Part shown: piece after piece, positions 1 to 64,000 of the stretch
Position numbering within the stretch: the first letter of the stretch is position 1
Layout of the letters: the number at the start of each line of letters is the position of its first letter
DNA from: Candidatus Aenigmatarchaeota archaeon
GTDB taxonomy: Archaea > Aenigmatarchaeota > Aenigmatarchaeia > QMZP01
Length of the DNA stretch: 64,000 nt
Assembly (NCBI GenBank): GCA_043824495.1
Contig: JBDRSV010000024.1
Location: 91,056-155,055 of the forward strand
Direction: 5' to 3'
Notes under the pieces: model-generated
What the model saw: the letters and a program-made list of their open reading frames with translations, nothing else
Database searches by the model: none
What the model was told of the DNA's origin: nothing
Made by a program: the position numbers and the translations under genes

Positions 1-767
1 TTTTCTATCCCAACCACTTTTCTATGCTGGGCGACATCCAAGTAAAAGGCGCCGTAAATGCTATTCCGAAAACGGCTACAGCAGAAATTTGGGTGGCATA
101 TCTCGATTCGAACGGAATCGAAGAGAGACTACGTCCCATCAGATCCGAGCTGAAAAAGGAATTTGCATCAAGCGATTCCAATCTCGCGATCATATTCAGG
201 TCTAGTTCTCGGACTGAGTTTATGGCAGACGAAGTGGCGCATGATGTGATCAATTTTCTCCTGGAGATGCCAGACGGTGTCATTAGCATGTCACTTGATC
301 TGGAGGATGTTCCATACACATCCTCGAATGTTGGAGTCGTGAAAATCGAAAACGACTCTCTGGTTGTGGAAATATTGTCCCGATCCTTCTCTGATGACGA
401 TCTTTCCTGTATGAAAATGGAGATCGATCGCATCTGCCAGAGTCACAGTGCCACTGTAGAGTTCCCTGTAGAATCTTCAGGTTGGGAACCAAACCCTGAC
501 TCATATCTCCTTCAGGTCGCGCAAAAAACATGGGGTGAATGCGTTGGTGAGAATCTCAAACTTGTGGCAGTTCACGCAGGGTTGGAAGCTGGCGCAATTC
601 AAAACCGATGTGAAATCCTGTTTCCTAACAGGATAATGGACGTCATCTCACTTGGCCCCCAAATCGAGAAATCACACACATCAGATGAGAGAGCGTCCAT
701 CACATCCGTCGTCCAACTCTACAATTTCATGAAAGTTTTCGTGCTCGAATTGGTACATGAAAACTGA
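1..767 (+). CDS. pepD: M20-family aminoacyl-histidine dipeptidase (PepD-like), C-terminal part; 5' end outside window
   Basis: Frame is open from nt 3 to the stop at 767. C-terminal HAGLEAGAI...SLGPQIEKSHTSDERASITSV resembles PepD/M20C. Confidence 0.55.
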   Translation, partial: FYPNHFSMLGDIQVKGAVNAIPKTATAEIWVAYLDSNGIEERLRPIRSELKKEFASSDSNLAIIFRSSSRTEFMADEVAHDVINFLLEMPDGVISMSLDLEDVPYTSSNVGVVKIENDSLVVEILSRSFSDDDLSCMKMEIDRICQSHSATVEFPVESSGWEPNPDSYLLQVAQKTWGECVGENLKLVAVHAGLEAGAIQNRCEILFPNRIMDVISLGPQIEKSHTSDERASITSVVQLYNFMKVFVLELVHEN

Positions 768-876
768 TTGAGGTCTGTAGTGAATCACGTAGAAAAAAAG
801 GAACAGAAGAGAATGTTAATTTTTTCAAATCAAGCAGCGAACAACAAAGTTCGCTCAGAAAACTGAGGTGATTTTC

Positions 877-2388
877 ATGACTCAACAGGAAGCCCTCACA
901 AGGCTTACAAAACTCTGGGGAAAGGCTGCACTTCTCGATTCTTGTGGCCAGCTTCTGGGATGGGACGAACGAGTTTACATGCCCAGAAAGGGTGCAAAAC
1001 ATCGCGCAGATCAGCTTGCCATGGTGGCGGGAATGGTGCATGAACTCCAGGTTGATCCCAGAATCGGTGATCTTCTGGGTGCAATCAGCGGAAGTGATCT
1101 GGTTCGCGACCCGAGTTCAGACGCTGACGTCATCGTCCGCGAAATCGGCCGGGCTCACTACCGGCTGGTGAAAATGCCGCAATCGCTGGTCGAAGAGATC
1201 ACGCGCGTCACTACGCTCGCCCAGGGTGCGTGGGGCGAGGCGCGCGCCAACTCCGACTTCAAGTCGTTCAAGCCATGGCTGGAGAAAGTCATCGCACTGA
1301 AGAAGCAGGAAGCCGAAGCCGTCGGGTACAAAGACGATCCATACGATGCCATGCTCGATGTTTACGAGCCGGGCGCAACGGTCACCTCAATCGACGAGAT
1401 CTTCGCCAAGAACCGTGAAGAACTCGTGATGCTCCTCGATAAGATCAAAGGCTCGGGCAAAGGCCCCGACACCACGATCATCACCCGTGAATATCCAATC
1501 GAAGCACAGAAGACATTCGGTCACGAGGGCGCTGCCGCAATCGGTTTCGACTTCGAGCGCGGTCGTCTCGATATCACGACCCACCCCTTTTGCGCCGGCA
1601 TCGGCCCCGGCGATACGCGCATCACCACTCGTTACGATGTCCATCATTTCCCCGGCGCGTTCTTCGGTATACTGCACGAGGCCGGACACGGTATCTACGA
1701 CCAATGTCTGCCCGATGACAAGTTTGGCAGTCCGCTGGGTGAGTATATCTCGCTCGGTATCCACGAGTCGCAGTCGCGCATGTGGGAAAATATGGTCGGA
1801 CGCTCACGCGCCTTCTGGACACGCATGTATCCCAAAGCGCAGAAGGCATTCCCCAAAGCGTTAGGCGATGTTCCGGTTGACGCGTTCTATTGGGCGATCA
1901 ACGACGTCCGTCCGTCGTTCATCCGTGTCGAAGCCGACGAGGCCACTTACAACCTGCACATTCTGCTGCGTTTCGAAATGGAGCGCGCGTTCTTCTCGGG
2001 TGACTTGAAGGTCGATGACATCCCGGGCGCCTGGAACGAGAAATTCAAATCATACTTCGGCATCACCCCGCCCAATGACGCGCAGGGCTGCATGCAGGAC
2101 GTTCACTGGAGCGCGGGACTGGTTGGCTATTTCCCGACCTACGCACTTGGCAATCTCTACTCTGCGCAGTTCTTCGCCAAAGCCAACGAGGATCTCGGCG
2201 ACCTCCACGCCCAATTCGCCAAGGGCGAGTTCGCACCGCTGAAGAAGTGGCTGCAAGACAACATCCACAGCCACGGCCGCCGCTATCTCGCATGCGAGCT
2301 GGTCGAACGTGTCACCGGCAAGCCGCTCGGCTCCGAAGCGGTGATGGCGTACATGAACAAGAAGTTCGGTGAACTCTACGGCTTCTGA
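877..2388 (+). CDS. Carboxypeptidase Taq-type metallocarboxypeptidase (peptidase family M32)
   Basis: HEAGHG (HExxH), HESQSR and DVHWS...GYFPTYALG motifs. GAGG lies 9 nt upstream of ATG 877 (the track ORF starts at GTG 868). Confidence 0.9.
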   Translation: MTQQEALTRLTKLWGKAALLDSCGQLLGWDERVYMPRKGAKHRADQLAMVAGMVHELQVDPRIGDLLGAISGSDLVRDPSSDADVIVREIGRAHYRLVKMPQSLVEEITRVTTLAQGAWGEARANSDFKSFKPWLEKVIALKKQEAEAVGYKDDPYDAMLDVYEPGATVTSIDEIFAKNREELVMLLDKIKGSGKGPDTTIITREYPIEAQKTFGHEGAAAIGFDFERGRLDITTHPFCAGIGPGDTRITTRYDVHHFPGAFFGILHEAGHGIYDQCLPDDKFGSPLGEYISLGIHESQSRMWENMVGRSRAFWTRMYPKAQKAFPKALGDVPVDAFYWAINDVRPSFIRVEADEATYNLHILLRFEMERAFFSGDLKVDDIPGAWNEKFKSYFGITPPNDAQGCMQDVHWSAGLVGYFPTYALGNLYSAQFFAKANEDLGDLHAQFAKGEFAPLKKWLQDNIHSHGRRYLACELVERVTGKPLGSEAVMAYMNKKFGELYGF

Positions 2389-2539
2389 GAAGTACAATAC
2401 ACCGAATAAACCAGAGTCACTAAAACCCGATAACCTTTAATCCCAGTGGCTAGTAGTGTCGGTCGCTGGGCTGTGGTTCGAGGGAGTTCGCCACAAGAGG
2501 CTCGATGTTCAAGGAGACTGGACTCGAAAGGTTGACAAC

Positions 2540-2947
2540 ATGATGAGACGCATGATTTTCTTGTTGCTGTCGCTTCTGCTGGTGATCAGTTGCTCAGACT
2601 CGGATACTTCAGACGGTTTCTTCCCAAGTCTTGACGAGCAGTATGCTCAGGGTCTGGGAATGTCTTCTGACAAACCATTTCAGGGATTTTATGATCTTAG
2701 TAGTGGATGCAAGATCATACCTGGTGGTCATGTCGAAATTTGCTGCAGAATCCAAGGCGGTCTTAGTCTGGCTGTCAAGGACGCAGTGAATCGCTCCGAT
2801 CGACTAAAAATAGAATTCGGTGGTATCGAGAGCGTCTTATTCGAATCTGGTCAGACAGAAGACACCTTGCGATTGACGGCGATTTCCGAAAAACACCGCG
2901 AGAAAAGGTTGTACATTGTGGTGGTGAACAGTGCTGTGGGGACATAG
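2540..2947 (+). CDS. Putative lipoprotein
   Basis: MMRRMIFLLLSLLLVISC is a signal peptide with a lipobox-like Cys. Start chosen at the in-frame ATG 2540. Confidence 0.5.
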   Translation: MMRRMIFLLLSLLLVISCSDSDTSDGFFPSLDEQYAQGLGMSSDKPFQGFYDLSSGCKIIPGGHVEICCRIQGGLSLAVKDAVNRSDRLKIEFGGIESVLFESGQTEDTLRLTAISEKHREKRLYIVVVNSAVGT

Positions 2948-2964
2948 GTTCTCGCCGCGAATCC

Positions 2965-3004
2965 AAACAGGTATTCAAGAAGAGTCAATTCCTTCTGCCT
3001 GTTT
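2965..3004 (+). terminator. Hairpin terminator after the last gene of block I1
   Basis: AAACAGG (2965-2971) pairs with CCTGTTT (2998-3004), with an inner AGAAG/CTTCT pairing, followed by TTTTTAATTT. Confidence 0.55.
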
Positions 3005-3009
3005 TTAAT

Positions 3010-3030
3010 TTGTCTAATTAAAGGGATATA
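3010..3030 (-). repeat. Junction motif copy a (reverse complement TATATCCCTTTAATTAGACAA)
   Basis: Read directly from the sequence. GC-rich block on the left, AT-rich r-protein operon on the right. Confidence 0.9.
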
Positions 3031-3110
3031 GAAAGAAAAAATTAGAAATGTTCAGACATATAAACCTTATAAACTATAATGCTCAATAATTGGTATAATT
3101 CGAAAGGAAA

Positions 3111-3458
3111 ATGACATATATGAAAGCTAAGACAGATATTGGGGTTGGTTTGAAGCCACCTGAGCATAAATGTGAAGAAGAAAACTGTGCATGGCACGGG
3201 AAATTGCCTGTCAGAGGCAGAGTGTTTAGAGGTAGAGTTAGGGCCGCTAAATCTCAGAAAACAGCTATAATCGACTGGGGATTCCATAGATTCGTGCCTA
3301 AATACGAGAGATATGAGAGAAGAAAATCAAGAGTGACTGTTCATAATCCTGGCTGTATGAATGCTAAAGAAGGGGATAATGTTGTAATAGCAGAATGCAG
3401 ACCAATTTCAAAGACAAAGCACTTTGTAATTGTTGGTGTGCAAAAGGAAGGAAAATAA
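3111..3458 (+). CDS. rps17: 30S ribosomal protein S17
   Basis: KCEEENCAWHGKLPVRGRVFRGRV...TVHNPGCMNAKEGDNVVIAECRPISKTK is archaeal S17-like. Operon context. Confidence 0.9.
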   Translation: MTYMKAKTDIGVGLKPPEHKCEEENCAWHGKLPVRGRVFRGRVRAAKSQKTAIIDWGFHRFVPKYERYERRKSRVTVHNPGCMNAKEGDNVVIAECRPISKTKHFVIVGVQKEGK

Positions 3459-3459
3459 T

Positions 3460-3858
3460 ATGAAAGCGATATCAGCCAATATGACAAGGTGTTTGCCTGT
3501 GGGAGCAAGAATTAATTGTGTAGATAATTCAGGAGCAAAAATAATTAGAATAATTTCTGTAAGAGGATTTAAAGGTATACGAAGAACAATTCCTTCAACT
3601 GGTATTGCTGGTTTATTCCAGTGTAAAGTACTCAAAGGAAATGAGAAAGTTCGACATCTGGTTCATAAAGCTGTTATTGTAAGACAAACAAAAGAATTCA
3701 GAAGAGCAGACGGAACAAGAGTGTCATTCGAAGATAATGCAGCTGTATTAGTGGATGACAAAGGGGATCCAAAGGGTAATAGCATCAAGGGTCCTATTGC
3801 AAGGGAAGTTGTTGAGAGATTCCCAACAATTGGTAAGATTGCAAGCACAGTAGTTTAA
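3460..3858 (+). CDS. rpl14: 50S ribosomal protein L14
   Basis: INCVDNSGAKIIRIISV... is L14-like. Start at ATG 3460 just after the S17 stop. Confidence 0.9.
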   Translation: MKAISANMTRCLPVGARINCVDNSGAKIIRIISVRGFKGIRRTIPSTGIAGLFQCKVLKGNEKVRHLVHKAVIVRQTKEFRRADGTRVSFEDNAAVLVDDKGDPKGNSIKGPIAREVVERFPTIGKIASTVV

Positions 3859-4211
3859 TGGTGACTGACATGACAGATAACATAGATTTCAGTGAATTCC
3901 AAAAAGTTAATATAAGAATAGGAACAATTGAAGCAGCTGAGCCTGTTGAGAACACAGAAAAGCTGTTGAGGCTTCAAATAAGTTTAGGCGAAGAGAAGAG
4001 ACAAATTGTTTCTAGTATAGCAAAGGATTTCACACCTGATCAACTCATTGGTAAGCAAATACCAATACTTACCAACCTGGAGCCAAAAAGTTTCAGAGGA
4101 ATTGAAAGTCAGGGTATGATCTTACTGGTCGTAGAGGAACAAGATGGTTCAGAAAAGCTCACATTAATAACGCCTGAAAATAAAGTTCCTACAGGATCTA
4201 CAGTCAGGTAA
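3858..4211 (+). CDS. tRNA-binding domain protein (Trbp111/CsaA/MetRS-C-like)
   Basis: FQKVNIRIGTIEAAEP...KLLRLQISLGEEKRQIVSSI...NLEPKSFRGIESQGMILL matches the OB-fold tRNA-binding domain pattern. Confidence 0.7.
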   Translation: MVTDMTDNIDFSEFQKVNIRIGTIEAAEPVENTEKLLRLQISLGEEKRQIVSSIAKDFTPDQLIGKQIPILTNLEPKSFRGIESQGMILLVVEEQDGSEKLTLITPENKVPTGSTVR

Positions 4212-4216
4212 GAGTA

Positions 4217-4561
4217 ATGTCAAAAAAGAGAACAGTTGCAATATTGGTGGGGATATTAATGTTGTTATTGGTATTCCTGGTCGTACTACCGCTATCATTC
4301 GACTCTTCATTGGGAGCTGACTCATTACCTGATTCAGCTTTTTATGAAATTGAATTAGCAGGTGAGAACATAGCATGTGGTATATCACTTGATAGAAAAG
4401 CATGTTTGCTTGAACTTGCTAATGAAAGAGACCAAGAAGTGGAAGAGTTAAATATAAAACAAAGAAGATTATTCGATGAAGATGAAAAGCAACAGTATGA
4501 ATTGCTCATAATTAAAACTGAAAACGCAGCTTCGAGATTAAGAATCGAGGCACTAAAATAG
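4217..4561 (+). CDS. Hypothetical membrane-anchored protein
   Basis: N-terminal TM helix (VAILVGILMLLLVFLVVLPL) with a charged, coiled-coil-like C-terminus. Confidence 0.5.
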   Translation: MSKKRTVAILVGILMLLLVFLVVLPLSFDSSLGADSLPDSAFYEIELAGENIACGISLDRKACLLELANERDQEVEELNIKQRRLFDEDEKQQYELLIIKTENAASRLRIEALK

Positions 4562-4569
4562 GAGATCAA

Positions 4570-5094
4570 ATGAAACAGACATGGTCTAAAGACTGGTTGA
4601 GTTCAAAACAACCAAGAAAGCAAAGGAAATATAGAGCTAATGCACCGCTCCATATTAGACGTAAGTTTATTTCTGCACACTTGAGTGAAGATTTGAGAAG
4701 ACAATTCAGTAGAAGAGCATTCCCTCTAAGAAAAGGTGATCAAGTAGAAATTATGAGAGGTAGCTTCAGAGGTAAGAAAGGTCAGGTAACTCGAGTAAAC
4801 TTGTCAAAAAGTAAAGTTTACGTTGAAGGTGTAAACGTGAAAAAAGTGGATGGATCTGAAGTTGCAAGAGGAATCCAACCTTCCAACATTAGAATAATCA
4901 GTCTGAACCTTGACGATAAAAAGAGAAGAATCGCTGTAGACAGAACAAGAGACCAGAAAAAATCTGTAAAAGAAACAGTCAAAGAAGTGAAAACAGAAAA
5001 AGAAACAAAACCGGTAGCTAAACCAGATAAATCAAAAGTTCCAGCGAAAGAAGCTAAAACCACTCCTAAAAAATTAACAAAGGAAGGGAAATGA
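4570..5094 (+). CDS. rpl24: 50S ribosomal protein L24 with Lys-rich C-terminal extension
   Basis: KQPRKQRKYRANAPLHIRRKF...KGDQVEIMRGSFRGKKGQV (KOW motif). Operon position. Confidence 0.9.
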   Translation: MKQTWSKDWLSSKQPRKQRKYRANAPLHIRRKFISAHLSEDLRRQFSRRAFPLRKGDQVEIMRGSFRGKKGQVTRVNLSKSKVYVEGVNVKKVDGSEVARGIQPSNIRIISLNLDDKKRRIAVDRTRDQKKSVKETVKEVKTEKETKPVAKPDKSKVPAKEAKTTPKKLTKEGK

Positions 5095-5135
5095 GTTACT
5101 TTATGCTTAAATAGTTAATAATTAAGAGGTTTGAT

Positions 5136-5846
5136 ATGTCACATTTAAAGAGATACGCGATGCCAAGGAACTGGCCAGTTGAGGTCAAGAAGAAAATTTT
5201 TATAGTTAGACCTATGCCTGGGCCTCATGCTATAAATAGATGCATACCTCTAAAAATTCTGATTAAAGATTCTCTAGACTATGCAGATACATCAAGAGAA
5301 GCAAAGAAAATTATCACATCAGGAAAAGTTAAAGTTGATGGTGTGATAAGAAGAGATGTTAAGTTTCCTGTGGGATTGATGGATGTTATAGAATTGCCTG
5401 ATGCAAAGGAAGCTTATAGAGTTGTTCTCAATAGAAGAGGAATAATATTGAAGAAGATAAAATCTGATTCTGATAAGAAATTATGTTTAATCAAAAACAA
5501 AGTGAGTGTTAAAAAAGGACATTTTCAACTAAATCTTCATGACGGTAGAAATATACTCCTAAAAACAGGAGCTGACGCTTACAAAACAGGCGATTCCATT
5601 GTTATCCAACTTTCTGATAATAAAATACTCAAGCACTACAAACTAGAAAAAGGAGTACCAGCTTTCATATACGCAGGAAAGAATATGGGTGTCTCAGGAA
5701 CAATAAAGGAAATCAAAAAGAAGAAAACAATGGTAGAGAAATCTGTTATTATATTTAAGACTGATGAAAAAGAAATGGAAACCCTTAAGGGTTACGTTTT
5801 CCCAGGTTACTTGGATTTGGGTGAATCTGGAAAGGAGAGTAAATGA
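5136..5846 (+). CDS. rps4e: 30S ribosomal protein S4e
   Basis: MSHLKRYAMPRNWPV...GPHA... is S4e-like. Operon position. Confidence 0.9.
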   Translation: MSHLKRYAMPRNWPVEVKKKIFIVRPMPGPHAINRCIPLKILIKDSLDYADTSREAKKIITSGKVKVDGVIRRDVKFPVGLMDVIELPDAKEAYRVVLNRRGIILKKIKSDSDKKLCLIKNKVSVKKGHFQLNLHDGRNILLKTGADAYKTGDSIVIQLSDNKILKHYKLEKGVPAFIYAGKNMGVSGTIKEIKKKKTMVEKSVIIFKTDEKEMETLKGYVFPGYLDLGESGKESK

Positions 5847-6352
5847 CAGAAAACCCAATGAGACAGATAAGAATAGAGAAGGTCACTGTAAACATGGGAG
5901 CAGGTGAAGCCGGAGCTAAGTTAGATAATTCTGTTAAGCTTATTGAAAAATTAACAGGAGCTAAAATTGTTATTACAAAAACACATAAAAGAACCACATT
6001 CGGTGGACCAAAGAAAAAACCTATTGGAGCCAAAACAACTCTAAGAGGTAAAAAAGCTGAAGAATTCTTAGAGCTAATGTTAAAAGCTGTTGAAAATAAA
6101 TTAAGAAAAAAACAATTTGATGTTAATGGAAATTTCTCTTTTGGTATAAAAGAATACATTGATATACCAGGTGTCAAATACGATCCAGATATTGGAATTA
6201 TGGGAATGGATATCTGTGTAACATTACAAAGACCTGGATATAGAGTTAAGAATAGAAAAATAAATCAAAGAAAGATTGGGATGAAACACAACATTAAAAA
6301 AGAGGACTCCATGGAATTCATGAAAACTAGATTTAAGGTAGAGGTAGTTTAG
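5843..6352 (+). CDS. rpl5: 50S ribosomal protein L5
   Basis: NPMRQIRIEKVTVNMGAGEAG...FGIKEYIDIPGVKYDPDIGIMGMD. Confidence 0.9.
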   Translation: MTENPMRQIRIEKVTVNMGAGEAGAKLDNSVKLIEKLTGAKIVITKTHKRTTFGGPKKKPIGAKTTLRGKKAEEFLELMLKAVENKLRKKQFDVNGNFSFGIKEYIDIPGVKYDPDIGIMGMDICVTLQRPGYRVKNRKINQRKIGMKHNIKKEDSMEFMKTRFKVEVV

Positions 6353-6574
6353 ATGTCATTTTTAAAAGTTAGAAAACAGATAGAGAAAAAACCTATCAAG
6401 GTTGCAAGATATGATAAATTTAACAAACCAAAAAAGAGAAAATTCGGAAAAAATATTCATAGATGCGCAAAATGTAACAGAACAGGCGGGATGATAAATA
6501 AGTACGATTTACATTATTGTAGACAGTGCTTCAGAGAACAAGCAGAAAAATTAGGATTTGTAAAATATAGTTAG
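6353..6574 (+). CDS. rps14: 30S ribosomal protein S14 (zinc-binding type)
   Basis: CAKCNRTGGMINKYDLHYCRQCFRE with CxxC...CxxC. Operon position. Confidence 0.85.
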   Translation: MSFLKVRKQIEKKPIKVARYDKFNKPKKRKFGKNIHRCAKCNRTGGMINKYDLHYCRQCFREQAEKLGFVKYS

Positions 6575-6582
6575 GAGTTAAT

Positions 6583-6969
6583 ATGAGACACGATTTAATT
6601 TCAGATGCATTATGCATAATAAAAAACGCAGAATTCATTGGTAAAAAGGAGTGTAAGGTTCCTGTGTCTAAGTTAATTAAAGGTATGTTGACAATCATAA
6701 AAACCAATGAATACATTAAGGATTTCAAGTTAACACATGAAGAGAAAGGAGATTATTTTCATGTTCATCTTGCAGGTAAAATAAATGATTGTAATTCTAT
6801 TAGACCACAATACTCATTCCAAGTAAAAGACGTTGTTAAATGGGAAAAAAGATTCCTTCCAGCAAGAGAGATAGGAATTTTAATTATTACCACATCAAAG
6901 GGCATAATGGATCAAAGACAAGCAGAAAAAGAAAAATCCGGTGGTAGATTACTGGGTTATGTTTACTAG
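6583..6969 (+). CDS. rps8: 30S ribosomal protein S8
   Basis: DLISDALCIIKNAE...ITTSKGIMDQRQAEKEKSGGRLLGYVY. Confidence 0.9.
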   Translation: MRHDLISDALCIIKNAEFIGKKECKVPVSKLIKGMLTIIKTNEYIKDFKLTHEEKGDYFHVHLAGKINDCNSIRPQYSFQVKDVVKWEKRFLPAREIGILIITTSKGIMDQRQAEKEKSGGRLLGYVY

Positions 6970-6977
6970 GTGATTAT

Positions 6978-7241
6978 ATGATAACAAGCAGAGACATTAA
7001 ACATGCAGAAGAGCAAAAAAAATTGTTGATTGGAACAAAAAGTATAGTGAAATCACTAAAAATCGGGGAACTGGAAAGAGTCATTTATGCTTCTAATTGC
7101 CCAGAATCCACATTGAAGGATATAAATTATTATTTAAAATTAACTAAAACTGAAGTGGAATTATTCGATGGAAATTCTTCAAAACTAGGTGAAACCTGCG
7201 GTAAACCCTTTAATATACTTATGATCGCAATAAAGAAGTAG
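6978..7241 (+). CDS. rpl30e: 50S ribosomal protein L30e
   Basis: LLIGTKSIVKSLKIGELERVIYASNCP...GNSSKLGETCGKPFNILMIAIK. Confidence 0.8.
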   Translation: MITSRDIKHAEEQKKLLIGTKSIVKSLKIGELERVIYASNCPESTLKDINYYLKLTKTEVELFDGNSSKLGETCGKPFNILMIAIKK

Positions 7242-7247
7242 ATAAAT

Positions 7248-7652
7248 ATGCCAATAAAACTAGAAACAATGACAATTAGAACTATTGCAACATTTGAAAA
7301 CGTAACGAACGTTCATGCGGTGGATTGCATAATTGCAGACGATTACATGTGTTTTCTTGTTGATCCTGAAAAAGTTGGCTTAGCAATTGGCAAAAACGGA
7401 TCAACAATAAAACAATTAAGAAAAATGTTTAATAAACAAATAAAAGTGTTCGGTTACTACAGAGATCCAGAATCTCTTGTAAAGGGGGTAATACCCGAAG
7501 TAATTGAAATAGAACAAAATAGTGGAGCTTTGGTAGCTACTCTCCCAAGCGGAGAAAAATTATCTATAATAGAGAAAAACAACAAGAATATTAAGATACT
7601 AAAGGAAATATTAAAGAGACATTTTTCCATCAAGACATTAAAACTCAGATAA
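7248..7652 (+). CDS. nusA: Archaeal NusA-like KH-domain protein
   Basis: KVGLAIGKNGSTIKQLRKMF (KH GxxG). Sits in the L30e-NusA-S12-S7 context typical of archaea. Confidence 0.8.
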   Translation: MPIKLETMTIRTIATFENVTNVHAVDCIIADDYMCFLVDPEKVGLAIGKNGSTIKQLRKMFNKQIKVFGYYRDPESLVKGVIPEVIEIEQNSGALVATLPSGEKLSIIEKNNKNIKILKEILKRHFSIKTLKLR

Positions 7653-7657
7653 GATAT

Positions 7658-8287
7658 ATGATTCAAATGAAAATTAAGATAATAAAAAAATCTGGAAATG
7701 ACCTTGAATTCACAGCTGAAAACATCAGTATACCTTTAGCAAATGCACTTAGAAGGATAATGATTTCTGAAGTGCCAACATTATCAGTTGACTGGATTGA
7801 TATTCATAATAATACATCTGTTTTGTTTGATGAGATGATATCTCACAGAATTGGTTTAATTCCAATAAAATTCAACCCTGATAAATTTAACTTTATAGAT
7901 GATTGTAAATGTGAAGGCAAAGGATGTACATTGTGTCAAGCAGTGTTCTCAGTGACCAAGAAAGGTCCATGTATTGTTTATTCGGGGGACATGAAACCTG
8001 CAAACAAAGAAGCAATTTTCACAGATCCTAAATTCCCTATAGTTGAACTTCTAGAAAATCAAGAAATCAAACTAGATGCTATTGCAAGACTTGGAATAGG
8101 ACAAAATCACTCAAAGAATCAAGCAGCTATAGCAGCATATGAATATGATGGTGACGGAAAAGCATTGAAATTTAAATTTAAGATAGAGTCTGTATCAGGT
8201 TTGAAACCTGATTACATTGTTGAAAAAGCAGCACATATATTAGAATTAAAAGCAGCGGAATTTAAGAAGGAAGTCAATAAGATATGA
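7658..8287 (+). CDS. rpoD: DNA-directed RNA polymerase subunit D (Rpo3)
   Basis: IPLANALRRIMISEVPTLSVDWIDIHNNTSVLFDEMISHRIGLIPI, with a Cys cluster CKCEGKGCTLC. Confidence 0.85.
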   Translation: MIQMKIKIIKKSGNDLEFTAENISIPLANALRRIMISEVPTLSVDWIDIHNNTSVLFDEMISHRIGLIPIKFNPDKFNFIDDCKCEGKGCTLCQAVFSVTKKGPCIVYSGDMKPANKEAIFTDPKFPIVELLENQEIKLDAIARLGIGQNHSKNQAAIAAYEYDGDGKALKFKFKIESVSGLKPDYIVEKAAHILELKAAEFKKEVNKI

Positions 8288-8496
8288 GCGCTCAATTGGT
8301 TGTATCCTGGATCCTTGGTAGCATATTCATGCTAGGAGGGGTATGGATAATAACAAACCTCGAGATGAATCTTGGGGTGACCGAGTCCTCTTATATTGTC
8401 GCTCTTATTATAGCATTTATCATGTTCCTTCTAGCTGGTTTCCTATGGATTTCGGTTGCCGTGGGTACAGAAAAACAGCCGCATCACCACCATTAA
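8284..8496 (+). CDS. Small two-TM membrane protein ending in HHHH
   Basis: Two hydrophobic helices. ATGA overlap with the rpoD stop. GC is higher than in neighbouring genes. Confidence 0.4.
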   Translation: MSAQLVVSWILGSIFMLGGVWIITNLEMNLGVTESSYIVALIIAFIMFLLAGFLWISVAVGTEKQPHHHH

Positions 8497-8606
8497 TTCC
8501 GAAATGAGCTATTCCTGCATTTATAAATATTTATATCAATAAGAACCAATATACTCACAAAATCTATATAAATCCTTGAGCTGAATAAGCTCATACAAGT
8601 GATATC

Positions 8607-9029
8607 ATGGGACAATTTGGAGCACGAGAATTAAAGAAAAAGAGGAAAAAGTTTAGATGGAAATCTACAAAACACAAGAGACATCAGCTAAAATTATGGA
8701 AGAAATCACCTCTTAGAGGAGCTCCTATCGGAAAAGGTATAGTTCTTAAGAAGAAGGGTATTGAACAAAAACAGCCACATTCTGGTATTATTAAAGCTGT
8801 CAGAGTACAGATAGTTAAAAACGGTATTAATGTTACAGCATTTGTACCAAAAACAGGTGCAATCAAGCATATAGACGAGCATGACGAAGTAACAATAGAA
8901 GGAATGGGCGGATCTCAGGGTGGAGCTGTCGGTTCTATGCACGGTATCAAGTTTAAGGTTTTCAAGGTGAATAATATTTCTTTGAAAGAAATTCTAAAGG
9001 GGAAAAAACAGAAGTCTAAGGGCGGTTAA
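8607..9029 (+). CDS. rps12: 30S ribosomal protein S12
   Basis: [40 protein letters not shown] is S12-like. Confidence 0.9.
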
Positions 9030-9031
9030 TT

Positions 9032-9622
9032 ATGTCAATATTACTTTTTAATAGATGGGATACGAGCAAAGTTGAAGTCCAAGATCCTAGTCTTAAGAGA
9101 TATGTTAATTTGGAACCTGTTATAGTACCTAGAACTAACGGTAAAATGAGAGGTCAGCACAAATATAAAGTTAATATAGTTGAAAGATTCACAAACAGAC
9201 TCATGGTTAATGGCCATAGAGGAAAAAAACATAAAATCACATCAGGTCATCATGTTGGAAATACAGCAACACTTTTCAATCACATGAAAGCTGCTTTCAC
9301 AGAAATAGAAAACAAGACAAAGAAAGATCCTGTGCAAGTTCTTGTACACGCAATAGAGAATTCTTCAGTAGTTGAAGAGGTTGCTTCTTACAGAATGGGT
9401 GGCATAATGGCTAGAAAAGCTGTTGTAGTGTCTCCTCAGAGAAGGCTAGACCTAGCATTAAGATACCTCACGCAAGGAATCTACAAGAAGAGCTTCAAAA
9501 ACAGGCAACCTCTCTCAAGAGTCATCGCAGATGAGCTCATAGCTGCTGCTAACAACGACACAAAAGTCTTCGCAATCCAAGAGAAAAACAGAATAGAAAG
9601 AGAAGCCGAAGGCGCTAGATAA
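9032..9622 (+). CDS. rps7: 30S ribosomal protein S7
   Basis: NIVERFTNRLMVNGHRGKKHKITSG...VASYRMGG...AIQEKNRIEREAEGAR. Confidence 0.9.
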   Translation: MSILLFNRWDTSKVEVQDPSLKRYVNLEPVIVPRTNGKMRGQHKYKVNIVERFTNRLMVNGHRGKKHKITSGHHVGNTATLFNHMKAAFTEIENKTKKDPVQVLVHAIENSSVVEEVASYRMGGIMARKAVVVSPQRRLDLALRYLTQGIYKKSFKNRQPLSRVIADELIAAANNDTKVFAIQEKNRIEREAEGAR

Positions 9623-9708
9623 TTTTAATGTGCTATTTTTAGTGTCAGTAATTTCGTATAACAGGTAGCTCACACTACTTTTTTCTAAAAATAAAAGAAA
9701 TTGGGTAT

Positions 9709-10134
9709 TTACCCAATGTAATTAGCTTGTCCTGCACCTTGAGGTTTCAAGACTGGGATACCTATTGGTGGTGGTAGCTGTAAATCGTCAGCCATGTAAG
9801 CTATCTTTAGAAGACATCTCCTGAATAAGTGATTCAAGATTTCTATGTTTATTTCTTCTGGTAATTTTTTGTCTTTTTTCCAAGCTTTCATTACTATTGC
9901 TAGTGTTTTTGGAAGATAGATAACTTCTCCGCCTACCTTGATGTCGGCCAAATCAGGTGCATATTTTGTCTCAAACTCGAATGTTACGGACATTCCTTTT
10001 TTGTTAAGTGTTCCGATGTTTACTTCTTTTACACCTATGATTTTTGGTGTTGAGTTTACTTTAATTTCACCCTTAATTGGCTTTGGTTTTTTATTTGCCT
10101 CAAATGAGGTAAATGCGAGTCCTATGATTGGCAT
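9709..10134 (-). CDS. Hypothetical protein
   Basis: 141 aa ORF with backbone composition and no family I can name. A faint SecB-like pattern was not relied on. Confidence 0.45.
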   Translation of the reverse strand: MPIIGLAFTSFEANKKPKPIKGEIKVNSTPKIIGVKEVNIGTLNKKGMSVTFEFETKYAPDLADIKVGGEVIYLPKTLAIVMKAWKKDKKLPEEINIEILNHLFRRCLLKIAYMADDLQLPPPIGIPVLKPQGAGQANYIG

Positions 10135-10248
10135 ACTAATCTCCTTAATATTATGTATACTATTACATATTGTTATTTAAATGCATATTATGCTCTCATT
10201 TACGAATATTTCTTCATATATTTATATTTCCGTACACAAATCTATACT

Positions 10249-10782
10249 ATGAATATTCTCATACCAATGGCAGAGGGCTTTGAGGAAATAGAAGCTATTA
10301 CAGTTATAGATGTTTTCAGGAGAGCTGGAATCAATACTATCAGCGTCGGTCTTCCTGGTACAATGGTCACAGGAGCTCACGGCATCAAAGTTTTTGCTGA
10401 TAAGAGACTTGATGAAGTGAATATAGACGATTTTGATGCTCTTGTTCTTGTTGGTGGAGATCCTGGATACCACAATCTAGGTAAATCACAGAAGATAATA
10501 GAAGCCATCAAGAGGTTTGAAGCAGCAAAGAAACCTGTAGGAGCTATATGTACTGCGCCAGCTATTCTAGGTAAGCTAGGTCTACTAGACGAAAGAAGAG
10601 CAACAATATATCCCGGAATGGAGAGAGAGATACCAAGACCAAGAGGAAACAGAGTCATAGACGATGATAATATAATAACATCACAAGGACCTGGAACAGC
10701 TATGGAATTTGCTATCCAGATTGTGGATAAACTCAAGGGTCCTTCAATAGCGGGTAAGGTAAGAAGGGAACTGGTGGCTTAA
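10249..10782 (+). CDS. DJ-1/PfpI (ThiJ) family protein
   Basis: MNILIPMAEGFEEIEAITVIDVFRRAGI...FDALVLVGG...AICTAP has the nucleophile-elbow Cys. Start moved to ATG 10249. Confidence 0.85.
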   Translation: MNILIPMAEGFEEIEAITVIDVFRRAGINTISVGLPGTMVTGAHGIKVFADKRLDEVNIDDFDALVLVGGDPGYHNLGKSQKIIEAIKRFEAAKKPVGAICTAPAILGKLGLLDERRATIYPGMEREIPRPRGNRVIDDDNIITSQGPGTAMEFAIQIVDKLKGPSIAGKVRRELVA

Positions 10783-11007
10783 ATGAGCGGATTAACTGCA
10801 GCCGAGAAAGAAATTCTAGAAATAATGTCAAAGAGACTTTTAGTAACAACAAGAGAGTTGAACAAATTCTTGAGCTCTGATAAATACAATGGAGGAACTG
10901 ATTTTAGTTTACAGAGACTTGTAGATCAAGGATACTTAGAAAGAGTAGAATCCTTAGGGACAACTGTTGTTGTAACTCAGAAAGGCTTGAGAGCTCTAAA
11001 AGCTTGA
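10783..11007 (+). CDS. Small winged-helix DNA-binding protein
   Basis: 74 aa; LLVTTRELNKFL...LQRLVDQGYLERV is wHTH-like. The start abuts the upstream stop. Confidence 0.5.
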   Translation: MSGLTAAEKEILEIMSKRLLVTTRELNKFLSSDKYNGGTDFSLQRLVDQGYLERVESLGTTVVVTQKGLRALKA

Positions 11008-11070
11008 GTAAAGATCTTTTTATAGTAAAATGACATATATAGAAGTACTTCGATCGAATGATCTTAGAAT

Positions 11071-11234
11071 AGCCCCGTAGTGTAGTGGTCAAAGTTTGAC
11101 AACCTGTGTGCTCGCATGTAGTTGTCTACACGACTAGGCATATCGGGCCTTGGTTTTCGCAACTAAGGATCTGAGCGAGAAATCGCTGTGAAAGAGGATA
11201 CCCGGTGACTGCGGTTCGAATCCGCACGGGGCTA
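11071..11234 (+). tRNA. Intron-containing tRNA, tentatively tRNA-Gln(UUG), with two putative introns (11093-11137 and 11154-11199)
   Basis: The 5' AGCCCCG-TA-GTGT-AGTGGTCAA and 3' TGCGG-TTCGAAT-CCGCA-CGGGGCT-A give acceptor (A1:U72), D and T arms. Removing the two inserts leaves a 73-nt cloverleaf with anticodon loop CCUUGGA. Confidence 0.6.
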
Positions 11235-11266
11235 TCATTTTTATTGTATACTTACAATTATTTCTT

Positions 11267-12952
11267 ATGTATCCACTAGAAAAGTTCAGAGACGATATTA
11301 AATCAGTGATAGCTGAATACAAAAAGATAAAGAAAGATGAAGTTGTTTTAGCAAAACCTCCTCAAGGTATTCCAGCAGATTTAGCCTATCCATGTTTTGG
11401 CTTGGCTAAAAGAGAAAAAAGAGATCCAGTAGAATTTGCTCTCACAACAGTGGAGAAAATAAAACCTAGAGGATTGATATCCAGAATAGAAGCTAATGGT
11501 CCATACATAAACTTCTATGCAGACTGGAGTAAGATGGGAAGCTTAGTTTTGAATGGAATAATAAAAGAAAAAAACGCTTATGGTAAAGGAAAGAAAAAGA
11601 ATAAGATTCTAGTGGAACACACTTCAGCCAATCCAGATGGTCCTTTACATCTAGGTCATTTCAGAAACACTGTTATAGGAGACTCTTTAGCAAGAATATT
11701 ACGATTCTATGGTCATGAAGTAAAAACAGATTTCTATGTAAATGATACAGGAAGACAAATAACTCTAGCTTCTTGGATGTATTTACAAAATGAGCCTAAA
11801 CCTAAAGGTAAGCTAGATTGGTGGGTTTATGACTTGTATTTCAAATGTAACCAGAAATTGAAAACCAATCCAAGTATAGAAAATGAAATAACAGATATGA
11901 TGCTTAAGTTTGAAAATGGAGATAAAGAACTAAGAAAAACACATGAGTTCATAGTTGATCAATGCTTGAAGGGGCATAAAGAAACTCTAGAAAGCATTGG
12001 AATTAAAATCGATAGATTCTCAAAGGAAAGCGAATTCCTATTCACTGGAAAAGTTGATGATGTTTTGAAGAAGATACTCAAAACAAAGGAAGGAAAATCG
12101 TCTGGTAAAAGAGTATGGGTTGACTTGAAACAATTCAAAATAGAAAGAGAATTCACTCTAACAAGATCTGATGGAACAACAATTTATCCAGCAAGAGATT
12201 TGGCATATCATGCAGACAAGTTTGAAAGAGCAGATCAAAACATAAATATTATAGGAACAGATCAGAAATTTTACTTCAAGCAGTTAACATCAACTCTTGG
12301 TTTACTATTTCCAAAGAAAACAGAGAATTATCATGTTTTGTTTTATGAGTTTTTGCTGTTGCCAGAAGGAACAATGTCTACACGTTTAGGTAAATTTATT
12401 TCAGTTGATGAACTTGTAAAGAAATTTACAGAAACTGCAAGAAAAAGTATAGAAATAAAAAATCCAAAATACTCAACTAAATTCAAGGATGATATAGCTA
12501 AGATGGTTGGTATAGGTGCATTGAAGTATGCAATGATAAAAGTTTCGCCTGAGAAAACATATTCTTTCAGTGTGGATGACAGCCTAAATTTCGAAGGTAA
12601 CACGGCACCTTATATTCAATATACTCATGCAAGAGCTTCTTCGATACTTCAGAAAGCTGGTAGTAGCAAACATGTAATCAAGTATATAGGAGAAGAAGAG
12701 AAACAAGTCATGAACAAGTTAATGGAATTCCCATATGCAGTGAAAAGAGCTTCTAAAGAATATAGACCACACATAATAGCTAACTATGCATATGATCTAG
12801 CAACGTCTTTCAATAACTTCTATCACTCGGTTCCTGTACTGAAAGCAGAAAAAGACTTAATAGGAACAAGACTAGCTATAGTAAAAGCTGCTCAGATAGT
12901 TTTGAAAACAAGTCTAGATCTTCTAGGTATAGAAGCACCTGATAAGATGTAG
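11267..12952 (+). CDS. argS: Arginine--tRNA ligase
   Basis: HTSANPDGPLHLGHFRNTVIGD (class I HIGH region typical of ArgRS). 561 aa with a C-terminal anticodon-binding-like region. Confidence 0.9.
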   Translation: MYPLEKFRDDIKSVIAEYKKIKKDEVVLAKPPQGIPADLAYPCFGLAKREKRDPVEFALTTVEKIKPRGLISRIEANGPYINFYADWSKMGSLVLNGIIKEKNAYGKGKKKNKILVEHTSANPDGPLHLGHFRNTVIGDSLARILRFYGHEVKTDFYVNDTGRQITLASWMYLQNEPKPKGKLDWWVYDLYFKCNQKLKTNPSIENEITDMMLKFENGDKELRKTHEFIVDQCLKGHKETLESIGIKIDRFSKESEFLFTGKVDDVLKKILKTKEGKSSGKRVWVDLKQFKIEREFTLTRSDGTTIYPARDLAYHADKFERADQNINIIGTDQKFYFKQLTSTLGLLFPKKTENYHVLFYEFLLLPEGTMSTRLGKFISVDELVKKFTETARKSIEIKNPKYSTKFKDDIAKMVGIGALKYAMIKVSPEKTYSFSVDDSLNFEGNTAPYIQYTHARASSILQKAGSSKHVIKYIGEEEKQVMNKLMEFPYAVKRASKEYRPHIIANYAYDLATSFNNFYHSVPVLKAEKDLIGTRLAIVKAAQIVLKTSLDLLGIEAPDKM

Positions 12953-13083
12953 AGTGATTAAACGGTAAGCATAATCAAGCTAATAGCACTTATTATAATT
13001 ATTTATTTAGTAGTTTCTATTTTCCAATGTTACTGGCCTGCGAGTATGCTTGAAGAAGTCTTATGTATTTATGGTCCACTATT

Positions 13084-13614
13084 CTAGACACTATTCCACA
13101 ATCTCTGAATTAGTTGATTCATTGTAATCTTTTTCTGGAACAGTTCTTTTACATCATTCTTTTCAATCTGCACTCTTATCTGTGCCTTATTCTCTAAATC
13201 ATTCTTATAAGATTCAACTCTTGCAACTAACTCTGGTTTTATCGCTTCATTTTCAGCTTCTACTGCAAATTTTCTTACAAAAGAAGCATCCATAGCTAAA
13301 AGATCATTTGCAATTCGTTCTCTGTAAAGAGACTTAACCATTTTTGTTATTGTAGCTGCTTTTTCTACAGTAGCTGAATCAGATGCTTTCTGTACCACAA
13401 AAGCTTCTACACTCCCTGCACTAACAGGAACAGCTTCTTCTATACCTAAAGTATCTCTGTAAATACTCTCTTTCTGTGCAGATGTTGTAGCTTGATGTTT
13501 TATTACATCAGATGATCTTATGTCTACTAGAGCAAATCTTCCAGAAGCTTGTACAAGAGACATTGATAAAACTAACAAAATTCCAATTATCATCAAAGTT
13601 AATTTATAGTTCAT
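13084..13614 (-). CDS. Hypothetical secreted protein
   Basis: N-terminal signal/TM MNYKLTLMIIGILLVLSMSLVQA. Confidence 0.5.
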   Translation of the reverse strand: MNYKLTLMIIGILLVLSMSLVQASGRFALVDIRSSDVIKHQATTSAQKESIYRDTLGIEEAVPVSAGSVEAFVVQKASDSATVEKAATITKMVKSLYRERIANDLLAMDASFVRKFAVEAENEAIKPELVARVESYKNDLENKAQIRVQIEKNDVKELFQKKITMNQLIQRLWNSV

Positions 13615-14410
13615 TGAACCACTCCGTTAATTTTATTGAGTGTGCTGGATATGTTTTATCCACCACCAATATTTTTTTCTTCTCTAAATTCTTAAGCGCC
13701 GCTGCAAGACTAGATTTTGATATTCCCGATTTCTTTTCCAGTTCACTTCTCCTGATAACTCCTTTATTTTCTACGACTATATTTACAATCTTCTTTTCAT
13801 TCACTGATAATGTTTTTATGACCGATTCCTTTTTGGATAACCCTGGTTTCATTTTGTGTATGATTAATCCAATTCCAATGATTATGATAATACCAATAGC
13901 TGCAAACACGAATATAATTGGGTCGGTAGTCTTTGGTAGTTCCTTTTCAAATGAATATGATATTTCAATTGAGTTTATTCCTGCCCACCGAAGTTCTGTT
14001 ATATCTCCAGTTTGTATGTAAGCTGAAGGATTTGATGAAATTATTTTTGTGTTGTCAGGCATCAAAATAACAATGTTGTTATTTTGTAATCCTGTATCCA
14101 TATTGAATTTCCAGTTACCGTCTGTTTTTGATGTGAGTAGAGATGTTGTGTACAAAACAACAGCTTCTCTAGTTTCTCCAATTGACACTTCTATATAATC
14201 ATCATGCACTAGATGCAACCCGCCTCTTACTAGTACCTCATCCACATCTGCTGGGATTGGTAGACGATAAATACCTGATCCTGTTATTGTTATGCTTACT
14301 AATGTGTTTCCATTATCTTCTATGATTATGTAATATTCGGTTGCTTCTTGCGCATACACTGTCGGTATCAGCGCGAGCAATCCTATCATGATCAGCAATA
14401 CAACTTTCAT
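13604..14410 (-). CDS. Membrane-anchored protein with extracellular domain and C-terminal winged-helix domain
   Basis: Signal peptide, central TM (IIFVFAAIGIIIIIGIGLII), then IVNIVVENKGVIRRSELEKKSGISKSSLAAALKNLEKKKIL (wHTH-like). Confidence 0.55.
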   Translation of the reverse strand: MKVVLLIMIGLLALIPTVYAQEATEYYIIIEDNGNTLVSITITGSGIYRLPIPADVDEVLVRGGLHLVHDDYIEVSIGETREAVVLYTTSLLTSKTDGNWKFNMDTGLQNNNIVILMPDNTKIISSNPSAYIQTGDITELRWAGINSIEISYSFEKELPKTTDPIIFVFAAIGIIIIIGIGLIIHKMKPGLSKKESVIKTLSVNEKKIVNIVVENKGVIRRSELEKKSGISKSSLAAALKNLEKKKILVVDKTYPAHSIKLTEWFNEL

Positions 14411-14475
14411 ACATGAAAGTTAATTTTTGCCTACTTAAATATGACCTGGGGGAAGGGTTCCCCAGGTATATAATT

Positions 14476-15171
14476 TTACCAGTAAAGACCTGGTCCGAAT
14501 GGGCCGATTGGTACTTCTATTGGTTTATTTGGTTTAGGTTGTGGTGTGTTCCACTCTTCAGGGAACCCTGGTCCTATACCACAGTCCCCGCATACTGCTA
14601 TTCGTGGGAATACTTTGTATTCACCGTATGAATAGTCTCCGTAGATATCCATGGCTTTCCAGTGATTTCCACTGTACCAACCAAAGAAGAGCTCATCTTC
14701 ATAGAAGCCAGCGAATTTGTGGTTCTCATAAATTCCCCATACTTTGACTCCATTATTATCTTCACCAACAAAATATCCATTTGCGTATGTTCCCCATATA
14801 ACATTTTCTCCGTCATGTGTCCATAGAATAAATCTATGTGGTCCTGTGTAGTAGGGCATTGTTTCTCCTGTTGTATCAGAAGATCCTGTACTTGGAGCTT
14901 CCATTTTGTCTACTGTAGCTTCGTAACTTGAAGGTATAGAAGCTGTAGCTTCTGTTTTAAACTCTTCTAGCTTATCTGCTACATTCGTTTTCACGATTTC
15001 TATATGCTCTGTGTTCACGCTGTTAGCGAATCCAAATCCCCTCTTCATATCATTCAGTTTCTGAATAAGAGGTTCATAATCCTCGCTTGAAACAGCTTGT
15101 GTTGAGGCAATTCCTAGTGCCAATACTGACACGAAAACAATTGCCATAATATATTTGGTGTCCATTTTCAC
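14476..15171 (-). CDS. Hypothetical secreted protein, Tyr/Gly/Trp-rich repeats
   Basis: Signal peptide MKMDTKYIMAIVFVSVLALGIAS, with repeated GxY/WG motifs. Confidence 0.5.
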   Translation of the reverse strand: MKMDTKYIMAIVFVSVLALGIASTQAVSSEDYEPLIQKLNDMKRGFGFANSVNTEHIEIVKTNVADKLEEFKTEATASIPSSYEATVDKMEAPSTGSSDTTGETMPYYTGPHRFILWTHDGENVIWGTYANGYFVGEDNNGVKVWGIYENHKFAGFYEDELFFGWYSGNHWKAMDIYGDYSYGEYKVFPRIAVCGDCGIGPGFPEEWNTPQPKPNKPIEVPIGPFGPGLYW

Positions 15172-15240
15172 ACCCCCTTGACATCACCAAGGAATGAACA
15201 GGATATAAAGACCATACCGAACAAAAGTGAACAATCATGT

Positions 15241-15264
15241 TATATCCCTCTAATTAGACAATAT
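15241..15264 (+). repeat. Junction motif copy b (TATATCCCTCTAATTAGACAATAT)
   Basis: Read directly from the sequence. AT-rich on the left, GC-richer block I2 on the right. Confidence 0.9.
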
Positions 15265-15267
15265 AAA

Positions 15268-15298
15268 ACAATCAGGTGCCGAGTGCACACCTAATTGT
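15268..15298 (-). terminator. Imperfect hairpin downstream of the last gene of block I2
   Basis: ACAATCAGGTG (15268-15278) pairs with CACCTAATTGT (15288-15298) with one mismatch. On the gene strand it is followed by TTTATATT. Confidence 0.5.
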
Positions 15299-15315
15299 CC
15301 TTGCCAATCCTCTTC

Positions 15316-16422
15316 TCATCTCAGCTTCAAAAACGCTATATGAGGTGCAGGCAGCCACTTGACTAACGATTCAGTCCAAGAGAAAGACCATTTCAGCTTC
15401 TTCTTCATCTCGTGAACCTTCATACATTTCACCGAGACTAGATTCCAGTTCAGGATGCCGAAAGCTGTGCCCAAGAGACCACCGACAAGCATAACGAAGC
15501 CCTGTCCTACAAGATCCATTCCGGCGGAGGAAACGAGAAATTTGTAAGCGAGAAATCCGCCCAAGACTCCGTCAACTGCACACAACACTCTCTGGAAACA
15601 GTGAACCATCTTGATGATGTTCCAGATAAACTGACCGATAAATGTGAGGACCACCGAGATGCACACCAAGACAACGAAAATGACGGTCAGTGCAGTGAGA
15701 ATTGGGTACCAGACAGAAAGTAGAAGCAAACTGAAGAGAATGTATCCCATCGCGTTGAGATACCCGAGTTTTATTTCTCGGCGGTTCTTCTCCTCAAGGA
15801 AATACCTCCTTCTTAACACACCGATGTCGTATTTTTGGTCCGTGTGTCTGCTTATTCCGAGAGCCTCCCCAATACTCTTATAGTTGTACAAAACGTCTTC
15901 CCCGCTAGCGTCTTTCTTATCGACCATCATGAAAGGATAGAAGAACCTTCCGCGATCACGACTTCCAACAAAAGCGAGGAAAGAAAGAACGCCGGAAAAG
16001 ATCACAACACAGGCACCAGAGAGCGCCAACAGAAGAATGCTGCTGAGAGCGAGTTGAAGGATGTTCAGTGTTTCAGCATCTGCGAAAAGACCGGAAAATA
16101 TGTGATGTGCTGGCCACAAGCCGAGCACAAGACTCGGAAAAAGGAACGGGTGTGGCTTCGAGCATAACCAGTCCTTGGCTTTTCCGTAGTTGTCTCTGAT
16201 ATAAAACGGCCAAGTTCCGATATCATCCAACATCTCTCCGAGCATCACTTGGATCGCTTTGGCCACCTCACGGAGGTCGTAACCAAAATAACCAGCTGCT
16301 CCGCCGGCCAGGAAAGCAGCAACCCACATGTACAACTTGTCCGGCATCAGCCACATGGCAGTTGCACAGAACACGATGCCTCCAATGAAGCATCCGATTC
16401 CGATCTTCATCCAATCTTTCAT
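15316..16422 (-). CDS. Hypothetical polytopic membrane protein
   Basis: 368 aa with multiple hydrophobic helices. No family recognised. Confidence 0.6.
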   Translation of the reverse strand: MKDWMKIGIGCFIGGIVFCATAMWLMPDKLYMWVAAFLAGGAAGYFGYDLREVAKAIQVMLGEMLDDIGTWPFYIRDNYGKAKDWLCSKPHPFLFPSLVLGLWPAHHIFSGLFADAETLNILQLALSSILLLALSGACVVIFSGVLSFLAFVGSRDRGRFFYPFMMVDKKDASGEDVLYNYKSIGEALGISRHTDQKYDIGVLRRRYFLEEKNRREIKLGYLNAMGYILFSLLLLSVWYPILTALTVIFVVLVCISVVLTFIGQFIWNIIKMVHCFQRVLCAVDGVLGGFLAYKFLVSSAGMDLVGQGFVMLVGGLLGTAFGILNWNLVSVKCMKVHEMKKKLKWSFSWTESLVKWLPAPHIAFLKLR

Positions 16423-16489
16423 GGCGAAAATCTCCTTCTCGTTGTATTTCTTTGTTTATAGTTATCGTCCTAGAATTAATTCAAAACAA

Positions 16490-17041
16490 TCATATCTGCA
16501 AAGGTTCAAGCAGATACATCAGACTTCGGTCTCGTAATTCTGTCCTCTTATAAGGAGGGAGATCTATGAGACAAAGACTGGAAATACTCACGTGCATGGT
16601 TTGATACTTGGTTTCGTCTGCTTGGTACATTCCCGTAAAGATTATATTATTCAGGACAAACCCGGAAACTACTGTCCAGATCCAGAATGCCATCCATCCA
16701 TCGTACAAGAAGACGCTGGCAATCGCTGAAATGATTGCACCCACTGCGAGAACACCTACCTCAAAGAGAAGCATCGTAAAGATATCTCCCACGGGGTCGT
16801 TTTTGTCCTCTTCCCACCAATCCTCCATGACGAGTTCGTGGATAATCATGTCAATGAGATTCTGCCTGTTCTGCATTTTCTCGTGGTAGGCTATGAAACG
16901 AGTTGGTTGACGAATGTTGTGCCAGATGATCAATCCAATTGGCACCCAGATGACTGCTGTAGTGACAAGCAGCCAGAGAACTACTCTAGTTTCCATGTCC
17001 CCTCCAGGATTGATTGTTAGAAAAAATACTAGTATAATCAC
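16490..17041 (-). CDS. Hypothetical membrane protein
   Basis: 183 aa with about 4 TM helices and a GTG start at 17039-17041. Confidence 0.5.
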   Translation of the reverse strand: MIILVFFLTINPGGDMETRVVLWLLVTTAVIWVPIGLIIWHNIRQPTRFIAYHEKMQNRQNLIDMIIHELVMEDWWEEDKNDPVGDIFTMLLFEVGVLAVGAIISAIASVFLYDGWMAFWIWTVVSGFVLNNIIFTGMYQADETKYQTMHVSISSLCLIDLPPYKRTELRDRSLMYLLEPLQI

Positions 17042-17221
17042 TCTCGTTAATTGACATTTCTGTCTTTCGTTGTCGTAGAGTATTGATTCCTAAATTACAG
17101 ATGATGACTTTACCTCGAACAAGAATCTTGTGCCAGGTGCTAAAAGTTGTCAGCGATGATAAATGTGGAACATGATGCATAGAATTTAACCTAAAATTTT
17201 ATAAACCTATACAAAACCTTT

Positions 17222-17244
17222 TTATACCTCTTAATTGACAATAT
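17222..17244 (+). repeat. Junction motif copy c, divergent (TTATACCTCTTAATTGACAATAT)
   Basis: 18 of 22 positions match copy b in my ungapped alignment. Lies 5 nt upstream of ATG 17250. Confidence 0.65.
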
Positions 17245-17249
17245 ATAGT

Positions 17250-17639
17250 ATGAAGAAAAAAGCAAAGAGGACCACAAAGAAAACAGTGAAAAAACCAGTC
17301 AAGAAAATAAAAATAGAAAAGAGAGTAACACCAAAACCAAAAAAAGAAGAGAAAATTAAATGTCCTTATTGTAAGAGTTCTAGAGTGGTTTGGAGAGGAT
17401 ATAGATACAACGAAAAGACTGACAAGCACTTAAGATTATGTAACAACTGTAAGAGAAAGTTCACAAAAAGAGACGAGTTCTTCCGTATGAGATTCGGTGA
17501 AGAAGAGATAAAAAGAGCTGTGGAATTATACAAGAAAGGTTATTCTTCTGCAGAAGTAGTTCAGAACCTGAAAAGAAATCATGGAATAAAGGTTTCAAGA
17601 TGGACTGTGATCTGTTGGCATAAGAGATACACTAAGTAA
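17250..17639 (+). CDS. Zinc-ribbon plus HTH protein, IS1 InsA-like / transposase N-terminal-domain-like, without a catalytic domain
   Basis: Lys-rich N-terminus, CPYCKS...LCNNCKRKF (CxxC...CxxC), then GYSSAEVVQNLKRNHGIKVSRWTVICWHKRY (HTH-like). AT-rich backbone composition. Confidence 0.6.
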   Translation: MKKKAKRTTKKTVKKPVKKIKIEKRVTPKPKKEEKIKCPYCKSSRVVWRGYRYNEKTDKHLRLCNNCKRKFTKRDEFFRMRFGEEEIKRAVELYKKGYSSAEVVQNLKRNHGIKVSRWTVICWHKRYTK

Positions 17640-17659
17640 TTATTTTTTTTATCAGTTAT

Positions 17660-17681
17660 TATATCCCTTTAAATGGACAAT
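17660..17681 (+). repeat. Junction motif copy d (TATATCCCTTTAAATGGACAAT)
   Basis: Read directly from the sequence. A T-run lies upstream and GC-rich block I3 lies downstream. Confidence 0.9.
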
Positions 17682-17686
17682 GCAAA

Positions 17687-17723
17687 GGGAGAGGTGCAGT
17701 ATTCCACATCTGCACACTCTCCC
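17687..17723 (-). terminator. Imperfect hairpin downstream of the T9SS-domain gene
   Basis: GGGAGAGGTGCAG (17687-17699) pairs with CTGCACACTCTCCC (17710-17723), with mismatches. Confidence 0.5.
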
Positions 17724-17754
17724 ACCACATCACCTTTTCAGGCTTTGCAGATTT

Positions 17755-19629
17755 TTACTTCAGAAGCGTCATCTTTTTGCTTTCCGTCAGGCTGGCCGTT
17801 TGCAACCGATAGAAGTACATACCGGACGCGACGGCCTTACCGTAGCGGTCGGTTCCGTCCCAGCTAACCTGATGTGTTCCTTCGGGCTGGGACCCGTTGA
17901 CGAGAGTGGCAACGTTGCGGCCGAGGATATCAAAGACCTCTAGCTTTACGTCTCCTCCCTGAGTCAACTGATAGGAAATCACGGTTCCGGCGTTGAAGGG
18001 GTTCGGGTAGTTCTGGTTCAAGCTGAATGATGTAGGAACGGCTCCTGTTGTCTTGTACGCGATGTTCAGCGTACCTAATGGAATCCACCCAGCCGGAACT
18101 GTCCGGCTGTTGTTGATCTCGTCAGCTATCGTTTTGGCCAACTCGTGATCGCCGAATGGATCGTCGATCAAGTTGTCGCAGTATGTTACCGCCTGTGACA
18201 CAGTCGCGCCGTCATCGCTAATCACAGCGGTTTGTGCCAGTTTGCCGCTAGCGACATTGAGTAGCAAAGCCATGAGTTGCTGTCTGGCTCGATCAATCAT
18301 GTCAACGCTGCCCTTGAGGTTCAGCAACGTCTTCGCGACTTCGAGCTTGTCTTCACAAAGATCCGACACGGGTGGATCGTACACGACGACCTCGTTCACT
18401 GCGTTCGAGTTGAAGTGGCCCGCGATGAGGTCGAGATAGCTACACAGAGTTGAAGCATCGATTTGCGCGCGGCCATTCCCACCAGTAGCGACGCCGACGT
18501 TGTGTTTCCAGAAGCCGATTGTTCGTTGTTCTCCAGCGTCTGACGGGCATCCCAATTCAAAGTCGATTTGGGCTGTGCCTTCACAATCGAGATCGACGGA
18601 CTGTTCGCTCGGAAATGCCGTATACCCGAGGGGGCCAACAAATGATACCATGTAGCTGGCCTCACCCGGGAGGTTCTCGAAATCGTAGTAACCGGCTTCA
18701 TCAGTCACAGCCGATTCTACAAGTACACCGGTGGCATCGAAGACATCAATCGTGATACCAAGAACAGAGCAGTCAGCACTCAGTGTGCCCTCAATTGCGG
18801 CGAAGCATTCTTCCTCTCCACCTCCGCATGCACACGTTCCATCTTCCACCTCAATGGCGGTGATGGTGTTGTCGTAGGCGTCCTTTGACCAGACGACGGT
18901 CAACGGCGCGAAGTTGATGACGTCGCATTCGAGATCCTCATCCCGACCACCGATCGTCGCGAAGTCACTGAGATACACGCCCGTTGTCTTGTCAATGCGA
19001 ACGATGTTGCCCAGACCATCGCGCCCGATGTAAAGGGTGTTCCCCGTCCCAACAATAACACCACTTATTCGATCCAGTGTATTGCCGGCCGCGTCGGTCG
19101 GATACAACGTTCCCAGATAGGCTCCCGAGCCCGCATCGAAGTGGTCAATGCCCGTTGATACATCATCGGAAACCCAGACACTGTTATCCGTCGCATCAAA
19201 GCCAATGCCGTCGATGAAACAGAAGCCCGGTGTTACCACAGAAAACTGGAAAGTGGCTACGCCGGTGGTGGGATCGATGAGATACACGTTCGCCGGACAT
19301 TCGTTGTCACTGCCTCCCCAGATCATGTTGCGCGTATTGTCCCATGCAATAGCGCCGATCGAAACTGGTGTGCCATCCGGTTTGAAAATGGAAACGAAGC
19401 CGAGATCGGTGCCGAATTTGTCTATCGAGTAGAGAGTTGGGTCGAAAGAGTTGGTGTAGAAAATCACACCATCACATCCAACTGCAACACCGATACCGAC
19501 ACCAGACGAGCTTGGAACAGGAACTGTGACGTTCGTGATGACATCACCGGGAGCTGCCATTGACGTAGCGGTGATAGCGGTGAAGAGGCAGAACACAACA
19601 AGCGCAGTGAAAGCTGTGAGACGCTTCAT
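17755..19629 (-). CDS. Secreted beta-propeller/CarboxypepD_reg-like protein with T9SS (Por) C-terminal sorting domain
   Basis: Signal peptide MKRLTAFTALVVFCLFTAITATSMA. The C-terminal NYPNPFNAGTVISYQL...VFDILGRNVATLV...GMYFYRLQT...KKMTLLK is the classic T9SS CTD pattern. GC-rich. Confidence 0.85.
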   Translation of the reverse strand: MKRLTAFTALVVFCLFTAITATSMAAPGDVITNVTVPVPSSSGVGIGVAVGCDGVIFYTNSFDPTLYSIDKFGTDLGFVSIFKPDGTPVSIGAIAWDNTRNMIWGGSDNECPANVYLIDPTTGVATFQFSVVTPGFCFIDGIGFDATDNSVWVSDDVSTGIDHFDAGSGAYLGTLYPTDAAGNTLDRISGVIVGTGNTLYIGRDGLGNIVRIDKTTGVYLSDFATIGGRDEDLECDVINFAPLTVVWSKDAYDNTITAIEVEDGTCACGGGEEECFAAIEGTLSADCSVLGITIDVFDATGVLVESAVTDEAGYYDFENLPGEASYMVSFVGPLGYTAFPSEQSVDLDCEGTAQIDFELGCPSDAGEQRTIGFWKHNVGVATGGNGRAQIDASTLCSYLDLIAGHFNSNAVNEVVVYDPPVSDLCEDKLEVAKTLLNLKGSVDMIDRARQQLMALLLNVASGKLAQTAVISDDGATVSQAVTYCDNLIDDPFGDHELAKTIADEINNSRTVPAGWIPLGTLNIAYKTTGAVPTSFSLNQNYPNPFNAGTVISYQLTQGGDVKLEVFDILGRNVATLVNGSQPEGTHQVSWDGTDRYGKAVASGMYFYRLQTASLTESKKMTLLK

Positions 19630-20175
19630 GGATTTTTATTCCTTAGGTTGTGAGGGAAATATGACCCTCCGGGTTTGTTTTTCGATTAGTTTCTGATTGT
19701 TTGTCGTTTACCACGTTTCCAAGTTAAGGTCCGCGAATCGCTATTTTCATTGGCATCCTCTCTTTGGGTTAATGTTGTCCGCACAAATTGCGGGATTAAA
19801 AGAAGGAAAGACACAAAAGATAGAGTATGTCTTATGTAGACTGAGAGTAAAATCATTCGAAGAATAAAGCTAATACTATTAAAACAAACATGCATGTTTG
19901 ATGTGTTTCTTTTCATGTTTTTTGTGTTAGCCAATGTACCGTTTCTATGGTTAATTGGATTGATTGAGTTGCAATCAATACAAATTTAAATGATGTTCGA
20001 ATGAGTAGCATGATTTAAATTGTATACAAAAATTGACGTTGATTCATCGTCGTTTTTTTGTGTTTTGGTATTTTTTTTGATTCTAGCTTGTCGCTTTTGT
20101 CAAGTCTTTAACTCAAGTATATAGCTTACAGGTATTTAAATGTTTTCTAACACATTTTTTTTAATTTTCTTTCTT

Positions 20176-20197
20176 TTATCCCTTTAAATAGACATAT
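20176..20197 (+). repeat. Junction motif copy e (TTATCCCTTTAAATAGACATAT)
   Basis: Read directly from the sequence. A T-run lies upstream and GC-rich block I4 lies downstream. Confidence 0.85.
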
Positions 20198-20206
20198 AAA
20201 AAGGCA

Positions 20207-20259
20207 AACGGGCGAAGATTTGGAGCCAAACTCTTCTTGATGTCTCACCTCCGCCCGTT
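20207..20259 (-). terminator. Compound hairpin next to motif copy e
   Basis: AACGGGCG (20207-20214) pairs with CGCCCGTT (20252-20259), with an inner GAAGATTTGG/CCAAACTCTTC stem. On the minus strand it is followed by TGCCTTTTTATAT. Confidence 0.4.
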
Positions 20260-21168
20260 AAATGCCGTTGTCCGGCCTATCAATTTACCCGCCGGTTAGG
20301 TGAGCACATGTGCTCGTGTCCCAGAGGCGCATGTTTTCATGCCCTCCTTTGCCGGGTTCTTACGCGAACGTGCTGCTTGACCGAGATAATGTAGCTGCCA
20401 GATTCCCCACAACCTTGTTATTGGTGGAACCGCGACAGCGGTCGGTCCAGTCCGTATGCATCGTAGCCTCACTTGGTGAAGGACTGCGAATCAAGAGACG
20501 GGGATTCAGAAGAATCCCCGTCTCACGAGTTGACGGTTGGTACGAGATATATCAAAGGAAGTCTTTATGCCATTGGGTGCATTCCGAAACCTTTAGCCTC
20601 GTCCGTCTCCGAGGGATCCTATCAAAGGTTTCATAAAGGAAATTTCATGGACCTCGTTACGATAGGATCGGAGTGGCGTAAAGCCACGGCCAGAACCTCG
20701 AGGTCCCCCAGGATAAGATCACCGTTTGAATATGAGTCAGCGGTGAACGTAAGGGTGCTGGCGATTCTTCTTCGCATTCAAACCCTCCAGGGAACACTTC
20801 GTAATTTGTGTTGTCAGCGGCTGTTTACGAATCGGCGGTGATCGTTTCCACCACGGTACATGTCGGCGTGGTGACAAACGATGAAGAAGCGACTTCAAAA
20901 CGCGCGCGGCCATTGCTCGGCGGCGGCGAATGAGCCCAGGCATTGACGGCGGTCGCGGCGGTATTCATCCAGGAAGCGACCACTGGTGACCCGCGAAGGG
21001 TCGGTAATCGGTTCATAGAGCAAGCTCCATTTCTTCCGATAGGAAAATTCCAATCCACTTTACAAACTCTCGCCTAAACAGAAAGTATTGTCACATAACT
21101 TTCCGTCGCAAAAGAGAATGTGAAGAGGAAACAATTTCGTACACCTCGTCAAGAGATCGTCTCCATTT

Positions 21169-21534
21169 TCACCCTACATGGGCTAGGCGAGAGGATAGAC
21201 CAGTTGCTGATAGAGATGTAGAGGGAACCGTTTTCATCCGAAGATCTCTCCCGTCCCTCAGGGAGTAAGTTGCTCGTCCACCAGGTTCCCATACCAAGGG
21301 AGCTGGCAACTCTGCCATTCTCTCTATCCGACTCTCTGTTGTCATCGCCACTACGGCAACAACTCTTAGCCTATCCGGCGTAGGATTATGAGAGTGTAGA
21401 GCGAATTCCTCGTTCCATGTTTGTTCTGTATCGCTGCCTGTTATGATATCCAATCCTGAAAACGGGATTGGGTCAGCGGTATAAACAATACAGGAACCAT
21501 ATATGAGGTAGCAGAGTGTCATGATTCCCAGCAT
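21169..21534 (-). CDS. Possible small secreted protein
   Basis: AAGGAG lies 5 nt upstream of the ATG, with a hydrophobic N-terminus MLGIMTLCYLIYGSCIVYTA. It is the only ORF in block I4 with a good RBS. Confidence 0.4.
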   Translation of the reverse strand: MLGIMTLCYLIYGSCIVYTADPIPFSGLDIITGSDTEQTWNEEFALHSHNPTPDRLRVVAVVAMTTESRIERMAELPAPLVWEPGGRATYSLRDGRDLRMKTVPSTSLSATGLSSRLAHVG

Positions 21535-23161
21535 GACAACTCCTTACAAGGGCACATGGTTATATGGTAAATGCTCTCTCCGTCAACAAATCGTGCCCTC
21601 TAAGACATGTTTAGGAGAGAAAGGCGACAACTCATGAAGTGTTCTTCAGGTGGACCCGTCATCACTGTTATTGCGTTGACGGCCTTCTCCTTGACCCGGA
21701 CTTAGACGTGTGGCTTTCGGTGTTTTCGCGGCGCGTTTCTGCTGTTTTGGACTACGCTTCTTGTTGCTCGGAAGCCCGTCTCGGGCACCACCGTGACACG
21801 TCATGAAAGACCTCGTTTGTGAGGAGTTCAGTTCAAGCTTGTGCTGGAACTGTTTGGAACGAGGAATTGTTACTCTTTACGGCGAGCGATTGTGTGTCAT
21901 CGTAACTCCTTGACAATGGTTTCCACAAGCTCCAAAATAAAAAAGAGCTGTTGTTTTCAAATTCAGTTGGGAATCTCCTAGCCCGCCCCCAGAACTGACT
22001 AGAGGAGATCCCCAACTTTTGTACAGCGCACCCCGTGCATTGTTTTCAGGGTGGAGGGGCCCGGCGGTCAACTGAGCCCCTCACTGGACGAATCGGTCAC
22101 AGATAACATGTTACGCATTACCGACTCGAAATCTATGCCACGGCAGTAGATGGAAGTGGTCGCATCTACCGCCGGGCTTCACGACGTTGTGCATTTTGTC
22201 GCCTTCAGCCTTACACAACGCCGTTATTTCCCCACCCACAGGGAATTTAATATCGCGGGGCCTCACTCAGGAGACCCCGCTTCCGTTGGGTTTACTACCG
22301 AATTGTTCGGTAGCGTTCTTCCACGACAGACATACGCACATGCGCACGTCTTCATTTCTTTGAGGACCTACTCATCTCCGATTTGAGTAGGTCCTCGGCT
22401 CCCCACAACCCCCCGATCAGCACCGGGAATTTTTTTGAGGGGAAATCTGAGCAGATATCTCAGACTCCCCTCCCGTCAGGTCTACCGACCAGCACTTCCG
22501 GTTGGACGCCGGAAATTCTTTATTAGAAGGGGTTTCCCCTCTCCAAGAAACCCCTTCCTCTTCGGCGTAGCGCGTCTCACGCGCTTTAGTGCATCGATCC
22601 CCACCGATCAGGTAAAACCCTTGGATGGTTCTCTCCCCGAACCCCCACTGAAATATTTTGGAACCCCTCATAGATCCCCGTAATCTCCGAGAGGTTCCGA
22701 CAGCAGCACCATACAAATGGGACTACCGTGACAATCAAAAATACCGGAATCCACCGCGTCAGAAGAGGATTCCGGTATTCTACATCGCTGGTTGTGTTGA
22801 GAGCTTACCCCTTACTGGTCTTAACGAGTATGTTACGTCGGACTTCCTTTCACCAAATATACGGGTCACTACAGAATACCCGATCGATCCGCTTTGTTGT
22901 CTTAATCTCACCAGCGGATAGTGACGCGGTTACAGCCAGCGATTTCGCCTTTATACAACAGGCGTCTCCAAACCAAAATGGAAATTGGAGTTGTTGCTTC
23001 CACACTTCCGGATTTCCCCCTCCGGTAAACTCTAAGGTACTGATAGGTGACCGCTCGTGTTTCTTGTGTTCGCAATTGCCGATTGCATCAAGCTCTTCGT
23101 AGATCTAGATCTGGAAGTAATTAGCAAACGATCACAATAAACAGACAACTGGGAGAAGTCC

Positions 23162-23788
23162 ATTTCTACCAGTACCTGGATTTTCTAACCCTCGGGAGGT
23201 GTGTACAAGCCTAAGCAGAGTTTGTCCTGTTGAATTGGCCCCGAGGGTAAGTGGCCTTCCGGAAGAGAATTGGTGAGGTCCTGTAACAGAACTCTATCTC
23301 ATTCCGGGGTAAAGCTCAAGGCACAGCCAGAAGGAGACGTATTACCTTGAGAAGTTGGTCTCCCGAGTGAAGAAATTCGAGATGTCCCATCGATGAAGGA
23401 CATCTCTTCTCCACTCGGGCTCATTCGTCAGCCTGGAAGGAGAAGTGCAAGAGTTTTCGCGCAATTACTCTCTCTCCTCCCGGGAAATTTATGACCTCCT
23501 GGTCCGAAACTTGTGCCGCGGTAAACCAGAAGGCGTAACTGCTAGGCTATGTGACGGCCACAGCAGTAGGGATCGAATCCAATACACGAAAGACAGCTAA
23601 GACTAACTCTGTCTCGTGTGGTTTACGAGTAAAATTCAGAAATCGATAGTCTTCGGCCTCTTCGAGGGAAACTGCTTAAGCGCTTAATTGCAGCGCGTTA
23701 TGTTTCCTGGTAAGTGACCTGTTCTCTAGGATGTACCGAAGGCTAACTTAGTTAGTCTCGGGAAATTCGCGTGTGATTGGTAGAAATG
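23162..23788. ncRNA. Candidate ~630-nt structured RNA (family unknown, strand undetermined)
   Basis: CATTTCTACCA (23162-23172) is complementary to TGGTAGAAATG (23778-23788). Internal helices include CCCTCGGG/CCCGAGGG and GAGATGTCC/GGACATCTC (23379-23406). No ORF. Confidence 0.35.
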
Positions 23789-23949
23789 AAACATGAAATG
23801 TCCTTATATATAAATGTAATTTAATTACTTAAATAGGTTGATGGATAGCTTTAAAAAGGTACTATTAAAATTATTTTTTTGTGAAGGGATCGATATACCA
23901 AGTGCTTCCAAAAATAAAGAGTAGAAAAAAATAAGAGTGAAAAAAGCAA

Positions 23950-25992
23950 TTAACCAATGAATTCAACCTTTTCAAAACTGCCGTTTTCTTCAAATTTGTC
24001 TAATGTTGATACGAAAATTATTACTTTTTTCTTGTCTTCTTTACAGATTCTAGCTGCTTGTTGTATTACCATGTTCTTGATTCTGTCTGAAGCACATATG
24101 AAATGATTGCTTTGTTTCAAGTCCTGATAAATTAATTCTCTATCATCTGTGTCTTCAACCATTATAGTTAATTCTTTTCCATCGTTCTGTAAATATATTC
24201 TGTTACCTTCTTGTTCACTCTTCCATCCGACTTCATTAAAGGTCTGCATGATACCTGTTAAGTTCAATTCTTTTTTCTGTGTTGAGTTACCAAATTTATT
24301 AGTGAAAACTTTCTCTCCTATATTTGTAAGAAAGTAATAACATAATCTATTCTTCTTAACTTTAGCATCAGCTGAATCAACTAATCCGTTATAAGTTAAG
24401 TTCTCAACCTTTTTCTTGAAAGTTGCTCCTGACATTTTTACATTTGTGTATATCTGAGATGTGTAAGCAGCACTACCATTACCAATGGTTTTCATCATAG
24501 CCCACTCTTGTTCTCCTAAATCCTCAATTGGAAGAGAGTTTATGAATTCTTCTTCCTTTACTGGAGGAGGTGAGTAGCTATCTTCTTTAGCTATTCTGTC
24601 TTTCATGTGCTCTCTGATATCATCATCTACAATAGAGTTCTTAACCAGTTTAGCCTTGTCGAATTTTACAAGGAATGGTTCTGGGAAATTCATAGAGTGT
24701 CTCAAAAGCATGAAACCGTGACCTACTGGCAGTCTTCTTAGATACTTACCTTCTTCTCTAGAATCAAGACCAAGCATGTTTGAAGCGTCTTGAATATCTG
24801 AAGTATGTTTTGTATCCAAACCTAGATTCATGTATATATGAGTAGAAGTATTACCAATTGCTGGATATGAAACTAAAGATGGATGCTGATCTATGTATAT
24901 CATTCCTAATCCTAATTCTCTAATTTCTCTAAATATTAATTCTACAACGGTTTCTGATCCTAATTTGGCAGATTTTTCTCTGTTAAGAACATGATGAGCT
25001 TCTTCCATCACTATACATCCTATGACTTCTTCTTTTCCGCCTTCTACGAGTAACCAATCTCTTATCCACTGTAGAATTATTTCTATGATAAAGCTCTTAT
25101 CATTAACATCAAGAGCATCTAATTCTAGAATTGTTACCTTTCCTTTCTTGAAGAAATCAGATGGTTTTATACCTTCTACACAGTCGAATATATGACCTGT
25201 GTCTTTGAAGCATAATGACTCTAATGGTCTTTCAGCTGTTGCTAACCAGTTTCTTTCTCTTGTTGGCAGCTTACCTTCTGCATATTCTGCTAAGTAATCT
25301 TTAAGGTCAAACAGTGTTGGATTTTTCTTTTCCTTGAAAACTCCATCTAAAGCTTTCAAGATTACGTGTCTTCCACCACCGAGTAACCAGTAAGAATGAT
25401 CGAATATTGAAGAGAACTCTTTCATCCACTGTGTTTGACTAATTCCTTTAGGACCTTTCAGTGGATTGAATTTGAAAGGAGCTACGCCTCTTCCGATTGT
25501 GTAAATATCTATTTTGTCTTTAATTTTAGTTGATAGTAAATCTTTATAATTTCTCTTAGAGAAATCAAATATCAAAACAGGAATATCCTTTTCTGCTAAT
25601 TCTTCAATTAAGTTATATGAAATATTTGTTTTACCATAACCAGATGAACCAAATATTCCTATATGTGTAAGTAAGTTTTTCTCTTCTAGCATGATTGGAT
25701 ATAAACCCTTTCTTCCGTATAAAACATCACCTAATCTAATTGTTCCTTTAGCTGCTGCTTCTTGGCTAGGAGGTTCCATTAGTACTGTATCTCTTAGATC
25801 TTCATCAGCAGAAACTGCGGCTTTTATAACATCAAGTAGTTCGAAGATTCTTTGTCTTACATCTTCGTTTCCAACTAAGTAAGCTTTACTTAATCTCAAA
25901 GCTTTGTCTTTACCCAAGATTGGAGTAAGCTTCTTAATTTCATCTGCAATTAGTTTTTCTTGAATATTAATCATTTGTACCACCCAAATCAT
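23950..25992 (-). CDS. HerA/DUF87-type P-loop ATPase with C-terminal winged-helix-like region
   Basis: Walker A GIFGSSGYGKTN and Walker B-like GCIVMEEAHHV. 680 aa. Confidence 0.7.
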   Translation of the reverse strand: MIWVVQMINIQEKLIADEIKKLTPILGKDKALRLSKAYLVGNEDVRQRIFELLDVIKAAVSADEDLRDTVLMEPPSQEAAAKGTIRLGDVLYGRKGLYPIMLEEKNLLTHIGIFGSSGYGKTNISYNLIEELAEKDIPVLIFDFSKRNYKDLLSTKIKDKIDIYTIGRGVAPFKFNPLKGPKGISQTQWMKEFSSIFDHSYWLLGGGRHVILKALDGVFKEKKNPTLFDLKDYLAEYAEGKLPTRERNWLATAERPLESLCFKDTGHIFDCVEGIKPSDFFKKGKVTILELDALDVNDKSFIIEIILQWIRDWLLVEGGKEEVIGCIVMEEAHHVLNREKSAKLGSETVVELIFREIRELGLGMIYIDQHPSLVSYPAIGNTSTHIYMNLGLDTKHTSDIQDASNMLGLDSREEGKYLRRLPVGHGFMLLRHSMNFPEPFLVKFDKAKLVKNSIVDDDIREHMKDRIAKEDSYSPPPVKEEEFINSLPIEDLGEQEWAMMKTIGNGSAAYTSQIYTNVKMSGATFKKKVENLTYNGLVDSADAKVKKNRLCYYFLTNIGEKVFTNKFGNSTQKKELNLTGIMQTFNEVGWKSEQEGNRIYLQNDGKELTIMVEDTDDRELIYQDLKQSNHFICASDRIKNMVIQQAARICKEDKKKVIIFVSTLDKFEENGSFEKVEFIG

Positions 25993-26515
25993 TAAAGATC
26001 TTTAAGATCTTATTTTCTGTTTGTAGTTGTTCCAGGAGCTCTCTTAGCTCTGTTTTTAATTCTAATCCATCTCTCCAAAAAAGAATATTTTCTTGTCTTT
26101 TTTCTTTTCTGAGAATAGAAACATCAAGTTTGAAATTTCTCTTTTCATCGATGTCTGTGATATGATTCATCATATCGTCTTTTTCTTCGATGTCTTCTTC
26201 AATTTCTTTTAAGAATGTTTTGTGGAGAACTTCTCTTTCTTTCATAGTGTTTTCAATTTCACTAACTCTTATTTGCAAGAATTCTACTTTATCGAATAAG
26301 CTTCCAATAACTAGAGGATCATCTCTTTTTAGAGCAGTGAGTTTACTTTCTTCAAATCTTGGCATTGATCTTTTCTTAATAATTTGAACTTCTCTAACTT
26401 CGGGTTCATCTAGATCAATCTCATCATGTCTAATTAAAGACTCACGTCTTCTCTTTTTTGTAATGTCTTCATACTCGTCAAGAGTTTTATAATAGGGTTC
26501 CATTAATCTGTCCAT
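25967..26515 (-). CDS. Coiled-coil protein, overlaps the start of the ATPase gene
   Basis: 182 aa, highly charged with a heptad-like E/K/L-rich sequence. Confidence 0.5.
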   Translation of the reverse strand: MDRLMEPYYKTLDEYEDITKKRRRESLIRHDEIDLDEPEVREVQIIKKRSMPRFEESKLTALKRDDPLVIGSLFDKVEFLQIRVSEIENTMKEREVLHKTFLKEIEEDIEEKDDMMNHITDIDEKRNFKLDVSILRKEKRQENILFWRDGLELKTELRELLEQLQTENKILKIFNDLGGTND

Positions 26516-27342
26516 AATAATTACCTCGAGTGACCATTTGTCACTATCTGATAGTTAAAATATGTATAAAGGGTTTATAAAGCTTTCGGTTAGCTTGCAG
26601 TGTGCTGTTTTTGAGCGTAAAAATCGTGTACGAAAGACAATTTTCTTGGGTTTCCATGACTTTTGTGCCAACGAAAGACATATTCTGTCTTTAGTAAGAG
26701 AGTTAATAAAGATTTCTGTCTCGCGCCTTATAAAGGATCCGAATTGGATATTTTATATAGTAATTAATTACTATTGTAGAGATCTTTATTTACTTAAGTC
26801 TTTACATAAATAATTCTCAAATACTTTTTGTCTTTGCTAAAGTTTAATGCAGATTTTCCTCGAAACTTTTGTGGAAATTCTTGAAATCAAATGTCTTCTA
26901 GTTTTGCTAGAGCTTTTGAAGACATGGAAACTCTCATAAAACCCCAACCGAAAAGTATTTAAACCCTTTGACTATAATTTCACTATAGATTAGTGACAAC
27001 AAATTAAGAAATGTCTGAGTTATGTGTGGTGTCAAATCCTACATAACTATCTTTACAATCTACGCAACTTTGAATAAAAAGAATTTCGGGTTAAACTCGC
27101 AATTCTAAACTCAGAGAAATTGAGTGCACAGGAATTTAGGCGCGGCCTAAAATCCCCATAAGAAATCCAAAAAAATGACACGCTTTGTGTCAAAAAATGT
27201 GATTTGAGGGGGTTTGATTTCCTTAGCTCTGAGTATCTACTTTTCGAAAACCACGAAGACTCGCGTAACAATTCTAAGCAATAAATATAGTGAAATTCCA
27301 GACTTCTGTAGACTTTCGCTGTCTGACATAGAAATTAACAAG

Positions 27343-27353
27343 TTGACAATAAA
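27343..27353 (+). promoter_or_regulatory. TTGACAATAAAC box (sigma70 -35-like), first of three copies
   Basis: The same box recurs at 29367 (CTGACAATAAAC) and 30278 (TTGACAATTAAC), each 35-55 nt upstream of a start codon. Confidence 0.4.
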
Positions 27354-27377
27354 CGGAAACTTCTGGGAGGGATTGTC

Positions 27378-27740
27378 ATGAGAAATATCATGAGCTGTGT
27401 TTTCCTGCTGCTCACATTATTCCTGGTGAGTTGTGCGAAAAGTGGTCCGGAGCTGGGGAGTGATATCCGGATCAGTGGAACAATCGTCGACATGAGCGAA
27501 GGAGGTAGTAGGGATTTCCTGATCCAGTCCGGAGGAAAACTCTACCATTTCGGTACTCGACTGCAATTTAAATGGAGTAAACTTCGTGCGGGACATTACG
27601 TCACCGTGGATGGGAAGTTTGGGGGACCGTGCGAGGAAGCCTCAATGTTCAGACGCTACATGTACGACGACGAAGGGAACTTCATCAAGTCCCTCGAGGT
27701 CTATGACATCATCCATGTTTCGAACGTGGAGAGGCAGTGA
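27378..27740 (+). CDS. Putative lipoprotein
   Basis: MRNIMSCVFLLLTLFLVSCAKSG (lipobox LVSC), with GGGAGGG upstream. Confidence 0.6.
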   Translation: MRNIMSCVFLLLTLFLVSCAKSGPELGSDIRISGTIVDMSEGGSRDFLIQSGGKLYHFGTRLQFKWSKLRAGHYVTVDGKFGGPCEEASMFRRYMYDDEGNFIKSLEVYDIIHVSNVERQ

Positions 27741-28098
27741 TCCCACTGAGTTCATCCAATTCATCGGGTGGACCCAGATGAGATTATTGTCTAAAGGCTA
27801 AATCAGCAGGCCTTGAATTGTTGGTAGGGATCATTGGAAGATTCCCAAAAACATGGCAAGGAGGGCAACATGTCGCAGGGAACCAAAAACACCAAAGACA
27901 CAGGAACAAGAGCGTTTCTGGTTATCGACGGAACTACAGGAGACCTCATTCCTGTGAAAGCATCGTCTGGACGAAAAGCTGAGCAAATCGCCGGCAGCGT
28001 AACCAGACAATCCCGCAAATAAAATTACCCACTGTGAATTCCCCAGGAGTATCATCCGCCCGGAAGATACTCTGTTCTCCCCCATACTACCATAGGCC

Positions 28099-28138
28099 AC
28101 ACGGAGCTCATCAGGTTTTCACTTGGTGGGCTCCAGTG
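28099..28138 (+). promoter_or_regulatory. Conserved intergenic hairpin element, copy 1
   Basis: CACGGAGCTCAT...GGTGGGCTCCAGTG. Shares the GAGCTCAT / GGTGGGC core with copies 2 and 3 but has a different, still complementary, outer stem. Confidence 0.45.
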
Positions 28139-28240
28139 AGATCTTTGGTGGTTAACGTTCCATAACCGTTTCATTCACAACCTTTTGCCGACCTTGTCTG
28201 CATTGCAGCTCAAGGAAGTGTGTAAAGGAAGGAGAGTGTC

Positions 28241-28942
28241 ATGTTATTGCATGTAACAGTAATAAGCCGCGGAGACAGAACAACGATCGATGTTCCCAGA
28301 ACAGAATTCAACTGGGATACCAATCAATGTCGCGTAGTTGAAGGTGCAGAGGAAGCTGAAAGAAATCTCGGGGTGGCGGAGAATCTCGAAATCCGTAAAC
28401 CCGCGGCTTACCAGGGACCCTATTTATACTGTATTGTAGAGGTGGGGTTCGAGGAAATTTGTTTTCCCCCGACTTTCCTCAAGTGGATCGAGAATGTTCC
28501 CGAGGATGAGAAAAGAGCCATCCTTATCGTTCCCACCAAAACCATCCGAAAGGCCGATGATAGTCACTATATGGGATCTATAGATCGTTATAGGTATTAT
28601 CCTCATGGTGAAGTCTTCCTGATTGGTCGCAGAATCATCGTGAGGAACATCTACCTATCACCTGATAACATCAAGATGGTGGTGGATAAAATCCTTGCCC
28701 GACTGAGTGACGGCCTGTTCCTCCGGTTGGCCTTTGAGTTTCTCCAGGCTACGCCGATCAGTGACAATCCTACGGTGACTGGAGAACATATCACCATGTT
28801 GGATAATCTCTTCACGGGGACGCGTTCCCTTCGGAGAGGAGATTCAACTCGTCGCGAACGGTTCAATCATGTTCGGGCCGTGATTGGACATATGGCCAAA
28901 CACGGGATAGTTCTGTCTGGCAAGATCGAACCCGTGAAGTAA
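28241..28942 (+). CDS. Hypothetical protein
   Basis: 233 aa with AAGGAAGGAGAG upstream. No family recognised. Confidence 0.6.
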   Translation: MLLHVTVISRGDRTTIDVPRTEFNWDTNQCRVVEGAEEAERNLGVAENLEIRKPAAYQGPYLYCIVEVGFEEICFPPTFLKWIENVPEDEKRAILIVPTKTIRKADDSHYMGSIDRYRYYPHGEVFLIGRRIIVRNIYLSPDNIKMVVDKILARLSDGLFLRLAFEFLQATPISDNPTVTGEHITMLDNLFTGTRSLRRGDSTRRERFNHVRAVIGHMAKHGIVLSGKIEPVK

Positions 28943-28995
28943 TCAACGGCTTGGAAACCAAGTCAAATCAACGACAATGAAAGTTGAGGTGTAAT

Positions 28996-29316
28996 ATGAA
29001 TAGGCGAATACAGAGTATGATTGTGATGACTGCGACTTTGATAGCTGTTGCAGTCTTTCTCCAAGTCTCACAGCTTCACGCGGCACATTTGATGGCAACC
29101 GCAATTGCAATTGCGGTTGTGGTGATGATCGTTGTTAACATGGGAAGAGTTCCCAACACTCGGCAGAAGTTTCGGAACTTCTCTGTCGGAGCCGTTTTCG
29201 GGAGCATCTTCCTGTGGGAGTTGTTCAAGGTTACGTTCTTGAATCACCCTGCGGCTCTTTGGAGTGTGGTTGTACTCGGAGCTGCGGCAGTCTCATTTCT
29301 GACGTTCCGCCGGTAG
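28996..29316 (+). CDS. Hypothetical membrane protein
   Basis: Three hydrophobic helices. GAGGTG lies 4-5 nt upstream of ATG 28996. Confidence 0.55.
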   Translation: MNRRIQSMIVMTATLIAVAVFLQVSQLHAAHLMATAIAIAVVVMIVVNMGRVPNTRQKFRNFSVGAVFGSIFLWELFKVTFLNHPAALWSVVVLGAAAVSFLTFRR

Positions 29317-29330
29317 TACTGAAGTTCACC

Positions 29331-29361
29331 GGGGATCCCGATCAATCTGGTTGGGATCCCC
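29331..29361 (+). terminator. Hairpin terminator (GGGGATCCC...GGGATCCCC)
   Basis: 9 bp perfect stem. A homologous copy lies at 30241-30273. Confidence 0.6.
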
Positions 29362-29414
29362 TCAACCTGACAATAAACTGTTGTTAAATGTTCCATTACA
29401 CCAAGGAGGGCGCA

Positions 29415-30233
29415 ATGCGTCACCAACGTTTCATCACCACAGTACTGGCACTCATGTTCTTGACTGTGCCGGCAATGTTCAGCAGTGCGGTTCTGGCCGA
29501 TCCGATTTCATCCGGAGACGGTCAAATGTATGTGGTCCAACAGGGAGATTGGTTGACGCGGCCGATCATCCCGACACTCTACTCGGATGTGTTGAAGCCA
29601 GGCGACTTGAAGAGTGCTCTCTGGATCGCTGACATCTTCGATACACTCAACATTAACATCACCCACCGCGACAAAATTCGGGCGTATGATACCATCATGG
29701 CGCCGTCATTCGCGGCGTTGAAGAAGTACAAACATCTCGCACCCGCCGACGTGGTCATCAACCTGTTCGCCACGTATGATATCGCGTCCATGGAACTTGT
29801 GGACGCCGAGTTTGTAAGAAAGCGCATCGAGGACTTTGAGGGTACTTACTGGTACAAAAATCGAGCCGCGTGGGCCCGAATTTTCGGAGTCGGTAATGGC
29901 ACGTATGTCTGCGGTGACACCGTGATGCCGTTCTCATGGTTCATGAGCTGCAATACGGACGGTAATACGGGAATGACTATCTCCATCTCCATGGACGAAG
30001 GAGATCTCACCGCAGTTCGCAAGGTTCCAGGTACACGTAACGGATTCTGGGGAGCCAGTCGTGACAATAAGTTCACATACGTGGGCTTCGGCAACGACTG
30101 GATCGATCGTTGCGACTGGAATGACGAGACCGAGAGCTGGGACATTCCACCAGTTCTGAATGAGATCGTCGGAACTCTCAACAACTTTCCATTCGTCCAG
30201 TATATGACCGTCGTCGCGTACGAACTGGAATAG
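29415..30233 (+). CDS. Hypothetical secreted protein (paralog of 30334..31659)
   Basis: Signal peptide MRHQRFITTVLALMFLTVPAMFSSAVLA, with AAGGAGGG upstream. The C-terminal half aligns with the next gene. Confidence 0.65.
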   Translation: MRHQRFITTVLALMFLTVPAMFSSAVLADPISSGDGQMYVVQQGDWLTRPIIPTLYSDVLKPGDLKSALWIADIFDTLNINITHRDKIRAYDTIMAPSFAALKKYKHLAPADVVINLFATYDIASMELVDAEFVRKRIEDFEGTYWYKNRAAWARIFGVGNGTYVCGDTVMPFSWFMSCNTDGNTGMTISISMDEGDLTAVRKVPGTRNGFWGASRDNKFTYVGFGNDWIDRCDWNDETESWDIPPVLNEIVGTLNNFPFVQYMTVVAYELE

Positions 30234-30240
30234 TTGTTAC

Positions 30241-30273
30241 AGGGGATCCTGACCAATTCGGTTGGGATCCCTT
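30241..30273 (+). terminator. Hairpin terminator, duplicate of 29331-29361
   Basis: AGGGGATCC...GGATCCCTT, followed by the same CAACTTGACAAT box. Confidence 0.55.
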
Positions 30274-30333
30274 CAACTTGACAATTAACGTAACATGTTA
30301 ACAATGAATACCAACAGAGAAGGAGAAAGTCAA

Positions 30334-31659
30334 ATGTGTAACATCATCATCCGTACCATCGTGGCACTGGCACTCATGGTTCTGATCGTGCCGGCCATCA
30401 CCAACATCGCAATTGCGGACGGAACGCCGTGTGGTCTCACCGTAGGTAATGGCAACGACATCGATCGCGACTTCGTTGCATTCCTCAACAAAGAAGGAAT
30501 CAGATGGTTAACAATCGAGGAATTCGTTGAGTGCTACTCCCAACTGATCGGTCCAGGTAGTACCATGTTGAGCACCACTCGGGGATATGGCTGGGGATAT
30601 ATTGACGTTCCTTTCAAGTTTGGCGATTCGGTCGCGTCTATAGTGAACATGGAGATCATGCCAGGCGTCCGGATCAATATGGCTTGGGATCAAGCGGTCA
30701 TCTTCTACAAATATGCGAATAATCATGGAATGCATATTCTGAAGAAGACGGAGAATGACCGTGAGGTTCCGGCCTGGAGCGGCTTGATTGATGAAGCTAC
30801 GGTGCGTCAACATGTCAACGGCTTCGAAGTGTCCGCGCAGATTCCGAGTGATGTTCTGGAATCGGATGTTGCGATTATCCGGATGCGAGATTTAAAGGAC
30901 GCCTACTTGGCCGAGAACACCGACGTTATCGAGTCTTACCTCATCGAGAAGTTTGACCTCGACGACGATTCCGAGCCGTATTCTGACAATCGGCCAAATA
31001 TATTTCATCGCAGTGGCGAAGTCTTACTGGACTCGGAGATGTTCTTCGTGTATGAAGGTCTGGAAATTCTCAATCTCATCATCAATGATCGGTGGATTGG
31101 TGTACGATTCCCCGGATCGACCTATATCCACTTCATCAACATCGGACCGAGAAAAGTCCACGACTTGAATGCCAACTTCGTCGAGACGAAAACTCCGAAC
31201 AACACCGGCGGTCAGATCAGTATCCCGCAGGATGTGATCGAAAAGATGACGTGGATCGATTCCGTCTATTCGGATAGGATGTCCCCGAATCCGATGTTAG
31301 GTTTCGGAAACGGTGAGTACCTGGCGAGCTCTGGGATCGTTTCGTTCGCGTGGGTTGCCTGGACCAACACCGATGGCAACCTCCAGTTCTATCTCAATGT
31401 TCTCCTTAACATTGATCATCAGGTGACGATCGAGACTGTGTCTCACTACGGTGGGCCTGATGTTTGGAGGGCGTGGAGTCCGAATCAGACCTGCACAGAG
31501 GTGGAGACTGGAAACGGCTGGTGTTATATTCACTGTTCCCAGTCGGAAAGTGGACCTCGAATCTGCGACTATAGACAAGCCTTGGACGATGCAGTCGCGG
31601 CGTTCAATGGCATCGATTTCTTCACGAACATGAAGGTGATCATGTACACGGTGAAGTAA
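30334..31659 (+). CDS. Hypothetical secreted protein (paralog of 29415..30233)
   Basis: Signal peptide MCNIIIRTIVALALMVLIVPAITNIAIA. GFGNGEYLASSGIVSFAWVAWTNTDGN aligns with GVGNGTYVCGDTVMPFSWFMSCNTDGN in the previous gene. Confidence 0.65.
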   Translation: MCNIIIRTIVALALMVLIVPAITNIAIADGTPCGLTVGNGNDIDRDFVAFLNKEGIRWLTIEEFVECYSQLIGPGSTMLSTTRGYGWGYIDVPFKFGDSVASIVNMEIMPGVRINMAWDQAVIFYKYANNHGMHILKKTENDREVPAWSGLIDEATVRQHVNGFEVSAQIPSDVLESDVAIIRMRDLKDAYLAENTDVIESYLIEKFDLDDDSEPYSDNRPNIFHRSGEVLLDSEMFFVYEGLEILNLIINDRWIGVRFPGSTYIHFINIGPRKVHDLNANFVETKTPNNTGGQISIPQDVIEKMTWIDSVYSDRMSPNPMLGFGNGEYLASSGIVSFAWVAWTNTDGNLQFYLNVLLNIDHQVTIETVSHYGGPDVWRAWSPNQTCTEVETGNGWCYIHCSQSESGPRICDYRQALDDAVAAFNGIDFFTNMKVIMYTVK

Positions 31660-31947
31660 AGCCGAACGCCACGAATTACTAATCCGCTCTTCTTCCCAAA
31701 GAAGTGTGGCTAGTGTGAAAGGAGTATGGGAAGGTTCCACAGTAGTAGCATCAACGGCAAAAAGTAAAAGACAAAAAAATGAAGGCCAAACCCGAGGAGG
31801 AACTCGAAGTGAAGACGAAACGAAGGTCATGCCAATATCCCATTTCGCCCATGATGGCGACTCATATTCTCATAGTCTGACCGGCCGCCGGCGACGCCAC
31901 GGGCCTCTTATATAGTTAGCGGGGCCCATCGCCAATGCAGTCAAAAT

Positions 31948-31975
31948 CCCGGGTAGGCTTCAACCCCTACCCGGG
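31948..31975 (+). terminator. Hairpin terminator CCCGGGTAGG...CCTACCCGGG
   Basis: 10 bp perfect stem. Confidence 0.6.
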
Positions 31976-31976
31976 G

Positions 31977-32028
31977 TTCCAAATGAGCTCATCTAGTTCA
32001 GATATTTTCTAGGTGGGCCCATTTGGAA
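31977..32028 (+). promoter_or_regulatory. Conserved intergenic hairpin element, copy 2
   Basis: TTCCAAATGAGCTCAT...AGGTGGGCCCATTTGGAA. Confidence 0.45.
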
Positions 32029-32092
32029 TTGTAAATGATTGTTGACTGTTCAATGAGCGTTCCGAAAGGAACATTGCAAGGAGATTTTTATC

Positions 32093-32557
32093 ATGACACA
32101 GCAGATGACATCAGTACCAGATGGTTGGGGCGGAGCAGGTGGCGACAGTCTCGGCACAGATGCACTCGAGCTTCTGAAGAAAATGGGATTCGACAATGCA
32201 ATGGGACAAGCGTTGCTCGGCAGCTTTAATCCACAGGGTTTCGTGGATGCGCTTCTCACGTTCCGACCGTTCCCGGTTGGCGGAGTCTCTCCCGAAGCTC
32301 GGAACGAGAGCAGAGAAGCTCAGTGGATTTATCTCACATGGATCTTCACCAGTCGGCAGAGAGCCTCCTTTCCCGTCGAAGGGGTGAGTGGCCTTGCTGA
32401 CTTCGTGGATATTGTCCGGAAAGCACAGAGCGATGCGGACGCGAACGAACATGCAGTTCGAATCTTGTCCAGGTTTGGGTGTGTCGATCTCCTCGTTGGT
32501 GAAGGTCGGACCTTCTTGCACACGAAAGCCATCGATTTCGCTAATTCCCAAACGTAA
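32093..32557 (+). CDS. Hypothetical protein
   Basis: 154 aa with AAGGAGA upstream. Confidence 0.55.
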   Translation: MTQQMTSVPDGWGGAGGDSLGTDALELLKKMGFDNAMGQALLGSFNPQGFVDALLTFRPFPVGGVSPEARNESREAQWIYLTWIFTSRQRASFPVEGVSGLADFVDIVRKAQSDADANEHAVRILSRFGCVDLLVGEGRTFLHTKAIDFANSQT

Positions 32558-32579
32558 GTCCGCGACATCACCAACCAAT

Positions 32580-32612
32580 CCCGGGAACAAGACAGTTCAA
32601 TCTGTTCCCGGG
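32580..32612 (+). terminator. Hairpin terminator CCCGGGAACA...TGTTCCCGGG
   Basis: 10 bp perfect stem. Confidence 0.6.
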
Positions 32613-32665
32613 TTCCAAATGAGTTCATGTGGTTTGATTTCTTGACTAGGTGGGCTCATTTGGAA
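32613..32665 (+). promoter_or_regulatory. Conserved intergenic hairpin element, copy 3
   Basis: TTCCAAATGAGTTCAT...(TTGACT)AGGTGGGCTCATTTGGAA, with an 11 bp outer stem. Confidence 0.45.
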
Positions 32666-32757
32666 TTGAGTTGTAGTAGAACCATAACCCATTCACGACC
32701 TTTTGTCGACCCTGTCTGATATCAGTTCAGGGAAGAATCTAAAGGAAGGAGAATTCA

Positions 32758-34749
32758 ATGCATTCACTCCAAGAAGTAAAAGAACACATCAAGACAACGA
32801 TGTGCAAAGCGGTTCAAGTGAATCGCTGGATGATGTGGATCGCGCTCGTCGTCATATGTATTGTGGCGATTGAGTTGTTCGTTTGGTTGCCTTCACTGCC
32901 AGAAGAGGCGCAAGACGTCCTTTCCCCATTCATAGAAGGTGGAAACAGGAATGCAGGCACGTTATTACTCCACTTCTTCTGTTTCATGGGTGCATTGGTG
33001 TCTATCTTCTTCAAAATCTTCGGTCCGATCACAAGATCTTATGATAATACACTTTTCTGGGAACTCCATCTGGGTGGAACAAAAAGGATCGGATTCCGCC
33101 TGGGTGACTGGCCTACTGGTGTGTTCATTGAAGCGGCAGACGTTCTCAGTGATTTACCAGCGAATGTCAGGAAAAGAATTCCGTGCACCCAGTATGCTGT
33201 TTCTCGAATTAAAAGCGTAACGGAATTCGACGACAGCGGTAGAGCCATCGTCCCACGGGATGAGAGTGTGTCTTCTGTGAGATTCGCCACAGTGGATGAT
33301 GGTCGACCGGGAACGCTCGACTTGGATAGGGTGTTCTCCTGGGCGCATAAGTACATCCGAGGCTATTATATCTGCCTGGCCTTTACATGTCTGTTCCTGG
33401 CTTGGCCGGTGATAACCGGCTACTCGATCGCGAGCTTCATGCACGACCTCCCGGTCCAGATCCACGACATCGCTGTTGACCCATCTCAGAATTCGACGAA
33501 AGTAATCGTCAGTTCTGATCGCAATGTCCGGTATGACTCAAGAATCGAGGTTGCAGATGACTGTGTCTGCTCCCGATTCATTCTGAACATATACCCGGCA
33601 AAGTGTGATTTCCTGGAGGAGATCTTTGCCAGTGACTATGTAATGAGAGGGTATTATGGGGCTCGAACCAACACCGGGCAGCTCTCCGAAGCAACTGGAT
33701 GGAATGGTGTCAGGCAAATCAACATCAGACAAGTTGGTGACACCATCAAGATTGTACTCGGCCTGAAAGATATGGTTGAGTACGCAATGAGTCGCTCGTC
33801 AGAGCACGGCACAAAGGATCTGGTCGTTGGTCTGGACACGCCAGTCGAGTCCAAACAGACATCGGGCGAATATTGGACCGCGAACAAGTTCGCAGATCAG
33901 TACGAAGTTCCTGACAACAATGCCCGTCGCGAGTCATCGTGTGGTGAATGGAAGTCGTTCGTCAGATTTGTATCTGCGGATAGTAACAACGTATACTTCT
34001 CTGCCAGATACGGTGGAGTGTACAGAGTGGATATGAATGGATGGATTGACACGATCGTCCCAAACAACGAGGTTGATTACTACCACACGCCAGTGAGTAG
34101 CGGTAATAAACTCGCTGGCATCCATGATGGGAATGATCTCTGTATTGTGGATATGGATACCAGAAAGGTCAAGAACGTCACCCATGGACAAATATGGGAC
34201 GTCGATTGGGTCTCGGACACCGGACTCGTGTTCTGGAGAGATCTTGATGGTGTCTGTTACTACTCCCTCTCTGCGGACTCGTCTTGGTCTTTGAACAAAA
34301 AGGCCAAATTCCCATCTGTGTGTGGGGATAAGATATTCTACCTCACACACTTACGCACCCATCGGGATGAGTGGGATTCCACACTAATCTGGGAGATGAG
34401 CCTTGACGGGTCTTCCAGAACCGTAGCTAGGTTGAAGGGAGGCTACTCACACCTGAGTATGTCTTCGGACTGCTCAATTGCAGTTCTGAAAGAGCCGTAT
34501 AGTTCTGACCGCACGTGGGTCAATAGAATCAAAACATTCTCCTTCAACGACTGCATTATGACAACACTGACGGAGTGTGGTGAGTCTCCAAGGATCACTA
34601 CAGACAATCGAATTGTTTATGTCAAGTTGTATCCTGTGGAGGGGCGTGGGGATTTCAACTCGAACTCAGAAGTCCGGATCATGGATCTGGACGGCAGAAA
34701 CGACACCTTGATTGTCAACAGAGAGGAACTCCGGAAGTTTCCGATGTAA
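32758..34749 (+). CDS. Membrane-anchored protein with C-terminal TolB-like beta-propeller region
   Basis: N-terminal TM helices. The C-terminal half has repeated short beta-strand/Asp-Gly motifs resembling PD40/WD40-like repeats (weak). Confidence 0.6.
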   Translation: MHSLQEVKEHIKTTMCKAVQVNRWMMWIALVVICIVAIELFVWLPSLPEEAQDVLSPFIEGGNRNAGTLLLHFFCFMGALVSIFFKIFGPITRSYDNTLFWELHLGGTKRIGFRLGDWPTGVFIEAADVLSDLPANVRKRIPCTQYAVSRIKSVTEFDDSGRAIVPRDESVSSVRFATVDDGRPGTLDLDRVFSWAHKYIRGYYICLAFTCLFLAWPVITGYSIASFMHDLPVQIHDIAVDPSQNSTKVIVSSDRNVRYDSRIEVADDCVCSRFILNIYPAKCDFLEEIFASDYVMRGYYGARTNTGQLSEATGWNGVRQINIRQVGDTIKIVLGLKDMVEYAMSRSSEHGTKDLVVGLDTPVESKQTSGEYWTANKFADQYEVPDNNARRESSCGEWKSFVRFVSADSNNVYFSARYGGVYRVDMNGWIDTIVPNNEVDYYHTPVSSGNKLAGIHDGNDLCIVDMDTRKVKNVTHGQIWDVDWVSDTGLVFWRDLDGVCYYSLSADSSWSLNKKAKFPSVCGDKIFYLTHLRTHRDEWDSTLIWEMSLDGSSRTVARLKGGYSHLSMSSDCSIAVLKEPYSSDRTWVNRIKTFSFNDCIMTTLTECGESPRITTDNRIVYVKLYPVEGRGDFNSNSEVRIMDLDGRNDTLIVNREELRKFPM

Positions 34750-34830
34750 GCGTGTAGTTATCATTCACACCCCGCCTGGATTCAATTCCAGGCGGGGTTG
34801 ATCATGAAATAAAGAGAAGGGGAGTGTACC

Positions 34831-35835
34831 ATGATAAAAATGTTTGGTAAACTGCTCTGCGGAGTTGCCATGGTTGTAGGCGGGTTGATCGCAGTGCTAG
34901 CGACGATCACTTTCTTCGCAGTCATTGGGAACATGGTAATCGATACTTACAAAATTGGCATGCATTTCTCTCCGTTGTTACCGACAGCCTTCATCAGCCT
35001 TTGGGTCGCCGCCGTCATGCTTTGGATTACCACCCTCGGCGCGAAAGGCCTCGGATGGTCGGTATCATGCCATTTGAAATTCAACATCGGTTACGGTTCC
35101 ATGCTGCTGGGAATCGTCGGCGTAATTGTGATCCTGGGATACTACACATATCTCTTCACCTTTGCTGACATCCCAGGACAACTGGTTGTCCTCAGTATTG
35201 ACGGTATGGAGACGTTCAGTCGGGTGGAAGTTCGTCTCATGAAAATCATGGATTTGGTGCCTCTACTATTCGCATCCATTTGCACCGGATTCACCGGACT
35301 GGCTCTCTGGTGGGGACGAATACAATCAATCCGGTTTCCGTTCTCCCGTTGGTTCGGAATCGCTGTCGCGATGATTCTTGTTATTGTCATGGCAGTGCCT
35401 GTTCTTGGTCAGGCCGATTCCACAGGCTTCACTGAGGCCAAGACCCATCTTTGTGGGATGCAGATGAATTATGCTGAATATTTCGGTGAGTTGTTCGCGG
35501 CGCGTTTCGCATCCCGGGAACTTGATATCAATATCTTCGATGCCGATGAAGAGTGGATGTGGAGAATGGTTGATTCAACATTCTACCGAAGGGATACACT
35601 CTTTGCTGTCAGAGACGGGTTCTCGTCGGTATTTAATATGGCCGAAGAGAAGGCCGAGCTTGTGGCCGCGACTGATCTGGCGAGAATTGTCGGGAAAATC
35701 AGGGGAATCCCGGAAGGTGAACGCGTTCCTTTAAGGTATTGTTTCCGTGGGGGACAGTTCATCAAGAAAGATACAAACAGAGGTTACCATGCGGTTGTAG
35801 TGCAGATTCTTCCGCTGTCTGAGAATCTGGAGTGA
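34831..35835 (+). CDS. Hypothetical polytopic membrane protein with cytoplasmic C-terminal domain
   Basis: 334 aa with about 6 TM helices, and GGGGAG upstream. Confidence 0.6.
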   Translation: MIKMFGKLLCGVAMVVGGLIAVLATITFFAVIGNMVIDTYKIGMHFSPLLPTAFISLWVAAVMLWITTLGAKGLGWSVSCHLKFNIGYGSMLLGIVGVIVILGYYTYLFTFADIPGQLVVLSIDGMETFSRVEVRLMKIMDLVPLLFASICTGFTGLALWWGRIQSIRFPFSRWFGIAVAMILVIVMAVPVLGQADSTGFTEAKTHLCGMQMNYAEYFGELFAARFASRELDINIFDADEEWMWRMVDSTFYRRDTLFAVRDGFSSVFNMAEEKAELVAATDLARIVGKIRGIPEGERVPLRYCFRGGQFIKKDTNRGYHAVVVQILPLSENLE

Positions 35836-35973
35836 AACCAACATTATCCTTTCAACATTTGATGGAGGACGGGTCATGAAACTAGTCTTAAATCGTAGGC
35901 ATCTTATAGATCCCGCCAGTGTCATTGGGCCACGCGTGAACTGGTTGTTCTCCTGAATGGCCAAGAGGTTCAG

Positions 35974-36222
35974 GTGCGTCCTATCGACCAGACGATAATT
36001 CTGATCGGACGCGATCCGGAATGTGACGTAATACTCGATAATCGCGCCGTCGACTTCTTCCATGCTCACATTGATTTCGGCGAGAATTTTGTAGTAATTG
36101 ACAACGTGTCACTCAACGGCACGTTTGTCAACGGAGAAAAGGTCGAGAAAGCGGTTCTCCGTCCTGGTGATGTGATCACAATAGCCAGGTATGAGATTCA
36201 CATCCGGTCCCTCCGGAAGTAG
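35974..36222 (+). CDS. FHA-domain protein (start uncertain; domain extends upstream of the annotated GTG)
   Basis: IILIGRDPECDVILDNRAVDFFHAHI...NVSLNGTFVNGEKV...PGDVITIARYEIHI is FHA-like. The frame is open back to 35899. Confidence 0.65.
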   Translation: MRPIDQTIILIGRDPECDVILDNRAVDFFHAHIDFGENFVVIDNVSLNGTFVNGEKVEKAVLRPGDVITIARYEIHIRSLRK

Positions 36223-36250
36223 ACGACGCGATGGTAGTCTTGTTCCAATT

Positions 36251-36279
36251 CCGTACAGGTGTTTACAAAATCTGTGCGG
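36251..36279 (+). terminator. Imperfect hairpin after the last gene of block I5
   Basis: CCGTACAG (36251-36258) pairs with CTGTGCGG (36272-36279) with one mismatch, followed by GATTTGTATT. Confidence 0.45.
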
Positions 36280-36286
36280 GATTTGT

Positions 36287-36308
36287 ATTGTCTAATTAAA
36301 GGGATATA
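36287..36308 (-). repeat. Junction motif copy f (reverse complement TATATCCCTTTAATTAGACAAT)
   Basis: Read directly from the sequence. GC-rich block on the left, AT-rich DNA on the right. Confidence 0.9.
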
Positions 36309-36316
36309 AGAGTTAA
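36308..36316. repeat. 9 bp target-site duplication AAGAGTTAA (left)
   Basis: Identical 9-mer at 45467-45475, each directly abutting a terminal inverted repeat. Confidence 0.85.
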
Positions 36317-36332
36317 GGCTTTGCACAAAAAC
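36317..36332 (+). repeat. Left terminal inverted repeat
   Basis: GGCTTTGCACAAAAAC is the exact reverse complement of 45451-45466. Confidence 0.9.
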
Positions 36333-36390
36333 TCTGTTTTACACAAAAACTGTGCTTAGCCTAAAAAATTCAAGAAAAAGGAGGTGAAGC

Positions 36391-36609
36391 GTGAAAAAGG
36401 TTAAAAGTTGGAAATCTAAAGATAATAATATGATGATTACTCCAAGATTAGTGTTAATGTTCATTTTTGGACTTATTGCTATTTATGGTCTTTTTGCTGC
36501 TCTTAGTCCAGAAAGGTATATAATTCCTCTAGTTTCAGGTGAATTTGCACAAATTATTGGGTTTATTATATTTATCATAGCAGGTTATTTTTTTGTTAGG
36601 TTTAGATAA
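36391..36609 (+). CDS. Small membrane protein
   Basis: Two TM helices, a GTG start and GGAGGTG upstream. Confidence 0.45.
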   Translation: MKKVKSWKSKDNNMMITPRLVLMFIFGLIAIYGLFAALSPERYIIPLVSGEFAQIIGFIIFIIAGYFFVRFR

Positions 36610-36610
36610 T

Positions 36611-36874
36611 ATGGACAAAATACAACTTAAAAAGAATAAGATAGATCTGGAAGCTAGATATATAATGCAAGAAAGAAATGCTATTTTATTGGCCCTCCCT
36701 GCTTTACCATTAACTTCTTTTAACTTGGGTTTGTTTGTAGGTCAACTTGATCCATTAGTCTCTGCATTCATTGCTTTGGTTGTTTTTGAATATCTTTATT
36801 TTATTAAGCTTCATTTTGATCGAAAATTAAAGGATAAAATAAAAGAAATTGATGATCTGATGAGAATTACCTAA
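36611..36874 (+). CDS. Small membrane protein
   Basis: ATG 36611 follows the previous stop. Two hydrophobic helices. Confidence 0.45.
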   Translation: MDKIQLKKNKIDLEARYIMQERNAILLALPALPLTSFNLGLFVGQLDPLVSAFIALVVFEYLYFIKLHFDRKLKDKIKEIDDLMRIT

Positions 36875-36935
36875 GGCGAATTCTGACCAAAAACCCTTGC
36901 ATTGATTTATATTCCTTTCCAACTAATTCTTTCCT

Positions 36936-37589
36936 ATGACAAAACCAATCGCACTATCGGCAAGTAGCATAAGACTTTTCCTAGAGTGCCCTCGATGCTT
37001 CTGGCTGCATATAAACAAGAAGGTAAGAAGGCCTTCGGGAGCTTTCCCATCGTTGCCAGCGGGTATGGACAAGATACTCAAGATACACTTTGATGAGTAC
37101 AGGGAGAAAGGCAAGATACCAAAAGAGCTAGAAGGCAAATTCAGCGGCAAGCTTTTTGGTGATACAGAAATATTGGGTGTGTGGCGTAACAACAGAAAAG
37201 GGCTAAGACATACAGACAAAAAGAGTGGCATTATTCTCATGGGAGCGTTAGATGACCTCTTTGTCACCAATAATGGACAGTTTGCACCATTGGACTTCAA
37301 AACAAGAGGCTATCCCCTCAAGGAAGACACACATGAACACTATCAGCACCAGATGGACATTTACTCATATCTTCTAGAAAAGAACAACATGAAGACTGCA
37401 GGCTATGCAATACTCATATTCTACCATCCGAAACGTGTTACAAGCACATGCAATGTTGAGTTTAATGCAGACCCTTTGAAGGTGAAGACCAGCATAAAGG
37501 ACGGTGAGAAGATATTTTTGGATGCTGTAAAATGCCTTTCGGGGAAAGAGCCCAATCCTGGCAAGGACTGTGGGTTTTGTAGATGGTGA
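36936..37589 (+). CDS. PD-(D/E)xK nuclease, Cas4/RecB-like with Cys cluster
   Basis: N-terminal ECPRCFW, central LDFKTRGY, and C-terminal C...CGFCRW cysteines as in Fe-S Cas4/AddB-type nucleases. No CRISPR array or other cas genes nearby. Confidence 0.55.
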   Translation: MTKPIALSASSIRLFLECPRCFWLHINKKVRRPSGAFPSLPAGMDKILKIHFDEYREKGKIPKELEGKFSGKLFGDTEILGVWRNNRKGLRHTDKKSGIILMGALDDLFVTNNGQFAPLDFKTRGYPLKEDTHEHYQHQMDIYSYLLEKNNMKTAGYAILIFYHPKRVTSTCNVEFNADPLKVKTSIKDGEKIFLDAVKCLSGKEPNPGKDCGFCRW

Positions 37590-37696
37590 TTCAAATCTAT
37601 TTTCAGTGTCAAACAAACCTATTTAAATAAAACAGACCACTTTCTATTGGAACTAATTAAATATATACCAACTGAAACCAATAATTAATAGTTCAT

Positions 37697-38329
37697 ATGC
37701 TTATGGACGAACGAAAACCAGAAATAAAAATTGTAGATAGGTCATTCTTACTTTACCTTCTATCGAAGGCCCAAGAAGCTAAAGCAGAATTAGGTAGAAC
37801 CTTATTACAGAAATTTGTTTTCGCTACTGAGGTTACTACGAAAGGAAAGGGTGGTGGAGGGCTAAATTATTATATTTATAAATGGAAACATGGTCCATTT
37901 AGCAAAGAGCTTGCACAAGATAGAGAAGTTCTTCTAAAAAACAATTTAATAACAGATAGTAATGAACTTACAAAAGAAGGGCATAAAATATTATCATATA
38001 TTAATCCCATTGTTGATAAAGATTCGGAATCTAAAGCCGTAATAAGTGTAATAACTAAAACTCTTTCTGGGAGAAGCTTGTCTCATATATTAGAAATTAT
38101 TTATAAGTCCGATTTTGATCTCCCAAATGGGAAAAGAATGAAAATAAAGACAATACCAGAGGGGACTCCAATGATTTTCAGATCGGAAGAACGAGATGTT
38201 AAAAACAGATCTCTCTTCACAGAATCTACGATAGAAACACTGGCCATAATGATGAATAAGGAAAAACATTCTTCTCTTAAGAAAGCCATGTCAATGCCGA
38301 TGATAGGAGAATTCAAATATGATATATGA
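37697..38329 (+). CDS. Panacea (DUF4065/SocA)-like putative antitoxin
   Basis: LLQKFVFATEV...YIYKWKHGPFSKEL resembles the KLQKLLY...W.YGP pattern. 4 bp overlap with the next ORF. Confidence 0.4.
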   Translation: MLMDERKPEIKIVDRSFLLYLLSKAQEAKAELGRTLLQKFVFATEVTTKGKGGGGLNYYIYKWKHGPFSKELAQDREVLLKNNLITDSNELTKEGHKILSYINPIVDKDSESKAVISVITKTLSGRSLSHILEIIYKSDFDLPNGKRMKIKTIPEGTPMIFRSEERDVKNRSLFTESTIETLAIMMNKEKHSSLKKAMSMPMIGEFKYDI

Positions 38330-38724
38330 TAAAAAAAAGATTTCTTGAAACTAGCGGATTTCGTGAATTCTTCCAAAGTTTGAGCGATTTCGACAAAAAA
38401 AATGTTAAAAAAATTATAGAAAAAATAAGAGAACGTGTGGAGTATAATATACTTAAACCAGATAGTTTTCTTCGCTATGAGTTTGCAGGCACGCGGAAAG
38501 AAAGAAGAGAAAGACTTAGAGTATTCTATCGCGTGTGTGAGGAATGCCGAAGACTAGGTCATGATAAAATCGAAGGCAGATGTCACGATTGCCCAAGAGA
38601 AGACGATATCATTTGTCTTATATGGGGAGACGATATTCGAGACGATGAAACATATAAAGATAAAACAATGCTTGACAGACCAGGAGCTAAAATAGATAAG
38701 AGGTCAAATGAATTCTGTGAATGA
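38326..38724 (+). CDS. RelE/ParE-like putative toxin with an inserted CxxC...CxxC zinc-ribbon
   Basis: F..FFQSL...KKIIEKIRE...LRVFYRV...IICLIWGDDIRDDETY follows the RelE/ParE pattern, with a CEECRRLGHDKIEGRCHDC insert. Confidence 0.4.
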   Translation: MIKKRFLETSGFREFFQSLSDFDKKNVKKIIEKIRERVEYNILKPDSFLRYEFAGTRKERRERLRVFYRVCEECRRLGHDKIEGRCHDCPREDDIICLIWGDDIRDDETYKDKTMLDRPGAKIDKRSNEFCE

Positions 38725-38761
38725 ATTAATTTTTTATTTTACGGCGATTTTGGCCTAAAAC

Positions 38762-38995
38762 CTATCTATCAACAGTCTCTACCCACGGCGCTTTTCTCTC
38801 AGGCAGTTTACTTCCTTTGATCACTATCTTGAATTTTAGTGGATTAGTAATATGCTTTCTGAATTCGTCTTTCCTCATTTCTGTCAAGTGTCTGACTATC
38901 TCAACAACATTGAGTCTGTATTCTTCGCTGAATCCTTCTTTTGGTGGTTTAGGGTCCTTTATTCTAATGTCTTTTAGAATTATATCTACCATCAT
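38762..38995 (-). CDS. Hypothetical small protein (last gene of the R-M operon)
   Basis: 77 aa, co-directional with and close to the two upstream genes. Confidence 0.4.
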   Translation of the reverse strand: MMVDIILKDIRIKDPKPPKEGFSEEYRLNVVEIVRHLTEMRKDEFRKHITNPLKFKIVIKGSKLPERKAPWVETVDR

Positions 38996-39018
38996 TATAT
39001 TTGGAGCAAAGAAATAAA

Positions 39019-39324
39019 TTAGCTTTCAATTCGCGTGGGGAGCCCCGATTCTCTGAGGCGTTTTATACGTTCCTCATGAGTCATTTTACCTGTGCCTCTT
39101 TCTATAGAGTCCTTTATTTCTGTTTTAGATGCTTTGCATTCAGGACATTTGGTATGGACATCGAGCTTTTCTGGATGATATTTTGGTATCAATTTACTTC
39201 TTCCTGCAGCATGAGCTCTCCCTTCGCTATACCAATCAAGTGTTTTGGTAATATCAATATCCGCCTTTTTACAGAATGGGCACCTGATACTTTCTCTTGT
39301 AAATTCAGGTTTTGATCTTGTCAT
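39019..39324 (-). CDS. Zinc-ribbon protein
   Basis: CPFCKK...CPECK. Starts 6 nt after the R-M gene stop. Confidence 0.5.
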   Translation of the reverse strand: MTRSKPEFTRESIRCPFCKKADIDITKTLDWYSEGRAHAAGRSKLIPKYHPEKLDVHTKCPECKASKTEIKDSIERGTGKMTHEERIKRLRESGLPTRIES

Positions 39325-39329
39325 ATATC

Positions 39330-42056
39330 TTATATTTTCTCTATTATTTTCTTCTCTTCTTCTGTTATCCCGTATATTCTATATATATATGAATCTATTT
39401 CTTTGTCAATTCTTTGTATCTCATTTTCTATATGTACTCTTCTATCCGTTTTTTTGTCACCTATCTCATTTAAACTGTTATTCATAGAAATTATTTTATC
39501 AACTAAGTTAATGACATCTTTCTCTGTTTCTTTACTAACTAGTTTAATAGGAAATTTCTTCGTATTAGCAATTAGTATTTTTTGGAATAGCCTTTTTGAA
39601 GGATCTAAATATTTCTCTTTATGGTAAAAAGTCATTAGCTTTGAGTTTAAAATTGCTAGAATATATTTAATTTGATCAGAACTACCGTTCTTGGGTATTA
39701 TATTAAATCCTATTTGTGTGTTATATAACTCCTTTTCGGTATATCCAGCGTATATTTTTGGAGGTTTACCACTGATAATCTGTCTCACGACTATACGAGG
39801 TTTTAAGAAAAATCTCTGTTCTCTGGGAGCGCCTAGCCATTTCCCATAACTAATATATTCTGTTTGGTTCCATTTTATACCATATCTTATAATGCCTGCT
39901 CCAGATAAGAGGGGTTTGAAAGTTTCATTCTTTTTTGTTTCTGAATGAAAAACTTTATTTTTTATTTGATCTTGTGTATGACCTTTGTATTTATCATAAG
40001 GTGTTAATCCTAGCGAGAAATCGCACAAATCTATCAAAGGTTTTGTACCTTCTTCAATCTTTTTAATTATTTTACTTATAGTAGGATTTCGAGATATATT
40101 GATAATGTTATCACGACTCCAGTCTAGTTGATTAAATGTTGTGTATGTATTGCAATTTTCTTTGTCTATGAAACTTATCTTTTCTTCACTAGGATAAATC
40201 AAAAGTTCACATTTAGTACTTTTTGTTGGCTTCTTTTTTTGGTATATGAGTATTATGGTCTCTACTTTAGCCTTCTCAAAAACATTATCAGGAAGTCTCA
40301 CAATCTTTTTAAGAGTCGCTTCGTTTAATAGTAATTTTCTTATTTTTGAATATGATTGATTATATAGGATTGAATTCGGTATAATAAAACCGAAGTATCC
40401 TCCATTCTTTAGTAGACGGAAAGATTTTTCAACAAAAACTGAGTACAGATTCATTCTATTTTCTACTGTTTCATATGCCGAAAATAAATATTTAACAATT
40501 AGAGGATCTAGCTGTTTTATATCTACATACGGTGGATTACCAATTATAATATCAAAGGAACCTCCTTCAAAATCGTCTATCCATTTAAAAGAGTCTAATC
40601 CAGCAACCTCTTCAGCATCTATTAAACTGTTTCCATGACATATATGAGTATCAATCTCTGTGGGTAGTTTTCTTCCCTTTTCTGCAGCCTTCAGTAATAA
40701 ATTCAGTTTTGTTATTTCTACTGCTTTATTGTCTAAGTCCACACCGTAAAAGTTATTCTTAAGCATGTGTGTTTTAACTGAATAAATTCCCTGATAATCT
40801 AATCTCATTTGTTTTGCTTCTGGTTTTTGCATCATACTATTCAACAAATGATCAAAAGACTTTATTAAGAATGAACCAGAACCACACGCAGGGTCTAATA
40901 TTTTAATTTCTAATGGCTTCGTTTTTTTATCTGTTATTAACTCTCCTAAAGTGTTTCTAATAATATAATCTACTACATAAGTCGGTGTGTAATAAATGCC
41001 TTGTTCCTTTCTATGTAGTCTCGAATCTCTTAATTGAGCTTTCCCTGATTTCTTTTGATCAAGAATTAGACCCAAGTATTGCTCATAAACTTGACCTAGA
41101 ACATCAGCATCTATCCAGTCAAAATTATAAATGTATGTTTTGTCTTTCGATTCGTATAAATAATAAATTAAATTTTTAATTATAGATCCGTTGATATTGA
41201 TTGTATCACAATCATTATCTCTCGATATAGCAAACAAACCACTGTTATATACATCATCATATGTTTTGAATATTTCCTTCAGTTTTGTGTAAGCTTTACT
41301 ATCATGTAGGTGTTTTATATCGCTAAGTATAACACCATCAGGATTTATGTTTATGTCTTCACAGCGTCGAATAAATATAAGTCTGTCTAGAATTCTCTGG
41401 ACTATATCATCCTTCTCATCAATAGAATACTTTTTTGCATAGGTTTTCTCAATGTCGCTAGCAATTAAACTTCTTATAAGCATCAAATCATTAAGCAGGG
41501 TTTTATCGATAGAAACCCTTTTCTTCAATCTACCTTCATCTTCAGCTTTTTTAAGGATAATATTTTCTTCAAAACTGTTTTTTGATAAGAAAAGCAAATC
41601 TTCAAAGCTGTTGATATAATCTTCTGGGGTATTGAAAACTCGGAATTTATTTCTTATAGAATTTTCTTCCTCTACACAAAATATTCTTGTTTCTTCAAAG
41701 TTGGTTGATACTGCAAAAGGTACTCTCTTTGATAGTGCATATGATATTACTTGTTTATCCGCTTCTCTATCTAAAGATACACCAACCTTTTTGACTTCAA
41801 GAAAGAAAACAGTTCTGCCATTAATCTTAAAGGCGTAATCTGCGCGTCCTCTTTGACTTCCTCTATGTGCTTGAGACTGTTTATCAAAATCATTTCGCTC
41901 CCAACCAAGCAACTGAAAAAGAGGTTCAATTAATCTAGTTTCTGTATCAGCTTCTGACAGTTTTTTATATGATTCTTTGTCAGCGTTGAATTCGTTAATT
42001 AATTTTTGAATTTCCTCCTTAATGATCTCTTTATCCATATAATTAGAATGAAACAA
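39330..42056 (-). CDS. Type IIG restriction-modification enzyme (N-terminal PD-(D/E)xK nuclease fused to gamma-class N6-adenine methyltransferase and target-recognition region)
   Basis: GRADYAF...FFLEVKK (D...ExK), LDPACGSGSFL (motif I) and IIGNPPYV (motif IV NPPY). 908 aa. Confidence 0.8.
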   Translation of the reverse strand: MFHSNYMDKEIIKEEIQKLINEFNADKESYKKLSEADTETRLIEPLFQLLGWERNDFDKQSQAHRGSQRGRADYAFKINGRTVFFLEVKKVGVSLDREADKQVISYALSKRVPFAVSTNFEETRIFCVEEENSIRNKFRVFNTPEDYINSFEDLLFLSKNSFEENIILKKAEDEGRLKKRVSIDKTLLNDLMLIRSLIASDIEKTYAKKYSIDEKDDIVQRILDRLIFIRRCEDININPDGVILSDIKHLHDSKAYTKLKEIFKTYDDVYNSGLFAISRDNDCDTININGSIIKNLIYYLYESKDKTYIYNFDWIDADVLGQVYEQYLGLILDQKKSGKAQLRDSRLHRKEQGIYYTPTYVVDYIIRNTLGELITDKKTKPLEIKILDPACGSGSFLIKSFDHLLNSMMQKPEAKQMRLDYQGIYSVKTHMLKNNFYGVDLDNKAVEITKLNLLLKAAEKGRKLPTEIDTHICHGNSLIDAEEVAGLDSFKWIDDFEGGSFDIIIGNPPYVDIKQLDPLIVKYLFSAYETVENRMNLYSVFVEKSFRLLKNGGYFGFIIPNSILYNQSYSKIRKLLLNEATLKKIVRLPDNVFEKAKVETIILIYQKKKPTKSTKCELLIYPSEEKISFIDKENCNTYTTFNQLDWSRDNIINISRNPTISKIIKKIEEGTKPLIDLCDFSLGLTPYDKYKGHTQDQIKNKVFHSETKKNETFKPLLSGAGIIRYGIKWNQTEYISYGKWLGAPREQRFFLKPRIVVRQIISGKPPKIYAGYTEKELYNTQIGFNIIPKNGSSDQIKYILAILNSKLMTFYHKEKYLDPSKRLFQKILIANTKKFPIKLVSKETEKDVINLVDKIISMNNSLNEIGDKKTDRRVHIENEIQRIDKEIDSYIYRIYGITEEEKKIIEKI

Positions 42057-42193
42057 ATTCTAATAAGCTTTATCTTCACCAATAATTTCTGTTTCTCCTT
42101 TTCTGCCGCTGTACAAGTTCTGGTTCAGTGCGGTTCAACTTAGTTCAACTGAACTGTAGAAAACTTTATAAGCCCTATAAACAAGGATAATGT

Positions 42194-43213
42194 ATGCAAA
42201 AAAAATATTCAGCAGATTGGCTTGAAAAAGCTGAGATTGTGAAAAGAAAAATAAAGGACCTACAACTGGATCCAGAAAATGTTAGGTTTAGCCATATACC
42301 ACAAATTCATAAGAGCACAAAAAACATAGAAGAAATAATGAAGGAGGATGACGGCATCTTTGACCTTTATGATCAAATACTTTCTTCAAATGGTATTATA
42401 GAGCCTATTGTAATTGATTCAAATAATATGGTCATCGAGGGTAATCGAAGATTAACTTGTTTGAGGCTCTTGGATGACCAGGCAAAAAAAGGAGAATTAG
42501 ATGATGAAGGCATATCTAGAACCCAGTTTGAAGAGGTGCAATGCAGACTCTTGCCTAAAATAGATGACGAAACAAGGGATCTTTTCCTTGCAACAATACA
42601 TGTGAAAGGCAAGAAGCCTTGGAAAAGATTTAATAAAGCCAAGCATATATACAGGCTTAACAGAATGCACAAAATAAGTTATGACGAAATAGCAAGACTT
42701 CTTGGGATGGGAAAAGCCACCGTCCAGAGAAATGTTTCTGTTTATGTGGAGGTCAGTAAATATCACACAAGATTCTCTGACGATAAAGAATGGTTTAAGA
42801 AATTCATGCTCTATGAGCAGTTTTTTATGAGAAAAGATTTAAGAGATTTTAGAGAAGATCAAGAAAACATAAACATTTTTGCTAAATGGGTTTATTCTGG
42901 AAAATTTCAAAATCATAAAGATATTAGAAGATTATATGAAGTCCTAAATGATGAGGACTCAAAAAATGAATTTGAAAAGACAAATATGGAGAACGCCATA
43001 AAAACATTGGAAACCAAGAATCCTGAGCTCGTAGACGCTGACTTTAAGAAAATAAACGACACTATAAGTGTTTTACAAGAAATTTCAAGAGCTAAGCTCA
43101 ATGATATTGTCTCAAACCCAGAGAAAATAAAACTATTAAATTCGCTTGAGCATGAACTGAAAAACTTACTGATTGATATAGAAAGCAGAAAAGACAGCTT
43201 AAGGAAAAAATAA
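42194..43213 (+). CDS. ParB/sulfiredoxin-domain (ParB-like nuclease) protein
   Basis: LDPENVRF...IVIDSNNMVIEGNRRLTCLRLL (GxRR motif). Divergent from the R-M gene. Confidence 0.65.
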   Translation: MQKKYSADWLEKAEIVKRKIKDLQLDPENVRFSHIPQIHKSTKNIEEIMKEDDGIFDLYDQILSSNGIIEPIVIDSNNMVIEGNRRLTCLRLLDDQAKKGELDDEGISRTQFEEVQCRLLPKIDDETRDLFLATIHVKGKKPWKRFNKAKHIYRLNRMHKISYDEIARLLGMGKATVQRNVSVYVEVSKYHTRFSDDKEWFKKFMLYEQFFMRKDLRDFREDQENINIFAKWVYSGKFQNHKDIRRLYEVLNDEDSKNEFEKTNMENAIKTLETKNPELVDADFKKINDTISVLQEISRAKLNDIVSNPEKIKLLNSLEHELKNLLIDIESRKDSLRKK

Positions 43214-43214
43214 T

Positions 43215-43301
43215 GACCAGGGTGGTGGAAGGGGCGACTGACGGGTGGCCCTCCATAACTTCCTTTGTCAGGAAGCGAACACGGTAAAACGTGCCCTGGT
43301 C
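43215..43301 (+). ncRNA. GC-rich 87-nt multi-helix element (unknown RNA or DNA structure; strand assumed)
   Basis: GACCAGGG (43215-43222) pairs with CCCTGGTC (43294-43301). Inner hairpins are GGA-GGG/CCC-TCC, CTTCC-TTTGTCA-GGAAG and CACG-GTAAAA-CGTG. It stands out in AT-rich surroundings. Confidence 0.4.
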
Positions 43302-43371
43302 TTCATAATCTTAATGTTTGATTAATATTTATATGTTATTTATATATTCTTTTTCTATCTTATTAACTAAT

Positions 43372-43590
43372 CTATAGTTTCCAATAAGTAACTCCACCTC
43401 TGGTTTTACCTCTAGATAAGTACCCGCGTTTAAATAATCTCTTAAGTGTTTTATCTGCACTATGCCAACTCATTTTCGTTCTTTTCGCTATCTTATTTGT
43501 TGTTATGGGTCTCTGGGTTCTTCTAAGAAGATTAAGTATAGCAGATTCCTTTGGACTGAATCTTGAATGTCCGTTTACCATTTTAATCAC
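43372..43590 (-). CDS. Small winged-helix DNA-binding protein
   Basis: ILNLLRRTQRPITTNKIAKRTKMSWHSADKTLKRLFKRGYL is wHTH-like. Confidence 0.5.
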   Translation of the reverse strand: MIKMVNGHSRFSPKESAILNLLRRTQRPITTNKIAKRTKMSWHSADKTLKRLFKRGYLSRGKTRGGVTYWKL

Positions 43591-43849
43591 GCCTTATCAA
43601 CTTGAAGCTGACTTTAATATCTTTCTTGTCCTTAAGTGGAATTGGAGTTTCTACAGTATACTCTAAAAGATCTTCTTCAGAGAATTTTATTGCATCCGAT
43701 ATCTCTCTTGGAAACCTCACGAAAAACAAGTCTCGTGAGTCCTTGCTTATTTTTGCTGATTTTGTTATAATCTCTTTATCATATGGGAGCTCTTTTTCCA
43801 GTGATCTCTTTTTTTCAGGTTTTTCCCATTGTATGTTTTTTCTTCCCAT
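43583..43849 (-). CDS. Hypothetical small protein, overlaps the downstream wHTH gene by 8 nt
   Basis: 88 aa, in a two-gene cassette arrangement. Confidence 0.4.
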   Translation of the reverse strand: MGRKNIQWEKPEKKRSLEKELPYDKEIITKSAKISKDSRDLFFVRFPREISDAIKFSEEDLLEYTVETPIPLKDKKDIKVSFKLIRRD

Positions 43850-44027
43850 ACTTAATATATTGCATGTGTTCTTTATAAAAGTTATGGTGTATTTTTAAAG
43901 CTTTGTATGCAAAATGCAAACCTTTATAAGGATAAACATTCTAAATTACATATGTAACTTACAAACTCATAAAATATAAGGAGGTGATAACGAGACTGGC
44001 GATAAGGTATAACTTCGCCAGTCTCTC

Positions 44028-45038
44028 ATGCTTATGAAAACGAAACAACTTACTTTAGATCGAGACTGGAGCCAATATAACTTGGCCCAAACACAGGAGA
44101 AACTTCTATTCATGAGAATACTGAGTGATGCCGTTAATTCCATGAATATAGAATATACATACAAAGGCAACGGAAGACCAAGCATAGGCATAGAGGACAT
44201 GATAAAAGTCCTCGTGATAAAGGTTTTCAACGGCTTCTCGCAGAGGAGGACAATACCAGATTTGTATATGGCTAAAGGTTTAGGCTACATACCTGAAGTC
44301 CCACACTTCAATTCCATAAGCAACTACTTCAACAGCACTGAATTGACTTATTATCTTGAGCAGCTCTACAGGATATTGGCTATGCCATTCATTCCTATAG
44401 AACAGTACTTTGCTATCGATTCTACTGGTTTTGGTAAATACAATACCAATTGGACTGCCAGCAAATATAAAAACGCAAGCATGAGAAGCTTCAACAAGCT
44501 GCATATAATATGCGGAGTGCGGACAAACATAATTGTGATAGCTAAAGTGACAGATGCACACCAACACGATTCTCTTCAGTTTCCTAAGATGCTTAAGGAG
44601 ACATGCAAAATATTCACAGTAAAAGAGATCTCTGCAGACAAAGGATATCTAGCACTCTATAATGTGAATGCAGCTAAAGAATTAGGCGTAGTACCCTACA
44701 TAATGCCCAAGAAGAACACAAAGTTATATTCCAAAAAGAGATGGGTGGATGGAGAGGCATGGGATAGAATGGTACTCATGTGGAGACATAAAGAGGAAGA
44801 ATTCAGAAAACACTACCATCTGAGATCGAATGTTGAGAGCAGCTTCTCAATGATGAAGAGGAAGTTTCTTCCTTTCATAAGGAGTAAGAACCCTATTGCA
44901 CAGAAGAATGAAATTCTGGCTAAGGTTGCTTGTCACAATATATCCGTTCTTGTCCACTCAATCTTTGAATTGGGTTTAAACATAGATTTTAAAAATATAG
45001 ATTCAACAGATGAAAGGAGGGAATATTATGACGCCTGA
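44028..45038 (+). CDS. DDE transposase, IS4/IS5 superfamily (DDE_Tnp_1-like)
   Basis: FAIDSTGF, ISADKGY and the Y-x2-R-x3-E-x6-K signature (YHLRSNVESSFSMMK). Confidence 0.85.
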   Translation: MLMKTKQLTLDRDWSQYNLAQTQEKLLFMRILSDAVNSMNIEYTYKGNGRPSIGIEDMIKVLVIKVFNGFSQRRTIPDLYMAKGLGYIPEVPHFNSISNYFNSTELTYYLEQLYRILAMPFIPIEQYFAIDSTGFGKYNTNWTASKYKNASMRSFNKLHIICGVRTNIIVIAKVTDAHQHDSLQFPKMLKETCKIFTVKEISADKGYLALYNVNAAKELGVVPYIMPKKNTKLYSKKRWVDGEAWDRMVLMWRHKEEEFRKHYHLRSNVESSFSMMKRKFLPFIRSKNPIAQKNEILAKVACHNISVLVHSIFELGLNIDFKNIDSTDERREYYDA

Positions 45039-45444
45039 AGAAGGGATGAAAATATTAAACCAGTATCTAAGTGATATGAATAAATTAAGGGAGAAAAGAT
45101 ATTATGAGGGTAAAGATGAATTAAACTTACTTGATAGAAAAATAAAAACTTTCATAAATAGAGTTTTCCCAGATTATGAAGAAAGGCAGAAAGACTATTA
45201 TAGAACTGTACATGCTTGGTTTATTGCTACAATGCATGAAGAGACAGAAGAAGAAAAACAAACGGATTACATGAATCAAATAAGAAAAATGACACTATTT
45301 GTCAATACTTTGTTGGATGAATTACAAGTTTTTGGGTTGGCATCAGAAAAATTTGGACCAACAAAAACTGAGACAGAAAAAGAAATAAGCGGTGGAATTC
45401 CAGGCATTCTAAAAGGTAAATACAAACGAACTAAAAGCGAATAG
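45010..45444 (+). CDS. Hypothetical protein inside the transposon right end
   Basis: 144 aa. Overlaps the transposase 3' end and ends 6 nt before the right TIR. Confidence 0.45.
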   Translation: MKGGNIMTPEEGMKILNQYLSDMNKLREKRYYEGKDELNLLDRKIKTFINRVFPDYEERQKDYYRTVHAWFIATMHEETEEEKQTDYMNQIRKMTLFVNTLLDELQVFGLASEKFGPTKTETEKEISGGIPGILKGKYKRTKSE

Positions 45445-45450
45445 TAAAAG

Positions 45451-45466
45451 GTTTTTGTGCAAAGCC
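45451..45466 (-). repeat. Right terminal inverted repeat
   Basis: GTTTTTGTGCAAAGCC. Confidence 0.9.
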
Positions 45467-45475
45467 AAGAGTTAA
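45467..45475. repeat. 9 bp target-site duplication AAGAGTTAA (right)
   Basis: Identical to 36308-36316. Confidence 0.85.
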
Positions 45476-45513
45476 ACATAAACTATAAATAAAAGAAGAT
45501 ACAAGAAGTCCAC

Positions 45514-46281
45514 ATGGAACCAATTATATGTTTTGGGCAACAGCCTAATGGAATATTTCCTAAGAATTTCTTTGTGGCTAAGATAGATTCAGCTAGAAAG
45601 CTTCAGCGGGAAATTGGTGGAAAAATAATATGGTTCTGTCACGATTCAGATCATGATCACAGAGAAACAAAAACAAGAATAGAATCTAATATGCATAAAG
45701 AAGGTTTTGTTGATCTTAACTTCTCGATTAAGAACAAAACCCAAAGGAAATATACTCCTTTATACCTAAAAGAAATAACTCCGGAATGGAAAGAAGAAAC
45801 AAGAAAAATTCTAGAAAGAATTGTTTCACTAGAATTGCTTATAATATTCTATTCTGTGAATGAAACAAGAGTAGCGGATTTCTGTATAGAGATGTATAAG
45901 AGAATGGGATTACTTGATGGTATAGATATTGTAAGAAGTAGTGATCCTAGGTTTAGAGAAGAAGCAGAGAAGCCAGAAGAAGAATTCATAGATGTGGAAT
46001 ATGATGGAGAAATAGTAAGAGCTAGGTGTATGAAAGATGGGTTATATTTACATGAAGGCGGAGATAGTTACAAGAAGATGGCGGATATGTGTGATTATTC
46101 AAAGAAACAAGTCTCCGCTGCTAGAGATTCTAGGTTTCCCTGGATGCAATCTGTAATTAAAGCAACTCATTATGTGTATGGAATGTCAGAGAAAGAATAT
46201 ATAAAGAAACAACAAATAGAGATGGTTCCTAGAGATGAAATAGATAAGAAAGATTTTGCATTTATTCAATTACTTAAATAA
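45514..46281 (+). CDS. Hypothetical protein
   Basis: 255 aa with backbone composition. No family recognised. Confidence 0.5.
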   Translation: MEPIICFGQQPNGIFPKNFFVAKIDSARKLQREIGGKIIWFCHDSDHDHRETKTRIESNMHKEGFVDLNFSIKNKTQRKYTPLYLKEITPEWKEETRKILERIVSLELLIIFYSVNETRVADFCIEMYKRMGLLDGIDIVRSSDPRFREEAEKPEEEFIDVEYDGEIVRARCMKDGLYLHEGGDSYKKMADMCDYSKKQVSAARDSRFPWMQSVIKATHYVYGMSEKEYIKKQQIEMVPRDEIDKKDFAFIQLLK

Positions 46282-46944
46282 ATCTAAATTAAGTTCTAGT
46301 GGTCTATCAACTATGAAGGATTCTCCATATTTAGAACCAATTAGACTACCTACACTTTGTCTATAGAAGCTTAGTCTATCTACAACACCTTCTGTTTGTG
46401 ATTTGTGACAATTTGCTAATTCTTTCCATTTCTCAAAATAGTCTGTTACATCACATACTAGATTAGGTTCTAGATGTCTTGGAATCATGTAATAAATTAC
46501 ATGTGGAACAAAATGATGATCATGGTCTAATTTGATATTCTTGAATTTAGCTAATCTCAGTGCATGTTTCACTATATTTCCTGTAGTGAAATGATCAGAG
46601 TGAGCTACTCCATCGTGATGCCCTGCATTGTTCTCATAATATGGAGCAAATACAATATCTGGTTTATGCTTTCTAATAACGGAAGCTATTTTTTCTCTAC
46701 TTTTATAATTGTCTTCTATTTGACAATCTTTGAAACCGAGGAATTCGAAAGAAGCTCCTGCGAATTTAGCAGCTTCCTCAACCTCTTTTTCTCGTATTTC
46801 AGGAGAACCCTTTGTCCCTGCTTCACCCTTGGTTAGTACAGCTAAGCTAACCTTGAAACCCTGGTCTACTAGCTTGAGTAGGGTCCCACCCATAGCAAAT
46901 TCTACATCGTCTGGATGAGCACCAAAAATTAGAACGCTTTTCAT
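46270..46944 (-). CDS. PIG-L/LmbE family N-acetylglucosaminyl deacetylase
   Basis: LIFGAHPDDVEFAMGGT (AHPDD motif) and HSDH. Confidence 0.8.
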   Translation of the reverse strand: MKSVLIFGAHPDDVEFAMGGTLLKLVDQGFKVSLAVLTKGEAGTKGSPEIREKEVEEAAKFAGASFEFLGFKDCQIEDNYKSREKIASVIRKHKPDIVFAPYYENNAGHHDGVAHSDHFTTGNIVKHALRLAKFKNIKLDHDHHFVPHVIYYMIPRHLEPNLVCDVTDYFEKWKELANCHKSQTEGVVDRLSFYRQSVGSLIGSKYGESFIVDRPLELNLDLFK

Positions 46945-47034
46945 GTGTATTTGTTCTCGTCTGAGTTTATATGCGTTTTTGTATAGAATATAGTGGCATA
47001 GATAGATTCAATAACTTTTGTTACTAATGAAAAT

Positions 47035-49560
47035 TTATTTTATGATATGAATTGCAACTGATTTTTCATATCCTTTTATGAAATCTTCTACCATGTCTCT
47101 TGCTGTAGTGTCTGAATGTTGTATTGGTGGATGCTTCATGAAATAAGCTGATGGACCTTCTAAGTAGCCTCCGATACCTCTATCTTTTGCTATTTTTGCA
47201 CAGCGAATACCATCTATTACTACACCAGCAGAATTTGGAGAATCTTCTACAGAAAGTCTGAGTTCTAAATTAAGAGGAACATCTCCGAATTTTCTTCCTT
47301 CCATTCTAATGAAACAAATCTTGTTATCTTTCTGCCATGGAACATAATCACTTGGTCCAATATGAATATTTTCTGGTTCTAGTGGTATTGGTAATTGAGA
47401 CTGAACAGCTTCTGTCTTGCTGATTTTTTTGCTCTTGAGTCTTGATCTCTCAAGCATGTTTAGGAAATCTGTGTTATGAACTAATATGTTTGAACAAATA
47501 AACCGTTCAAATGGTTTTGTGCTTATGTCATAAACATACACATCTTTTAATTTTATTTTTCTAATGTTTTTTATCTTAAGGAAGCGAGTATCGCCTGTAC
47601 ATAATTGTTTAATTTTTTCTCTTTCAAACTCACTTTTAACTTTATCCAATTGAGAAAGAACTATATGAGTTCTAATTGATCCGTGTTTGTACCACGTTGT
47701 TGATTTTATTTTCCATTTTTTCAAAAGTTTTATATTTGGTATTCGATGTGTTCCATAACGTTTTAATTTATTATTAGTATTGAGCATTGCCTTTTTCTTG
47801 TAATCTTGTAAAAATCCTACTTTATTTATGAACAATTCCATATCAATTTTTGATGATATTAATCCATGCCAAGCATACCCTAGTTTGCTGTTATATGCAG
47901 TTCTAGTGCTACTATATCTTTCCTTGAAAATTGTTGAATTTATTCCTAATCTCAAAAACAATGTCTGTATATCATTCAAAAGGTCACGAGAAACAGATGT
48001 CCATCTTATCTGTTTTCCTGTAACACCACCATCACCACTTAAATAACCTCTTAAAACTAATGATATTTGTCTATCTGATAAATTAAAAATCCATTCTGGT
48101 ATCCGTTTTGTATAAGCATTTCCCCCTAAACCAATAGCTAACTTAAATATTTTAGACAATATTTTTGAATGAATCCTTACACTAATACCGTCATTTCTAA
48201 CGCTATATCCAATATTAAATCTATCTGTTAAACTATCTATAAGGTACATACACTCAGGTTCAGCACCGCATGCAATTTCTATATTAGATGAACCTTCTCT
48301 ATCATAATTACCATCTGCAATCCATAAACCAACCAACTGTAAAAGATCATCTGTAATTGGGAATTTAACAGGAATTTTTATTTCAGGATGACCACGGACA
48401 TTTATATGACCGTCTGATACACCATCAACTAATAATTTATTACTATATGGACTTAGATCTATACTTTCAATTTCTTCTGATTTAGCATGTGGTAACACTC
48501 TAGGAACAGCAATATACGTTTCATTTCCTTTTAGTATTTTTACAGGGATTTCATTTAATATACCGTCATCGCTTAATGTAAAGACATTATGATCCCCTGT
48601 GATTTTTATTGTCCTACCTTCTTCGGTAGTTATTTCATAAATAGGTTCAGATACCTTATGTCGTATTAGTGCATTTATATCTGATAGGACAACGTTATAA
48701 TTATCATTTATAGTAAAACATCGCATATTTTCATTAATTTCTTTCATAATTACAATGTCTTTTCCATCAGATCTTTTCTTACCATAAAGCTCCAAATAAG
48801 AGTCTATCAAATCTCCAATTTTAACCCGCTTTAATTGATTGTTTATAACTACAGGAACCTCCTGATCTCCTGTTACACTGTTCCCCCCAGTATTCAATTG
48901 ATATGTCCTATCAATCTTTATTCCTCTATCAGAGAATAACTTTGTTAAAACTCTATGTGTAATTGTTGCACCTAATTGACTCTTAATATCATCACCAATA
49001 ATAGGAATTCCTTTTTCCTTGAACTTATCACCCCATTCAGGATTTGATGCAATGAAAACAGGCATACAGTTAATGAATCCAACACCTGCATCTAAACAAG
49101 CTTGTGCATAGAACTTAGTTGCTTCTTCACTTCCAACAGGCATGTAATTAATTAGCACATCAGCCTGACTATCCTTCAACACTTGAACAACATCCACATT
49201 TTTTTTCCCTGATTTTTTAAATCTATTATCTTCAGGATAATTATTCATATGATCTGCTACACCATCTAACACAGGTCCCATCTGAACTTCCACTCCAATG
49301 TGAGGAACATCCTTATAAAATATAGTAGTGTTGTTAGGCTTTGCGAATATTGCTTCCGACAAATCTTTATCTACCTTTCTCTCATCAATATCAAAAGCAG
49401 CTACTGGTTTAATATCAGATATTTTATATTCACCTAGAATATTATGCATTAGACCTGATACTGGTTTACTAGAATCTACATCTTTGTAATAGAATAATCC
49501 CTGAACAAGACTAGAACAACAATTACCAACTCCAGCAAATGCAACCTTTATTTCTGTCAT
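47035..49560 (-). CDS. myo-Inositol-1-phosphate synthase interrupted by an in-frame intein
   Basis: Exteins (227 + 145 aa): [16 protein letters not shown]...YQLNTGGN | [23 protein letters not shown]... are typical of archaeal-type MIPS. Confidence 0.85.
47473..48879 (-). mobile_element. Intein (469 aa) with LAGLIDADG homing-endonuclease domain
   Basis: Begins with Ser (SVTGDQ...) and ends ...ILVHN, followed by Thr+1. [12 protein letters not shown] and [11 protein letters not shown] are LAGLIDADG-type blocks. Confidence 0.8.
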
Positions 49561-49626
49561 GTTTTACACCTGTAAAATAGTTGGTCAAGAAAGTATATAT
49601 ACTTTACGTGTGTAAATTATTCAATA

Positions 49627-49938
49627 ATGAAACCTTTAGAGAGACTAGAGAAATTGAATACAAGTGATTGTTTGTGGGTCTACATTCTTAGTATACTGAA
49701 TAAGACTCCTATGCATGCATATGCGGTAAGAAAAGAAGTGGAAAAAAGGTTTGGTTTTACACCAGGAAATGTGACATCTTACAAGGTTTTATATTTACTC
49801 AAAAGAAATGGTTATGTAAGTAAGAGTAAATATGGTAGAACAATTGTATACGACATAACTACAGATGGAAAGAAAGAACTGAAAAAAGCAGCAGGCTTCT
49901 ACAGAAGTCTTGCTCAAAAGCTTGAGGCGAGAAAATGA
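49627..49938 (+). CDS. PadR-family transcriptional regulator
   Basis: PMHAYAVRKEVEKRFGFTPGNVTSYKVLYLLKRNGYV. Confidence 0.75.
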   Translation: MKPLERLEKLNTSDCLWVYILSILNKTPMHAYAVRKEVEKRFGFTPGNVTSYKVLYLLKRNGYVSKSKYGRTIVYDITTDGKKELKKAAGFYRSLAQKLEARK

Positions 49939-50525
49939 CACTGTATAAGAAAAGAAAAAAATTCGATTCACATTCAAAAAAACTAGGATCGTTTTTCTCT
50001 AAGTTTGGTCTATCTCCAAATCAGTGGACTATGGTTGGTTTTATTCCAGCCATAATAACTGCTTATTTTCTGTATGTAGGAAGCTTGTCTCTAGCTGCTT
50101 TATTCTTCATAATTACTATAGTAGTTGATGTGATAGATGGTTCTGTTGCAAGACATATGGGAAAATCAACTAAACTAGGAGCATATTTGGACACTGTGGT
50201 TGATAGATATGTAGAACTCATAATCATCATAGGATTGCTATTCGTATCAATGCCTGTTATACTTCTACCCATGTATGCATGGATCTTCTTGTTCTTATTC
50301 GGATCAATGATGACTACGTATGTAAAAGCAGCTGCAGTTGAAAAGGGTTTAACTACAAAGGAAATCAAAGGTGGACTGCTTGAAAGAACAGATAGAATGG
50401 TTATTCTGCTGATTGGACTTCTTTTGGGTATAGTTAATCCATTATATTTGAGTTATGTTATTATCTTGTTAGCAATACTCACAAACATTTCTGCTTTACA
50501 AAGATTTTCTATTGCAACGAGTTAA
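49935..50525 (+). CDS. CDP-alcohol phosphatidyltransferase (candidate archaetidylinositol-phosphate synthase by context)
   Basis: DVIDGSVARHMGKSTKLGAYLDTVVDR matches D-x2-DG-x2-AR...G-x3-D-x3-D. Polytopic membrane protein next to MIPS. Confidence 0.75.
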   Translation: MTLYKKRKKFDSHSKKLGSFFSKFGLSPNQWTMVGFIPAIITAYFLYVGSLSLAALFFIITIVVDVIDGSVARHMGKSTKLGAYLDTVVDRYVELIIIIGLLFVSMPVILLPMYAWIFLFLFGSMMTTYVKAAAVEKGLTTKEIKGGLLERTDRMVILLIGLLLGIVNPLYLSYVIILLAILTNISALQRFSIATS

Positions 50526-50563
50526 GGATAAATTATTTAAACAGGAACATACATCTTGTTCTC

Positions 50564-50827
50564 ATGACAGATTTAGATCTCAGTGATTATTTAGTAGCTA
50601 GAACATACTTAACGGAATTTCCTGAAGATCCTACACATGAGGATATAGGGACACTTATTCAGCTGGCAGATTCTCATGACCATTTCGTGATAAGAGAAAG
50701 AGCTTATGATATCTTAGGCAGACTTGGATATCCTACTGAGTTACATGTAGCTGCAGTTGATCCTCATCTTGTTGTAAGAAAAACTGGAAATAGATGGTTG
50801 AATGAGTGGAAAGTGTTATATGTCTAG
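50564..50827 (+). CDS. Hypothetical protein
   Basis: 87 aa ORF. Confidence 0.35.
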   Translation: MTDLDLSDYLVARTYLTEFPEDPTHEDIGTLIQLADSHDHFVIRERAYDILGRLGYPTELHVAAVDPHLVVRKTGNRWLNEWKVLYV

Positions 50828-50857
50828 ATATTTAAACCCCTTTTCTATAGTCCTACT

Positions 50858-52045
50858 ATGAGTCAATTCTCAAACATAGAAGATGCTATACATGATGTAA
50901 AACAAGGAAAACCTATCATAGTTGTAGATGATGAACACAGGGAAAATGAGGGAGATTTAATTGTTGCTGCAGAAAAAGCCACTCCAGAAAATATTAATTT
51001 CATGGCTAAATTTGGAAGGGGTTTAATTTGTACTCCTATTACCAGAGAAAGAGCATCAGAACTTGGTTTAGATTTAATGGCTAGAACAACAGATAGACAT
51101 GGTACTGCTTTTACTGTTTCAATAGATCACAAAGATACAACAACAGGAATATCTGCCACTGAAAGATCACTTACAATACAAAAAATTATAGACGAGAATT
51201 CTAAAAAAGAAGATTTTTATCAACCTGGTCATGTGTTTCCTTTAATCAGCCTAAAAGGTGGAGTGCTACATAGAGCAGGTCATACAGAAGCTACTGTAGA
51301 CTTAGCTGTTCTAGCTGGTTTGAAACCAGCTGGTGTTTGTTGTGAAATAATGAAAGAAGATGGAGAAATGGCAAGACTCCCTGATTTATTAGAATTTGCT
51401 AAAACACATGAATTGAAAATCATAACAATAGCTGATTTAATTCAGTATAGAACAAAGAAAGACAAGCTCATAGAAAGAATCACAGAAATCAAGATGCCAA
51501 TAAAATATGGAGAATTCAGAGCATTTGGTTACAAAGACAAAGTGTATGGTGAAGAATTTTTGGTTCTAGTAAAAGGTGAAATTAAAGATAATGTTCTAGT
51601 TAGAGTGCATTCAGGGTGTGTTACAGGTGATATTTTCGGTTCTAAAAGATGTGATTGTGGTCCTCAGTTAGATGCAGCTTTGAAACAAATTTCAGAAGCT
51701 GGCAATGGTGTTTTACTATACATACAACATCACGAAGGAAGAGGAATTGGTTTGCTAAATAAACTAAAAGCTTACGAGCTTCAGGATCAAGGTCATGATA
51801 CAGTGGAAGCAAATGAGAAATTAGGATTCAAACCAGATTTGAGAGATTATGGTTTAGGAGCTCAAGTTCTTGTTGATCTAGGACTGAAAAAGATACGATT
51901 ACTTACAAATAATCCAACAAAAATAGTCGGTTTAGAAGGATATGGACTCGAGATAACAGAGAGAGTTCCTCTCAAAACAGTACCAAATGAATACAACCAT
52001 AAATACCTAGAAACTAAGAAAGAGAAGATGGGTCACGAGTTATAG
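50858..52045 (+). CDS. ribBA: Bifunctional 3,4-dihydroxy-2-butanone-4-phosphate synthase / GTP cyclohydrolase II
   Basis: [18 protein letters not shown] (RibB) and [24 protein letters not shown]...[14 protein letters not shown] (RibA). Confidence 0.9.
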
Positions 52046-52144
52046 CTACTTTTGAACGTATTTAAGTCAAAAAGCTTATAAATCCTATATAAATAATACA
52101 AACCTAAGGGATGAAATCCCTCTTATGGGATGGAGGTAAAAAAT

Positions 52145-52516
52145 ATGGCAAAACCAAGTTTTGTAACATTCGATGTTCCTGCAGATGTAGTAAATAAAAT
52201 ATATGAGGCACTTTCCCTAGCAAACACTACAGGTAAGATAAGAAGAGGAGTAAACGAAGCAACAAAAGCAATAGAAAGAGGAAGCGCAAAGTTTATTGTT
52301 ATTGCAGAAGATGTAACTCCTGAAGAAGTAATCATGCACTTACCGTTGTTATGTAAGGAAAAGAAAATACCTTATGCATTTGTTCCTACAAAAGCAGAAT
52401 TGGGAAAAGCATCAGGAATAGATGTTCCAACATCTTCATTAGCTGTGCTTGAAGAAGGCGATTCTAAGAAAATCTTCGCAGAAGTTAAAGCTAAATTAGA
52501 TGCTTTGATCAAGTGA
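52145..52516 (+). CDS. rpl7ae: 50S ribosomal protein L7Ae
   Basis: TGKIRRGVNEATKAIERGSAKFIVIAEDVTPEEV...IPYAFVPTKAELGKA. Confidence 0.9.
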   Translation: MAKPSFVTFDVPADVVNKIYEALSLANTTGKIRRGVNEATKAIERGSAKFIVIAEDVTPEEVIMHLPLLCKEKKIPYAFVPTKAELGKASGIDVPTSSLAVLEEGDSKKIFAEVKAKLDALIK

Positions 52517-52521
52517 TTGTT

Positions 52522-52722
52522 ATGGTAGTATCAGCAGAAGTAGTTCAAGTCGCAGGTAAATTGGGCGTCAAAGGCGTAAGCAGAGTTAGATGTAAGGTTC
52601 TTGACGGTCGTGATAAGGACAAAATAGTCACAAGAAACGTTTCAGGTCCTATCAGAAAAGGCGATATTATACTATTAAAAGACACCTCAATGGATAGCGT
52701 GTCTTCACTTCAGAAGAGATAG
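52522..52722 (+). CDS. rps28e: 30S ribosomal protein S28e
   Basis: AEVVQVAGKLGVKGVSRVRCKVLDGRDKDKIVTRNVSGPIRKGDIILL. Confidence 0.85.
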   Translation: MVVSAEVVQVAGKLGVKGVSRVRCKVLDGRDKDKIVTRNVSGPIRKGDIILLKDTSMDSVSSLQKR

Positions 52723-52824
52723 ATTCTCTGACTTCTGATAATAAATTCCTTCTTATTAGAAAGAATATCTTTGGATGAGAGGGGGGACTAAACGCTCCTC
52801 GAGGGTTCATATGTCCTACCTATA

Positions 52825-52920
52825 GGCAAAATAGAGCATGTGGGGCACGTAAAAGACGCTCCTATAAGAGAAACCCTAGAAGAAACTGGTATAACTCCCT
52901 TATTTGAGCAAGTTTGGTAG
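52825..52920 (+). pseudogene. Nudix-box-like remnant (short fragment, no intact ORF)
   Basis: Translates to GKIEHVGHVKDAPIRETLEETGITP, close to G-x5-E-x7-REUxEExGU but with Gly at the first Glu. An in-frame stop lies immediately upstream. Confidence 0.3.
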
Positions 52921-52952
52921 GGTCATTTCAGATATTCTTGAAAAGGATAAAT

Positions 52953-53366
52953 ATGAAATTATGTAGTGCTTGTTTGCTTGGAGTTAAGTGTAGATACAAT
53001 GGGAAAGATAAAGCAGACGAAAAAATACTAGAACTATCCAAGAAAGAAGAATTGATACCCGTTTGTCCAGAACAACTTGGTGGATTATCTACTCCTAGAG
53101 AGCCAGCTGAACGGAAGGGAGACAGAATGATAACAATATCAGGTAAAGATGTTACTGAAAATTTTGAAAGGGGAGCTGAAGAGACACTCAGAATAGCCAA
53201 AATGATGGGAGTGAAAGAGGCCATATTAAAACAAAAAAGTCCTTCTTGTGGATGTGGAAAAGTTTATGATGGAACATTCACTGGAAAAATAATTAAAGAG
53301 GATGGTATAACGGCATCTTTATTGAAAAGGAATGGTATTAAAGTGATGTCTGAAGAGGATTTATGA
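52953..53366 (+). CDS. DUF523-family protein
   Basis: MKLCSACLLGVKCRYNGKDK...SPSCGCGKVYDG. Confidence 0.7.
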   Translation: MKLCSACLLGVKCRYNGKDKADEKILELSKKEELIPVCPEQLGGLSTPREPAERKGDRMITISGKDVTENFERGAEETLRIAKMMGVKEAILKQKSPSCGCGKVYDGTFTGKIIKEDGITASLLKRNGIKVMSEEDL

Positions 53367-53427
53367 TAAGTCCCTTCATGTAAACTATATAAATACCCAG
53401 GACAAATAAAACCAGATAGGTGATCAC

Positions 53428-53595
53428 ATGAAGTGTAGTTTTTGTGGTGAAGCAATAAAAGAAGGAACTGGAAAGATGTTTGTTAGAACTGATGCTAGAG
53501 TTTTTCATTTCTGCGGTTCTAAGTGCCAGAAAAACCAGAGAATGGGTAGAGTAGGAAAGAACCTAAAGTGGACTAGTAAGTTCGAGAAGGGTTAA
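53428..53595 (+). CDS. rpl24e: 50S ribosomal protein L24e (55 aa, below the ORF-track cutoff)
   Basis: My translation is MKCSFCGEAIKEGTGKMFVRTDARVFHFCGSKCQKNQRMGRVGKNLKWTSKFEKG. Expected partner of L7Ae-S28e. Confidence 0.85.
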   Translation: MKCSFCGEAIKEGTGKMFVRTDARVFHFCGSKCQKNQRMGRVGKNLKWTSKFEKG

Positions 53596-53601
53596 TTTTG
53601 T

Positions 53602-53793
53602 ATGAGAAAATATACTCTTACTTTCAGAGATGATCCAACATTTCTACTAGAAGAATCCGGTGTTGATGTTCTAGCTAATATGACAAAACCACCTGTACGA
53701 TTTTATCCATCAGGTGATATTAGAAATGACCTTCCTGACTCAAGAGATTTTCTGCTTCAGATGCTTAGAGATCGTGGTTACGGGGACAGGTAA
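53602..53793 (+). CDS. Hypothetical small protein
   Basis: 63 aa ORF. Confidence 0.35.
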   Translation: MRKYTLTFRDDPTFLLEESGVDVLANMTKPPVRFYPSGDIRNDLPDSRDFLLQMLRDRGYGDR

Positions 53794-54543
53794 CTAAACA
53801 GATTCAATAAACTCTTTTTCTAAGAAGTGTAATTCACCAGGAATGAGTATTACTGATGGTGTTGTTTTGATATTTTTAGTTATCAATTCTTTTGCTTTAC
53901 CTGAAACTATTTGTTGTTCTCCACCAATTTGATAAACACCTATAACAAGAGTTTCTTCTGTTATTACGTCTTGTTTCTTTTCTTTTTCCATGTCTATGAG
54001 AATTTCTAACCCTTCTTTGACTGTCATGTATCTGTTTTCTTCTGATTTTACATCAAGCAAAACAAGTGTGTGTAGGCCATTTTTCTTGTTTTTCTGAATT
54101 GTTTCATAACAACTTGTAGGTTTGTAATTATCTTGTGGATAAGCTATAGTTGTGGTGGCTCCGAATTTGTATGGTTGTAAACCACTTTCTCCTATAGCTG
54201 AGTAAATACTAGAACCATGAATTACTTGAGTTTCAATTCCTGCTTTCTTTGCATCAAGAATAATAGATGTGTGTGTAGTTGCTACTAGAGCATCTCCACC
54301 TACTAGAATTCCTACGTTCTTTTCTTTTGCTTCCTTCAGAATTGTTTCAATACCCTCTTCTAAATCACTTCTTTTGATCTCTTTTACTGGTTTTCCTATT
54401 AGCTTATTTAGTTTCTTCTCGTCTATATTCATTCTGGTTGTGTATAGTTCCAAGTAAAGAATGTCACATTTCTGAGCTGTTTCTAAAGCTCTGATACTCA
54501 TATCTTTCTCATCATACAATCCAAGTGAAATTAAGTATAACAT
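53794..54543 (-). CDS. dphB: Diphthine synthase
   Basis: MLYLISLGLYDEKDMSIRALETAQKCDILYLELYT... is a tetrapyrrole-methylase-fold Dph5 pattern. Confidence 0.85.
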   Translation of the reverse strand: MLYLISLGLYDEKDMSIRALETAQKCDILYLELYTTRMNIDEKKLNKLIGKPVKEIKRSDLEEGIETILKEAKEKNVGILVGGDALVATTHTSIILDAKKAGIETQVIHGSSIYSAIGESGLQPYKFGATTTIAYPQDNYKPTSCYETIQKNKKNGLHTLVLLDVKSEENRYMTVKEGLEILIDMEKEKKQDVITEETLVIGVYQIGGEQQIVSGKAKELITKNIKTTPSVILIPGELHFLEKEFIESV

Positions 54544-54642
54544 ATTTATCCCATCTGAGCAAGCAATCCCTTTCTTCTTACTCTCTTAAATGAATAGTAG
54601 TATAACGGTATTTAAAGAATAAGTTTTACCTGTTTAAATGTT

Positions 54643-55014
54643 TCATGTATAAAGTGGTTTTAGATCATCTACAGGATACACACCAAGAGTTTTAATGTAG
54701 GTTCTAGTTCCTTTTAGTGAATAAGCGTGTCTGATGTGGACACCCAATCTTCTTTTAAATCCACCAAGTGTCGACTCTGCGCTAACTAGTTTATCAGAAA
54801 ATTCATCTAGATCATATTCTGTTCCAAATGAAGCCAAATCGTCTCTTAATCTCCTACTTCTCTCTCTAGATGATATATTTATTTCTGCTGGATTTGTGTA
54901 ATCTATTCCATGTTTTCCACAGAAATCGGATATCTGGGTAAGTGTAAGAAGATCATCCAGAAGAACTCCACTAGCTTCTCTTAGAAAAGCTGCTGTGTTA
55001 TCGTTATTTGCCAT
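54643..55014 (-). CDS. Hypothetical protein
   Basis: Start moved to the internal ATG (MANNDNTAAF...) to avoid overlap with the upstream gene. Confidence 0.4.
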   Translation of the reverse strand: MANNDNTAAFLREASGVLLDDLLTLTQISDFCGKHGIDYTNPAEINISSRERSRRLRDDLASFGTEYDLDEFSDKLVSAESTLGGFKRRLGVHIRHAYSLKGTRTYIKTLGVYPVDDLKPLYT

Positions 55015-55055
55015 ACGGAGTAATAATAAGAAATAATTTAAATAAGTTTTCCATG

Positions 55056-55337
55056 CTAAACAGAACCTATAATGATTAGAGCTACTACGATAACCAAAGC
55101 TAGCATAAGCATAAATATCTGTTTCCATGAACTGAAAAAGAATTTTGCCATGAAGAATAATATTATCAGTATTAGTACACCGGCTAGAATAGTTCCTTCT
55201 ATACCTATGTTACTAACAGGGTTGAGAGAACCCATTAATTCTAGAAATAGACCAAAGATACCACTCAGTGTACTCATAGTGTTCCCTATAACAAGTTGTA
55301 TCATTTCAAGTATCACAATCAATGGAGCATCTGCCAT
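55056..55337 (-). CDS. Small membrane protein
   Basis: Three hydrophobic helices. Confidence 0.45.
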   Translation of the reverse strand: MADAPLIVILEMIQLVIGNTMSTLSGIFGLFLELMGSLNPVSNIGIEGTILAGVLILIILFFMAKFFFSSWKQIFMLMLALVIVVALIIIGSV

Positions 55338-55362
55338 TGATTAATAATTAGTCTGAGTGCAT

Positions 55363-56547
55363 TTATTTCTTTGTGAGGATCTCAACTATGTCTCCATCCT
55401 TGAGCTCGTACTCTGCACCCACTTTCTTACGATCTGTCTTCATTCCACCTATGAATTTATCTGCTAAATCTGTGTGGATTTTTCCAGCGAACTGTTTCAA
55501 ATGAGTTCCTCTAGGAACTAAATGTACGTCTGGTAGAACATTTCCATCTTTATCTGTCATTTTACCTATGTTTGTAACTGGATAAACAGCTATCATATCG
55601 AGTGTTTCAAAAACAGTATGATTCAATATATTTTGTATACCAGTAGATTCATATTTAACAAGAATTTTTTCTTTTATGAACTCTAAAGCTGAGATTTGTT
55701 TTGGTGTTAGTCTATGCGCAACAACTATCTCAAAGTCTTTATCTCCTGGATTATATTTGATGAAACCATGCTCATTAGCTTCTCTTAAAGCTAGTTCACA
55801 CTCGGCTGTACATGGAATTATATGTTTATGTTTATCATGTAAAAGTTTGAAATTCTTCTGACCATCCTCTGTATCTATTTTATTTCCTGCTATCACAATA
55901 GGTTTGTTTCTTTTTCTTAGCTCACTTACTAAATGTATTAAATGATCTTCTTTTGTGTGCACTTCTATGTCTAATTTCTTAACTTCGTCTCTAACAGTTT
56001 CATAATCTAATTGTAAACCTGACAATTGTTCGTAAATTAAATCTTCTAGTTTTGCATCAGTTGTTTCAGCTTTTTTAGAGAGTTGTTTCCAGTTGTTTTT
56101 TAATATTTGAAACATCCAATAATCTATTTCTCTAGGTAAGAAATGGATATCTTCTTCAGGATCATGCGAACCTGCTTTTACAGGATTACCTTCCCCGTCT
56201 GTTCCTCCAGATAGATCAACTACATGAATTAGTCCTGATGCTGTCATAATGTCTGTTAGAAATTGATTACCTAAACCCTTTCCCTTATGTGCATCCGGAA
56301 CAAGTCCTGCTATGTCTATAAGTCTGACTGGTATGTATCTAATTCCGTCAATACATTTAGAATTCTTAGGCTTGCAAGTAACTCCTTGTGTCTTACAAGG
56401 ACATTCTGCTGTTACGTAAGCAACACCTTGGTTAGGTTTGATTGTTGTGAATATTCTGTTGCTTATTTCTATGTCTATCAGAGTAGCTGCTTTGAAGAAT
56501 GTTGATTTACCTGTGTTTGATTTACCTACAACCCCTATTTGGATCAT
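55363..56547 (-). CDS. Obg-like GTPase/ATPase (YchF/Drg-type) with C-terminal TGS-like domain
   Basis: GVVGKSNTGKSTFF (G1), DIAGLV (G3), AGNKID (G4) and a C-terminal ...LKDGDIVEI. Confidence 0.8.
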   Translation of the reverse strand: MIQIGVVGKSNTGKSTFFKAATLIDIEISNRIFTTIKPNQGVAYVTAECPCKTQGVTCKPKNSKCIDGIRYIPVRLIDIAGLVPDAHKGKGLGNQFLTDIMTASGLIHVVDLSGGTDGEGNPVKAGSHDPEEDIHFLPREIDYWMFQILKNNWKQLSKKAETTDAKLEDLIYEQLSGLQLDYETVRDEVKKLDIEVHTKEDHLIHLVSELRKRNKPIVIAGNKIDTEDGQKNFKLLHDKHKHIIPCTAECELALREANEHGFIKYNPGDKDFEIVVAHRLTPKQISALEFIKEKILVKYESTGIQNILNHTVFETLDMIAVYPVTNIGKMTDKDGNVLPDVHLVPRGTHLKQFAGKIHTDLADKFIGGMKTDRKKVGAEYELKDGDIVEILTKK

Positions 56548-56582
56548 ATGATATATTTATTTAGTAAATTTAAAAACGATTC

Positions 56583-56951
56583 ATGGGCTTCAATTCCGGT
56601 AACCAGTTCAGAATTGCAGGTATACTTTTGATATTGGAAACTATAGCTCTTCTATATTTCTCTATCGTTCCGTATGCATCTATAGACACTGGGATAGAAG
56701 CATTGCGCCTCGGAGACTTCGAACACTTGATGGCTTATCTCATCTATGCTCTTTTAGCTGAGCGAGTATTAAGTCAGACAAAATTCAAGAAGCATAGAGT
56801 TATACTAGCATTCTTAATTGCAGCAGCTTTTGGTGGAATAAATGAGGTTATACAATCTTTCATTCCTTTGAGAGAAGCAGATATGATTGATTTAGCCTTT
56901 GATACTGTTGGTTCTGTCATCGGTAGCTTTTTGCTTGGTCTTAAGAAATGA
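56583..56951 (+). CDS. VanZ-like membrane protein
   Basis: GGINEVIQSFIPLREADMIDLAFDTVGSVIGS. Confidence 0.65.
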   Translation: MGFNSGNQFRIAGILLILETIALLYFSIVPYASIDTGIEALRLGDFEHLMAYLIYALLAERVLSQTKFKKHRVILAFLIAAAFGGINEVIQSFIPLREADMIDLAFDTVGSVIGSFLLGLKK

Positions 56952-56966
56952 TTTTTTATAACCTTC

Positions 56967-56990
56967 TATATCCCTTTAAATAGACAATAT
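56967..56990 (+). repeat. Junction motif copy g (TATATCCCTTTAAATAGACAATAT)
   Basis: Read directly from the sequence. VanZ stop plus a T-run on the left, GC-rich block I6 on the right. Confidence 0.9.
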
Positions 56991-56991
56991 A

Positions 56992-57032
56992 AAGGGGAAA
57001 GTGTGATTGGTGGTCACACTTTTTCTCCCCTT
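56992..57032 (-). terminator. Hairpin downstream of the last gene of block I6
   Basis: AAGGGGAAAGTGTGA (56992-57006) pairs with TCACACTTTTTCTCCCCTT (57014-57032), with bulges. Confidence 0.55.
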
Positions 57033-57063
57033 GTAGCACCCGGAGAAGCTGCTCGCGTTGCAG

Positions 57064-57528
57064 TTAATCGTCGAGGTCGAGATCCTGAATGGGACCGTCT
57101 GCGGGATCGATCGCCTTGTCGGTACATGTGAACTCATTGCCGTGACCCTCACCGAAGTTGGCTCGGGCCGTGATCTGGAACGTGCCGTCTGTTGACGCCG
57201 CGGGGACAATTGTGGTAGGCGAAGTAACCGCGAAGAACATTGTGTCCTTGGACCCACTGGCAGGAGCAGGTTTGAACTCGATCGTTGTGTCGCTGTCGCC
57301 ATAGTCGAAGCGGGCAGCGGGAGCCAATGAGCGAGTTAAACTGCTACTGCGAAAGGCTTCAATGCCTCCGGACAAACCGAGGTCGATAGCCTTGTCCCTG
57401 GCGATCTTCTCGATTGTTGTGCTTCTTACGTCTACTTTTACATCATTCAGAACTGTGTCCCCGAACTTCAGGTTGATTTTAATGCTGTCGGCCACGATAC
57501 CCCTCCGTTTCTGCGTGATCAATGTCAC
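57064..57528 (-). CDS. Hypothetical acidic protein
   Basis: 154 aa, ends ...DLDLDD. No signal peptide seen. Confidence 0.55.
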   Translation of the reverse strand: MTLITQKRRGIVADSIKINLKFGDTVLNDVKVDVRSTTIEKIARDKAIDLGLSGGIEAFRSSSLTRSLAPAARFDYGDSDTTIEFKPAPASGSKDTMFFAVTSPTTIVPAASTDGTFQITARANFGEGHGNEFTCTDKAIDPADGPIQDLDLDD

Positions 57529-57536
57529 GTCTGTGA

Positions 57537-58082
57537 TTAGTCCTTCTCAGCCTTCTGAAGTTTCAGACAAATGGTCTCACCGTCAGTTGCGTGGTCGTAG
57601 TCAAATGTAGTCGCAAATTTGGCGCTCCCGATCTTGATTCGAGCGTGAATCTGACACTTCTTGGGAATACTCGGGAGAGTTATCTCCCCACGAATGATCG
57701 TAGAGCCGCCTTCAGTGTCCTCATCATCTATCTTGAAGTAGACGATGGTCCCATTCGGAGTTGCGATACAGTCATCGCCGTGGCATACTTCGGCTTTGAC
57801 GGTGACTGAAGCACGAACAAAGTCGAGATCGAAATCGGTGTTCCCATCAGCCGTGTCATAATCCAGACGTGCTTCGTACAACTCGCCGTCGATTGTTACG
57901 AATGCTTCAAGCGATCCAGCCGCGAGGACGCCCATTAAGACGATGATACCGTTTTCTTTCACGGTGGCACGATTTTCTTCGCTTGCGTCGCCTGCGTCAT
58001 TACCAAATAATACTGAGATGCCTTTTGGTATTAGCTCAGTATCTTCGTAATAGGCGGTCAGTTGAAGTGTCGTTTTATCCAT
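57537..58082 (-). CDS. Hypothetical acidic beta-rich protein
   Basis: 181 aa. AAGGAGGG-type RBS upstream (the reverse complement of 58090-58100 contains GGAGGG). Confidence 0.55.
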   Translation of the reverse strand: MDKTTLQLTAYYEDTELIPKGISVLFGNDAGDASEENRATVKENGIIVLMGVLAAGSLEAFVTIDGELYEARLDYDTADGNTDFDLDFVRASVTVKAEVCHGDDCIATPNGTIVYFKIDDEDTEGGSTIIRGEITLPSIPKKCQIHARIKIGSAKFATTFDYDHATDGETICLKLQKAEKD

Positions 58083-58127
58083 TTATCCTTTGCCCTCCTT
58101 GTATGGTTTGCCTGTTCCATATAGGCG

Positions 58128-59030
58128 TTATAAACTGACTGTCACAAGAATGTGGTGTGACTTGTCCCCATATTCACTTTGGCGCATTGGCAAGAGCATT
58201 ACTCTACCAATCTTGCCTCCTATATAGTACCAGGAGGATTTAACACCGAACTCGTATCCGCCTCCGAGAAGAAGGAGGTATTTCCCATGCTGCCAGGCAA
58301 ACGCCTTGTCAGCACCGATTCCAACATTTCCGGATTTCGTATCACCGAAGGTCTCAAAGCCCAGGCCGTGGAAGAGGCCAACAGAACTAGAGAAGACCCA
58401 TTTACCCTTTCTGAAGTTCTGGTAGGCATCGAATCGTGTAGCTTGAATTCTTGCAGATCTCAGAAAACCGAGAACTGATGATTCTTTGTGATTAAGTTTC
58501 CATTCAAACCTGGTTCCAAAGTCCAAGTCCCACATGTTCTGGGATGGTTCGGTGATCCATATGGGACCGCCAGGAATGTACTCGGTTCCGGGAGCAATGA
58601 AATTGACAGTTCTCGTTCTCACCCAGATTCTTCGAGCCCCGATAGCAAGTCGAAATTTTCCAGGAAGAACTCCGAGAGCAAACCGAATATTCGTCGTTGT
58701 GGCGATTTTTTGGAAGTCGGTCTGTGCAGGTGGTACGCCTTCTGATTGAGTGTAACCACCGAGACCCATTAGAGTAAAGCTAGTCTCGGTACCCAGTGGG
58801 CGGAGAAGGAACGGGAGCTTGTACGAGGCTCCAGATTCTATTACCCAGAAATCTGTCCGCGAACCATACATCCCGTCTGTTGGGGTCTTGAGAATGTAGG
58901 TGAAGACTGACGAGTTGTCGTAAATTGGTGGTGGTTTGGCATCCACTTTCACCGGAGACACTACCACCACAAACAGTGTCACTGCTGCGATGATGTTACG
59001 CATCGAGACCCTCGCGATAACTTTATGCAT
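58128..59030 (-). CDS. Signal-peptide protein with alternating beta-strand pattern (outer-membrane beta-barrel-like)
   Basis: N-terminal hydrophobic signal (NIIAAVTLFVVVVSPVKVDA), with an aromatic/Gly-rich alternating pattern throughout. Confidence 0.5.
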   Translation of the reverse strand: MHKVIARVSMRNIIAAVTLFVVVVSPVKVDAKPPPIYDNSSVFTYILKTPTDGMYGSRTDFWVIESGASYKLPFLLRPLGTETSFTLMGLGGYTQSEGVPPAQTDFQKIATTTNIRFALGVLPGKFRLAIGARRIWVRTRTVNFIAPGTEYIPGGPIWITEPSQNMWDLDFGTRFEWKLNHKESSVLGFLRSARIQATRFDAYQNFRKGKWVFSSSVGLFHGLGFETFGDTKSGNVGIGADKAFAWQHGKYLLLLGGGYEFGVKSSWYYIGGKIGRVMLLPMRQSEYGDKSHHILVTVSL

Positions 59031-59263
59031 CGAAACCCCCTTGGCTGAACGCCGTGACCGAGTCTATAGAAATCTCTCTACTTCTATCTCAACACGAAAG
59101 ACGATTTACTTGACTTTCGTGATTAAGTGGTTACCTAAATACAAATACCAGCACTGAGATGAGATTAATCTTCTCAGATAAATGCTGGGTTAAAGGTGTG
59201 TTTAGTTGAAAAACATGAATATAGAGGATTCTTGATAATAAACTTTTAAAAAGTAGGTGAACC

Positions 59264-60091
59264 TTAAAATAGGCCGAATTTCTTCTTTTTGAACTGTTTA
59301 TAGAATTCTGTCTGAGTTTTGATGGTAAATGTTTGTGTTATTGAGATTCCCAATAACATTATTATTGCTCCTATTATTATGCTAACAGATCCTGATTGTA
59401 ATGCTTTGAATAGTTCTGCTTCACTTCCGCCCATCATTGCGGCTGGTCCCAATGCTAGTGCAATTGCTCCTAATAATGGTAATGAGAATATGAATAATAT
59501 TACCAACACAAGAAGTGTGATTATTATCCAAATTAAAATTACACGAAGAGGACTCTTTGTGACTATGTGGTAAGAGTCTTTTAGGGAATTGAGTATTCCA
59601 TTCTTCTTAATGACTAATGACTGTAAGCTGAAGAAGAACAGTATTGAGATTATTACAGATACTATGGTTGATAGAACAGGACCAGCAAATGGTATTGCTC
59701 CGGCTATGGTACTGAAAATCATTGATATTATTGATATTAGTATAACCAAACCTAAACCTGGTAAGAATTTAGAGTAACCAACACTCCAGCTCTTACTCAC
59801 TTCCTTTTCTTTATCGCTCTGATGTATAAGAGCTATTGTTAAGTATAGATTTAGTAATGTCCATACAGCAAACAAGAACACAAGTGAGACGATGAATCCA
59901 CCTAAACTAAACAGAGCAAGTGGGTTTATAGCAGCTTCAGTTATCACAGATAATATTGATTCTAAATTAGTTGCTGCGAGACCAAATGCTACTAAGAAGA
60001 ATACTAAATGGAGTATGAAAAATGGTAACCATCTTCGAGGTGAAAACCCGAATTTGAATCCCTTCTCCAATGCATCTCCATAATTGAGCAT
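59264..60091 (-). CDS. Polytopic membrane protein
   Basis: 275 aa with about 6-7 TM helices. AT-rich backbone. Confidence 0.6.
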   Translation of the reverse strand: MLNYGDALEKGFKFGFSPRRWLPFFILHLVFFLVAFGLAATNLESILSVITEAAINPLALFSLGGFIVSLVFLFAVWTLLNLYLTIALIHQSDKEKEVSKSWSVGYSKFLPGLGLVILISIISMIFSTIAGAIPFAGPVLSTIVSVIISILFFFSLQSLVIKKNGILNSLKDSYHIVTKSPLRVILIWIIITLLVLVILFIFSLPLLGAIALALGPAAMMGGSEAELFKALQSGSVSIIIGAIIMLLGISITQTFTIKTQTEFYKQFKKKKFGLF

Positions 60092-60105
60092 AATTATACT
60101 TTACC

Positions 60106-60441
60106 TTACTTTCTTATAAACATTGATTTTCGCTTATCTATTATTATAATGTAACCTATTATTGCAAAGAATAGCATAACCAATGTATATGGGAATAGTA
60201 TTCCGGTTATGAAAAACAGATAACCTATAAATCCCCCAACAATAGCGAATATGACAACTGTCCACCCATAAAAATTCCCATCAGATGGCATTACAGCTTC
60301 AATTAAAACTAATAGACCGACAACGAAAACTATAGAACTTATGAATAAATCGAGAGCGCCAAATACACCTGAAAAAAGTAAAGCCCCAGCAACAAATCCC
60401 TTTGCTGCACTCTTGGGATGAAAAAATGGTTGTTCAATCAT
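60106..60441 (-). CDS. Small membrane protein (start uncertain)
   Basis: Three TM helices. The track ORF extends to 60513 but would then overlap the upstream gene. Confidence 0.45.
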   Translation of the reverse strand: MIEQPFFHPKSAAKGFVAGALLFSGVFGALDLFISSIVFVVGLLVLIEAVMPSDGNFYGWTVVIFAIVGGFIGYLFFITGILFPYTLVMLFFAIIGYIIIIDKRKSMFIRK

Positions 60442-60445
60442 ATAC

Positions 60446-60961
60446 CTATCCATAAACCCCATGTGAAGTTGGTGTGTCTGTCTTTTCAATAGCAAAATAA
60501 TCTTTGATTCCATTTCTGTAATTGAGTATTAAATTTCTACACTTTGCTATGTAACCTTGTCTAACTCTATCGTAAAACAAATAGGAATACATGTACCATA
60601 TAGGTTTTAAGATAATACTTTTGCCACCAAAACTTGTTCTAATAGCGCCTTGTAGTTGTAAACTAAAATCTCCAGATTTGTCTTTTTTTGATGTGTGCCC
60701 TTGAACTTTTATTTTTATGTAAGCATCAGAATGTCTACTGAGTTTTACTCTCACCCACCATTTAGAGAAAAAAGAAGTTGGATCACTTGAAACGTCCCAA
60801 TTAAGTTGTGTTTGAGCAGTACCTGAGGAACTCACGTGGAAAAATGGCTTTAGACTTCCCGATATTCTTTTAACAACATCAAATGAATTTGGACCTTGGT
60901 ATTTAACATAGCTAAATCTGTCTGGTGCAAGACAGTCATCTTGAATTTGCAACTTTCCCAT
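60446..60961 (-). CDS. Hypothetical protein, paralog of 60969..61508
   Basis: Shared pattern: ...QGPNSFDVV / VGPNVIKLY, WWVRVKL / RWWIHKD, LQGAIRTSF / IRGLLRTEY. Confidence 0.55.
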   Translation of the reverse strand: MGKLQIQDDCLAPDRFSYVKYQGPNSFDVVKRISGSLKPFFHVSSSGTAQTQLNWDVSSDPTSFFSKWWVRVKLSRHSDAYIKIKVQGHTSKKDKSGDFSLQLQGAIRTSFGGKSIILKPIWYMYSYLFYDRVRQGYIAKCRNLILNYRNGIKDYFAIEKTDTPTSHGVYG

Positions 60962-60968
60962 AATTACC

Positions 60969-61508
60969 TCAGCTCGTTTCTACTTTAACATCTTCTGAGT
61001 TCTTGTTTAATTCCTCGAAGAATTCTCTCATTTTTCTTTGTAAATAAACAGTCATGTGTCTACAGTCTTCTGCATACTCTTCTCTTTTTCCGTGATAGAA
61101 TAATCTATGCCAAAGAGTTCTCATCATTTCGTAAAATAATGTTCTTTGCCATATTGTATCTTGTGGATATTCTGTTCTTAATAGGCCCCTGATATCTATT
61201 TTTGCATTCCCCGTCTTCTCATTTCCTTGTGCAGATAGGTCTATTCTAACAAAAAGATATGTGTTCAAATCCATATCTTTGTGTATCCACCATCGTACCT
61301 TTATCTTATCTCCCTCTTTACCTTTTCCGTAAGAATAATCAGTTTCTTGTATATCGCTATCAGCGACTTTGAATATATTTTTCATGCCTTCGTATAGGCC
61401 GTTATAGAGCTTGATTACGTTCGGACCAACAAACTTCATTGTTATTCCACCTGGCTCTTCCTCAAAGCAATTGTCCTCCATAACTAACTTTGTTCTTGCA
61501 AAAACCAT
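60969..61508 (-). CDS. Hypothetical protein, paralog of 60446..60961
   Basis: See the paralog entry. 179 aa. Confidence 0.55.
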   Translation of the reverse strand: MVFARTKLVMEDNCFEEEPGGITMKFVGPNVIKLYNGLYEGMKNIFKVADSDIQETDYSYGKGKEGDKIKVRWWIHKDMDLNTYLFVRIDLSAQGNEKTGNAKIDIRGLLRTEYPQDTIWQRTLFYEMMRTLWHRLFYHGKREEYAEDCRHMTVYLQRKMREFFEELNKNSEDVKVETS

Positions 61509-61532
61509 TAAATCACCAACTTATGTATTTAT

Positions 61533-61742
61533 TTGTCTCTAGGAAATAAATATAAGTATAGGTGTTCTATGTTTGGATTGATAGGTATCATTGTAGGAAT
61601 TCTAATGTTCCTTATTGGAGTATTTTTATTTTTCTTTTTTCCGTCGAATGCGTCTCATCAGTCAAGTAGTTTCGCTCTAACGGGTATTTTAATAGGACTC
61701 TTGTTAATGATTATAGGTGCAGTTTTAATATTTTTACCGTAG
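61533..61742 (+). CDS. Small two-TM membrane protein
   Basis: GIIVGILMFLIGVFLFFFF and ALTGILIGLLLMIIGAVLIFL. Confidence 0.45.
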   Translation: MSLGNKYKYRCSMFGLIGIIVGILMFLIGVFLFFFFPSNASHQSSSFALTGILIGLLLMIIGAVLIFLP

Positions 61743-61749
61743 GTGAATT

Positions 61750-63300
61750 ATGGGATTAATAATAGATGACTTTAGGGATTGGGCAATGGAGTCAGGACCT
61801 TTGACAGGCACAGCTGTATGTGGATCTCCTTTCGAAATGCAGATAATTTTAGATTATACAGGACTTAGGGGAAGCGGTTCTAACATATATTATTCTCTAA
61901 TATACCAAGCACCTAAATGGAACTTCAAGGTCAAAAAAGTAGACGAATGGATAGAAGTTACACCAGCTTTTGCTGATTATTATAATATAACTATTGCACA
62001 AAAGCAAAAGATAGAGGGTGCAATTAAATCTGGGTTAGCTTCTGCTTCCCAATCTGTTGCTGATTATGAACTACTTGCTCACGATGCAAGAAGATATAGA
62101 GAAATAATAGATTATTTCAAGGAGGGTCAAAAAGACGATCATGTTCTACGTTCTCTGTTCCTTGACAGAGTGGATGTGTATACAGGAGATAATTACTCTC
62201 TTGTTACAATGGCTAAGAGGTGGCCAACAATAATAACTGATTTCATAAGAATGGAGAGTGCTTGGACGAATCCAGACATAATTCCGGAGGATAAGCAAGT
62301 TAAGCTCATAATGAATAATCTTGATGTTTCTCAAGCTGAAGCTACTATTCTGAAAACAAAGAATCAGCTGTTCAGAAAGTGGAAAGTAATGTTTTTCCCT
62401 GTTGTTAAGGATAGATATGCAAGAATACAGGCCATGGTTGAAGCAAGAAGAAAATCAATTGACGAATACAAGAACTGGCTTAAACCGTATGTGGCTAAAT
62501 ACAGAATGATAAGAGAGAAAACCGAATTAAATCCAAAAGAATATGTTTCAAATGCTTATATGACTCCTGGTTTTGGTCAATCCCAAGCATCTACAGGAGT
62601 AAGATTATGGTTCTTTAAAGTGTTCCCTCCAGAACAAATGGGTAAATCAGAATCAGTTAGAAGTGACGGAAAATTCATGATAAATCCTTATGATGACTTA
62701 GTCAAAGAGTGGAAAAAGAAAATAGAAGAAAAGTATGGCGTTGAAATAACAGATGACGAAGTAAAAAAACTCCTCAAAGAAAAATCATCAGGAGACAATC
62801 CTGAAATGGATCCTGGTGAGATATATTATATTCTAATAGACCTGAATATAGAACTTGCTCTAACCAAAACACCTCCTCCACAAGGGTCAGAACAAGACAA
62901 TTTGATGTTTAAACCTGTGAGAGCATGGGTAATGTCTCAGAATGTTTTGTTAATTCATTTACTTGAAATATATGCAATAGAGAAAAGTTTTGATAAATAT
63001 GTAAATGAGATGGTTGGAGCTCCTAGTATAGAAAAAAATATTCTAGAAAATATAGAAAAGGAGTTTGAGGAGCCTAAAACAGAGAAAATGACAGGATTGA
63101 AAAACGCTGGAAGAAAGATCAATAGAGCTGGAAGAATATTTAGGAAGGGTGGAGAAAAGATATTTTACGTGTTTGTAAAGAAAGGTCCATATGAAACCGT
63201 TTTCGAGGAAAGAGTATCAAAGATGTATATGCGTGGTGCTGGTGGACAGTATGGTAGGGTAATAGGCTTCATACAACAAAAAATGGGCGTTGGTAATTAG
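61750..63300 (+). CDS. Hypothetical protein (516 aa)
   Basis: Long ORF with backbone composition. No family recognised. Confidence 0.6.
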   Translation: MGLIIDDFRDWAMESGPLTGTAVCGSPFEMQIILDYTGLRGSGSNIYYSLIYQAPKWNFKVKKVDEWIEVTPAFADYYNITIAQKQKIEGAIKSGLASASQSVADYELLAHDARRYREIIDYFKEGQKDDHVLRSLFLDRVDVYTGDNYSLVTMAKRWPTIITDFIRMESAWTNPDIIPEDKQVKLIMNNLDVSQAEATILKTKNQLFRKWKVMFFPVVKDRYARIQAMVEARRKSIDEYKNWLKPYVAKYRMIREKTELNPKEYVSNAYMTPGFGQSQASTGVRLWFFKVFPPEQMGKSESVRSDGKFMINPYDDLVKEWKKKIEEKYGVEITDDEVKKLLKEKSSGDNPEMDPGEIYYILIDLNIELALTKTPPPQGSEQDNLMFKPVRAWVMSQNVLLIHLLEIYAIEKSFDKYVNEMVGAPSIEKNILENIEKEFEEPKTEKMTGLKNAGRKINRAGRIFRKGGEKIFYVFVKKGPYETVFEERVSKMYMRGAGGQYGRVIGFIQQKMGVGN

Positions 63301-63408
63301 TTTAGAATTTTCTTTTCGTAGTGGTTTATATAAACTGAAATCAATATACATTCAGCTATTGGTATAAACTTTATAAACTAATAATTTGTTTATCAAACAG
63401 TGATTTGG

Positions 63409-64000
63409 ATGGCTAAAAATAAAAAAATAACTAAGAGAGCAGTTAAGAAATCGGTTAAGAAAACAGCTGAAAAGCCAGCTAAGACTGCCAAATCAAAATC
63501 TAAACCTACTCCTAAGACCAAGAAACTAACACCAGAACAAGAAGCAAAAGAGCTTGATGATGAAAAGCTAGAAAGAATAGATCTTCTAAAGAAATTCACA
63601 AAGGATGTTTTGAAAGAGTATGGTCAGCTAATTAGAGCTATAGTATTATTTGGTTCTACTGCTAGAGGCGGGTTCAAGAAGCACTCTGATATTGATATTT
63701 TTGTTATAGTTGATGATACAAGAGAGAAAATCACTCCTATGCTTAGAGATAAACTAGAAGACGATTTAGACAAAATAGCTAAGAGCTGCTCAAAGAAAAT
63801 GTCTGTGCAGCAACCTTACATGCTCACTGAATTCTGGAGACTTGTGAGAGAAGGTCATCCAATTGTTTTCAATTTCATAAGAGAAGGAGTTCCCGTATTT
63901 GACAGAGACATGTTTTTACCTATCAAGAGATTACTTCAAATAGGAGAGATAAAGCCGTCTCAAGAAGCTGTTGAGAAATTTATTGAGAGAGGACCTAAGA
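63409..64000 (+). CDS. Nucleotidyltransferase-domain (Pol-beta superfamily) protein with Lys-rich N-terminus; 3' end outside window
   Basis: My translation from ATG 63409 is open to the window end. AIVLFGSTARGGFKKHSDIDIFVIVDD matches GS-x-ArG...SDiDi. Confidence 0.65.
   Translation, partial: MAKNKKITKRAVKKSVKKTAEKPAKTAKSKSKPTPKTKKLTPEQEAKELDDEKLERIDLLKKFTKDVLKEYGQLIRAIVLFGSTARGGFKKHSDIDIFVIVDDTREKITPMLRDKLEDDLDKIAKSCSKKMSVQQPYMLTEFWRLVREGHPIVFNFIREGVPVFDRDMFLPIKRLLQIGEIKPSQEAVEKFIERGPK

Follow-up and report, generated by a model that had tools for sequence, protein, structure and literature searches.

The 64,000-nt stretch of Candidatus Aenigmatarchaeota (DPANN) chromosome analyzed here, termed the window, has an AT-rich backbone (33% GC) that is densely packed with genes. 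Within it lies block D, an island of 3.6 kb and about 50% GC that is free of ORFs and rich in hairpins. On the minus strand, a HerA/DUF87 ATPase gene of the backbone is located directly upstream of this island, whereas the opposite end of the island abuts a conserved 27-nt motif, here designated M (Table 1). Copies of M border every GC-rich island in the window, which includes block D as well as five others (blocks A, B, C, E, and F), and a bacterial-type (Zixibacteria-like) gene is present in one of these five. Block A includes an M32 carboxypeptidase gene. Adjacent to block C, a gene encoding a 129-aa protein is situated between M and a weaker copy of the motif, M', and a TTTATA element can be read from the sequence at -29 to -24 relative to its ATG at 17250. 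Similarity of the protein to IS6/IS1-type transposases is confined to their N-terminal Zn-ribbon and HTH portion, and the same arrangement of a gene of this type with M recurs in the related loci L002 and L046. Our searches of the literature found no published description of either motif M or the GC-rich islands.

Table 1. Positions of motif M, the GC-rich blocks, and the structural features of block D within the window.
Feature	Position	Strand	Remark
Motif M copy	3004..3033	-	beside GC-rich block A (1-3000)
Motif M copy	15241..15267	+	beside GC-richer block B
Weaker copy M'	17221..17247	+	directly upstream of the Zn-ribbon/HTH gene
129-aa protein gene, Zn-ribbon/HTH	17250..17639	+	between M' and M
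Motif M copy	17660..17686	+	beside block C
Zixibacteria-like T9SS-tail protein gene	17755-19629	-	block C
Motif M, conserved 27 nt	20175..20201	+	TTTATCCCTTTAAATAGACATATAAAA; directed into block D
Block D, ORF-free GC-rich island	20202..23790	-	strand is that of putative transcription
Terminator-like hairpin	20207..20259	-	motif-proximal end of block D; TGCCTTTTTATATG 3' of the hairpin on the - strand
14-nt perfect long-range inverted repeat	21404..21417 and 21855..21868		5' arm and 3' arm
About 23 consecutive unrelated stem-loops	21940..22960	-	most structured part of block D
5' arm of 11-bp long-range helix	23161..23171		CATTTCTACCA; exact match
Local hairpin	23189..23247		CCCTCGGG 23189-23196 with CCCGAGGG 23240-23247; minimum-free-energy fold
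Outer helix	23362..23419		CCCGAGTGAAGA 23362-23373 with TCTTCTCCACTCGGG 23405-23419; exact sequence match
Inner helix, enclosed by the outer helix	23379-23387 and 23398-23406		GAGATGTCC with GGACATCTC; exact sequence match
Local hairpin	23585..23618		CACGAAAGACAG 23585-23596 with CTGTCTCGTG 23609-23618
Small hairpin	23680..23696		GCGCT-TAATTGC-AGCGC
3' arm of 11-bp long-range helix	23778..23788		TGGTAGAAATG; exact match, at the GC-to-AT boundary
Promoter-like box	23844..23855	-	TTTAAAGCTATC; AT-rich spacer between HerA stop codon and block D, directed into the island
HerA/DUF87 ATPase gene, backbone	23950..25992	-	directly upstream of block D on the - strand
Motif M copy	36282..36309	-	beside 9-kb GC-rich block E (about 27300-36280)
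Motif M copy	56967..56993	+	beside GC-rich block F (57000-59030)

Block D is non-coding. Its longest ORF does not exceed 124 aa, its median period-3 signal is 0.9 compared to 12 in the neighboring gene, no long ORF emerges when any single stop codon is read as sense, and a six-frame Pfam scan of the island returned 0 matches at E<=1. One ORF of 121 aa (21169-21534, minus strand) appears among the gene calls of two annotation pipelines and exhibits a local period-3 of 4.6, with values of about 0.3-1.5 across the rest of the block. Among 5.8 billion proteins, this ORF matched itself alone, while the 124-aa ORF yielded two weak matches to long proteins, neither of them real, among 1.84 billion representatives. 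Stop-to-stop frames do not expose ORF-free gaps, since GC-rich DNA contains random open frames that hide them. Known structured RNAs were not encountered either, as a search of the whole window with all families of Rfam 15, including RNase P, SRP, tmRNA, group I/II introns, and, to the extent that Rfam contains them, the large ornate classes GOLLD, ROOL, OLE, and HEARO, gave 0 matches at gathering score, and a search of 19600-24000 at E<=10 recovered three snoRNA-type chance matches alone (E of 4-6). ARAGORN found no tRNA and no tmRNA. A preliminary description of this DNA, which had failed to match RNase P, SRP, tmRNA, or group II signatures, is supported on that point, and the ornate classes it had suggested for comparison gave no match in Rfam either. 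A CRISPR array or tandem repeat was rejected, since there is neither a direct-repeat family nor a tandem repeat within 20202-23790.

What distinguishes block D is its excess of hairpins. It contains 21 perfect stems of at least 9 bp compared to 0.5 in shuffled sequence, perfect hairpins are enriched roughly 40-fold, and 300-nt fold z-scores range from -4 to -9.5 over much of the block as opposed to about -1 for the coding block next to it. Structure is richest between 21900 and 23000, where it is also strand-biased. The minimum free energy of the run of stem-loops at 21940-22960 is -448.8 kcal/mol on the minus strand and -362.9 on the plus strand, a gap of 86 kcal/mol, while the wobble positions in stems of at least 10 bp in 21900-23000 are G·U in 12 cases on the minus strand vs 2 on the plus strand. 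As a test of this comparison, block E, with its genes on the plus strand, yielded 31 on that strand vs 16 on the other. Base composition could be partly responsible for the bias, the plus strand of 21900-23000 being C-rich; a hand estimate in which this is allowed for places it at p of about 0.03. Elsewhere in the block, the 14-nt inverted repeat is predicted to pair with a probability of 0.39-1.0 per pair (0.63-1.0 in the helix core) in all contexts tested. A MITE or small IS was rejected as the source of this repeat, because it lacks a target-site duplication (its flanks are gtgtagagcg and gttactcttt) and no second copy occurs in the window or in the metagenome loci.

The two ends of the island are likewise characteristic. 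At the motif-proximal end, a hairpin with a 13-bp stem and two wobble positions is followed on the minus strand by a T-rich tail that merges into M; with a GC-rich stem-loop and a T-rich tract, it has the form of an intrinsic terminator and is predicted to act as one on that strand. Of 27 extended-consensus M sites, a set that does not include the copy at 20175, nearly all have a hairpin in the same position, with a mean dG of -20 vs -13 for chance matches. The A-run at the junction of M and hairpin is variable in length. At the HerA-proximal end, the spacer contains a box that is a putative promoter judging from its sequence, and related boxes (TTTAAATCTAAT, TTTAAAGCTAAC, and TTTAAAGCTAAG) occur in the equivalent place in the related loci L133, L135, and L001. 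In the window and in all three of these loci, the gene-free region is immediately preceded by a box of the TTTAAAGCTA type. A scan for sigma-70 promoters and terminators is uninformative for an archaeon.

Positional counterparts of block D exist in related genomes. Judged by HerA, the nearest relatives are 68-70% identical, with no closer strain. L133 contains a 2.3-kb gene-free gap after HerA that ends at M, and L135 has a gene-free region of 3.9 kb that also ends at M. Both are devoid of ORFs and codon periodicity, both are structured (lowest z of -6 to -8), and their G·U pairs favor the HerA strand by 10:6 and 7:4, respectively, the same strand preference being found in L002/L046. Rfam and ARAGORN detected nothing within the gaps of the counterpart loci. 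These gaps are unrelated in sequence to block D, although they occupy the same position between the post-HerA box and M. Homologs of block D itself were found by none of the routes employed: distant blastn searches of phages and plasmids, blastn and nhmmer searches of 128 motif-bearing metagenome loci and the syntenic regions of relatives, searches with translated ORFs, and a search of viral contigs with three exact hairpin patterns plus motif M.

From these features, we consider block D to be a variable long non-coding transcription unit located at an insertion hot spot, a reading that we favor tentatively and to which we assign a probability of roughly 0.45. In this scenario, a single long non-coding transcript would be produced from the minus strand, presumably initiating at the promoter-like box in the AT-rich spacer that follows HerA. 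The nascent transcript would fold into many independent local hairpins and would end at the terminator-like hairpin with its T-rich tail merging into M. At such a hot spot, the ends would be conserved while the body of the unit turns over, and the other copies of M in the window would border GC-rich gene insertions, at least one of which is bacterial-type. The transcription of block D, its start and end, and any function it may have are all what we infer from the arrangement of the locus.

Several other observations count against this reading. The searches yielded no homolog of block D and hence no covariation, and its positional counterparts share no sequence with it, so that a function common to them is no more than conjectural. 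Runs of T5-T7 occur within the block on both strands and could halt an archaeal polymerase before it has traversed 3.6 kb. M itself resembles a promoter core that faces the opposite way, into block D on the plus strand. Finally, the dinucleotide signature of block D is intermediate between that of the backbone and that of the coding GC-rich blocks, fits neither of them clearly, and is ambiguous as a donor assignment.

A rather unlikely, though substantive, alternative is that the hairpins act as DNA or are simply relics, in which case block D would consist of foreign or fast-evolving non-coding DNA carrying protein-binding sites, recombination sites, or leftovers from a donor, with no role for RNA. 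Many of the stems are perfect Watson-Crick palindromes of 11-15 bp that are equally stable on either strand or as DNA, which also weighs against a transcription unit, and fold z-scores are strongly negative on both strands. Moreover, the GC content is foreign-like, the island adjoins the same motif as blocks with foreign-looking genes, it is absent from relatives, and its sole gene-sized ORF is an orphan. However, the asymmetry of G·U vs A·C and the strand gap in folding energy within 21940-22960 suggest that one RNA strand has been under selection, and the same strand preference is evident in L133, L135, and L002/L046. Furthermore, several kilobases of useless DNA would be out of the ordinary for a genome as gene-dense as the backbone of the window, yet such a stretch recurs in the same place in several genomes.

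The architecture of motif and hairpin is common to the GC-rich blocks and invites a second alternative. In all five coding GC-rich blocks (5/5), the genes lie on one strand with their 3' end facing M, where a hairpin and its T-rich tail adjoin the motif. Similarly, at least 12 metagenome loci carry a convergent ORF of at least 150 aa that stops 28-232 nt after M; one of these ORFs has a T9SS C-terminal tail, others have lipoprotein-type N-termini, and on such sequence features they may be read as bacterial-type. It is therefore conceivable that block D is a stack of truncated captures, whereby foreign nucleic acid would be directed to the motif and inserted 3'-end first, its terminator hairpin and U-tract positioned on the A-run of M, such that many short 3' fragments would over time create an ORF-free array of unrelated hairpins in one orientation. 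Besides the arrangement of these blocks and loci, the variable length of the A-run is consistent with such a process, and so is a string of stem-loops that are unrelated to one another and whose G·U bias favors a single strand. Even so, we regard it as improbable: the internal hairpins are mostly followed on the minus strand by A-rich rather than T-rich sequence, half-copies of M inside block D are not above expectation, no reverse transcriptase or recombinase domain was detected in the 46 distinct window ORFs scanned, and a donor sequence was found for none of the pieces.

The preliminary description had instead proposed that 23161-23788, which corresponds to the last sixth of block D at its HerA-proximal end, forms a discrete functional RNA domain of about 630 nt closed by an 11-bp helix extendable by G·U pairs, potentially a new large ornate RNA. 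The sequence it reported for the 5' arm is correct, although the arm is located at 23161-23171 and not at 23162-23172, one base away. The 3' arm is its exact complement and does fall at the GC-to-AT boundary, and every nested helix that had been quoted is present. The caution that an 11-mer match could arise by chance was well placed. At least one perfect 11-mer inverted repeat with arms 100-1000 nt apart occurred in 44% of 300 dinucleotide-shuffled versions of the 3.6-kb block (mean 0.71), and the whole window contains 30 such pairs vs 27.7 +/- 10.3 in shuffles. The share of the helix in the total of about -219 kcal/mol is small (-12 to -16). Its pair probability on the plus strand stays at about 0.97 as long as the folded context does not exceed 22900-24050, but on the minus strand it is already 0 in that context, and in the context of 22500-24300 it is 0 on both strands. 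Most likely, the end-to-end pairing is a fortuitous complement and not a domain-closing helix.

The segment nonetheless does fold better than its shuffles (z of -3.4 on the plus strand and -6.5 on the minus strand, with 0/20 shuffles folding as well); being non-coding and more structured than shuffled sequence, it differs from what equally stable controls would have implied. This gain derives mainly from local hairpins. Nearly the entire signal comes from 23300-23600 (z -3.8/-5.6), the chief source being the hairpin at 23362..23419 (about 21 bp with an internal loop), whereas 23100-23400 is at the background level (z -0.5/-0.2), and the first 240 nt of the proposed domain accordingly fold no better than shuffles. 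Helices in 23000-23800 have G·U pairs in a ratio of 3 vs 2 by strand; this absence of bias in the segment also counts against its belonging to a minus-strand transcript. In support of a discrete domain, one can cite the folding advantage on both strands, the high probability of the helix in the narrower plus-strand contexts, the position of the 3' arm exactly at the compositional boundary and near the presumed start of a minus-strand transcript, and the stronger 14-bp pair elsewhere in block D, which suggests that long-range pairing there may be real. Given the chance quality and context dependence of the closing helix, together with the lack of an Rfam match, a homolog, or a G·U strand bias, we consider a discrete domain very improbable. 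The segment is not a self-contained RNA gene and its limits do not mark a unit, the richest structure being located outside of it at 21900-23000. The 630-nt domain is a weak finding, and a new RNA class should not be claimed from it.

It is scarcely credible that block D is protein-coding but was missed due to a recoded stop, frameshifts, or recent pseudogenization, as the pipeline calls and local periodicity of the 121-aa ORF are outweighed by its lack of relatives, the absence of real matches to the 124-aa ORF, the low periodicity elsewhere, and the failure of single-stop reassignment and Pfam to reveal any coding sequence.

When compared to known systems, block D and its surroundings share features with several, while corresponding to none of them. 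GOLLD, ROOL, OLE, and HEARO are classes of roughly 0.3-0.8 kb. Like these, block D is long and lacks ORFs, its GC content exceeds that of the AT-rich genome around it, and its fold energy is well below that of shuffles, but at 3.6 kb it is larger, it matches no covariance model and belongs to no sequence family, its positional counterparts are unrelated in sequence, and it is a string of near-perfect local hairpins in place of a conserved multi-junction architecture. Similarities to integron cassette arrays are also evident, since these consist of co-oriented, compositionally foreign blocks, each with an imperfect 3' hairpin. The same co-orientation and 3' hairpin beside M are found in 5/5 coding GC-rich blocks, with one further block here lacking ORFs, and attC sites have been reported in Aenigmatarchaeota in a study of archaeal integrons (Ghaly et al. 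2022; PMC9668308). In integrons, however, the conserved element is a 7-nt core and not a one-sided 27-nt motif, and the blocks here are 2-9 kb with several genes. A canonical integron was rejected, because paired attC R''/R' cores (RYYYAAC...GTTRRRY) 35-135 nt apart numbered 0 in block D and 0 in the window, and a scan of 46 distinct window ORFs revealed no IntI-type tyrosine recombinase. Translocatable-unit arrays of the IS26/IS6 type likewise feature direct repeats of one conserved sequence interspersed with captured foreign segments, and the gene beside M specifies a protein similar to the N-terminal DNA-binding domain of IS6/IS1. In this case, the repeat is a 27-nt motif and not a full IS, neither terminal inverted repeats nor target duplications were observed, and unlike IS6 transposases the 129-aa protein has no DDE catalytic domain. 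Lastly, when read in the direction of the converging genes, the element beside M resembles bacterial intrinsic (Rho-independent) terminators, with a T-rich tail after a GC-rich hairpin, but this tail runs into a 27-nt sequence that is conserved across genomes, and no T tails follow the internal hairpins of block D on the minus strand.

The setting of block D is unusual, as a backbone packed with genes accommodates a 3.6-kb gene-free stretch packed with hairpins, and sequence-unrelated equivalents exist in related genomes. A broader and more speculative view, which we think unlikely, is that block D and its counterparts belong to a previously undescribed acquisition system of Aenigmatarchaeota, with M as an entry point for the 3'-end-first insertion of largely bacterial nucleic acid and the islands being expressed as long structured RNAs. 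Recognition of M might fall to the IS6/IS1-like Zn-ribbon/HTH protein encoded beside it, and each incoming molecule would bring its terminator hairpin and U-tract up against the A-run of M. The ORF-free, hairpin-dense islands would then represent either non-coding RNAs acquired in this way or accumulated truncated captures. The case for heavy gene transfer from bacteria to DPANN archaea has until now rested solely on phylogenetic inference (for example, PMC8407114). If foreign DNA or RNA does have a dedicated entry site in M, this would provide a concrete and testable mechanism for such transfer, and it would also be a pointer to a source of long non-coding RNAs in archaea.

The ORF-free, GC-rich island termed block D, together with the other motif-bordered GC-rich blocks of the window, is of greater interest than the ~630-nt RNA domain that had been proposed at its right-hand end, and none of the known families tested matched this island or the blocks. 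Block D is non-coding: it has no ORF longer than 124 aa, reassigning any one stop codon does not create a long reading frame in it, its median codon-periodicity score is 0.9 vs 12 in the adjacent gene, and its six-frame translations yield no Pfam match at E≤1, such that hidden coding is effectively excluded. Its sole annotator-called ORF matched only itself among 5.8 billion proteins, while a second ORF had no real match among 1.84 billion representatives. What block D contains instead is a high density of hairpins. Perfect stems of ≥9 bp with 3–40 nt loops number 21 vs 0.5 in shuffles (3 vs 0 for stems of ≥13 bp), and fold z scores in 300-nt windows reach -9.5, compared with a mean of about -1 in the neighboring coding block. 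The most extreme part (21940–22960) lies outside the proposed domain and consists of about 23 unrelated stem-loops in a row, which are 86 kcal/mol more stable on the minus strand than on the plus strand (-448.8 vs -362.9). When transition-type mismatches within stems of ≥10 bp were counted, the G·U tally in this part was 12 for the minus strand and 2 for the plus strand, an asymmetry that points to structure at the RNA level on the minus strand, although it may be due in part to base composition; in block E, which has plus-strand genes, the same test favored plus (31 vs 16). That the palindromes function as DNA, or are simply relics of foreign DNA, is a less likely alternative. Block D includes a 14-nt perfect inverted repeat (21404–21417 with 21855–21868, spacing 437 nt), for which we found neither a target-site duplication nor a second copy, and no relatives of the block were found in phage and plasmid collections, in viral contigs or in the regions following the HerA gene of related genomes.

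The genomic setting is the chromosome of a DPANN archaeon, whose AT-rich backbone (~33% GC) encodes ribosomal proteins, RNA polymerase subunit D, arginyl-tRNA synthetase and a HerA/DUF87 ATPase and is interrupted by six blocks of 44–57% GC. All of the nearest relatives of this HerA are from Candidatus Aenigmatarchaeota MAGs, and two ORFs of the window have NCBI entries as proteins of an Aenigmatarchaeota MAG, encoded on a contig of 171,815 bp. An independent Logan assembly of run SRR26275509 matches the window at 100% identity over 17094–29629 and thus covers the junctions flanking the region of interest on either side. At least one gene of the GC-rich blocks is bacterial in type: the 624-aa protein adjoining block D carries a T9SS sorting tail, those of its relatives that are named come from Zixibacteria, and the closest homolog is encoded by an ordinary bacterial chromosome. 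Signal sequences of the lipoprotein type, which we read as bacterial-type, are found on several further block proteins. Between genes of block E, there are also hairpin repeats similar to REP-like elements (29328–29378/30239–30289 and 31971–32031/32607–32668, copies 84–96% identical). Elsewhere, the AT-rich backbone encodes a type IIG Eco57I/MmeI-like restriction-modification enzyme and an IS5-family transposase (39330–42056, minus, and 44028–45038, plus), and an 841-aa ORF (47035–49560, minus) looks like a housekeeping enzyme split by a putative intein, as judged solely from a sequence that starts with CFTINDN and ends with VHNTD.

GC-rich blocks, motif M copies and AT-rich boxes (window coordinates unless a related locus is named)
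Feature	Position	Strand	Remarks
Block A	1–3000		M32 carboxypeptidase gene
Block B	about 15270–17040
Block C	17690–19700
Block D	20202–23790		fourth block; proposed ~630-nt domain at right-hand end
Block E	about 27300–36280		9 kb; genes on plus strand
Block F	57000–59100
Strong M	3004–3033	-	edge of block A
Strong M	15241–15267	+	edge of block B
Strong M	17660–17686	+	edge of block C
Strong M	20175–20201	+	edge of block D
Strong M	36282–36309	-	edge of block E
Strong M	56967–56993	+	edge of block F
M' (weak copy)	17221–17247	+
AT-rich box, window	23844–23855	-	98 nt past HerA stop codon
AT-rich box, L133	about 12034
AT-rich box, L135	about 5762
AT-rich box, L001	about 3700

A key feature of these blocks is M, a 27-nt sequence with the consensus TATCCCTTTAAWTDGACAATAYAAA, which occurs as six strong copies and one weak copy in the window, whereas 0.24 matches are expected from shuffles. 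Each strong copy coincides exactly with the edge of a GC-rich block on one side and is oriented inward, with a GC-rich hairpin of unique sequence following within a few bases. The genes of the five coding blocks are, without exception, on the strand converging on M; on that strand, the order is genes, hairpin, T-rich tail and M. The end of block D matches this arrangement, with a hairpin at 20207–20259 followed by TGCCTTTTTATATG on the minus strand. These features extend beyond the window as well. A metagenome scan with the extended consensus located M at 27 distinct sites (including three from the window and one from L002, another MAG), at nearly all of which a hairpin begins 5–13 nt after GACA (mean ΔG of -20 vs -13 for chance hits) and at most of which GC rises downstream of M. 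In at least 12 of these loci, an ORF of ≥150 aa converges on M and ends 28–232 nt after it; these ORFs include one further T9SS-tail protein and several with lipoprotein-like N-termini. M with its hairpin was also observed at convergent gene junctions in many metagenome contigs (L009–L128, e.g. L023, L021, L115, L064 and L058). About 630 nt from the M copy closing block E is a PD-(D/E)XK nuclease gene (36936–37589, plus), whose product has cysteines near both termini in what is, by eye, a Cas4-like arrangement. The motif-bordered blocks resemble an integron array in layout, but we rejected this assignment, as the window contains no R''/R' cores of attC sites and no recombinase was found among the ORFs scanned. 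That block D is a pile of truncated, motif-directed captures is a further, less likely alternative. No relatives of block D were found among 128 metagenome loci carrying M.

The interval 23161–23788 had been described as a candidate domain closed by a long-range helix. Each of the quoted sequences is present, except that the 5' arm is at 23161–23171, one base from its reported position; the 3' arm is at 23778–23788. This 11-bp helix has a pair probability of about 0.97 when folded with 60–260 nt of flank (plus strand), yet the probability falls to 0 in 22900–24050 (minus strand) and in 22500–24300 (both strands), and the helix contributes -12 to -16 kcal/mol out of about -219. When the 3.6-kb block was dinucleotide-shuffled 300 times, 44% of the shuffles had one or more perfect 11-mer inverted repeats with arms 100–1000 nt apart, and the whole window has 30 such pairs vs 27.7 expected. 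The 11-bp complement therefore carries little weight as evidence for a domain, the pairing of the two ends probably arose by chance, and a closed domain is the least likely of the three alternatives to the transcription unit proposed below. The 14-nt inverted repeat is both rarer by chance and more context-stable in folding. The local hairpins, in contrast, are real. Native sequence is more stable than shuffled controls (z of -3.4 on the plus strand and -6.5 on the minus strand), with the signal stemming from 23300–23600 and the first 240 nt at background. Since native energy is equal on both strands (-217.3 vs -217.5), this structure is essentially Watson-Crick only; the larger minus-strand z arises because the shuffles fold worse, and the G·U count (3 vs 2) reveals no strand bias. 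No Rfam family matched the proposed domain or the remainder of block D, and neither tRNA or tmRNA genes nor tandem or CRISPR-like repeats were detected. The preliminary description is real as an observation, but overinterpreted, and a 630-nt domain with the limits given there lacks support.

Positional counterparts of block D follow HerA in other genomes, even though the closest HerA relatives are merely 68–70% identical (68–69% for L133 and L135). In L133, a 2.3-kb region without a called gene (12014–14325) follows HerA and ends in a hairpin and an inward M, after which arginyl-tRNA synthetase is next, a layout equivalent to that of the window minus the extra blocks. In L135, a GC-richer cassette of four genes, bounded by M at its end, comes after HerA. 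It precedes a 3.9-kb region (5723–9610) that likewise ends at M, has no called gene over the initial 3.3 kb and contains only two short calls, of 97 and 59 aa, toward the end. Both gaps lack long ORFs, codon periodicity and Rfam or tRNA matches. Both are structured, with z scores as low as -6 to -8 and long-stem densities of 4.8 and 1.8 per kb, and G·U favors the HerA strand (10:6 and 7:4). They have no sequence in common with block D and share with each other only M and the ~215 nt that directly follow HerA. Within this common start is a TTTAAAGCTA-type box, also found after HerA in L001 and the window. This AT-rich box (TTTAAAGCTAWC or TATTTAAATCTAAT) is conserved in four genomes just upstream of the ORF-free region and could be the promoter of a non-coding unit. 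Between M' and the next strong M (17221–17686) is a gene encoding a 129-aa protein, whose likeness to IS6/IS1 transposases is limited to its Zn-ribbon and HTH N-terminus, and relative to its ATG, the TTTATA of M' falls at -29 to -24, as in a likely leaderless promoter. M therefore resembles a putative archaeal promoter core. The same gene-plus-M arrangement exists in two other MAGs (L002, about 11380–11720; L046, about 2460–2800), where it is followed by a 1.2-kb ORF-free region (10050–11375 and 1262–2458, respectively) that is patchily conserved between them (68% column identity, with hairpin-sized insertions and deletions) and folds better on the convergent strand.

Based upon these features, the best-supported interpretation of block D is a transcription unit having conserved ends and a variable body. 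Such a unit would have the orientation of HerA (minus strand), starting from the promoter-like box after HerA, proceeding through 2–4 kb of ORF-free structured sequence and ending at the terminator-like hairpin adjoining M. We infer its transcription, its limits and any function it may have from these arrangements, and the interval once described as a closed domain would presumably constitute its first ~630 nt.

Follow-up and report, generated by a model that had tools for sequence, protein, structure and literature searches.

A GC-rich genomic island of probable bacterial origin in a Candidatus Aenigmatarchaeota chromosome

A run of 10-11 co-directional genes fills 27.3-36.3 kb of the window, the 64,000-nt stretch of a Candidatus Aenigmatarchaeota MAG contig analysed here. 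The block is probably a genomic island of bacterial origin that entered the chromosome of this tiny, symbiotic DPANN archaeon recently and has not yet been ameliorated in composition; its most likely donor is an unsampled Patescibacteria (CPR)-like organism. The predicted products of the island are one lipoprotein, two secreted paralogues, three membrane proteins, three small soluble proteins and an FHA protein whose gene looks damaged.

Composition, borders and legibility of the island

The + strand carries, at 27378-36222, ten ORFs led by a Shine-Dalgarno (SD) site and one FHA ORF. The GC content of the island is 0.49, against 0.31-0.35 in its flanks and 33% over the contig, and GC3 is 0.51-0.66 in island genes compared with 0.20-0.26 in host genes. 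Both borders are sharp, GC climbing within about 100 nt on the left (~27,370) and dropping on the right (~36,300). The two halves of the island resemble each other in tetranucleotide signature (r = 0.80), whereas island and host do not (r = 0.09-0.36); accordingly, Karlin delta* is 37 inside the island and 151-214 between island and host. In the host annotation, the block proteins are placed on a 171,815-bp Aenigmatarchaeota MAG contig, where the first of them, g120, is ABIJ92_04360. Neither an integrase nor a tRNA target nor flanking direct repeats were found that would mark how the island inserted. Four GC-rich islands are present in the 64-kb window. The first-pass annotation had described about ten co-directional genes, foreign to the archaeal host and bacterial in style; the gene count stands, as does the foreign character, given the composition, the sharp borders and the bacterial relatives described below.

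The same annotation had supposed that the bacterial signals of the block would be unreadable in an archaeon, a view that is not supported. An SD precedes 10 of the 11 starts in the island, and the same core (GGAGG-type) precedes 10 of 37 host genes, against a background of 3%. Sec signal peptides are, to our knowledge, universal. Lipobox proteins are reported to be prevalent in DPANN, and the lipidation enzyme AliA to be present there (PMC12462473). Any expression in the archaeon would rely on read-through transcription entering the island from the AT-rich intergenic DNA of the host at its left junction, and on the SD-using ribosomes of the host for translation. On the + strand, runs of five or more T occur once in 8.8 kb of island, as opposed to 3.7 per kb in host DNA, and a AATAAATA motif lies at 27280.

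Gene products and their relatives

The first-pass annotation had judged the products mostly envelope-directed and unrecognisable beyond the domain level, and both statements hold: lipoprotein, secreted and membrane products are predicted, and the FHA domain alone, among all island proteins, has a match in a curated family. Gene g120 (27378-27740; SD GGGAGGG) encodes a predicted 120-aa lipoprotein with no protein-family match, whose signal peptide ends in a lipobox, L-V-S-C (LFLVSC); it is the one island protein with a lipobox, where two lipobox/signal-peptide proteins had been proposed. It is followed by g50 (27870-28022; SD AAGGAGGG), a small basic candidate ORF of 50 aa whose status as a coding gene is uncertain (longest ORF from TTG 27834; GC3 0.48). 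The soluble 233-aa protein g233 (28241-28942), probably cytoplasmic, has one distant relative (P0020), 33% identical across residues 72-198 and encoded on a 1.3 kb metagenomic contig. The gene after g233 and the gene after this relative both begin with a transmembrane (TM) segment. A further soluble protein of 154 aa, g154 (32093-32557), matched only itself in an exhaustive phmmer search.

Three membrane proteins had been announced and three are present: the small g106 (28996-29316; 4 TM; SD GAGGTG), g663 (32758-34749; 3 TM, 16 Cys and a C-terminal ectodomain of ~440 aa) and g334 (34831-35835; 5-6 TM). The C-terminal ~110 aa of g334 are similar to a signal-peptide protein (P0015), and this likeness places the domain outside the cell. 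Two of the three membrane proteins have large predicted external domains. A TolB-like propeller had been assigned to one of them, an assignment that we keep only as a possibility: propeller matches to g663 were all sub-threshold and no significant internal repeat was found.

The two secreted proteins, g272 (29415-30233; signal peptide ...AVLA/DP) and the two-domain g441 (30334-31659), are paralogous, as had been proposed. Their C-terminal 130 aa match with a BLASTP E-value of 1e-7, and both belong, through an alpha/beta domain of ~140 aa (residues ~298-441 of g441), to a family of uncharacterised small secreted proteins (alignment A3; P0023 for g272) whose HMM matches each at about 1e-50. All family members with a named taxon are Patescibacteria (CPR). 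In bacteria the family is single-copy and free-standing, and its fusion and duplication are seen only in the island. The middle domain of g441 (residues ~61-271) is similar to secreted proteins of 280-300 aa (P0008, P0009 and P0017), one of which, P0009, is TSC82133.1 from a Parcubacteria group bacterium. The true starts of g106 (28996), g272 (29415) and g441 (30334) differ from those of the longest ORFs.

The FHA gene (35899-36222) confirms the small FHA protein noticed earlier, with a PF00498 score of 65 bits (cut-off 20.7); the best sequence match is to actinobacterial GarA/OdhI (PDB 2kfu, 2kb3; E ~ 4e-11), which are likewise small, single-domain, stand-alone FHA proteins. The 5' end of this gene seems to be damaged. 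No SD precedes GTG 35974, the annotated start, and translation from it would omit strands beta1-2; the frame is open from 35899, where it encodes ELVVLLNGQEVQV, alignable to GarA/OdhI. A 26-codon ORF (35876-35956), preceded by GGAGGA, a good SD, overlaps this open extension in another frame and, judged from the sequence, is probably the original start, split off by a frameshift. The island protein differs from GarA/OdhI in lacking the N-terminal phospho-acceptor ETTS tail and a start codon for strands beta1-2, in carrying Asp in place of the conserved Ser of the S-x-x-H motif in the alignment, and in having no kinase near its gene. An ORF-poor gap at 31660-31947 may be a gene remnant; its 69-aa ORF (31706-31915; GC3 0.37) has no codon-position GC pattern of real genes and does not look coding. 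Together, the FHA lesion and this 290-nt ORF-free gap hint at decay.

Relatives of the island proteins are few and distant. An exhaustive HMMER (phmmer) search with four of them gave 13 distant matches, with relatives for no more than segments of g441, g334 and g233, and the 663-aa and 441-aa proteins had none among the 5.8-billion clusters searched. For g663, g441 and g154, relatives were absent or at the domain level only; for no island gene did the searches run recover a relative above 40% identity or a donor. Of 185,579 species genomes scanned with a degenerate motif, only two gave a match, one from a Patescibacteria group bacterium and one from a Candidatus Wolfebacteria bacterium, and the family HMM confirmed both. 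The relatives sit in bacterial gene neighbourhoods (mnmA-adk-map, MacB/FtsX, N_methyl pilins, DUF4012). At 25-38% identity to the island proteins, the relatives are not the donor. The link to CPR is based on the A3 family and one homologue of the g441 middle domain in this identity range, the relatives of g233 and g334 carrying no taxon; tetranucleotide comparison of the island with CPR loci reached r = 0.47 at best and is not discriminating. For the direction of transfer we rely on composition and phyletic pattern and not on a tree.

Non-coding modules between the genes

As the first-pass annotation had noted, the intergenic regions reuse a set of modules, which are confined to the island and absent from the rest of the window. 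Tandem TGACA...AAC boxes (CTGACATAGAAATTAAC, then TTGACAATAAAC) mark the left edge at 27323-27354 on the + strand and end 23 nt 5' of the g120 start codon. The proposed TGACAATWAAC box is found at all three places (TTGACAATWAAC at 27343, 29367 and 30278); allowing a single mismatch gives four matches in the whole window, a number reached by 5 of 100 shuffles. Two of the boxes sit within a 51-nt repeat (84% identity), the copies of which, at 29328-29378 and 30239-30289 (+), each combine a GGGGATCC hairpin (29331-29361, -25.6 kcal/mol, and 30241-30273) with a box (CTGACAATAAAC and TTGACAATTAAC, respectively). TTGACA boxes were rejected as sigma-70 promoters, having no -10 partner. Promoter-like sites are not enriched either (17 found, 12.2 +/- 3.7 expected), and the -35-like boxes noted earlier are not supported as such promoters.

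A hairpin element with the core GAGYUCAUC...GGUGGRCYC had been described as covarying and present three times. Covariation is borne out, but the copies are four: 27744-27780, 28097-28139 (-27 kcal/mol, z = -5.1), 31976-32029 and 32613-32665, all on the + strand. Over the four aligned copies, 85% of cells are paired, and 5 of 20 pairs have changes on both sides. Two U.G pairs are invariant, and would be A.C mismatches on the opposite strand, which points to RNA folding of the + strand. Copies 3 and 4 each follow a CCCGGG hairpin (31948-31975 and 32580-32612) and form with it double stem-loops at 31948-32029 (-48.6 kcal/mol in total, z = -6.9) and 32580-32665 (-47.3 kcal/mol, z = -6.8), which lie on either side of g154. 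A 12-bp GC-rich hairpin (CCCCGCCUGGAU...; 34769-34798; z = -7.3) separates g663 from g334, and a terminal hairpin (36247-36283) closes the right edge, about 20 nt before GC returns to the host level; both are on the + strand. The folds of the GGATCC, CCCGGG and g663-g334 hairpins and of element copies 2-4 have z-scores of -4.4 to -7.3, copy 1 being weaker (z = -1.8). The GGATCC and CCCGGG hairpins, earlier taken for terminators, are indeed strong (-23 to -28 kcal/mol, z = -4.4 to -7.3), but they have no U-tracts and are not canonical terminators, and terminator-like sites are not enriched (8 found, 8.1 expected).

The shared leader of ~75 nt was recovered as described, at 28160-28240 directly 5' of g233 and at 32682-32757 directly 5' of g663 (+ strand); its consensus fold has CCUUU paired to AAAGG in the SD region. 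In the donor, the block would have been an operon-like array with an SD site for each gene, in which stem-loops in the + strand transcript would protect 3' ends or serve as processing sites, and the duplicated leader, its fold occluding the SD, could place g233 and g663 under the same translational control. The repeated modules may have been duplicated within the island, the 51-nt hairpin and box moving with the duplication of the paralogues. Bacterial operons contain comparable elements, the repetitive extragenic palindromes (REP), which guard upstream mRNA against 3' exonucleases. The island palindromes are similarly imperfect, placed after stop codons, arrayed co-directionally and subject to compensatory changes; they differ in that the hairpin element has only four copies, all within the island, and in the lack of a RAYT transposase.

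Alternative explanations and known inter-domain transfers

The first-pass annotation had suggested a co-regulated system. Such a functional, conserved envelope system, in which the ten genes would function and move as a unit, for instance forming a surface complex controlled through FHA and phospho-threonine signalling, would agree with the co-directional, tightly spaced genes with an SD on each, with the leader and hairpin modules common to non-paralogous genes, with the coherent predicted localisation (lipoprotein, secreted, membrane, cytoplasmic adaptor) and with the locus (L006) where the g233 relative precedes a gene beginning with a TM segment. We nevertheless consider it unlikely. That annotation had held that scattered genes would count against it, and this is how the recovered relatives occur: those of g441, g272, g334 and g233 were never together in the loci recovered. 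They are lone genes in unrelated bacterial contexts, so a conserved multi-gene system is not supported. The block also lacks a kinase, a phosphatase, an ATPase or any other engine, its FHA protein has no usable start for beta1-2 and Asp for the conserved Ser of S-x-x-H, and no block protein has a PADLOC or PHROG match (E = 0.001 cut-off).

We find it quite improbable that the block is left over from an archaeal virus, a plasmid or some other mobile element that once integrated here, and does not come directly from bacterial DNA. The surroundings are variable and defence-rich (HerA-like ATPase, Cas4-like nuclease, type IIG restriction-modification enzyme, DDE transposase), and the genes are mostly ORFans, like those of archaeal viruses; however, no PHROG family was matched, tblastn against 50,697 phage records, blastn against plasmids and BFVD fold searches gave nothing, capsid, replication, integrase and packaging genes are absent from the block, and its composition is unlike both the host and the adjoining low-GC defence genes. 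An assembly or binning chimera joining bacterial reads to an archaeal contig, which we rate slightly lower still, would account for an abrupt composition switch in a MAG and for four GC-rich islands per 64-kb window, many for a small genome. Yet the island lies inside the 171-kb contig, bordered left and right by host-type sequence, four two-sided insertions are atypical of chimeric joins, no junction repeats could mislead an assembler, and a second, independent assembler gave the same 22 kb through both junctions with zero differences (a 48-kb contig of the Logan assembly of run SRR26275509, identical to the MAG over 21,992 nt). Since the two assemblies probably share the same reads, this agreement makes a read-level chimera at the junctions only unlikely. 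We give least credence of all to an integron-type cassette array (CALIN, an attC cluster without integrase), with ORFans between hairpin recombination sites. Sites of the attC type are 57-141 nt long, and the single hairpins of the island (28-53 nt) fall below this range; RYYYAAC ... GTTRRRY pairs at attC spacing number zero on both strands, the stems are bounded by 5'-GTT...AAC-3', the reverse of attC, the window ORFs that were scanned include no tyrosine recombinase, and the invariant U.G pairs indicate RNA folding of the + strand. What resembles such an array is the series of mostly orphan ORFs pointing the same way, with an imperfect palindrome after each, and the ~90-nt double hairpin on both sides of g154, in a phylum from which such arrays are reported (attC clusters in archaeal MAGs including Aenigmatarchaeota; Ghaly et al. 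2022, PMC9668308).

The preferred reading, an island acquired from a CPR-like bacterium, has precedents. Inter-domain transfer between CPR and DPANN, notably of divergent membrane-related proteins, is reported (PMC12455944; PMC8204110; see also Jaffe et al. 2016, Environ Microbiol 18:5072, as cited in PMC12455944). The present recipient is likewise an ultrasmall DPANN archaeon, the named relatives are only CPR, and the products are membrane and secreted proteins without functional annotation; the differences are that the donor is unsampled and that about ten genes form one contiguous, unameliorated 9-kb block with its own non-coding punctuation. Groundwater Patescibacteria carry similar multi-gene ORFan islands of atypical composition in an ultrasmall organism, one of them with 11 genes, 0/11 functionally characterisable (PMC12455944), although here the recipient is archaeal and no donor copy of 85-100% identity is known. 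As detectable relatives occur only in tiny CPR bacteria, the island is a fresh case of a known type of cross-domain gene transfer and no new type of system, and its function would most plausibly lie in cell-surface or partner-contact biology.

Composition and borders of the block

An exact look-up assigned the proteins of the block (27.3-36.3 kb of the window) to a 171,815-bp contig of a Candidatus Aenigmatarchaeota archaeon MAG (locus tags ABIJ92_04360 to 04405). Where its GC is low, the window encodes archaeal housekeeping proteins, namely ArgRS, a YGR210-type GTPase and an intein-containing inositol-phosphate synthase, together with defence proteins (a HerA-like ATPase, a Cas4-like nuclease and an Eco57I/MmeI-type restriction-modification enzyme). 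Against this background of GC 0.31-0.36, four islands stand at 0.45-0.55 (1-3 kb, 14-24 kb, 27.3-36.3 kb and 56.5-59 kb), the third being the block. GC3 is 0.51-0.66 in the block genes versus 0.20-0.26 in host genes, and the tetranucleotide signatures of the two halves of the block resemble each other (r = 0.80, δ* = 37) far more than either resembles the host (r = 0.09-0.36, δ* = 151-214). Both borders are sharp, the GC content changing inside ~100 nt.

For run SRR26275509, the Logan assembly matches the window without a difference along 21,992 nt, both junctions included, and has the same order of HerA, island, PD-(D/E)XK and RM genes; because this independent assembly agrees across both junctions, an assembler-specific chimera is very unlikely. 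Descent from a virus or plasmid, of which the block would be a remnant, is rejected, since we found no hallmark gene, no PHROGs match, no phage or plasmid match by tblastn or blastn, and no fold match in BFVD. In integron cassette arrays, the attC site consists of 5'-RYYYAAC ... GTTRRRY-3' boxes around an imperfect palindrome of 57-141 nt, and an adjacent IntI tyrosine recombinase is optional for CALINs. As attC clusters have been reported in Aenigmatarchaeota (PMC9668308), we weighed this reading of the block seriously. Nevertheless, it is rejected: R''/R' box pairs number zero on both strands, the stems present are flanked by GTT...AAC, which is the wrong orientation, their length is wrong too, and the window ORFs scanned gave no Phage_integrase-type hit.

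Among the signs of a horizontal island, the block has the deviating composition and the sharp borders, and a mobility signature (integrase or transposase, tRNA target, direct repeats) is absent: the window ORFs that were scanned include no integrase, ARAGORN found no tRNA gene in the window, whose sole tRNA-like sequence (11072-11232) lies 16 kb from the block, and no convincing flanking direct repeats or att sites were seen at the block.

Mobility-related genes seen in the window are limited to a DDE_Tnp_1 transposase in host-composition DNA (44,028-45,038) and a gene for a 134-aa zinc-ribbon and HTH protein inside the 14-24 kb island (17,235-17,639), neither of which adjoins the block. The tRNA-like gene (11,072-11,232), missed by both ARAGORN and Rfam, has a 5' part AGCCCCGTAGTGTAGTGGTCAA and a 3' part GGTTCGAATCCGCACGGGGCTA with ~85-90 nt inserted between them, a layout probably explained by a large or non-canonical intron in an archaeal tRNA. 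An intein bearing a LAGLIDADG endonuclease domain splits the myo-inositol-1-phosphate synthase at 47,035-49,560 (- strand).

Other GC-rich parts of the window have features of their own. At its left end lies a compositionally foreign M32 (Taq-type) carboxypeptidase gene (868-2,388; GC 0.57, GC3 0.70). A 624-aa secreted protein with FlgD_ig and Por_Secre_tail domains, the latter for C-terminal sorting by type IX secretion, is encoded at 17,755-19,629 (- strand; GC 0.54); this region is a second, separate bacterial-type island, and the T9SS sorting domains suggest that the protein came from an FCB-group-like donor rather than a CPR one. In the next ~4.2 kb (19,700-23,900; GC 0.47-0.50), ORFs on both strands stay at or below 125 aa, tandem repeats are absent, and Rfam gives nothing even with the cut-off relaxed to E ≤ 1. 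This stretch has a tetranucleotide signature unlike both the host and the block; it may represent foreign DNA that has become pseudogenised, or a large non-coding RNA. The fourth island (56,500-59,050, - strand; GC3 0.50-0.63) carries three ORFs (300, 181 and 154 aa), none of which matches Pfam, and its signature is similar to that of the 14-19.7 kb island (δ* = 37).

Genes of the block and their relatives

The block contains ten ORFs with Shine-Dalgarno (SD) sites and one FHA ORF, all on the + strand; apart from the latter, genes are named here by protein length in residues. Corrected starts lie at 27870 (g50), 28996 (g106), 29415 (g272) and 30334 (g441), from which g272 and g441 encode 272 and 441 aa, the same as the annotated proteins. 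Hydropathy and N-terminal inspection bore out three membrane proteins, predicted to be a 4-TM protein (g106), a 3-TM protein with a C-terminal ectodomain of ~440 aa (g663) and a 5-6-TM protein whose C-terminal domain would be external (g334), as well as three soluble proteins (g50, g233 and g154). Type-I signal peptides were predicted for g272 and g441, and the last ~140 residues of the two align at E = 1e-7, in agreement with the first-pass annotation of two paralogous secreted proteins; each matches the HMM of the small secreted proteins that share this domain (family A3) at about 1e-50. Two lipobox/signal-peptide proteins had also been proposed. One was recovered, g120, where the L-V-S-C of MRNIMSCVFLLLTLFLVSC occupies residues 16-19 at the end of the signal-peptide h-region and fits the lipobox definition [LVI][ASTVI][GAS]C (PMC12462473); the second was not. 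No paralogues of block genes were found elsewhere in the window.

As had been noted, the genes are unrecognised beyond the domain level: in Pfam, NCBIfam, PHROGs and PADLOC, the FHA protein alone exceeds curated cut-offs (PF00498, 65.2 bits versus a gathering score of 20.7), and below E = 0.01 there is otherwise just one hit, in which g663 weakly matches KwaA of PADLOC (E = 0.002). A TolB-like propeller proposed for g663 was not borne out. Profile hits stayed below threshold (TIGR02800, E = 0.048 and 12.6 bits versus a cut-off of 343; NUP159/214 propeller, 19.5 bits versus 29.6), no PDB sequence matched, and self-alignment was not above chance, the observed score being reached in 12 of 60 shuffles. 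Five hxhxDxDG-like motifs are only suggestive, and the propeller remains a guess from the sequence.

The FHA protein matches GarA/OdhI in the PDB at about 4e-11. Its annotated 82-aa ORF starts at GTG 35974 and has neither an SD nor the first two strands (β1-2). Upstream, the frame is open to 35899, encoding ELVVLLNGQEVQV, which aligns with GarA/OdhI; this stretch, up to the GTG, has no ATG, GTG or TTG, and is overlapped by an ORF of 26 codons with a good SD in another frame (ATG 35876). The simplest reading of this arrangement is that the gene is frameshifted. Among the pThr-binding residues, G-R, H and N-G are kept and the Ser of S-x-x-H is Asp, with β1-2 lying upstream of the only usable start. 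Together with a 290-nt ORF-free gap after g441, the putative frameshift hints that parts of the island may be decaying.

Word-indexed searches of 5.8 billion clusters with g663 and g441 returned only the queries themselves, and a word-indexed search with the A3 profile gave only known members. When g233, g154, g334 and g441 were concatenated and searched exhaustively with phmmer against 1.84 billion representatives, 13 distant proteins emerged. The middle of g441 matched three secreted proteins of 280-300 aa and its C-terminal domain eight signal-peptide proteins of 156-181 aa; g233 and the C-terminus of g334 had one match each (P0020 and P0015, respectively), and g154 had none among the 1.84 billion representatives. 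The sole named protein among these relatives is from a Parcubacteria group bacterium, where it is a lone gene amid NAD-synthesis and tRNA-synthetase genes. Scanning one genome per species (185,579 species) with a degenerate back-translated motif gave matches in two genomes, a Patescibacteria group bacterium and a Candidatus Wolfebacteria bacterium, and JGI metagenomes provided four further A3 members. The alignment of the family is convincing, with the motifs GxGxGxY, FxW[FV]A[WY]xNxDGxLQF and TWIGTxNxW, two Cys, and F..M.V..Y. AlphaFold2 on 11 aligned sequences predicted an α/β sandwich for the shared domain with good confidence (pLDDT 89, pTM 0.86); the model of the g441 middle domain was unusable because of its pLDDT of 50. 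In bacteria A3 is free-standing and single-copy, and N-terminal fusion and duplication were seen only in the island. A3 is a small secreted-protein family of ~140 aa, confidently foldable and so far seen only in Patescibacteria and this archaeon.

The neighbourhoods of the relatives are bacterial and mutually different (mnmA-adk-map; MacB/FtsX; glycosyltransferases with DUF4012; pilins), and no second block gene appeared beside any relative when every recovered locus was searched with tblastn and HMMs. The earlier view of a co-regulated envelope system, with a gene set conserved across genomes, is not supported by co-occurrence in these loci, a comparison made among distant relatives only. In two bacterial loci (L005, 2,826-3,197; L009, 10,749-11,862), type IV pilin-like genes (GFTLIE motif, N_methyl) come directly after a relative of the g441 domains, and this may represent a functional neighbourhood in CPR bacteria. 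As an association of the family with pilins, adjacency in these two loci is too weak, and it was seen neither in the other loci nor in the window.

Non-coding modules and expression in the archaeon

The reused modules described in the first-pass annotation are real and confined to the block, save for one box match with one mismatch at 59232. They comprise the TTGACA/TGACA boxes (27343, 29367 and 30278), a covarying hairpin element, present in four copies rather than the three counted earlier, and two shared leaders (28160-28240 and 32682-32757). Across the four hairpin copies 85% of cells are paired and 5 of 20 pairs have both partners changed; two invariant U.G pairs are acceptable only in RNA of the + strand. 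In the consensus fold of the leaders, CCUUU pairs with AAAGG at the SD, with two compensatory pairs. This is suggestive of translational control, weakly so because only two sequences are compared. For hairpins and leaders, Rfam 15 gave no family at gathering score, nor any at E ≤ 1 on 26400-36500.

Downstream of nearly all genes there are stem-loops, the strongest with fold z-scores of -4 to -7 and the rest weaker; no significant fold was found after g334. An intrinsic (rho-independent) terminator is a GC-rich hairpin followed by a U-tract. The hairpins do not behave as such: terminator-like sites number 8 versus 8.1 ± 2.6 expected from shuffles, U-tracts are missing, and no T-run accompanies the + strand intergenic hairpins. 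Similarly, a sigma-70 promoter has a -35 hexamer, a 16-18-nt spacer and a -10 hexamer, and the -35-like boxes fail as promoters, with 17 sites versus 12.2 ± 3.7 expected from shuffles and no proper -10. Only the box at 30278 has a -10, a weak one (AACAAT), and at 27343 a -10 would coincide with the SD. It is an unlikely possibility that the hairpin and leader modules form a new portable expression or recombination cassette for shuffling such genes.

The argument that archaeal machinery would not read the bacterial signals of the block is not supported for this host. A 5-mer of AGGAGGTGA lies at -20..-3 in 10 of 37 host genes versus 3% in the background, and at 10 of 11 block starts; the host gene at 36391, with AAGGAGGTGA, is one example. 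Lipobox proteins are reported to be prevalent in DPANN, where the lipidation enzyme AliA has been reported 'with some gaps' (PMC12462473). An 860-nt AT-rich host spacer with TATA-like motifs adjoins the left edge of the block (AATAAATA at 27280). Oligo-T is the archaeal termination signal, and the + strand of the 8.8-kb block has one T5 run. Given this spacer and the near absence of oligo-T, read-through transcription of the block from the host side is plausible. Also in the spacer (26,516-27,377, non-coding) are the two 54-nt arms of an inverted repeat, 26538-26591 and 26946-26999, which are 74% complementary, and, at 27176-27192, a TGACACGCTTTGTGTCA palindrome.

Proposed donor of the block and its significance

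Taxonomically named relatives of the block proteins are all Patescibacteria, and no other archaeal proteins were among the relatives in the searches made. A bacterium is the likely donor, and we regard the block as probably a recent HGT island of bacterial origin. A CPR donor specifically is a tentative assignment: the search for a donor lineage led to Patescibacteria alone among named relatives, at identities of just 25-38% and with no close relative, and tetranucleotide signatures of block and CPR loci were not discriminating.

Ultrasmall microbes that depend on a host form two great radiations, the CPR bacteria and the DPANN archaea. The choice of attachment partner is believed to lie with their surface proteins, which are, to our knowledge, nearly all uncharacterised. 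Transfer of divergent membrane-related genes between CPR and DPANN has been described (PMC8204110; Jaffe et al., 2016, as cited in PMC12455944), and islands consisting wholly of unannotatable genes are known in Patescibacteria (PMC12455944). Compared with the known transfers, the block is particularly large and fresh, its non-coding punctuation being intact, but it falls in the same category.

We consider it unlikely that the block is a working cross-domain 'episymbiont surface kit', captured by a DPANN archaeon from a co-resident CPR bacterium and changing its attachment. Such a kit would supply ready-made secreted and membrane-anchored proteins, including one fold without a clear PDB counterpart, and would be expressed by read-through from a host promoter. 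The block reveals no new mechanism. It is a multi-gene surface-protein set in an archaeal chromosome that has kept the composition and regulatory punctuation of its donor, an unusually clean snapshot of a very recent bacteria-to-archaea transfer, and can be used as a test case for the expression of transferred genes.

Follow-up and report, generated by a model that had tools for sequence, protein, structure and literature searches.

Families of related hairpins that recur between genes are known from several systems. The REP/BIME elements of enterobacteria, imperfect palindromes 35-40 nt long, are transcribed in operons, often past stop codons, carry strand-specific mismatches and act as barriers to 3' exonucleases. 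REPs occur as hundreds of copies dispersed over the genome, with a GTAG foot and a link to RAYT transposases. In phage T7, a series of sequence-related RNase III hairpins separates the early genes in one long transcript. The T7 sites are about 20 bp long with an internal bubble and depend on the host RNase III, and their cleavage leaves a stabilising 3' hairpin. Termination in archaea employs oligo-T runs. The PeSLs of T4-type phages are conserved intergenic stem-loop modules that flank unrelated, relative-less genes in variable regions; what they conserve is a sigma-70 early promoter, whereas their stem is a simple G-run/C-run (PMC2839356, PMC4122927). Lastly, Aenigmatarchaeota genomes have been reported to contain integron attC sites (PMC9668308).

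Here we describe a set of hairpins, called B, in a 64-kb window (the whole stretch of DNA that was analysed) from Candidatus Aenigmatarchaeota, a DPANN archaeon. Like REP/BIME elements, the B hairpins are imperfect, intergenic palindromes with strand-specific mismatches, but their four copies lie within 5 kb, the other 59 kb being free of them, and they have no shared GTAG foot. As with PeSLs, the genes around them are unrelated, have no database relatives and lie in a variable region; unlike PeSLs, B conserves the stem core and shows no promoter consensus. The T7 sites are similar in being related stem-loops between co-directional genes, but the duplexes of B0 and B1 are limited to 15-17 pairs and contain no bubble. 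Compared with the about 20 bp or more of RNase III substrates, the B duplexes comprise 22 (B3), 20 (B2), 17 (B1) and 15 (B0) pairs. Finally, attC sites resemble B as hairpins between co-directional cassettes with structure more conserved than sequence (PMC9668308), but B has neither R nor L boxes, its DNA fold is weak and no integrase was seen.

Four related hairpins in a foreign island

The contig has a G+C content of ~33%, and the B hairpins are found in a foreign island of 9 kb with ~49% GC. They are four stem-loops of 40-55 nt clustered in 5 kb of this island (Table 1). All four are on the + strand, oriented like the genes, intergenic and outside ORFs. B0 begins 1 nt past the stop codon of a 120-aa gene, and 316 nt separate B2 from the preceding stop codon. 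B copies are present in 4 of the ~9 intergenic gaps of the island, and some genes have no bounding B.

A preliminary description had listed three of these elements. All three are real and lie where it had placed them, but it missed a fourth copy, B0. The extents of B1 to B3 given in Table 1 are those of the RNA folds. The cores that had been proposed, GAGCTCAT (GAGTTCAT in B3) and GGTGGGC, were found in B1 to B3.

The pattern GAG[CT]TCAT-N8-24-GGTGG[AG]C has four matches, on the + strand only, with an expectation of 0.01 per window and 0.002 per island in dinucleotide shuffles. A covariance model built from the B copies themselves, R1, scores them at 54-57 bits, while the best unrelated match in the 64 kb reaches 11.9 bits. 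Scanning the 64-kb window with R1, other high-GC islands included, yielded zero B copies outside 27741-32667. Pattern matches at 21632 and, within a gene, at 31416 were rejected, because the B hairpin is not formed there.

Table 1. Hairpins, leader motifs and genes of the island, in order of position in the window
Feature	Position	Strand	Description
g120	27378..27740	+	Lipoprotein-like, without homologue; first island gene, 5' of B0
Hairpin B0	27741..27783	+	Core GAGTTCAT..GGTGGAC; most degenerate copy; R1 54.3 bits
Possible 50-aa gene	27870..28022	+	Between B0 and A1/B1; strong ribosome-binding site
Hairpin A1	28046..28073	+	G+C-rich stem-loop 5' of B1, without T-run
Hairpin B1	28100..28138	+	17 pairs, single bulged A, 4-nt loop; R1 57.5 bits
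Leader motif X, copy 1	28172..28240	+	CATTCAC-N3-CTTTTGCCGAC, hairpin CCTTG..CAAGG, GGAAG, AAAGGAAGGAG (ribosome-binding site)
g233	28241..28942	+	3' of B1 and motif X; relative P0004, 31% identity
Hairpin A2	31948..31975	+	CCCGGGTAGG..CCTACCCGGG; adjoins B2
Hairpin B2	31975..32030	+	~20 pairs, one A.C mismatch, 12-nt loop; R1 55.0 bits
g154	32093..32557	+	Between B2 and A3/B3; singleton at 90% identity; no family-library match
Hairpin A3	32580..32612	+	CCCGGGAACA..TGTTCCCGGG; adjoins B3
Hairpin B3	32611..32667	+	22-23 pairs including six G.U; R1 54.5 bits
Leader motif X, copy 3	32690..32757	+	Blocks as in copy 1; hairpin CCCTG..CAGGG, compensatory change
g663	32758..34749	+	3' of B3 and motif X; without homologue in 5.8 billion proteins

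Conserved core and strand-specific folding

The invariant core of B is 5'-GAGYUCAU / GGUGGRCYC-3'. The loops (4-12 nt) vary, and both outer stems and loops have diverged completely between B0/B1 and B2/B3. In the alignment, 85.9% of the cells are paired, against 28-47% with the partners slid. As had been noticed for three copies, the stem sequence differs while pairing is preserved: five stem pairs have changed on both sides with pairing kept, among what are four non-independent sequences of one genome. Two details of the preliminary description need correction. It had B2 closing with CTCATTTGGAA, whereas this copy closes with TTCCAAATGAG/CCCATTTGGAA, which leaves one A.C mismatch. The TTGACT box that it had placed in the loop of B3 is present (32642-32647) but covers the two final loop bases and four stem bases.

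At pairs 13-41 and 16-38, every copy has a U.G wobble, and on the opposite strand these invariant wobbles become A.C mismatches. Folded as RNA, the + strands of B1, B2 and B3 reach -25.3, -28.0 and -30.2 kcal/mol (z -5.1, -6.0 and -8.0), and their - strands -16.5, -21.3 and -12.3 kcal/mol, respectively. Because of the G.U pairs, the + strand RNA is 7-18 kcal/mol more stable than the - strand in these three copies. With 15 pairs, -15.9 kcal/mol, a z of -2.2 and no strand asymmetry, B0 is weak and speaks against an RNA reading. Folds with DNA parameters are weak (-5 to -12 kcal/mol) with a small strand bias, and B0 is unformed (z about 0).

The conserved halves are 11, 13, 19 and 20 nt apart in the four copies. 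The 3' flanks, GAGAUUAUUG, GAGAUCUUUG, GGAAUUGUAA and GGAAUUGAGU, contain no U-tract, and a scan of the + strand detected no intrinsic-terminator-like site at any A or B hairpin. The promoter scan revealed no sigma-70-like promoter at any B copy, nor any promoter-like site whose distance from B was constant.

We searched Rfam 15, as had been suggested. At the gathering score there was no match in the whole window, and with E values up to 5 nothing in 27300-36300 overlapped the B hairpins, their neighbours A, the leader motif X or the hairpin family C described below. Other known signals were rejected by direct reading. A SECIS element after the UGA stop of g120 is contradicted by a second in-frame stop three codons on, the GG-N10-GC spacing of a sigma-54 promoter is not present, and internal loops of the form required for K-turn, H/ACA or BHB motifs are absent.

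Neighbouring hairpins and leaders

B1 to B3 had been said to follow terminators. The G+C-rich hairpins in question, A1 to A3, are all devoid of T-runs, and no terminator was found there by the scan. A2 and A3 have an outer CCCGGG stem in common, and their inner stems differ. Downstream of B1 and B3 lies a leader motif that we called X, whose copies before the start codons at 28241 and 32758 are about 80% identical. The kinship of these modules is mosaic. B3 resembles B2 in its outer stem and in the CCCGGG foot of the accompanying hairpin A, and it has about 100 nt of leader in common with B1.

The same island harbours a second hairpin family, C (29331-29361 and 30242-30272), with a + strand G.U bias as in B.

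Genes of the island

Homologues are lacking for nearly all proteins of the island. Three island proteins were searched for homologues, and only the g233 product has a relative, a single one, found on a 1.3-kb contig by an exhaustive HMMER search. A profile search with g233 identified nothing further, and nothing was found in viral contigs. Its structure model has a pLDDT of 35 and is unusable. The search with a 454-aa island protein returned the self-match only. The 50-aa candidate gene is missing from the Logan gene call; the NCBI locus-tag numbering has room for one gene at this place.

The proteins flanking the B copies are mutually unrelated, and similarity ends at the start codons. The B repeats are thus no product of a segmental duplication extending to the flanking genes, the explanation that had been named as fatal to the initial proposal. 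BLAST of the island against phages and plasmids gave no match. Pfam, PHROGs, NCBIfam and PADLOC assigned just two features to the island proteins, an FHA domain in the product of the last small gene and a weak KwaA-like match. None of the island proteins showed a DNA-binding domain, and no candidate nuclease or binding protein for B was identified. The surroundings of the island are rich in mobile and defence genes, coding for a HerA-like ATPase (with DUF87 as its only Pfam domain), a Cas4-like nuclease, a type IIG restriction-modification enzyme and a DDE transposase. Every high-GC island in the window has the 27-nt motif TATATCCCTTTAAWTAGACAATAYAAA at one border.

Searches beyond the window

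The B core pattern gave 57 matches in viral contigs and at least 120 in representative genomes, all of them single and in unrelated taxa. The self-complementarity of the pattern explains the viral matches that can fold, and the 100 genome loci with the core pattern that were scanned with R1 scored 20-27 bits, whereas the four B copies score 54-57 bits. We judged all these matches in public genomes and viral contigs to be due to chance. A clear relative of B is found nowhere else in the public genomes and viral contigs scanned. Motif X likewise had no match in representative genomes or viral contigs; two metagenome matches were rejected, one being eukaryotic-looking DNA and the other, on reading its sequence, apparently located in coding DNA.

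The only homologous locus, L180, has motif X in common with the island. At the position of B, 5' of motif X, it harbours a different long hairpin that lacks the B core and is not matched by R1. This hairpin overlaps, with its 5' arm, a good TTGACA-17-TATGTT box; if this promoter box is used, part of the stem would lie outside the RNA.

Possible functions of the B hairpins

We propose, with a probability of about 0.45, that B folds as a stem-loop in the sense-strand RNA and is recognised, within a multi-gene transcript of foreign genes, by a common factor. A cis-acting RNA or a palindromic operator had been considered initially; the strand-specific pairing, the fold energies and the changes of stem sequence with pairing kept favour RNA, and the 11-20 nt spacing of the conserved halves disfavours the operator. 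The + strand G.U bias of family C and the long hairpin in the place of B at L180 also fit the RNA reading; the missing B core and the overlapping promoter-like box of that L180 hairpin, like the weak B0, speak against it. In its predicted role, B most likely acts in mRNA. An invariant core combined with a free outer stem and loop points to a recognition hairpin for one common factor. B would form in the RNA of the co-directional foreign gene cluster, in untranslated stretches, in the order stop codon, optional hairpin A, hairpin B, leader of 60-100 nt, ribosome-binding site and start codon. B is thereby predicted to be transcribed, with one long transcript, or a few, probably covering the cluster; the lack of sigma-70-like promoters and of T-tailed terminators at B fits such read-through transcription. 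The putative factor would most likely belong to one of two classes: an endonuclease or exonuclease barrier, by which segments of the multi-gene transcript are cut or stabilised, or an RNA-binding protein with a co-regulatory effect on the downstream genes. Nevertheless, the signal of constraint could be mimicked by shared ancestry or by gene conversion between B copies. The host is archaeal and the signals of the island look bacterial, and B may be a relic of the donor without function here.

The mosaic kinship of the A, B and leader modules is also consistent with an intergenic regulatory cassette that was duplicated, or with a selfish palindrome of the REP/MITE kind; modules A, B and X would have spread within the island or arrived with donor DNA by recombination. 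They would then be at most generic 3' stabilisers of mRNA or substrates of gene shuffling, like the PeSLs of T4-type phages. The flanking genes, unrelated and without database relatives as around PeSLs (PMC4122927), and the location of the island among mobile and defence genes point in the same direction. We nevertheless consider this origin rather unlikely. No B is present in the 64 kb beyond 27741-32667, even in the other high-GC islands, and the pattern matches in public sequences are all single, with chance-like R1 scores of 20-27 bits. Direct reading shows no target-site duplications, no terminal repeats common to B0/B1 and B2/B3, and no conserved GTAG foot, this sequence being present only 3' of B3. 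No sigma-70 promoter is attached to the modules. Lastly, the core is conserved far above the rest, a pattern not predicted by neutral decay of duplicates.

The location of B copies 3' of stop codons, directly after another G+C-rich hairpin, and the stability of their stems as RNA would also suit plain terminators or 3'-end hairpins in tandem with A, similar by common descent only. This is improbable given that no B copy is followed by a U-tract, that the scan lists no + strand site and that archaeal termination relies on oligo-T runs. Moreover, an invariant core with fixed wobbles is more than a generic terminator requires, and B2 is far beyond the preceding stop codon (316 nt).

A palindromic DNA operator for a shared dimeric regulator, such as the g233 product, would account for imperfect inverted repeats 5' of four genes. 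In its favour, the motif upstream of g233 is conserved in its sole homologue, a feature frequent among autoregulated regulators, and the palindrome of L180 overlaps a promoter-like box. However, the distance between the conserved halves is not fixed, and its variation from 11 to 20 nt is a misfit with a double-stranded operator for a dimer. The halves differ at two fixed positions in all copies (T in the left, the equivalent of C in the right), a wobble signature rather than symmetry, and the outer arms covary, being complementary rather than conserved. With no promoter consensus at a fixed distance and no island protein with a detected DNA-binding domain, we regard an operator as quite doubtful.

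We attach little credence to a broader possibility, namely that the high-GC islands are foreign cassettes captured by a non-integron site-specific system with TATATCCCTTTAAWTAGACAATAYAAA as the junction mark, B and C being portable expression or processing signals or scars of joining. Folded single-strand DNA recombination sites of the attC type at the boundaries of captured gene cassettes are the least probable of all, even though structure-conserved hairpins separate co-directional genes without database relatives, attC sites have been reported from Aenigmatarchaeota genomes (PMC9668308) and the window has several foreign high-GC islands, each bounded by the conserved 27-nt motif: no B copy has RYYYAAC / GTTRRRY within 20 nt on either strand, the window contains no R''/R' paired structure of 50-150 nt, B conserves the inner stem and not outer boxes, it is weak as DNA with B0 unformed, the Pfam scan of the island proteins found no integrase domain, and some genes are not bounded by a B copy.

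Implications

The wider significance of B is limited, the element being confined to one uncultured genome. If B proves to be a genuine recognition signal, a gene cluster that a DPANN archaeon acquired horizontally would bring along its own post-transcriptional signals, and the conserved RNA core would provide a handle to fish out the protein that reads it. The pattern of foreign islands across the contig may be a more valuable lead than B itself. Should these islands indeed be captured cassettes, they would represent a new archaeal route to take in and express bacterial-type genes.

A hairpin repeated between the genes of a high-G+C island

The three intergenic hairpins reported in the preliminary description of this DNA are present as described, and they are designated B1, B2 and B3 here. 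The family has a fourth member, B0, located right behind the stop codon of the first gene of the island (the third high-G+C segment in the table), and copy B2 is closed by CCCATTTGGAA, which leaves an A.C mismatch. The core GAG[CT]TCAT-N8-24-GGTGG[AG]C occurs four times, on the + strand only, for an expected count in dinucleotide shuffles of 0.01 per window and 0.002 per island. R1, a covariance model built on the four copies, scored them at 54-57 bits; over the 64 kb with filters off, it found nothing further above 12 bits, the remaining matches falling on the opposite strand of these four loci. No copies were found in the other high-G+C islands of the window.

Self-BLAST of the island confined the repeats to intergenic modules, and in an all-against-all BLASTP of its proteins the genes flanking the B copies showed no mutual similarity. 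As the likeness between the B1 and B3 regions also ends at the start codons, segmental duplication, raised initially as a possible source of the repeat, was not supported. The B regions are related in mosaic fashion: the outer stem TTCCAAATGAG is common to B2 and B3, as is the CCCGGG foot of hairpin A, a G+C-rich stem-loop preceding B1-B3, and ~100 nt of downstream leader are common to B1 and B3. The repeated hairpin is real and more extensive than first noted; it is neither a chance occurrence nor a duplication artefact.

Coordinates of the features in the window, with RNA folding energies (kcal/mol) of both strands and z of the + strand against shuffles
Feature	Position	Strand	Context	Fold + / fold - / z
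Hairpin B0	27741-27783	+	begins 1 nt past stop codon; 87 nt upstream of ATG 27870	-15.9 / -16.5 / -2.2
Hairpin B1	28100-28138	+	stop codon 78 nt upstream; 103 nt to ATG 28241	-25.3 / -16.5 / -5.1
Hairpin B2	31975-32030	+	stop codon 316 nt upstream; 63 nt to ATG 32093	-28.0 / -21.3 / -6.0
Hairpin B3	32611-32667	+	stop codon 54 nt upstream; 91 nt to ATG 32758	-30.2 / -12.3 / -8.0
Hairpin C	29331-29361; 30242-30272 (with trailing sequence 29331-29378; 30242-30289)		+ strand G.U bias; second conserved intergenic family of the island	
Motif X	28172-28240; 32690-32757; contig L180 307-393		upstream of, in turn, the 233-aa gene, an unrelated 663-aa gene and the 233-aa gene's only homologue (another sample)	
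27-nt motif TATATCCCTTTAAWTAGACAATAYAAA	3004-3030; 15241-15267; 17660-17686; 20175-20201; 36282-36308; 56967-56993	-; +; +; +; -; +		
27-nt motif, weaker copy	17221-17247			
High-G+C segments (47-58%), n=4	1-3000; 15000-23500; 27000-36250; 57000-59000			
HerA-like ATPase and small partner gene	23950-26515	-	flank of island	
Cas4-like PD-(D/E)XK nuclease	36936-37589	+	flank of island	
Type IIG restriction-modification enzyme	39330-42056	-	flank of island	
DDE transposase	44028-45038	+	flank of island	

Structure and strand of the hairpins

Standard pairs fill 85.9% of the cells in the four-copy alignment, versus 28-47% when the 3' partners are slid by 1-3 columns, and the observed values were reached by only 2-3 of 500 column shuffles; these counts are suggestive, not conclusive, because they come from four related sequences of one genome. 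Pairing is indeed kept despite stem changes, with five pairs altered on both sides and still paired, and RNAalifold independently yielded the same helix. Only three positions vary in the nine-pair core. U.G is invariant at pairs 13-41 and 16-38; pair 12-42 occurs as C-G, U-A and U.G, and at position 10-44 two copies have A-U and the other two A.C. Between B0/B1 and B2/B3, loops (4-12 nt) and outer stems are wholly different.

The strand asymmetry of B1-B3 arises because G.U pairs turn into A.C mismatches on the other strand. With DNA parameters the hairpins weaken to -5 to -12 kcal/mol, the strand bias is almost gone and B0 forms no hairpin at all. The two copies of hairpin C (GGGGATCCC..GGGATCCCC, then TCAACYTGACAATWAAC) are 86% identical over 44 nt, versus 24-32% for the proteins of the downstream paralogous genes. 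Together with the G.U bias of hairpin C, the RNA and DNA folds point to a role of both hairpins in the sense RNA. The sequence TGACAATAAAC is also found at 27344, where it precedes the gene that opens the island.

Position and transcription signals

The gaps are organized as stop codon, optional hairpin A, hairpin B, 60-100 nt, ribosome-binding site and start codon, and each copy precedes a gene start, as originally stated for B1-B3. The hairpins had also been placed just after terminators. However, the A hairpins have no T-run, and a + strand scan for intrinsic-terminator-like sites was negative at both A and B. Scanning found no sigma-70-like promoter that keeps a constant distance to B, and direct reading of the B gaps revealed no A+T-rich boxes of the archaeal-promoter type. 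Going by these signals, the simplest reading would be that the gene cluster is transcribed through the gaps.

The leader motif and its homologous locus

The leaders that follow B1 and B3 are ~80% identical over ~100 nt, as far as the start codon, and the alignment of both regions including the hairpins has a mean column identity of 82%. These leaders contain motif X, whose first block reads CATTCAC-N3-CTTTTGYCGAC in the window copies. Its hairpin differs between them by compensatory changes (CCUUG-U-CUGC..GCAG-CU-CAAGG versus CCCUG-U-CUG..CAG-UU-CAGGG) and is followed by GGAAG and AAAGGAAGGAG, the CCUUU of which is able to pair with AAAGG beside the ribosome-binding site.

When the 233-aa protein was used as query in an exhaustive HMMER search, one relative emerged, P0004 (31% identity over 126 residues), encoded on the 1,277-nt Logan contig L180. 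The motif X blocks recur upstream of its gene (CATTCAC-N5-CTTTGGTCGAC; CTTTKGYCGAC as the general motif), with a hairpin of differing sequence (CUGUACA..UGUAUGG) that likewise ends in GG-AAG, and CAAAG pairs with CUUUG. Non-coding sequence and pairing are kept, versus a protein identity of just 31%. This locus is the sole cross-genome evidence, and it concerns motif X and not hairpin B. Motif X may represent a structured leader RNA or may combine a promoter with an operator; TTCACN-17-TACAAT can be fitted in L180, and only poorly in the window. At the position of B, L180 harbours a far longer branched hairpin (outer stem CAGCUCUAUGUUCA/UGAGCAUAGAGCUG), which R1 did not recognize and whose arms resemble the B core merely loosely (AUG..UUCA / GGUG..CAU). 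A TTGACA-17-TATGTT box overlaps its 5' arm, so that a DNA-level role is possible there. Ahead of this hairpin is TTTGACAATAC, similar to TGACAATAAAC.

Hairpin B fits no described family. Rfam gave no match up to E 5. The core pattern had 57 matches in viral contigs and at least 120, scattered over unrelated taxa, in representative genomes, each of them single; R1 scored 100 such genome loci at 20-27 bits, with a second copy in 0 of 100. The motif X pattern had no match in representative genomes and viral contigs; its two matches in metagenomes were both spurious. Phage and plasmid collections contained no DNA similar to the island.

Possible function of hairpin B

We propose, with a probability of roughly 0.45, that hairpin B serves for recognition within a multi-gene mRNA. 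It would act as a processing or stability site or, alternatively, be bound by a common RNA-binding regulator, both roles being predicted. The invariant core with fixed wobbles, the variable outer stem and loop, the sense-strand specificity and the intercistronic position are consistent with such a hairpin. Examples of processing or stability sites are found in phage T7, where a series of RNase III hairpins separates the early genes, and in enterobacterial operons with their internal REP hairpins. The evidence is stronger for hairpin B acting as RNA than for any one function, the latter being inferred. Among known kinds of element, it fits best into the wide class of RNA stem-loops repeated between cistrons, as a very local member.

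It is less probable that the copies are a duplicated or selfish intergenic cassette, like PeSLs (PMC4122927) or REPs, and rather doubtful that they are ordinary 3'-end hairpins whose likeness reflects descent. Between the cis-acting RNA and the palindromic operator envisaged in the preliminary description, the better folding of the + strand in B1-B3 favours the RNA; a DNA operator is improbable, given a spacing that varies from 11 to 20 nt and arms that covary. Integron attC sites have been reported in Aenigmatarchaeota (PMC9668308), but an attC-like folded-DNA recombination site is very improbable here, as the R'' and R' boxes that define such sites are missing from every B copy and the whole window, and the B folds are weak as DNA.

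The island in its host contig

The contig belongs to a metagenome-assembled genome of Candidatus Aenigmatarchaeota (DPANN), and the only records with identical proteins are this NCBI MAG, on a contig of 171,815 nt, and one Logan assembly (run SRR26275509). Its background, of ~33% G+C, carries archaeal housekeeping genes for arginyl-tRNA synthetase, a YGR210-like GTPase, L7Ae and an intein-bearing inositol-1-phosphate synthase. The intein that splits the latter, a myo-inositol-1-phosphate synthase gene (47035-49560, - strand), contains a LAGLIDADG endonuclease domain.

The island that harbours the B hairpins comprises ~10 genes, all on the + strand, with bacterial-style ribosome-binding sites, signal peptides and a lipobox. 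Its proteins matched no family in Pfam, PHROG, NCBIfam or PADLOC, except for an FHA domain in the last small gene and a weak KwaA-like match. Two of them yielded self-matches only among 5.8 billion sequences, and all six looked up are singleton clusters, as are the three looked up from two other islands (15316-16422, 17755-19629 and 58128-59030). The protein encoded at 17755-19629 has a bacterial type IX secretion sorting domain, and another high-G+C island codes for an M32 carboxypeptidase. The neighbours of the island listed in the table indicate a variable region in which defence and mobile genes abound. At its left edge (26956-26986), a host-type promoter-like box (TATTTAAACCC..) is directed inward and may drive a long transcript across the island. 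A box 77% similar to it, at 50829-50859, ends at the leaderless-looking ATG of ribBA (50858).

A 27-nt motif is found precisely at one border of each high-G+C island, with 30-39% G+C in the 500 nt 5' of it and 47-54% in the 500 nt 3'. Followed in the direction of the island genes, a stop codon and a variable hairpin come first, then the motif and finally host DNA. Between 15241 and 23500, three motif-bordered units in tandem resemble a cassette array. Canonical attC boxes are absent from the motif, which matched neither viral contigs nor the supplement of the archaeal integron paper (PMC9668308). The architecture of this contig, with foreign high-G+C islands each bearing the 27-nt border motif, is more unusual than the B hairpin.
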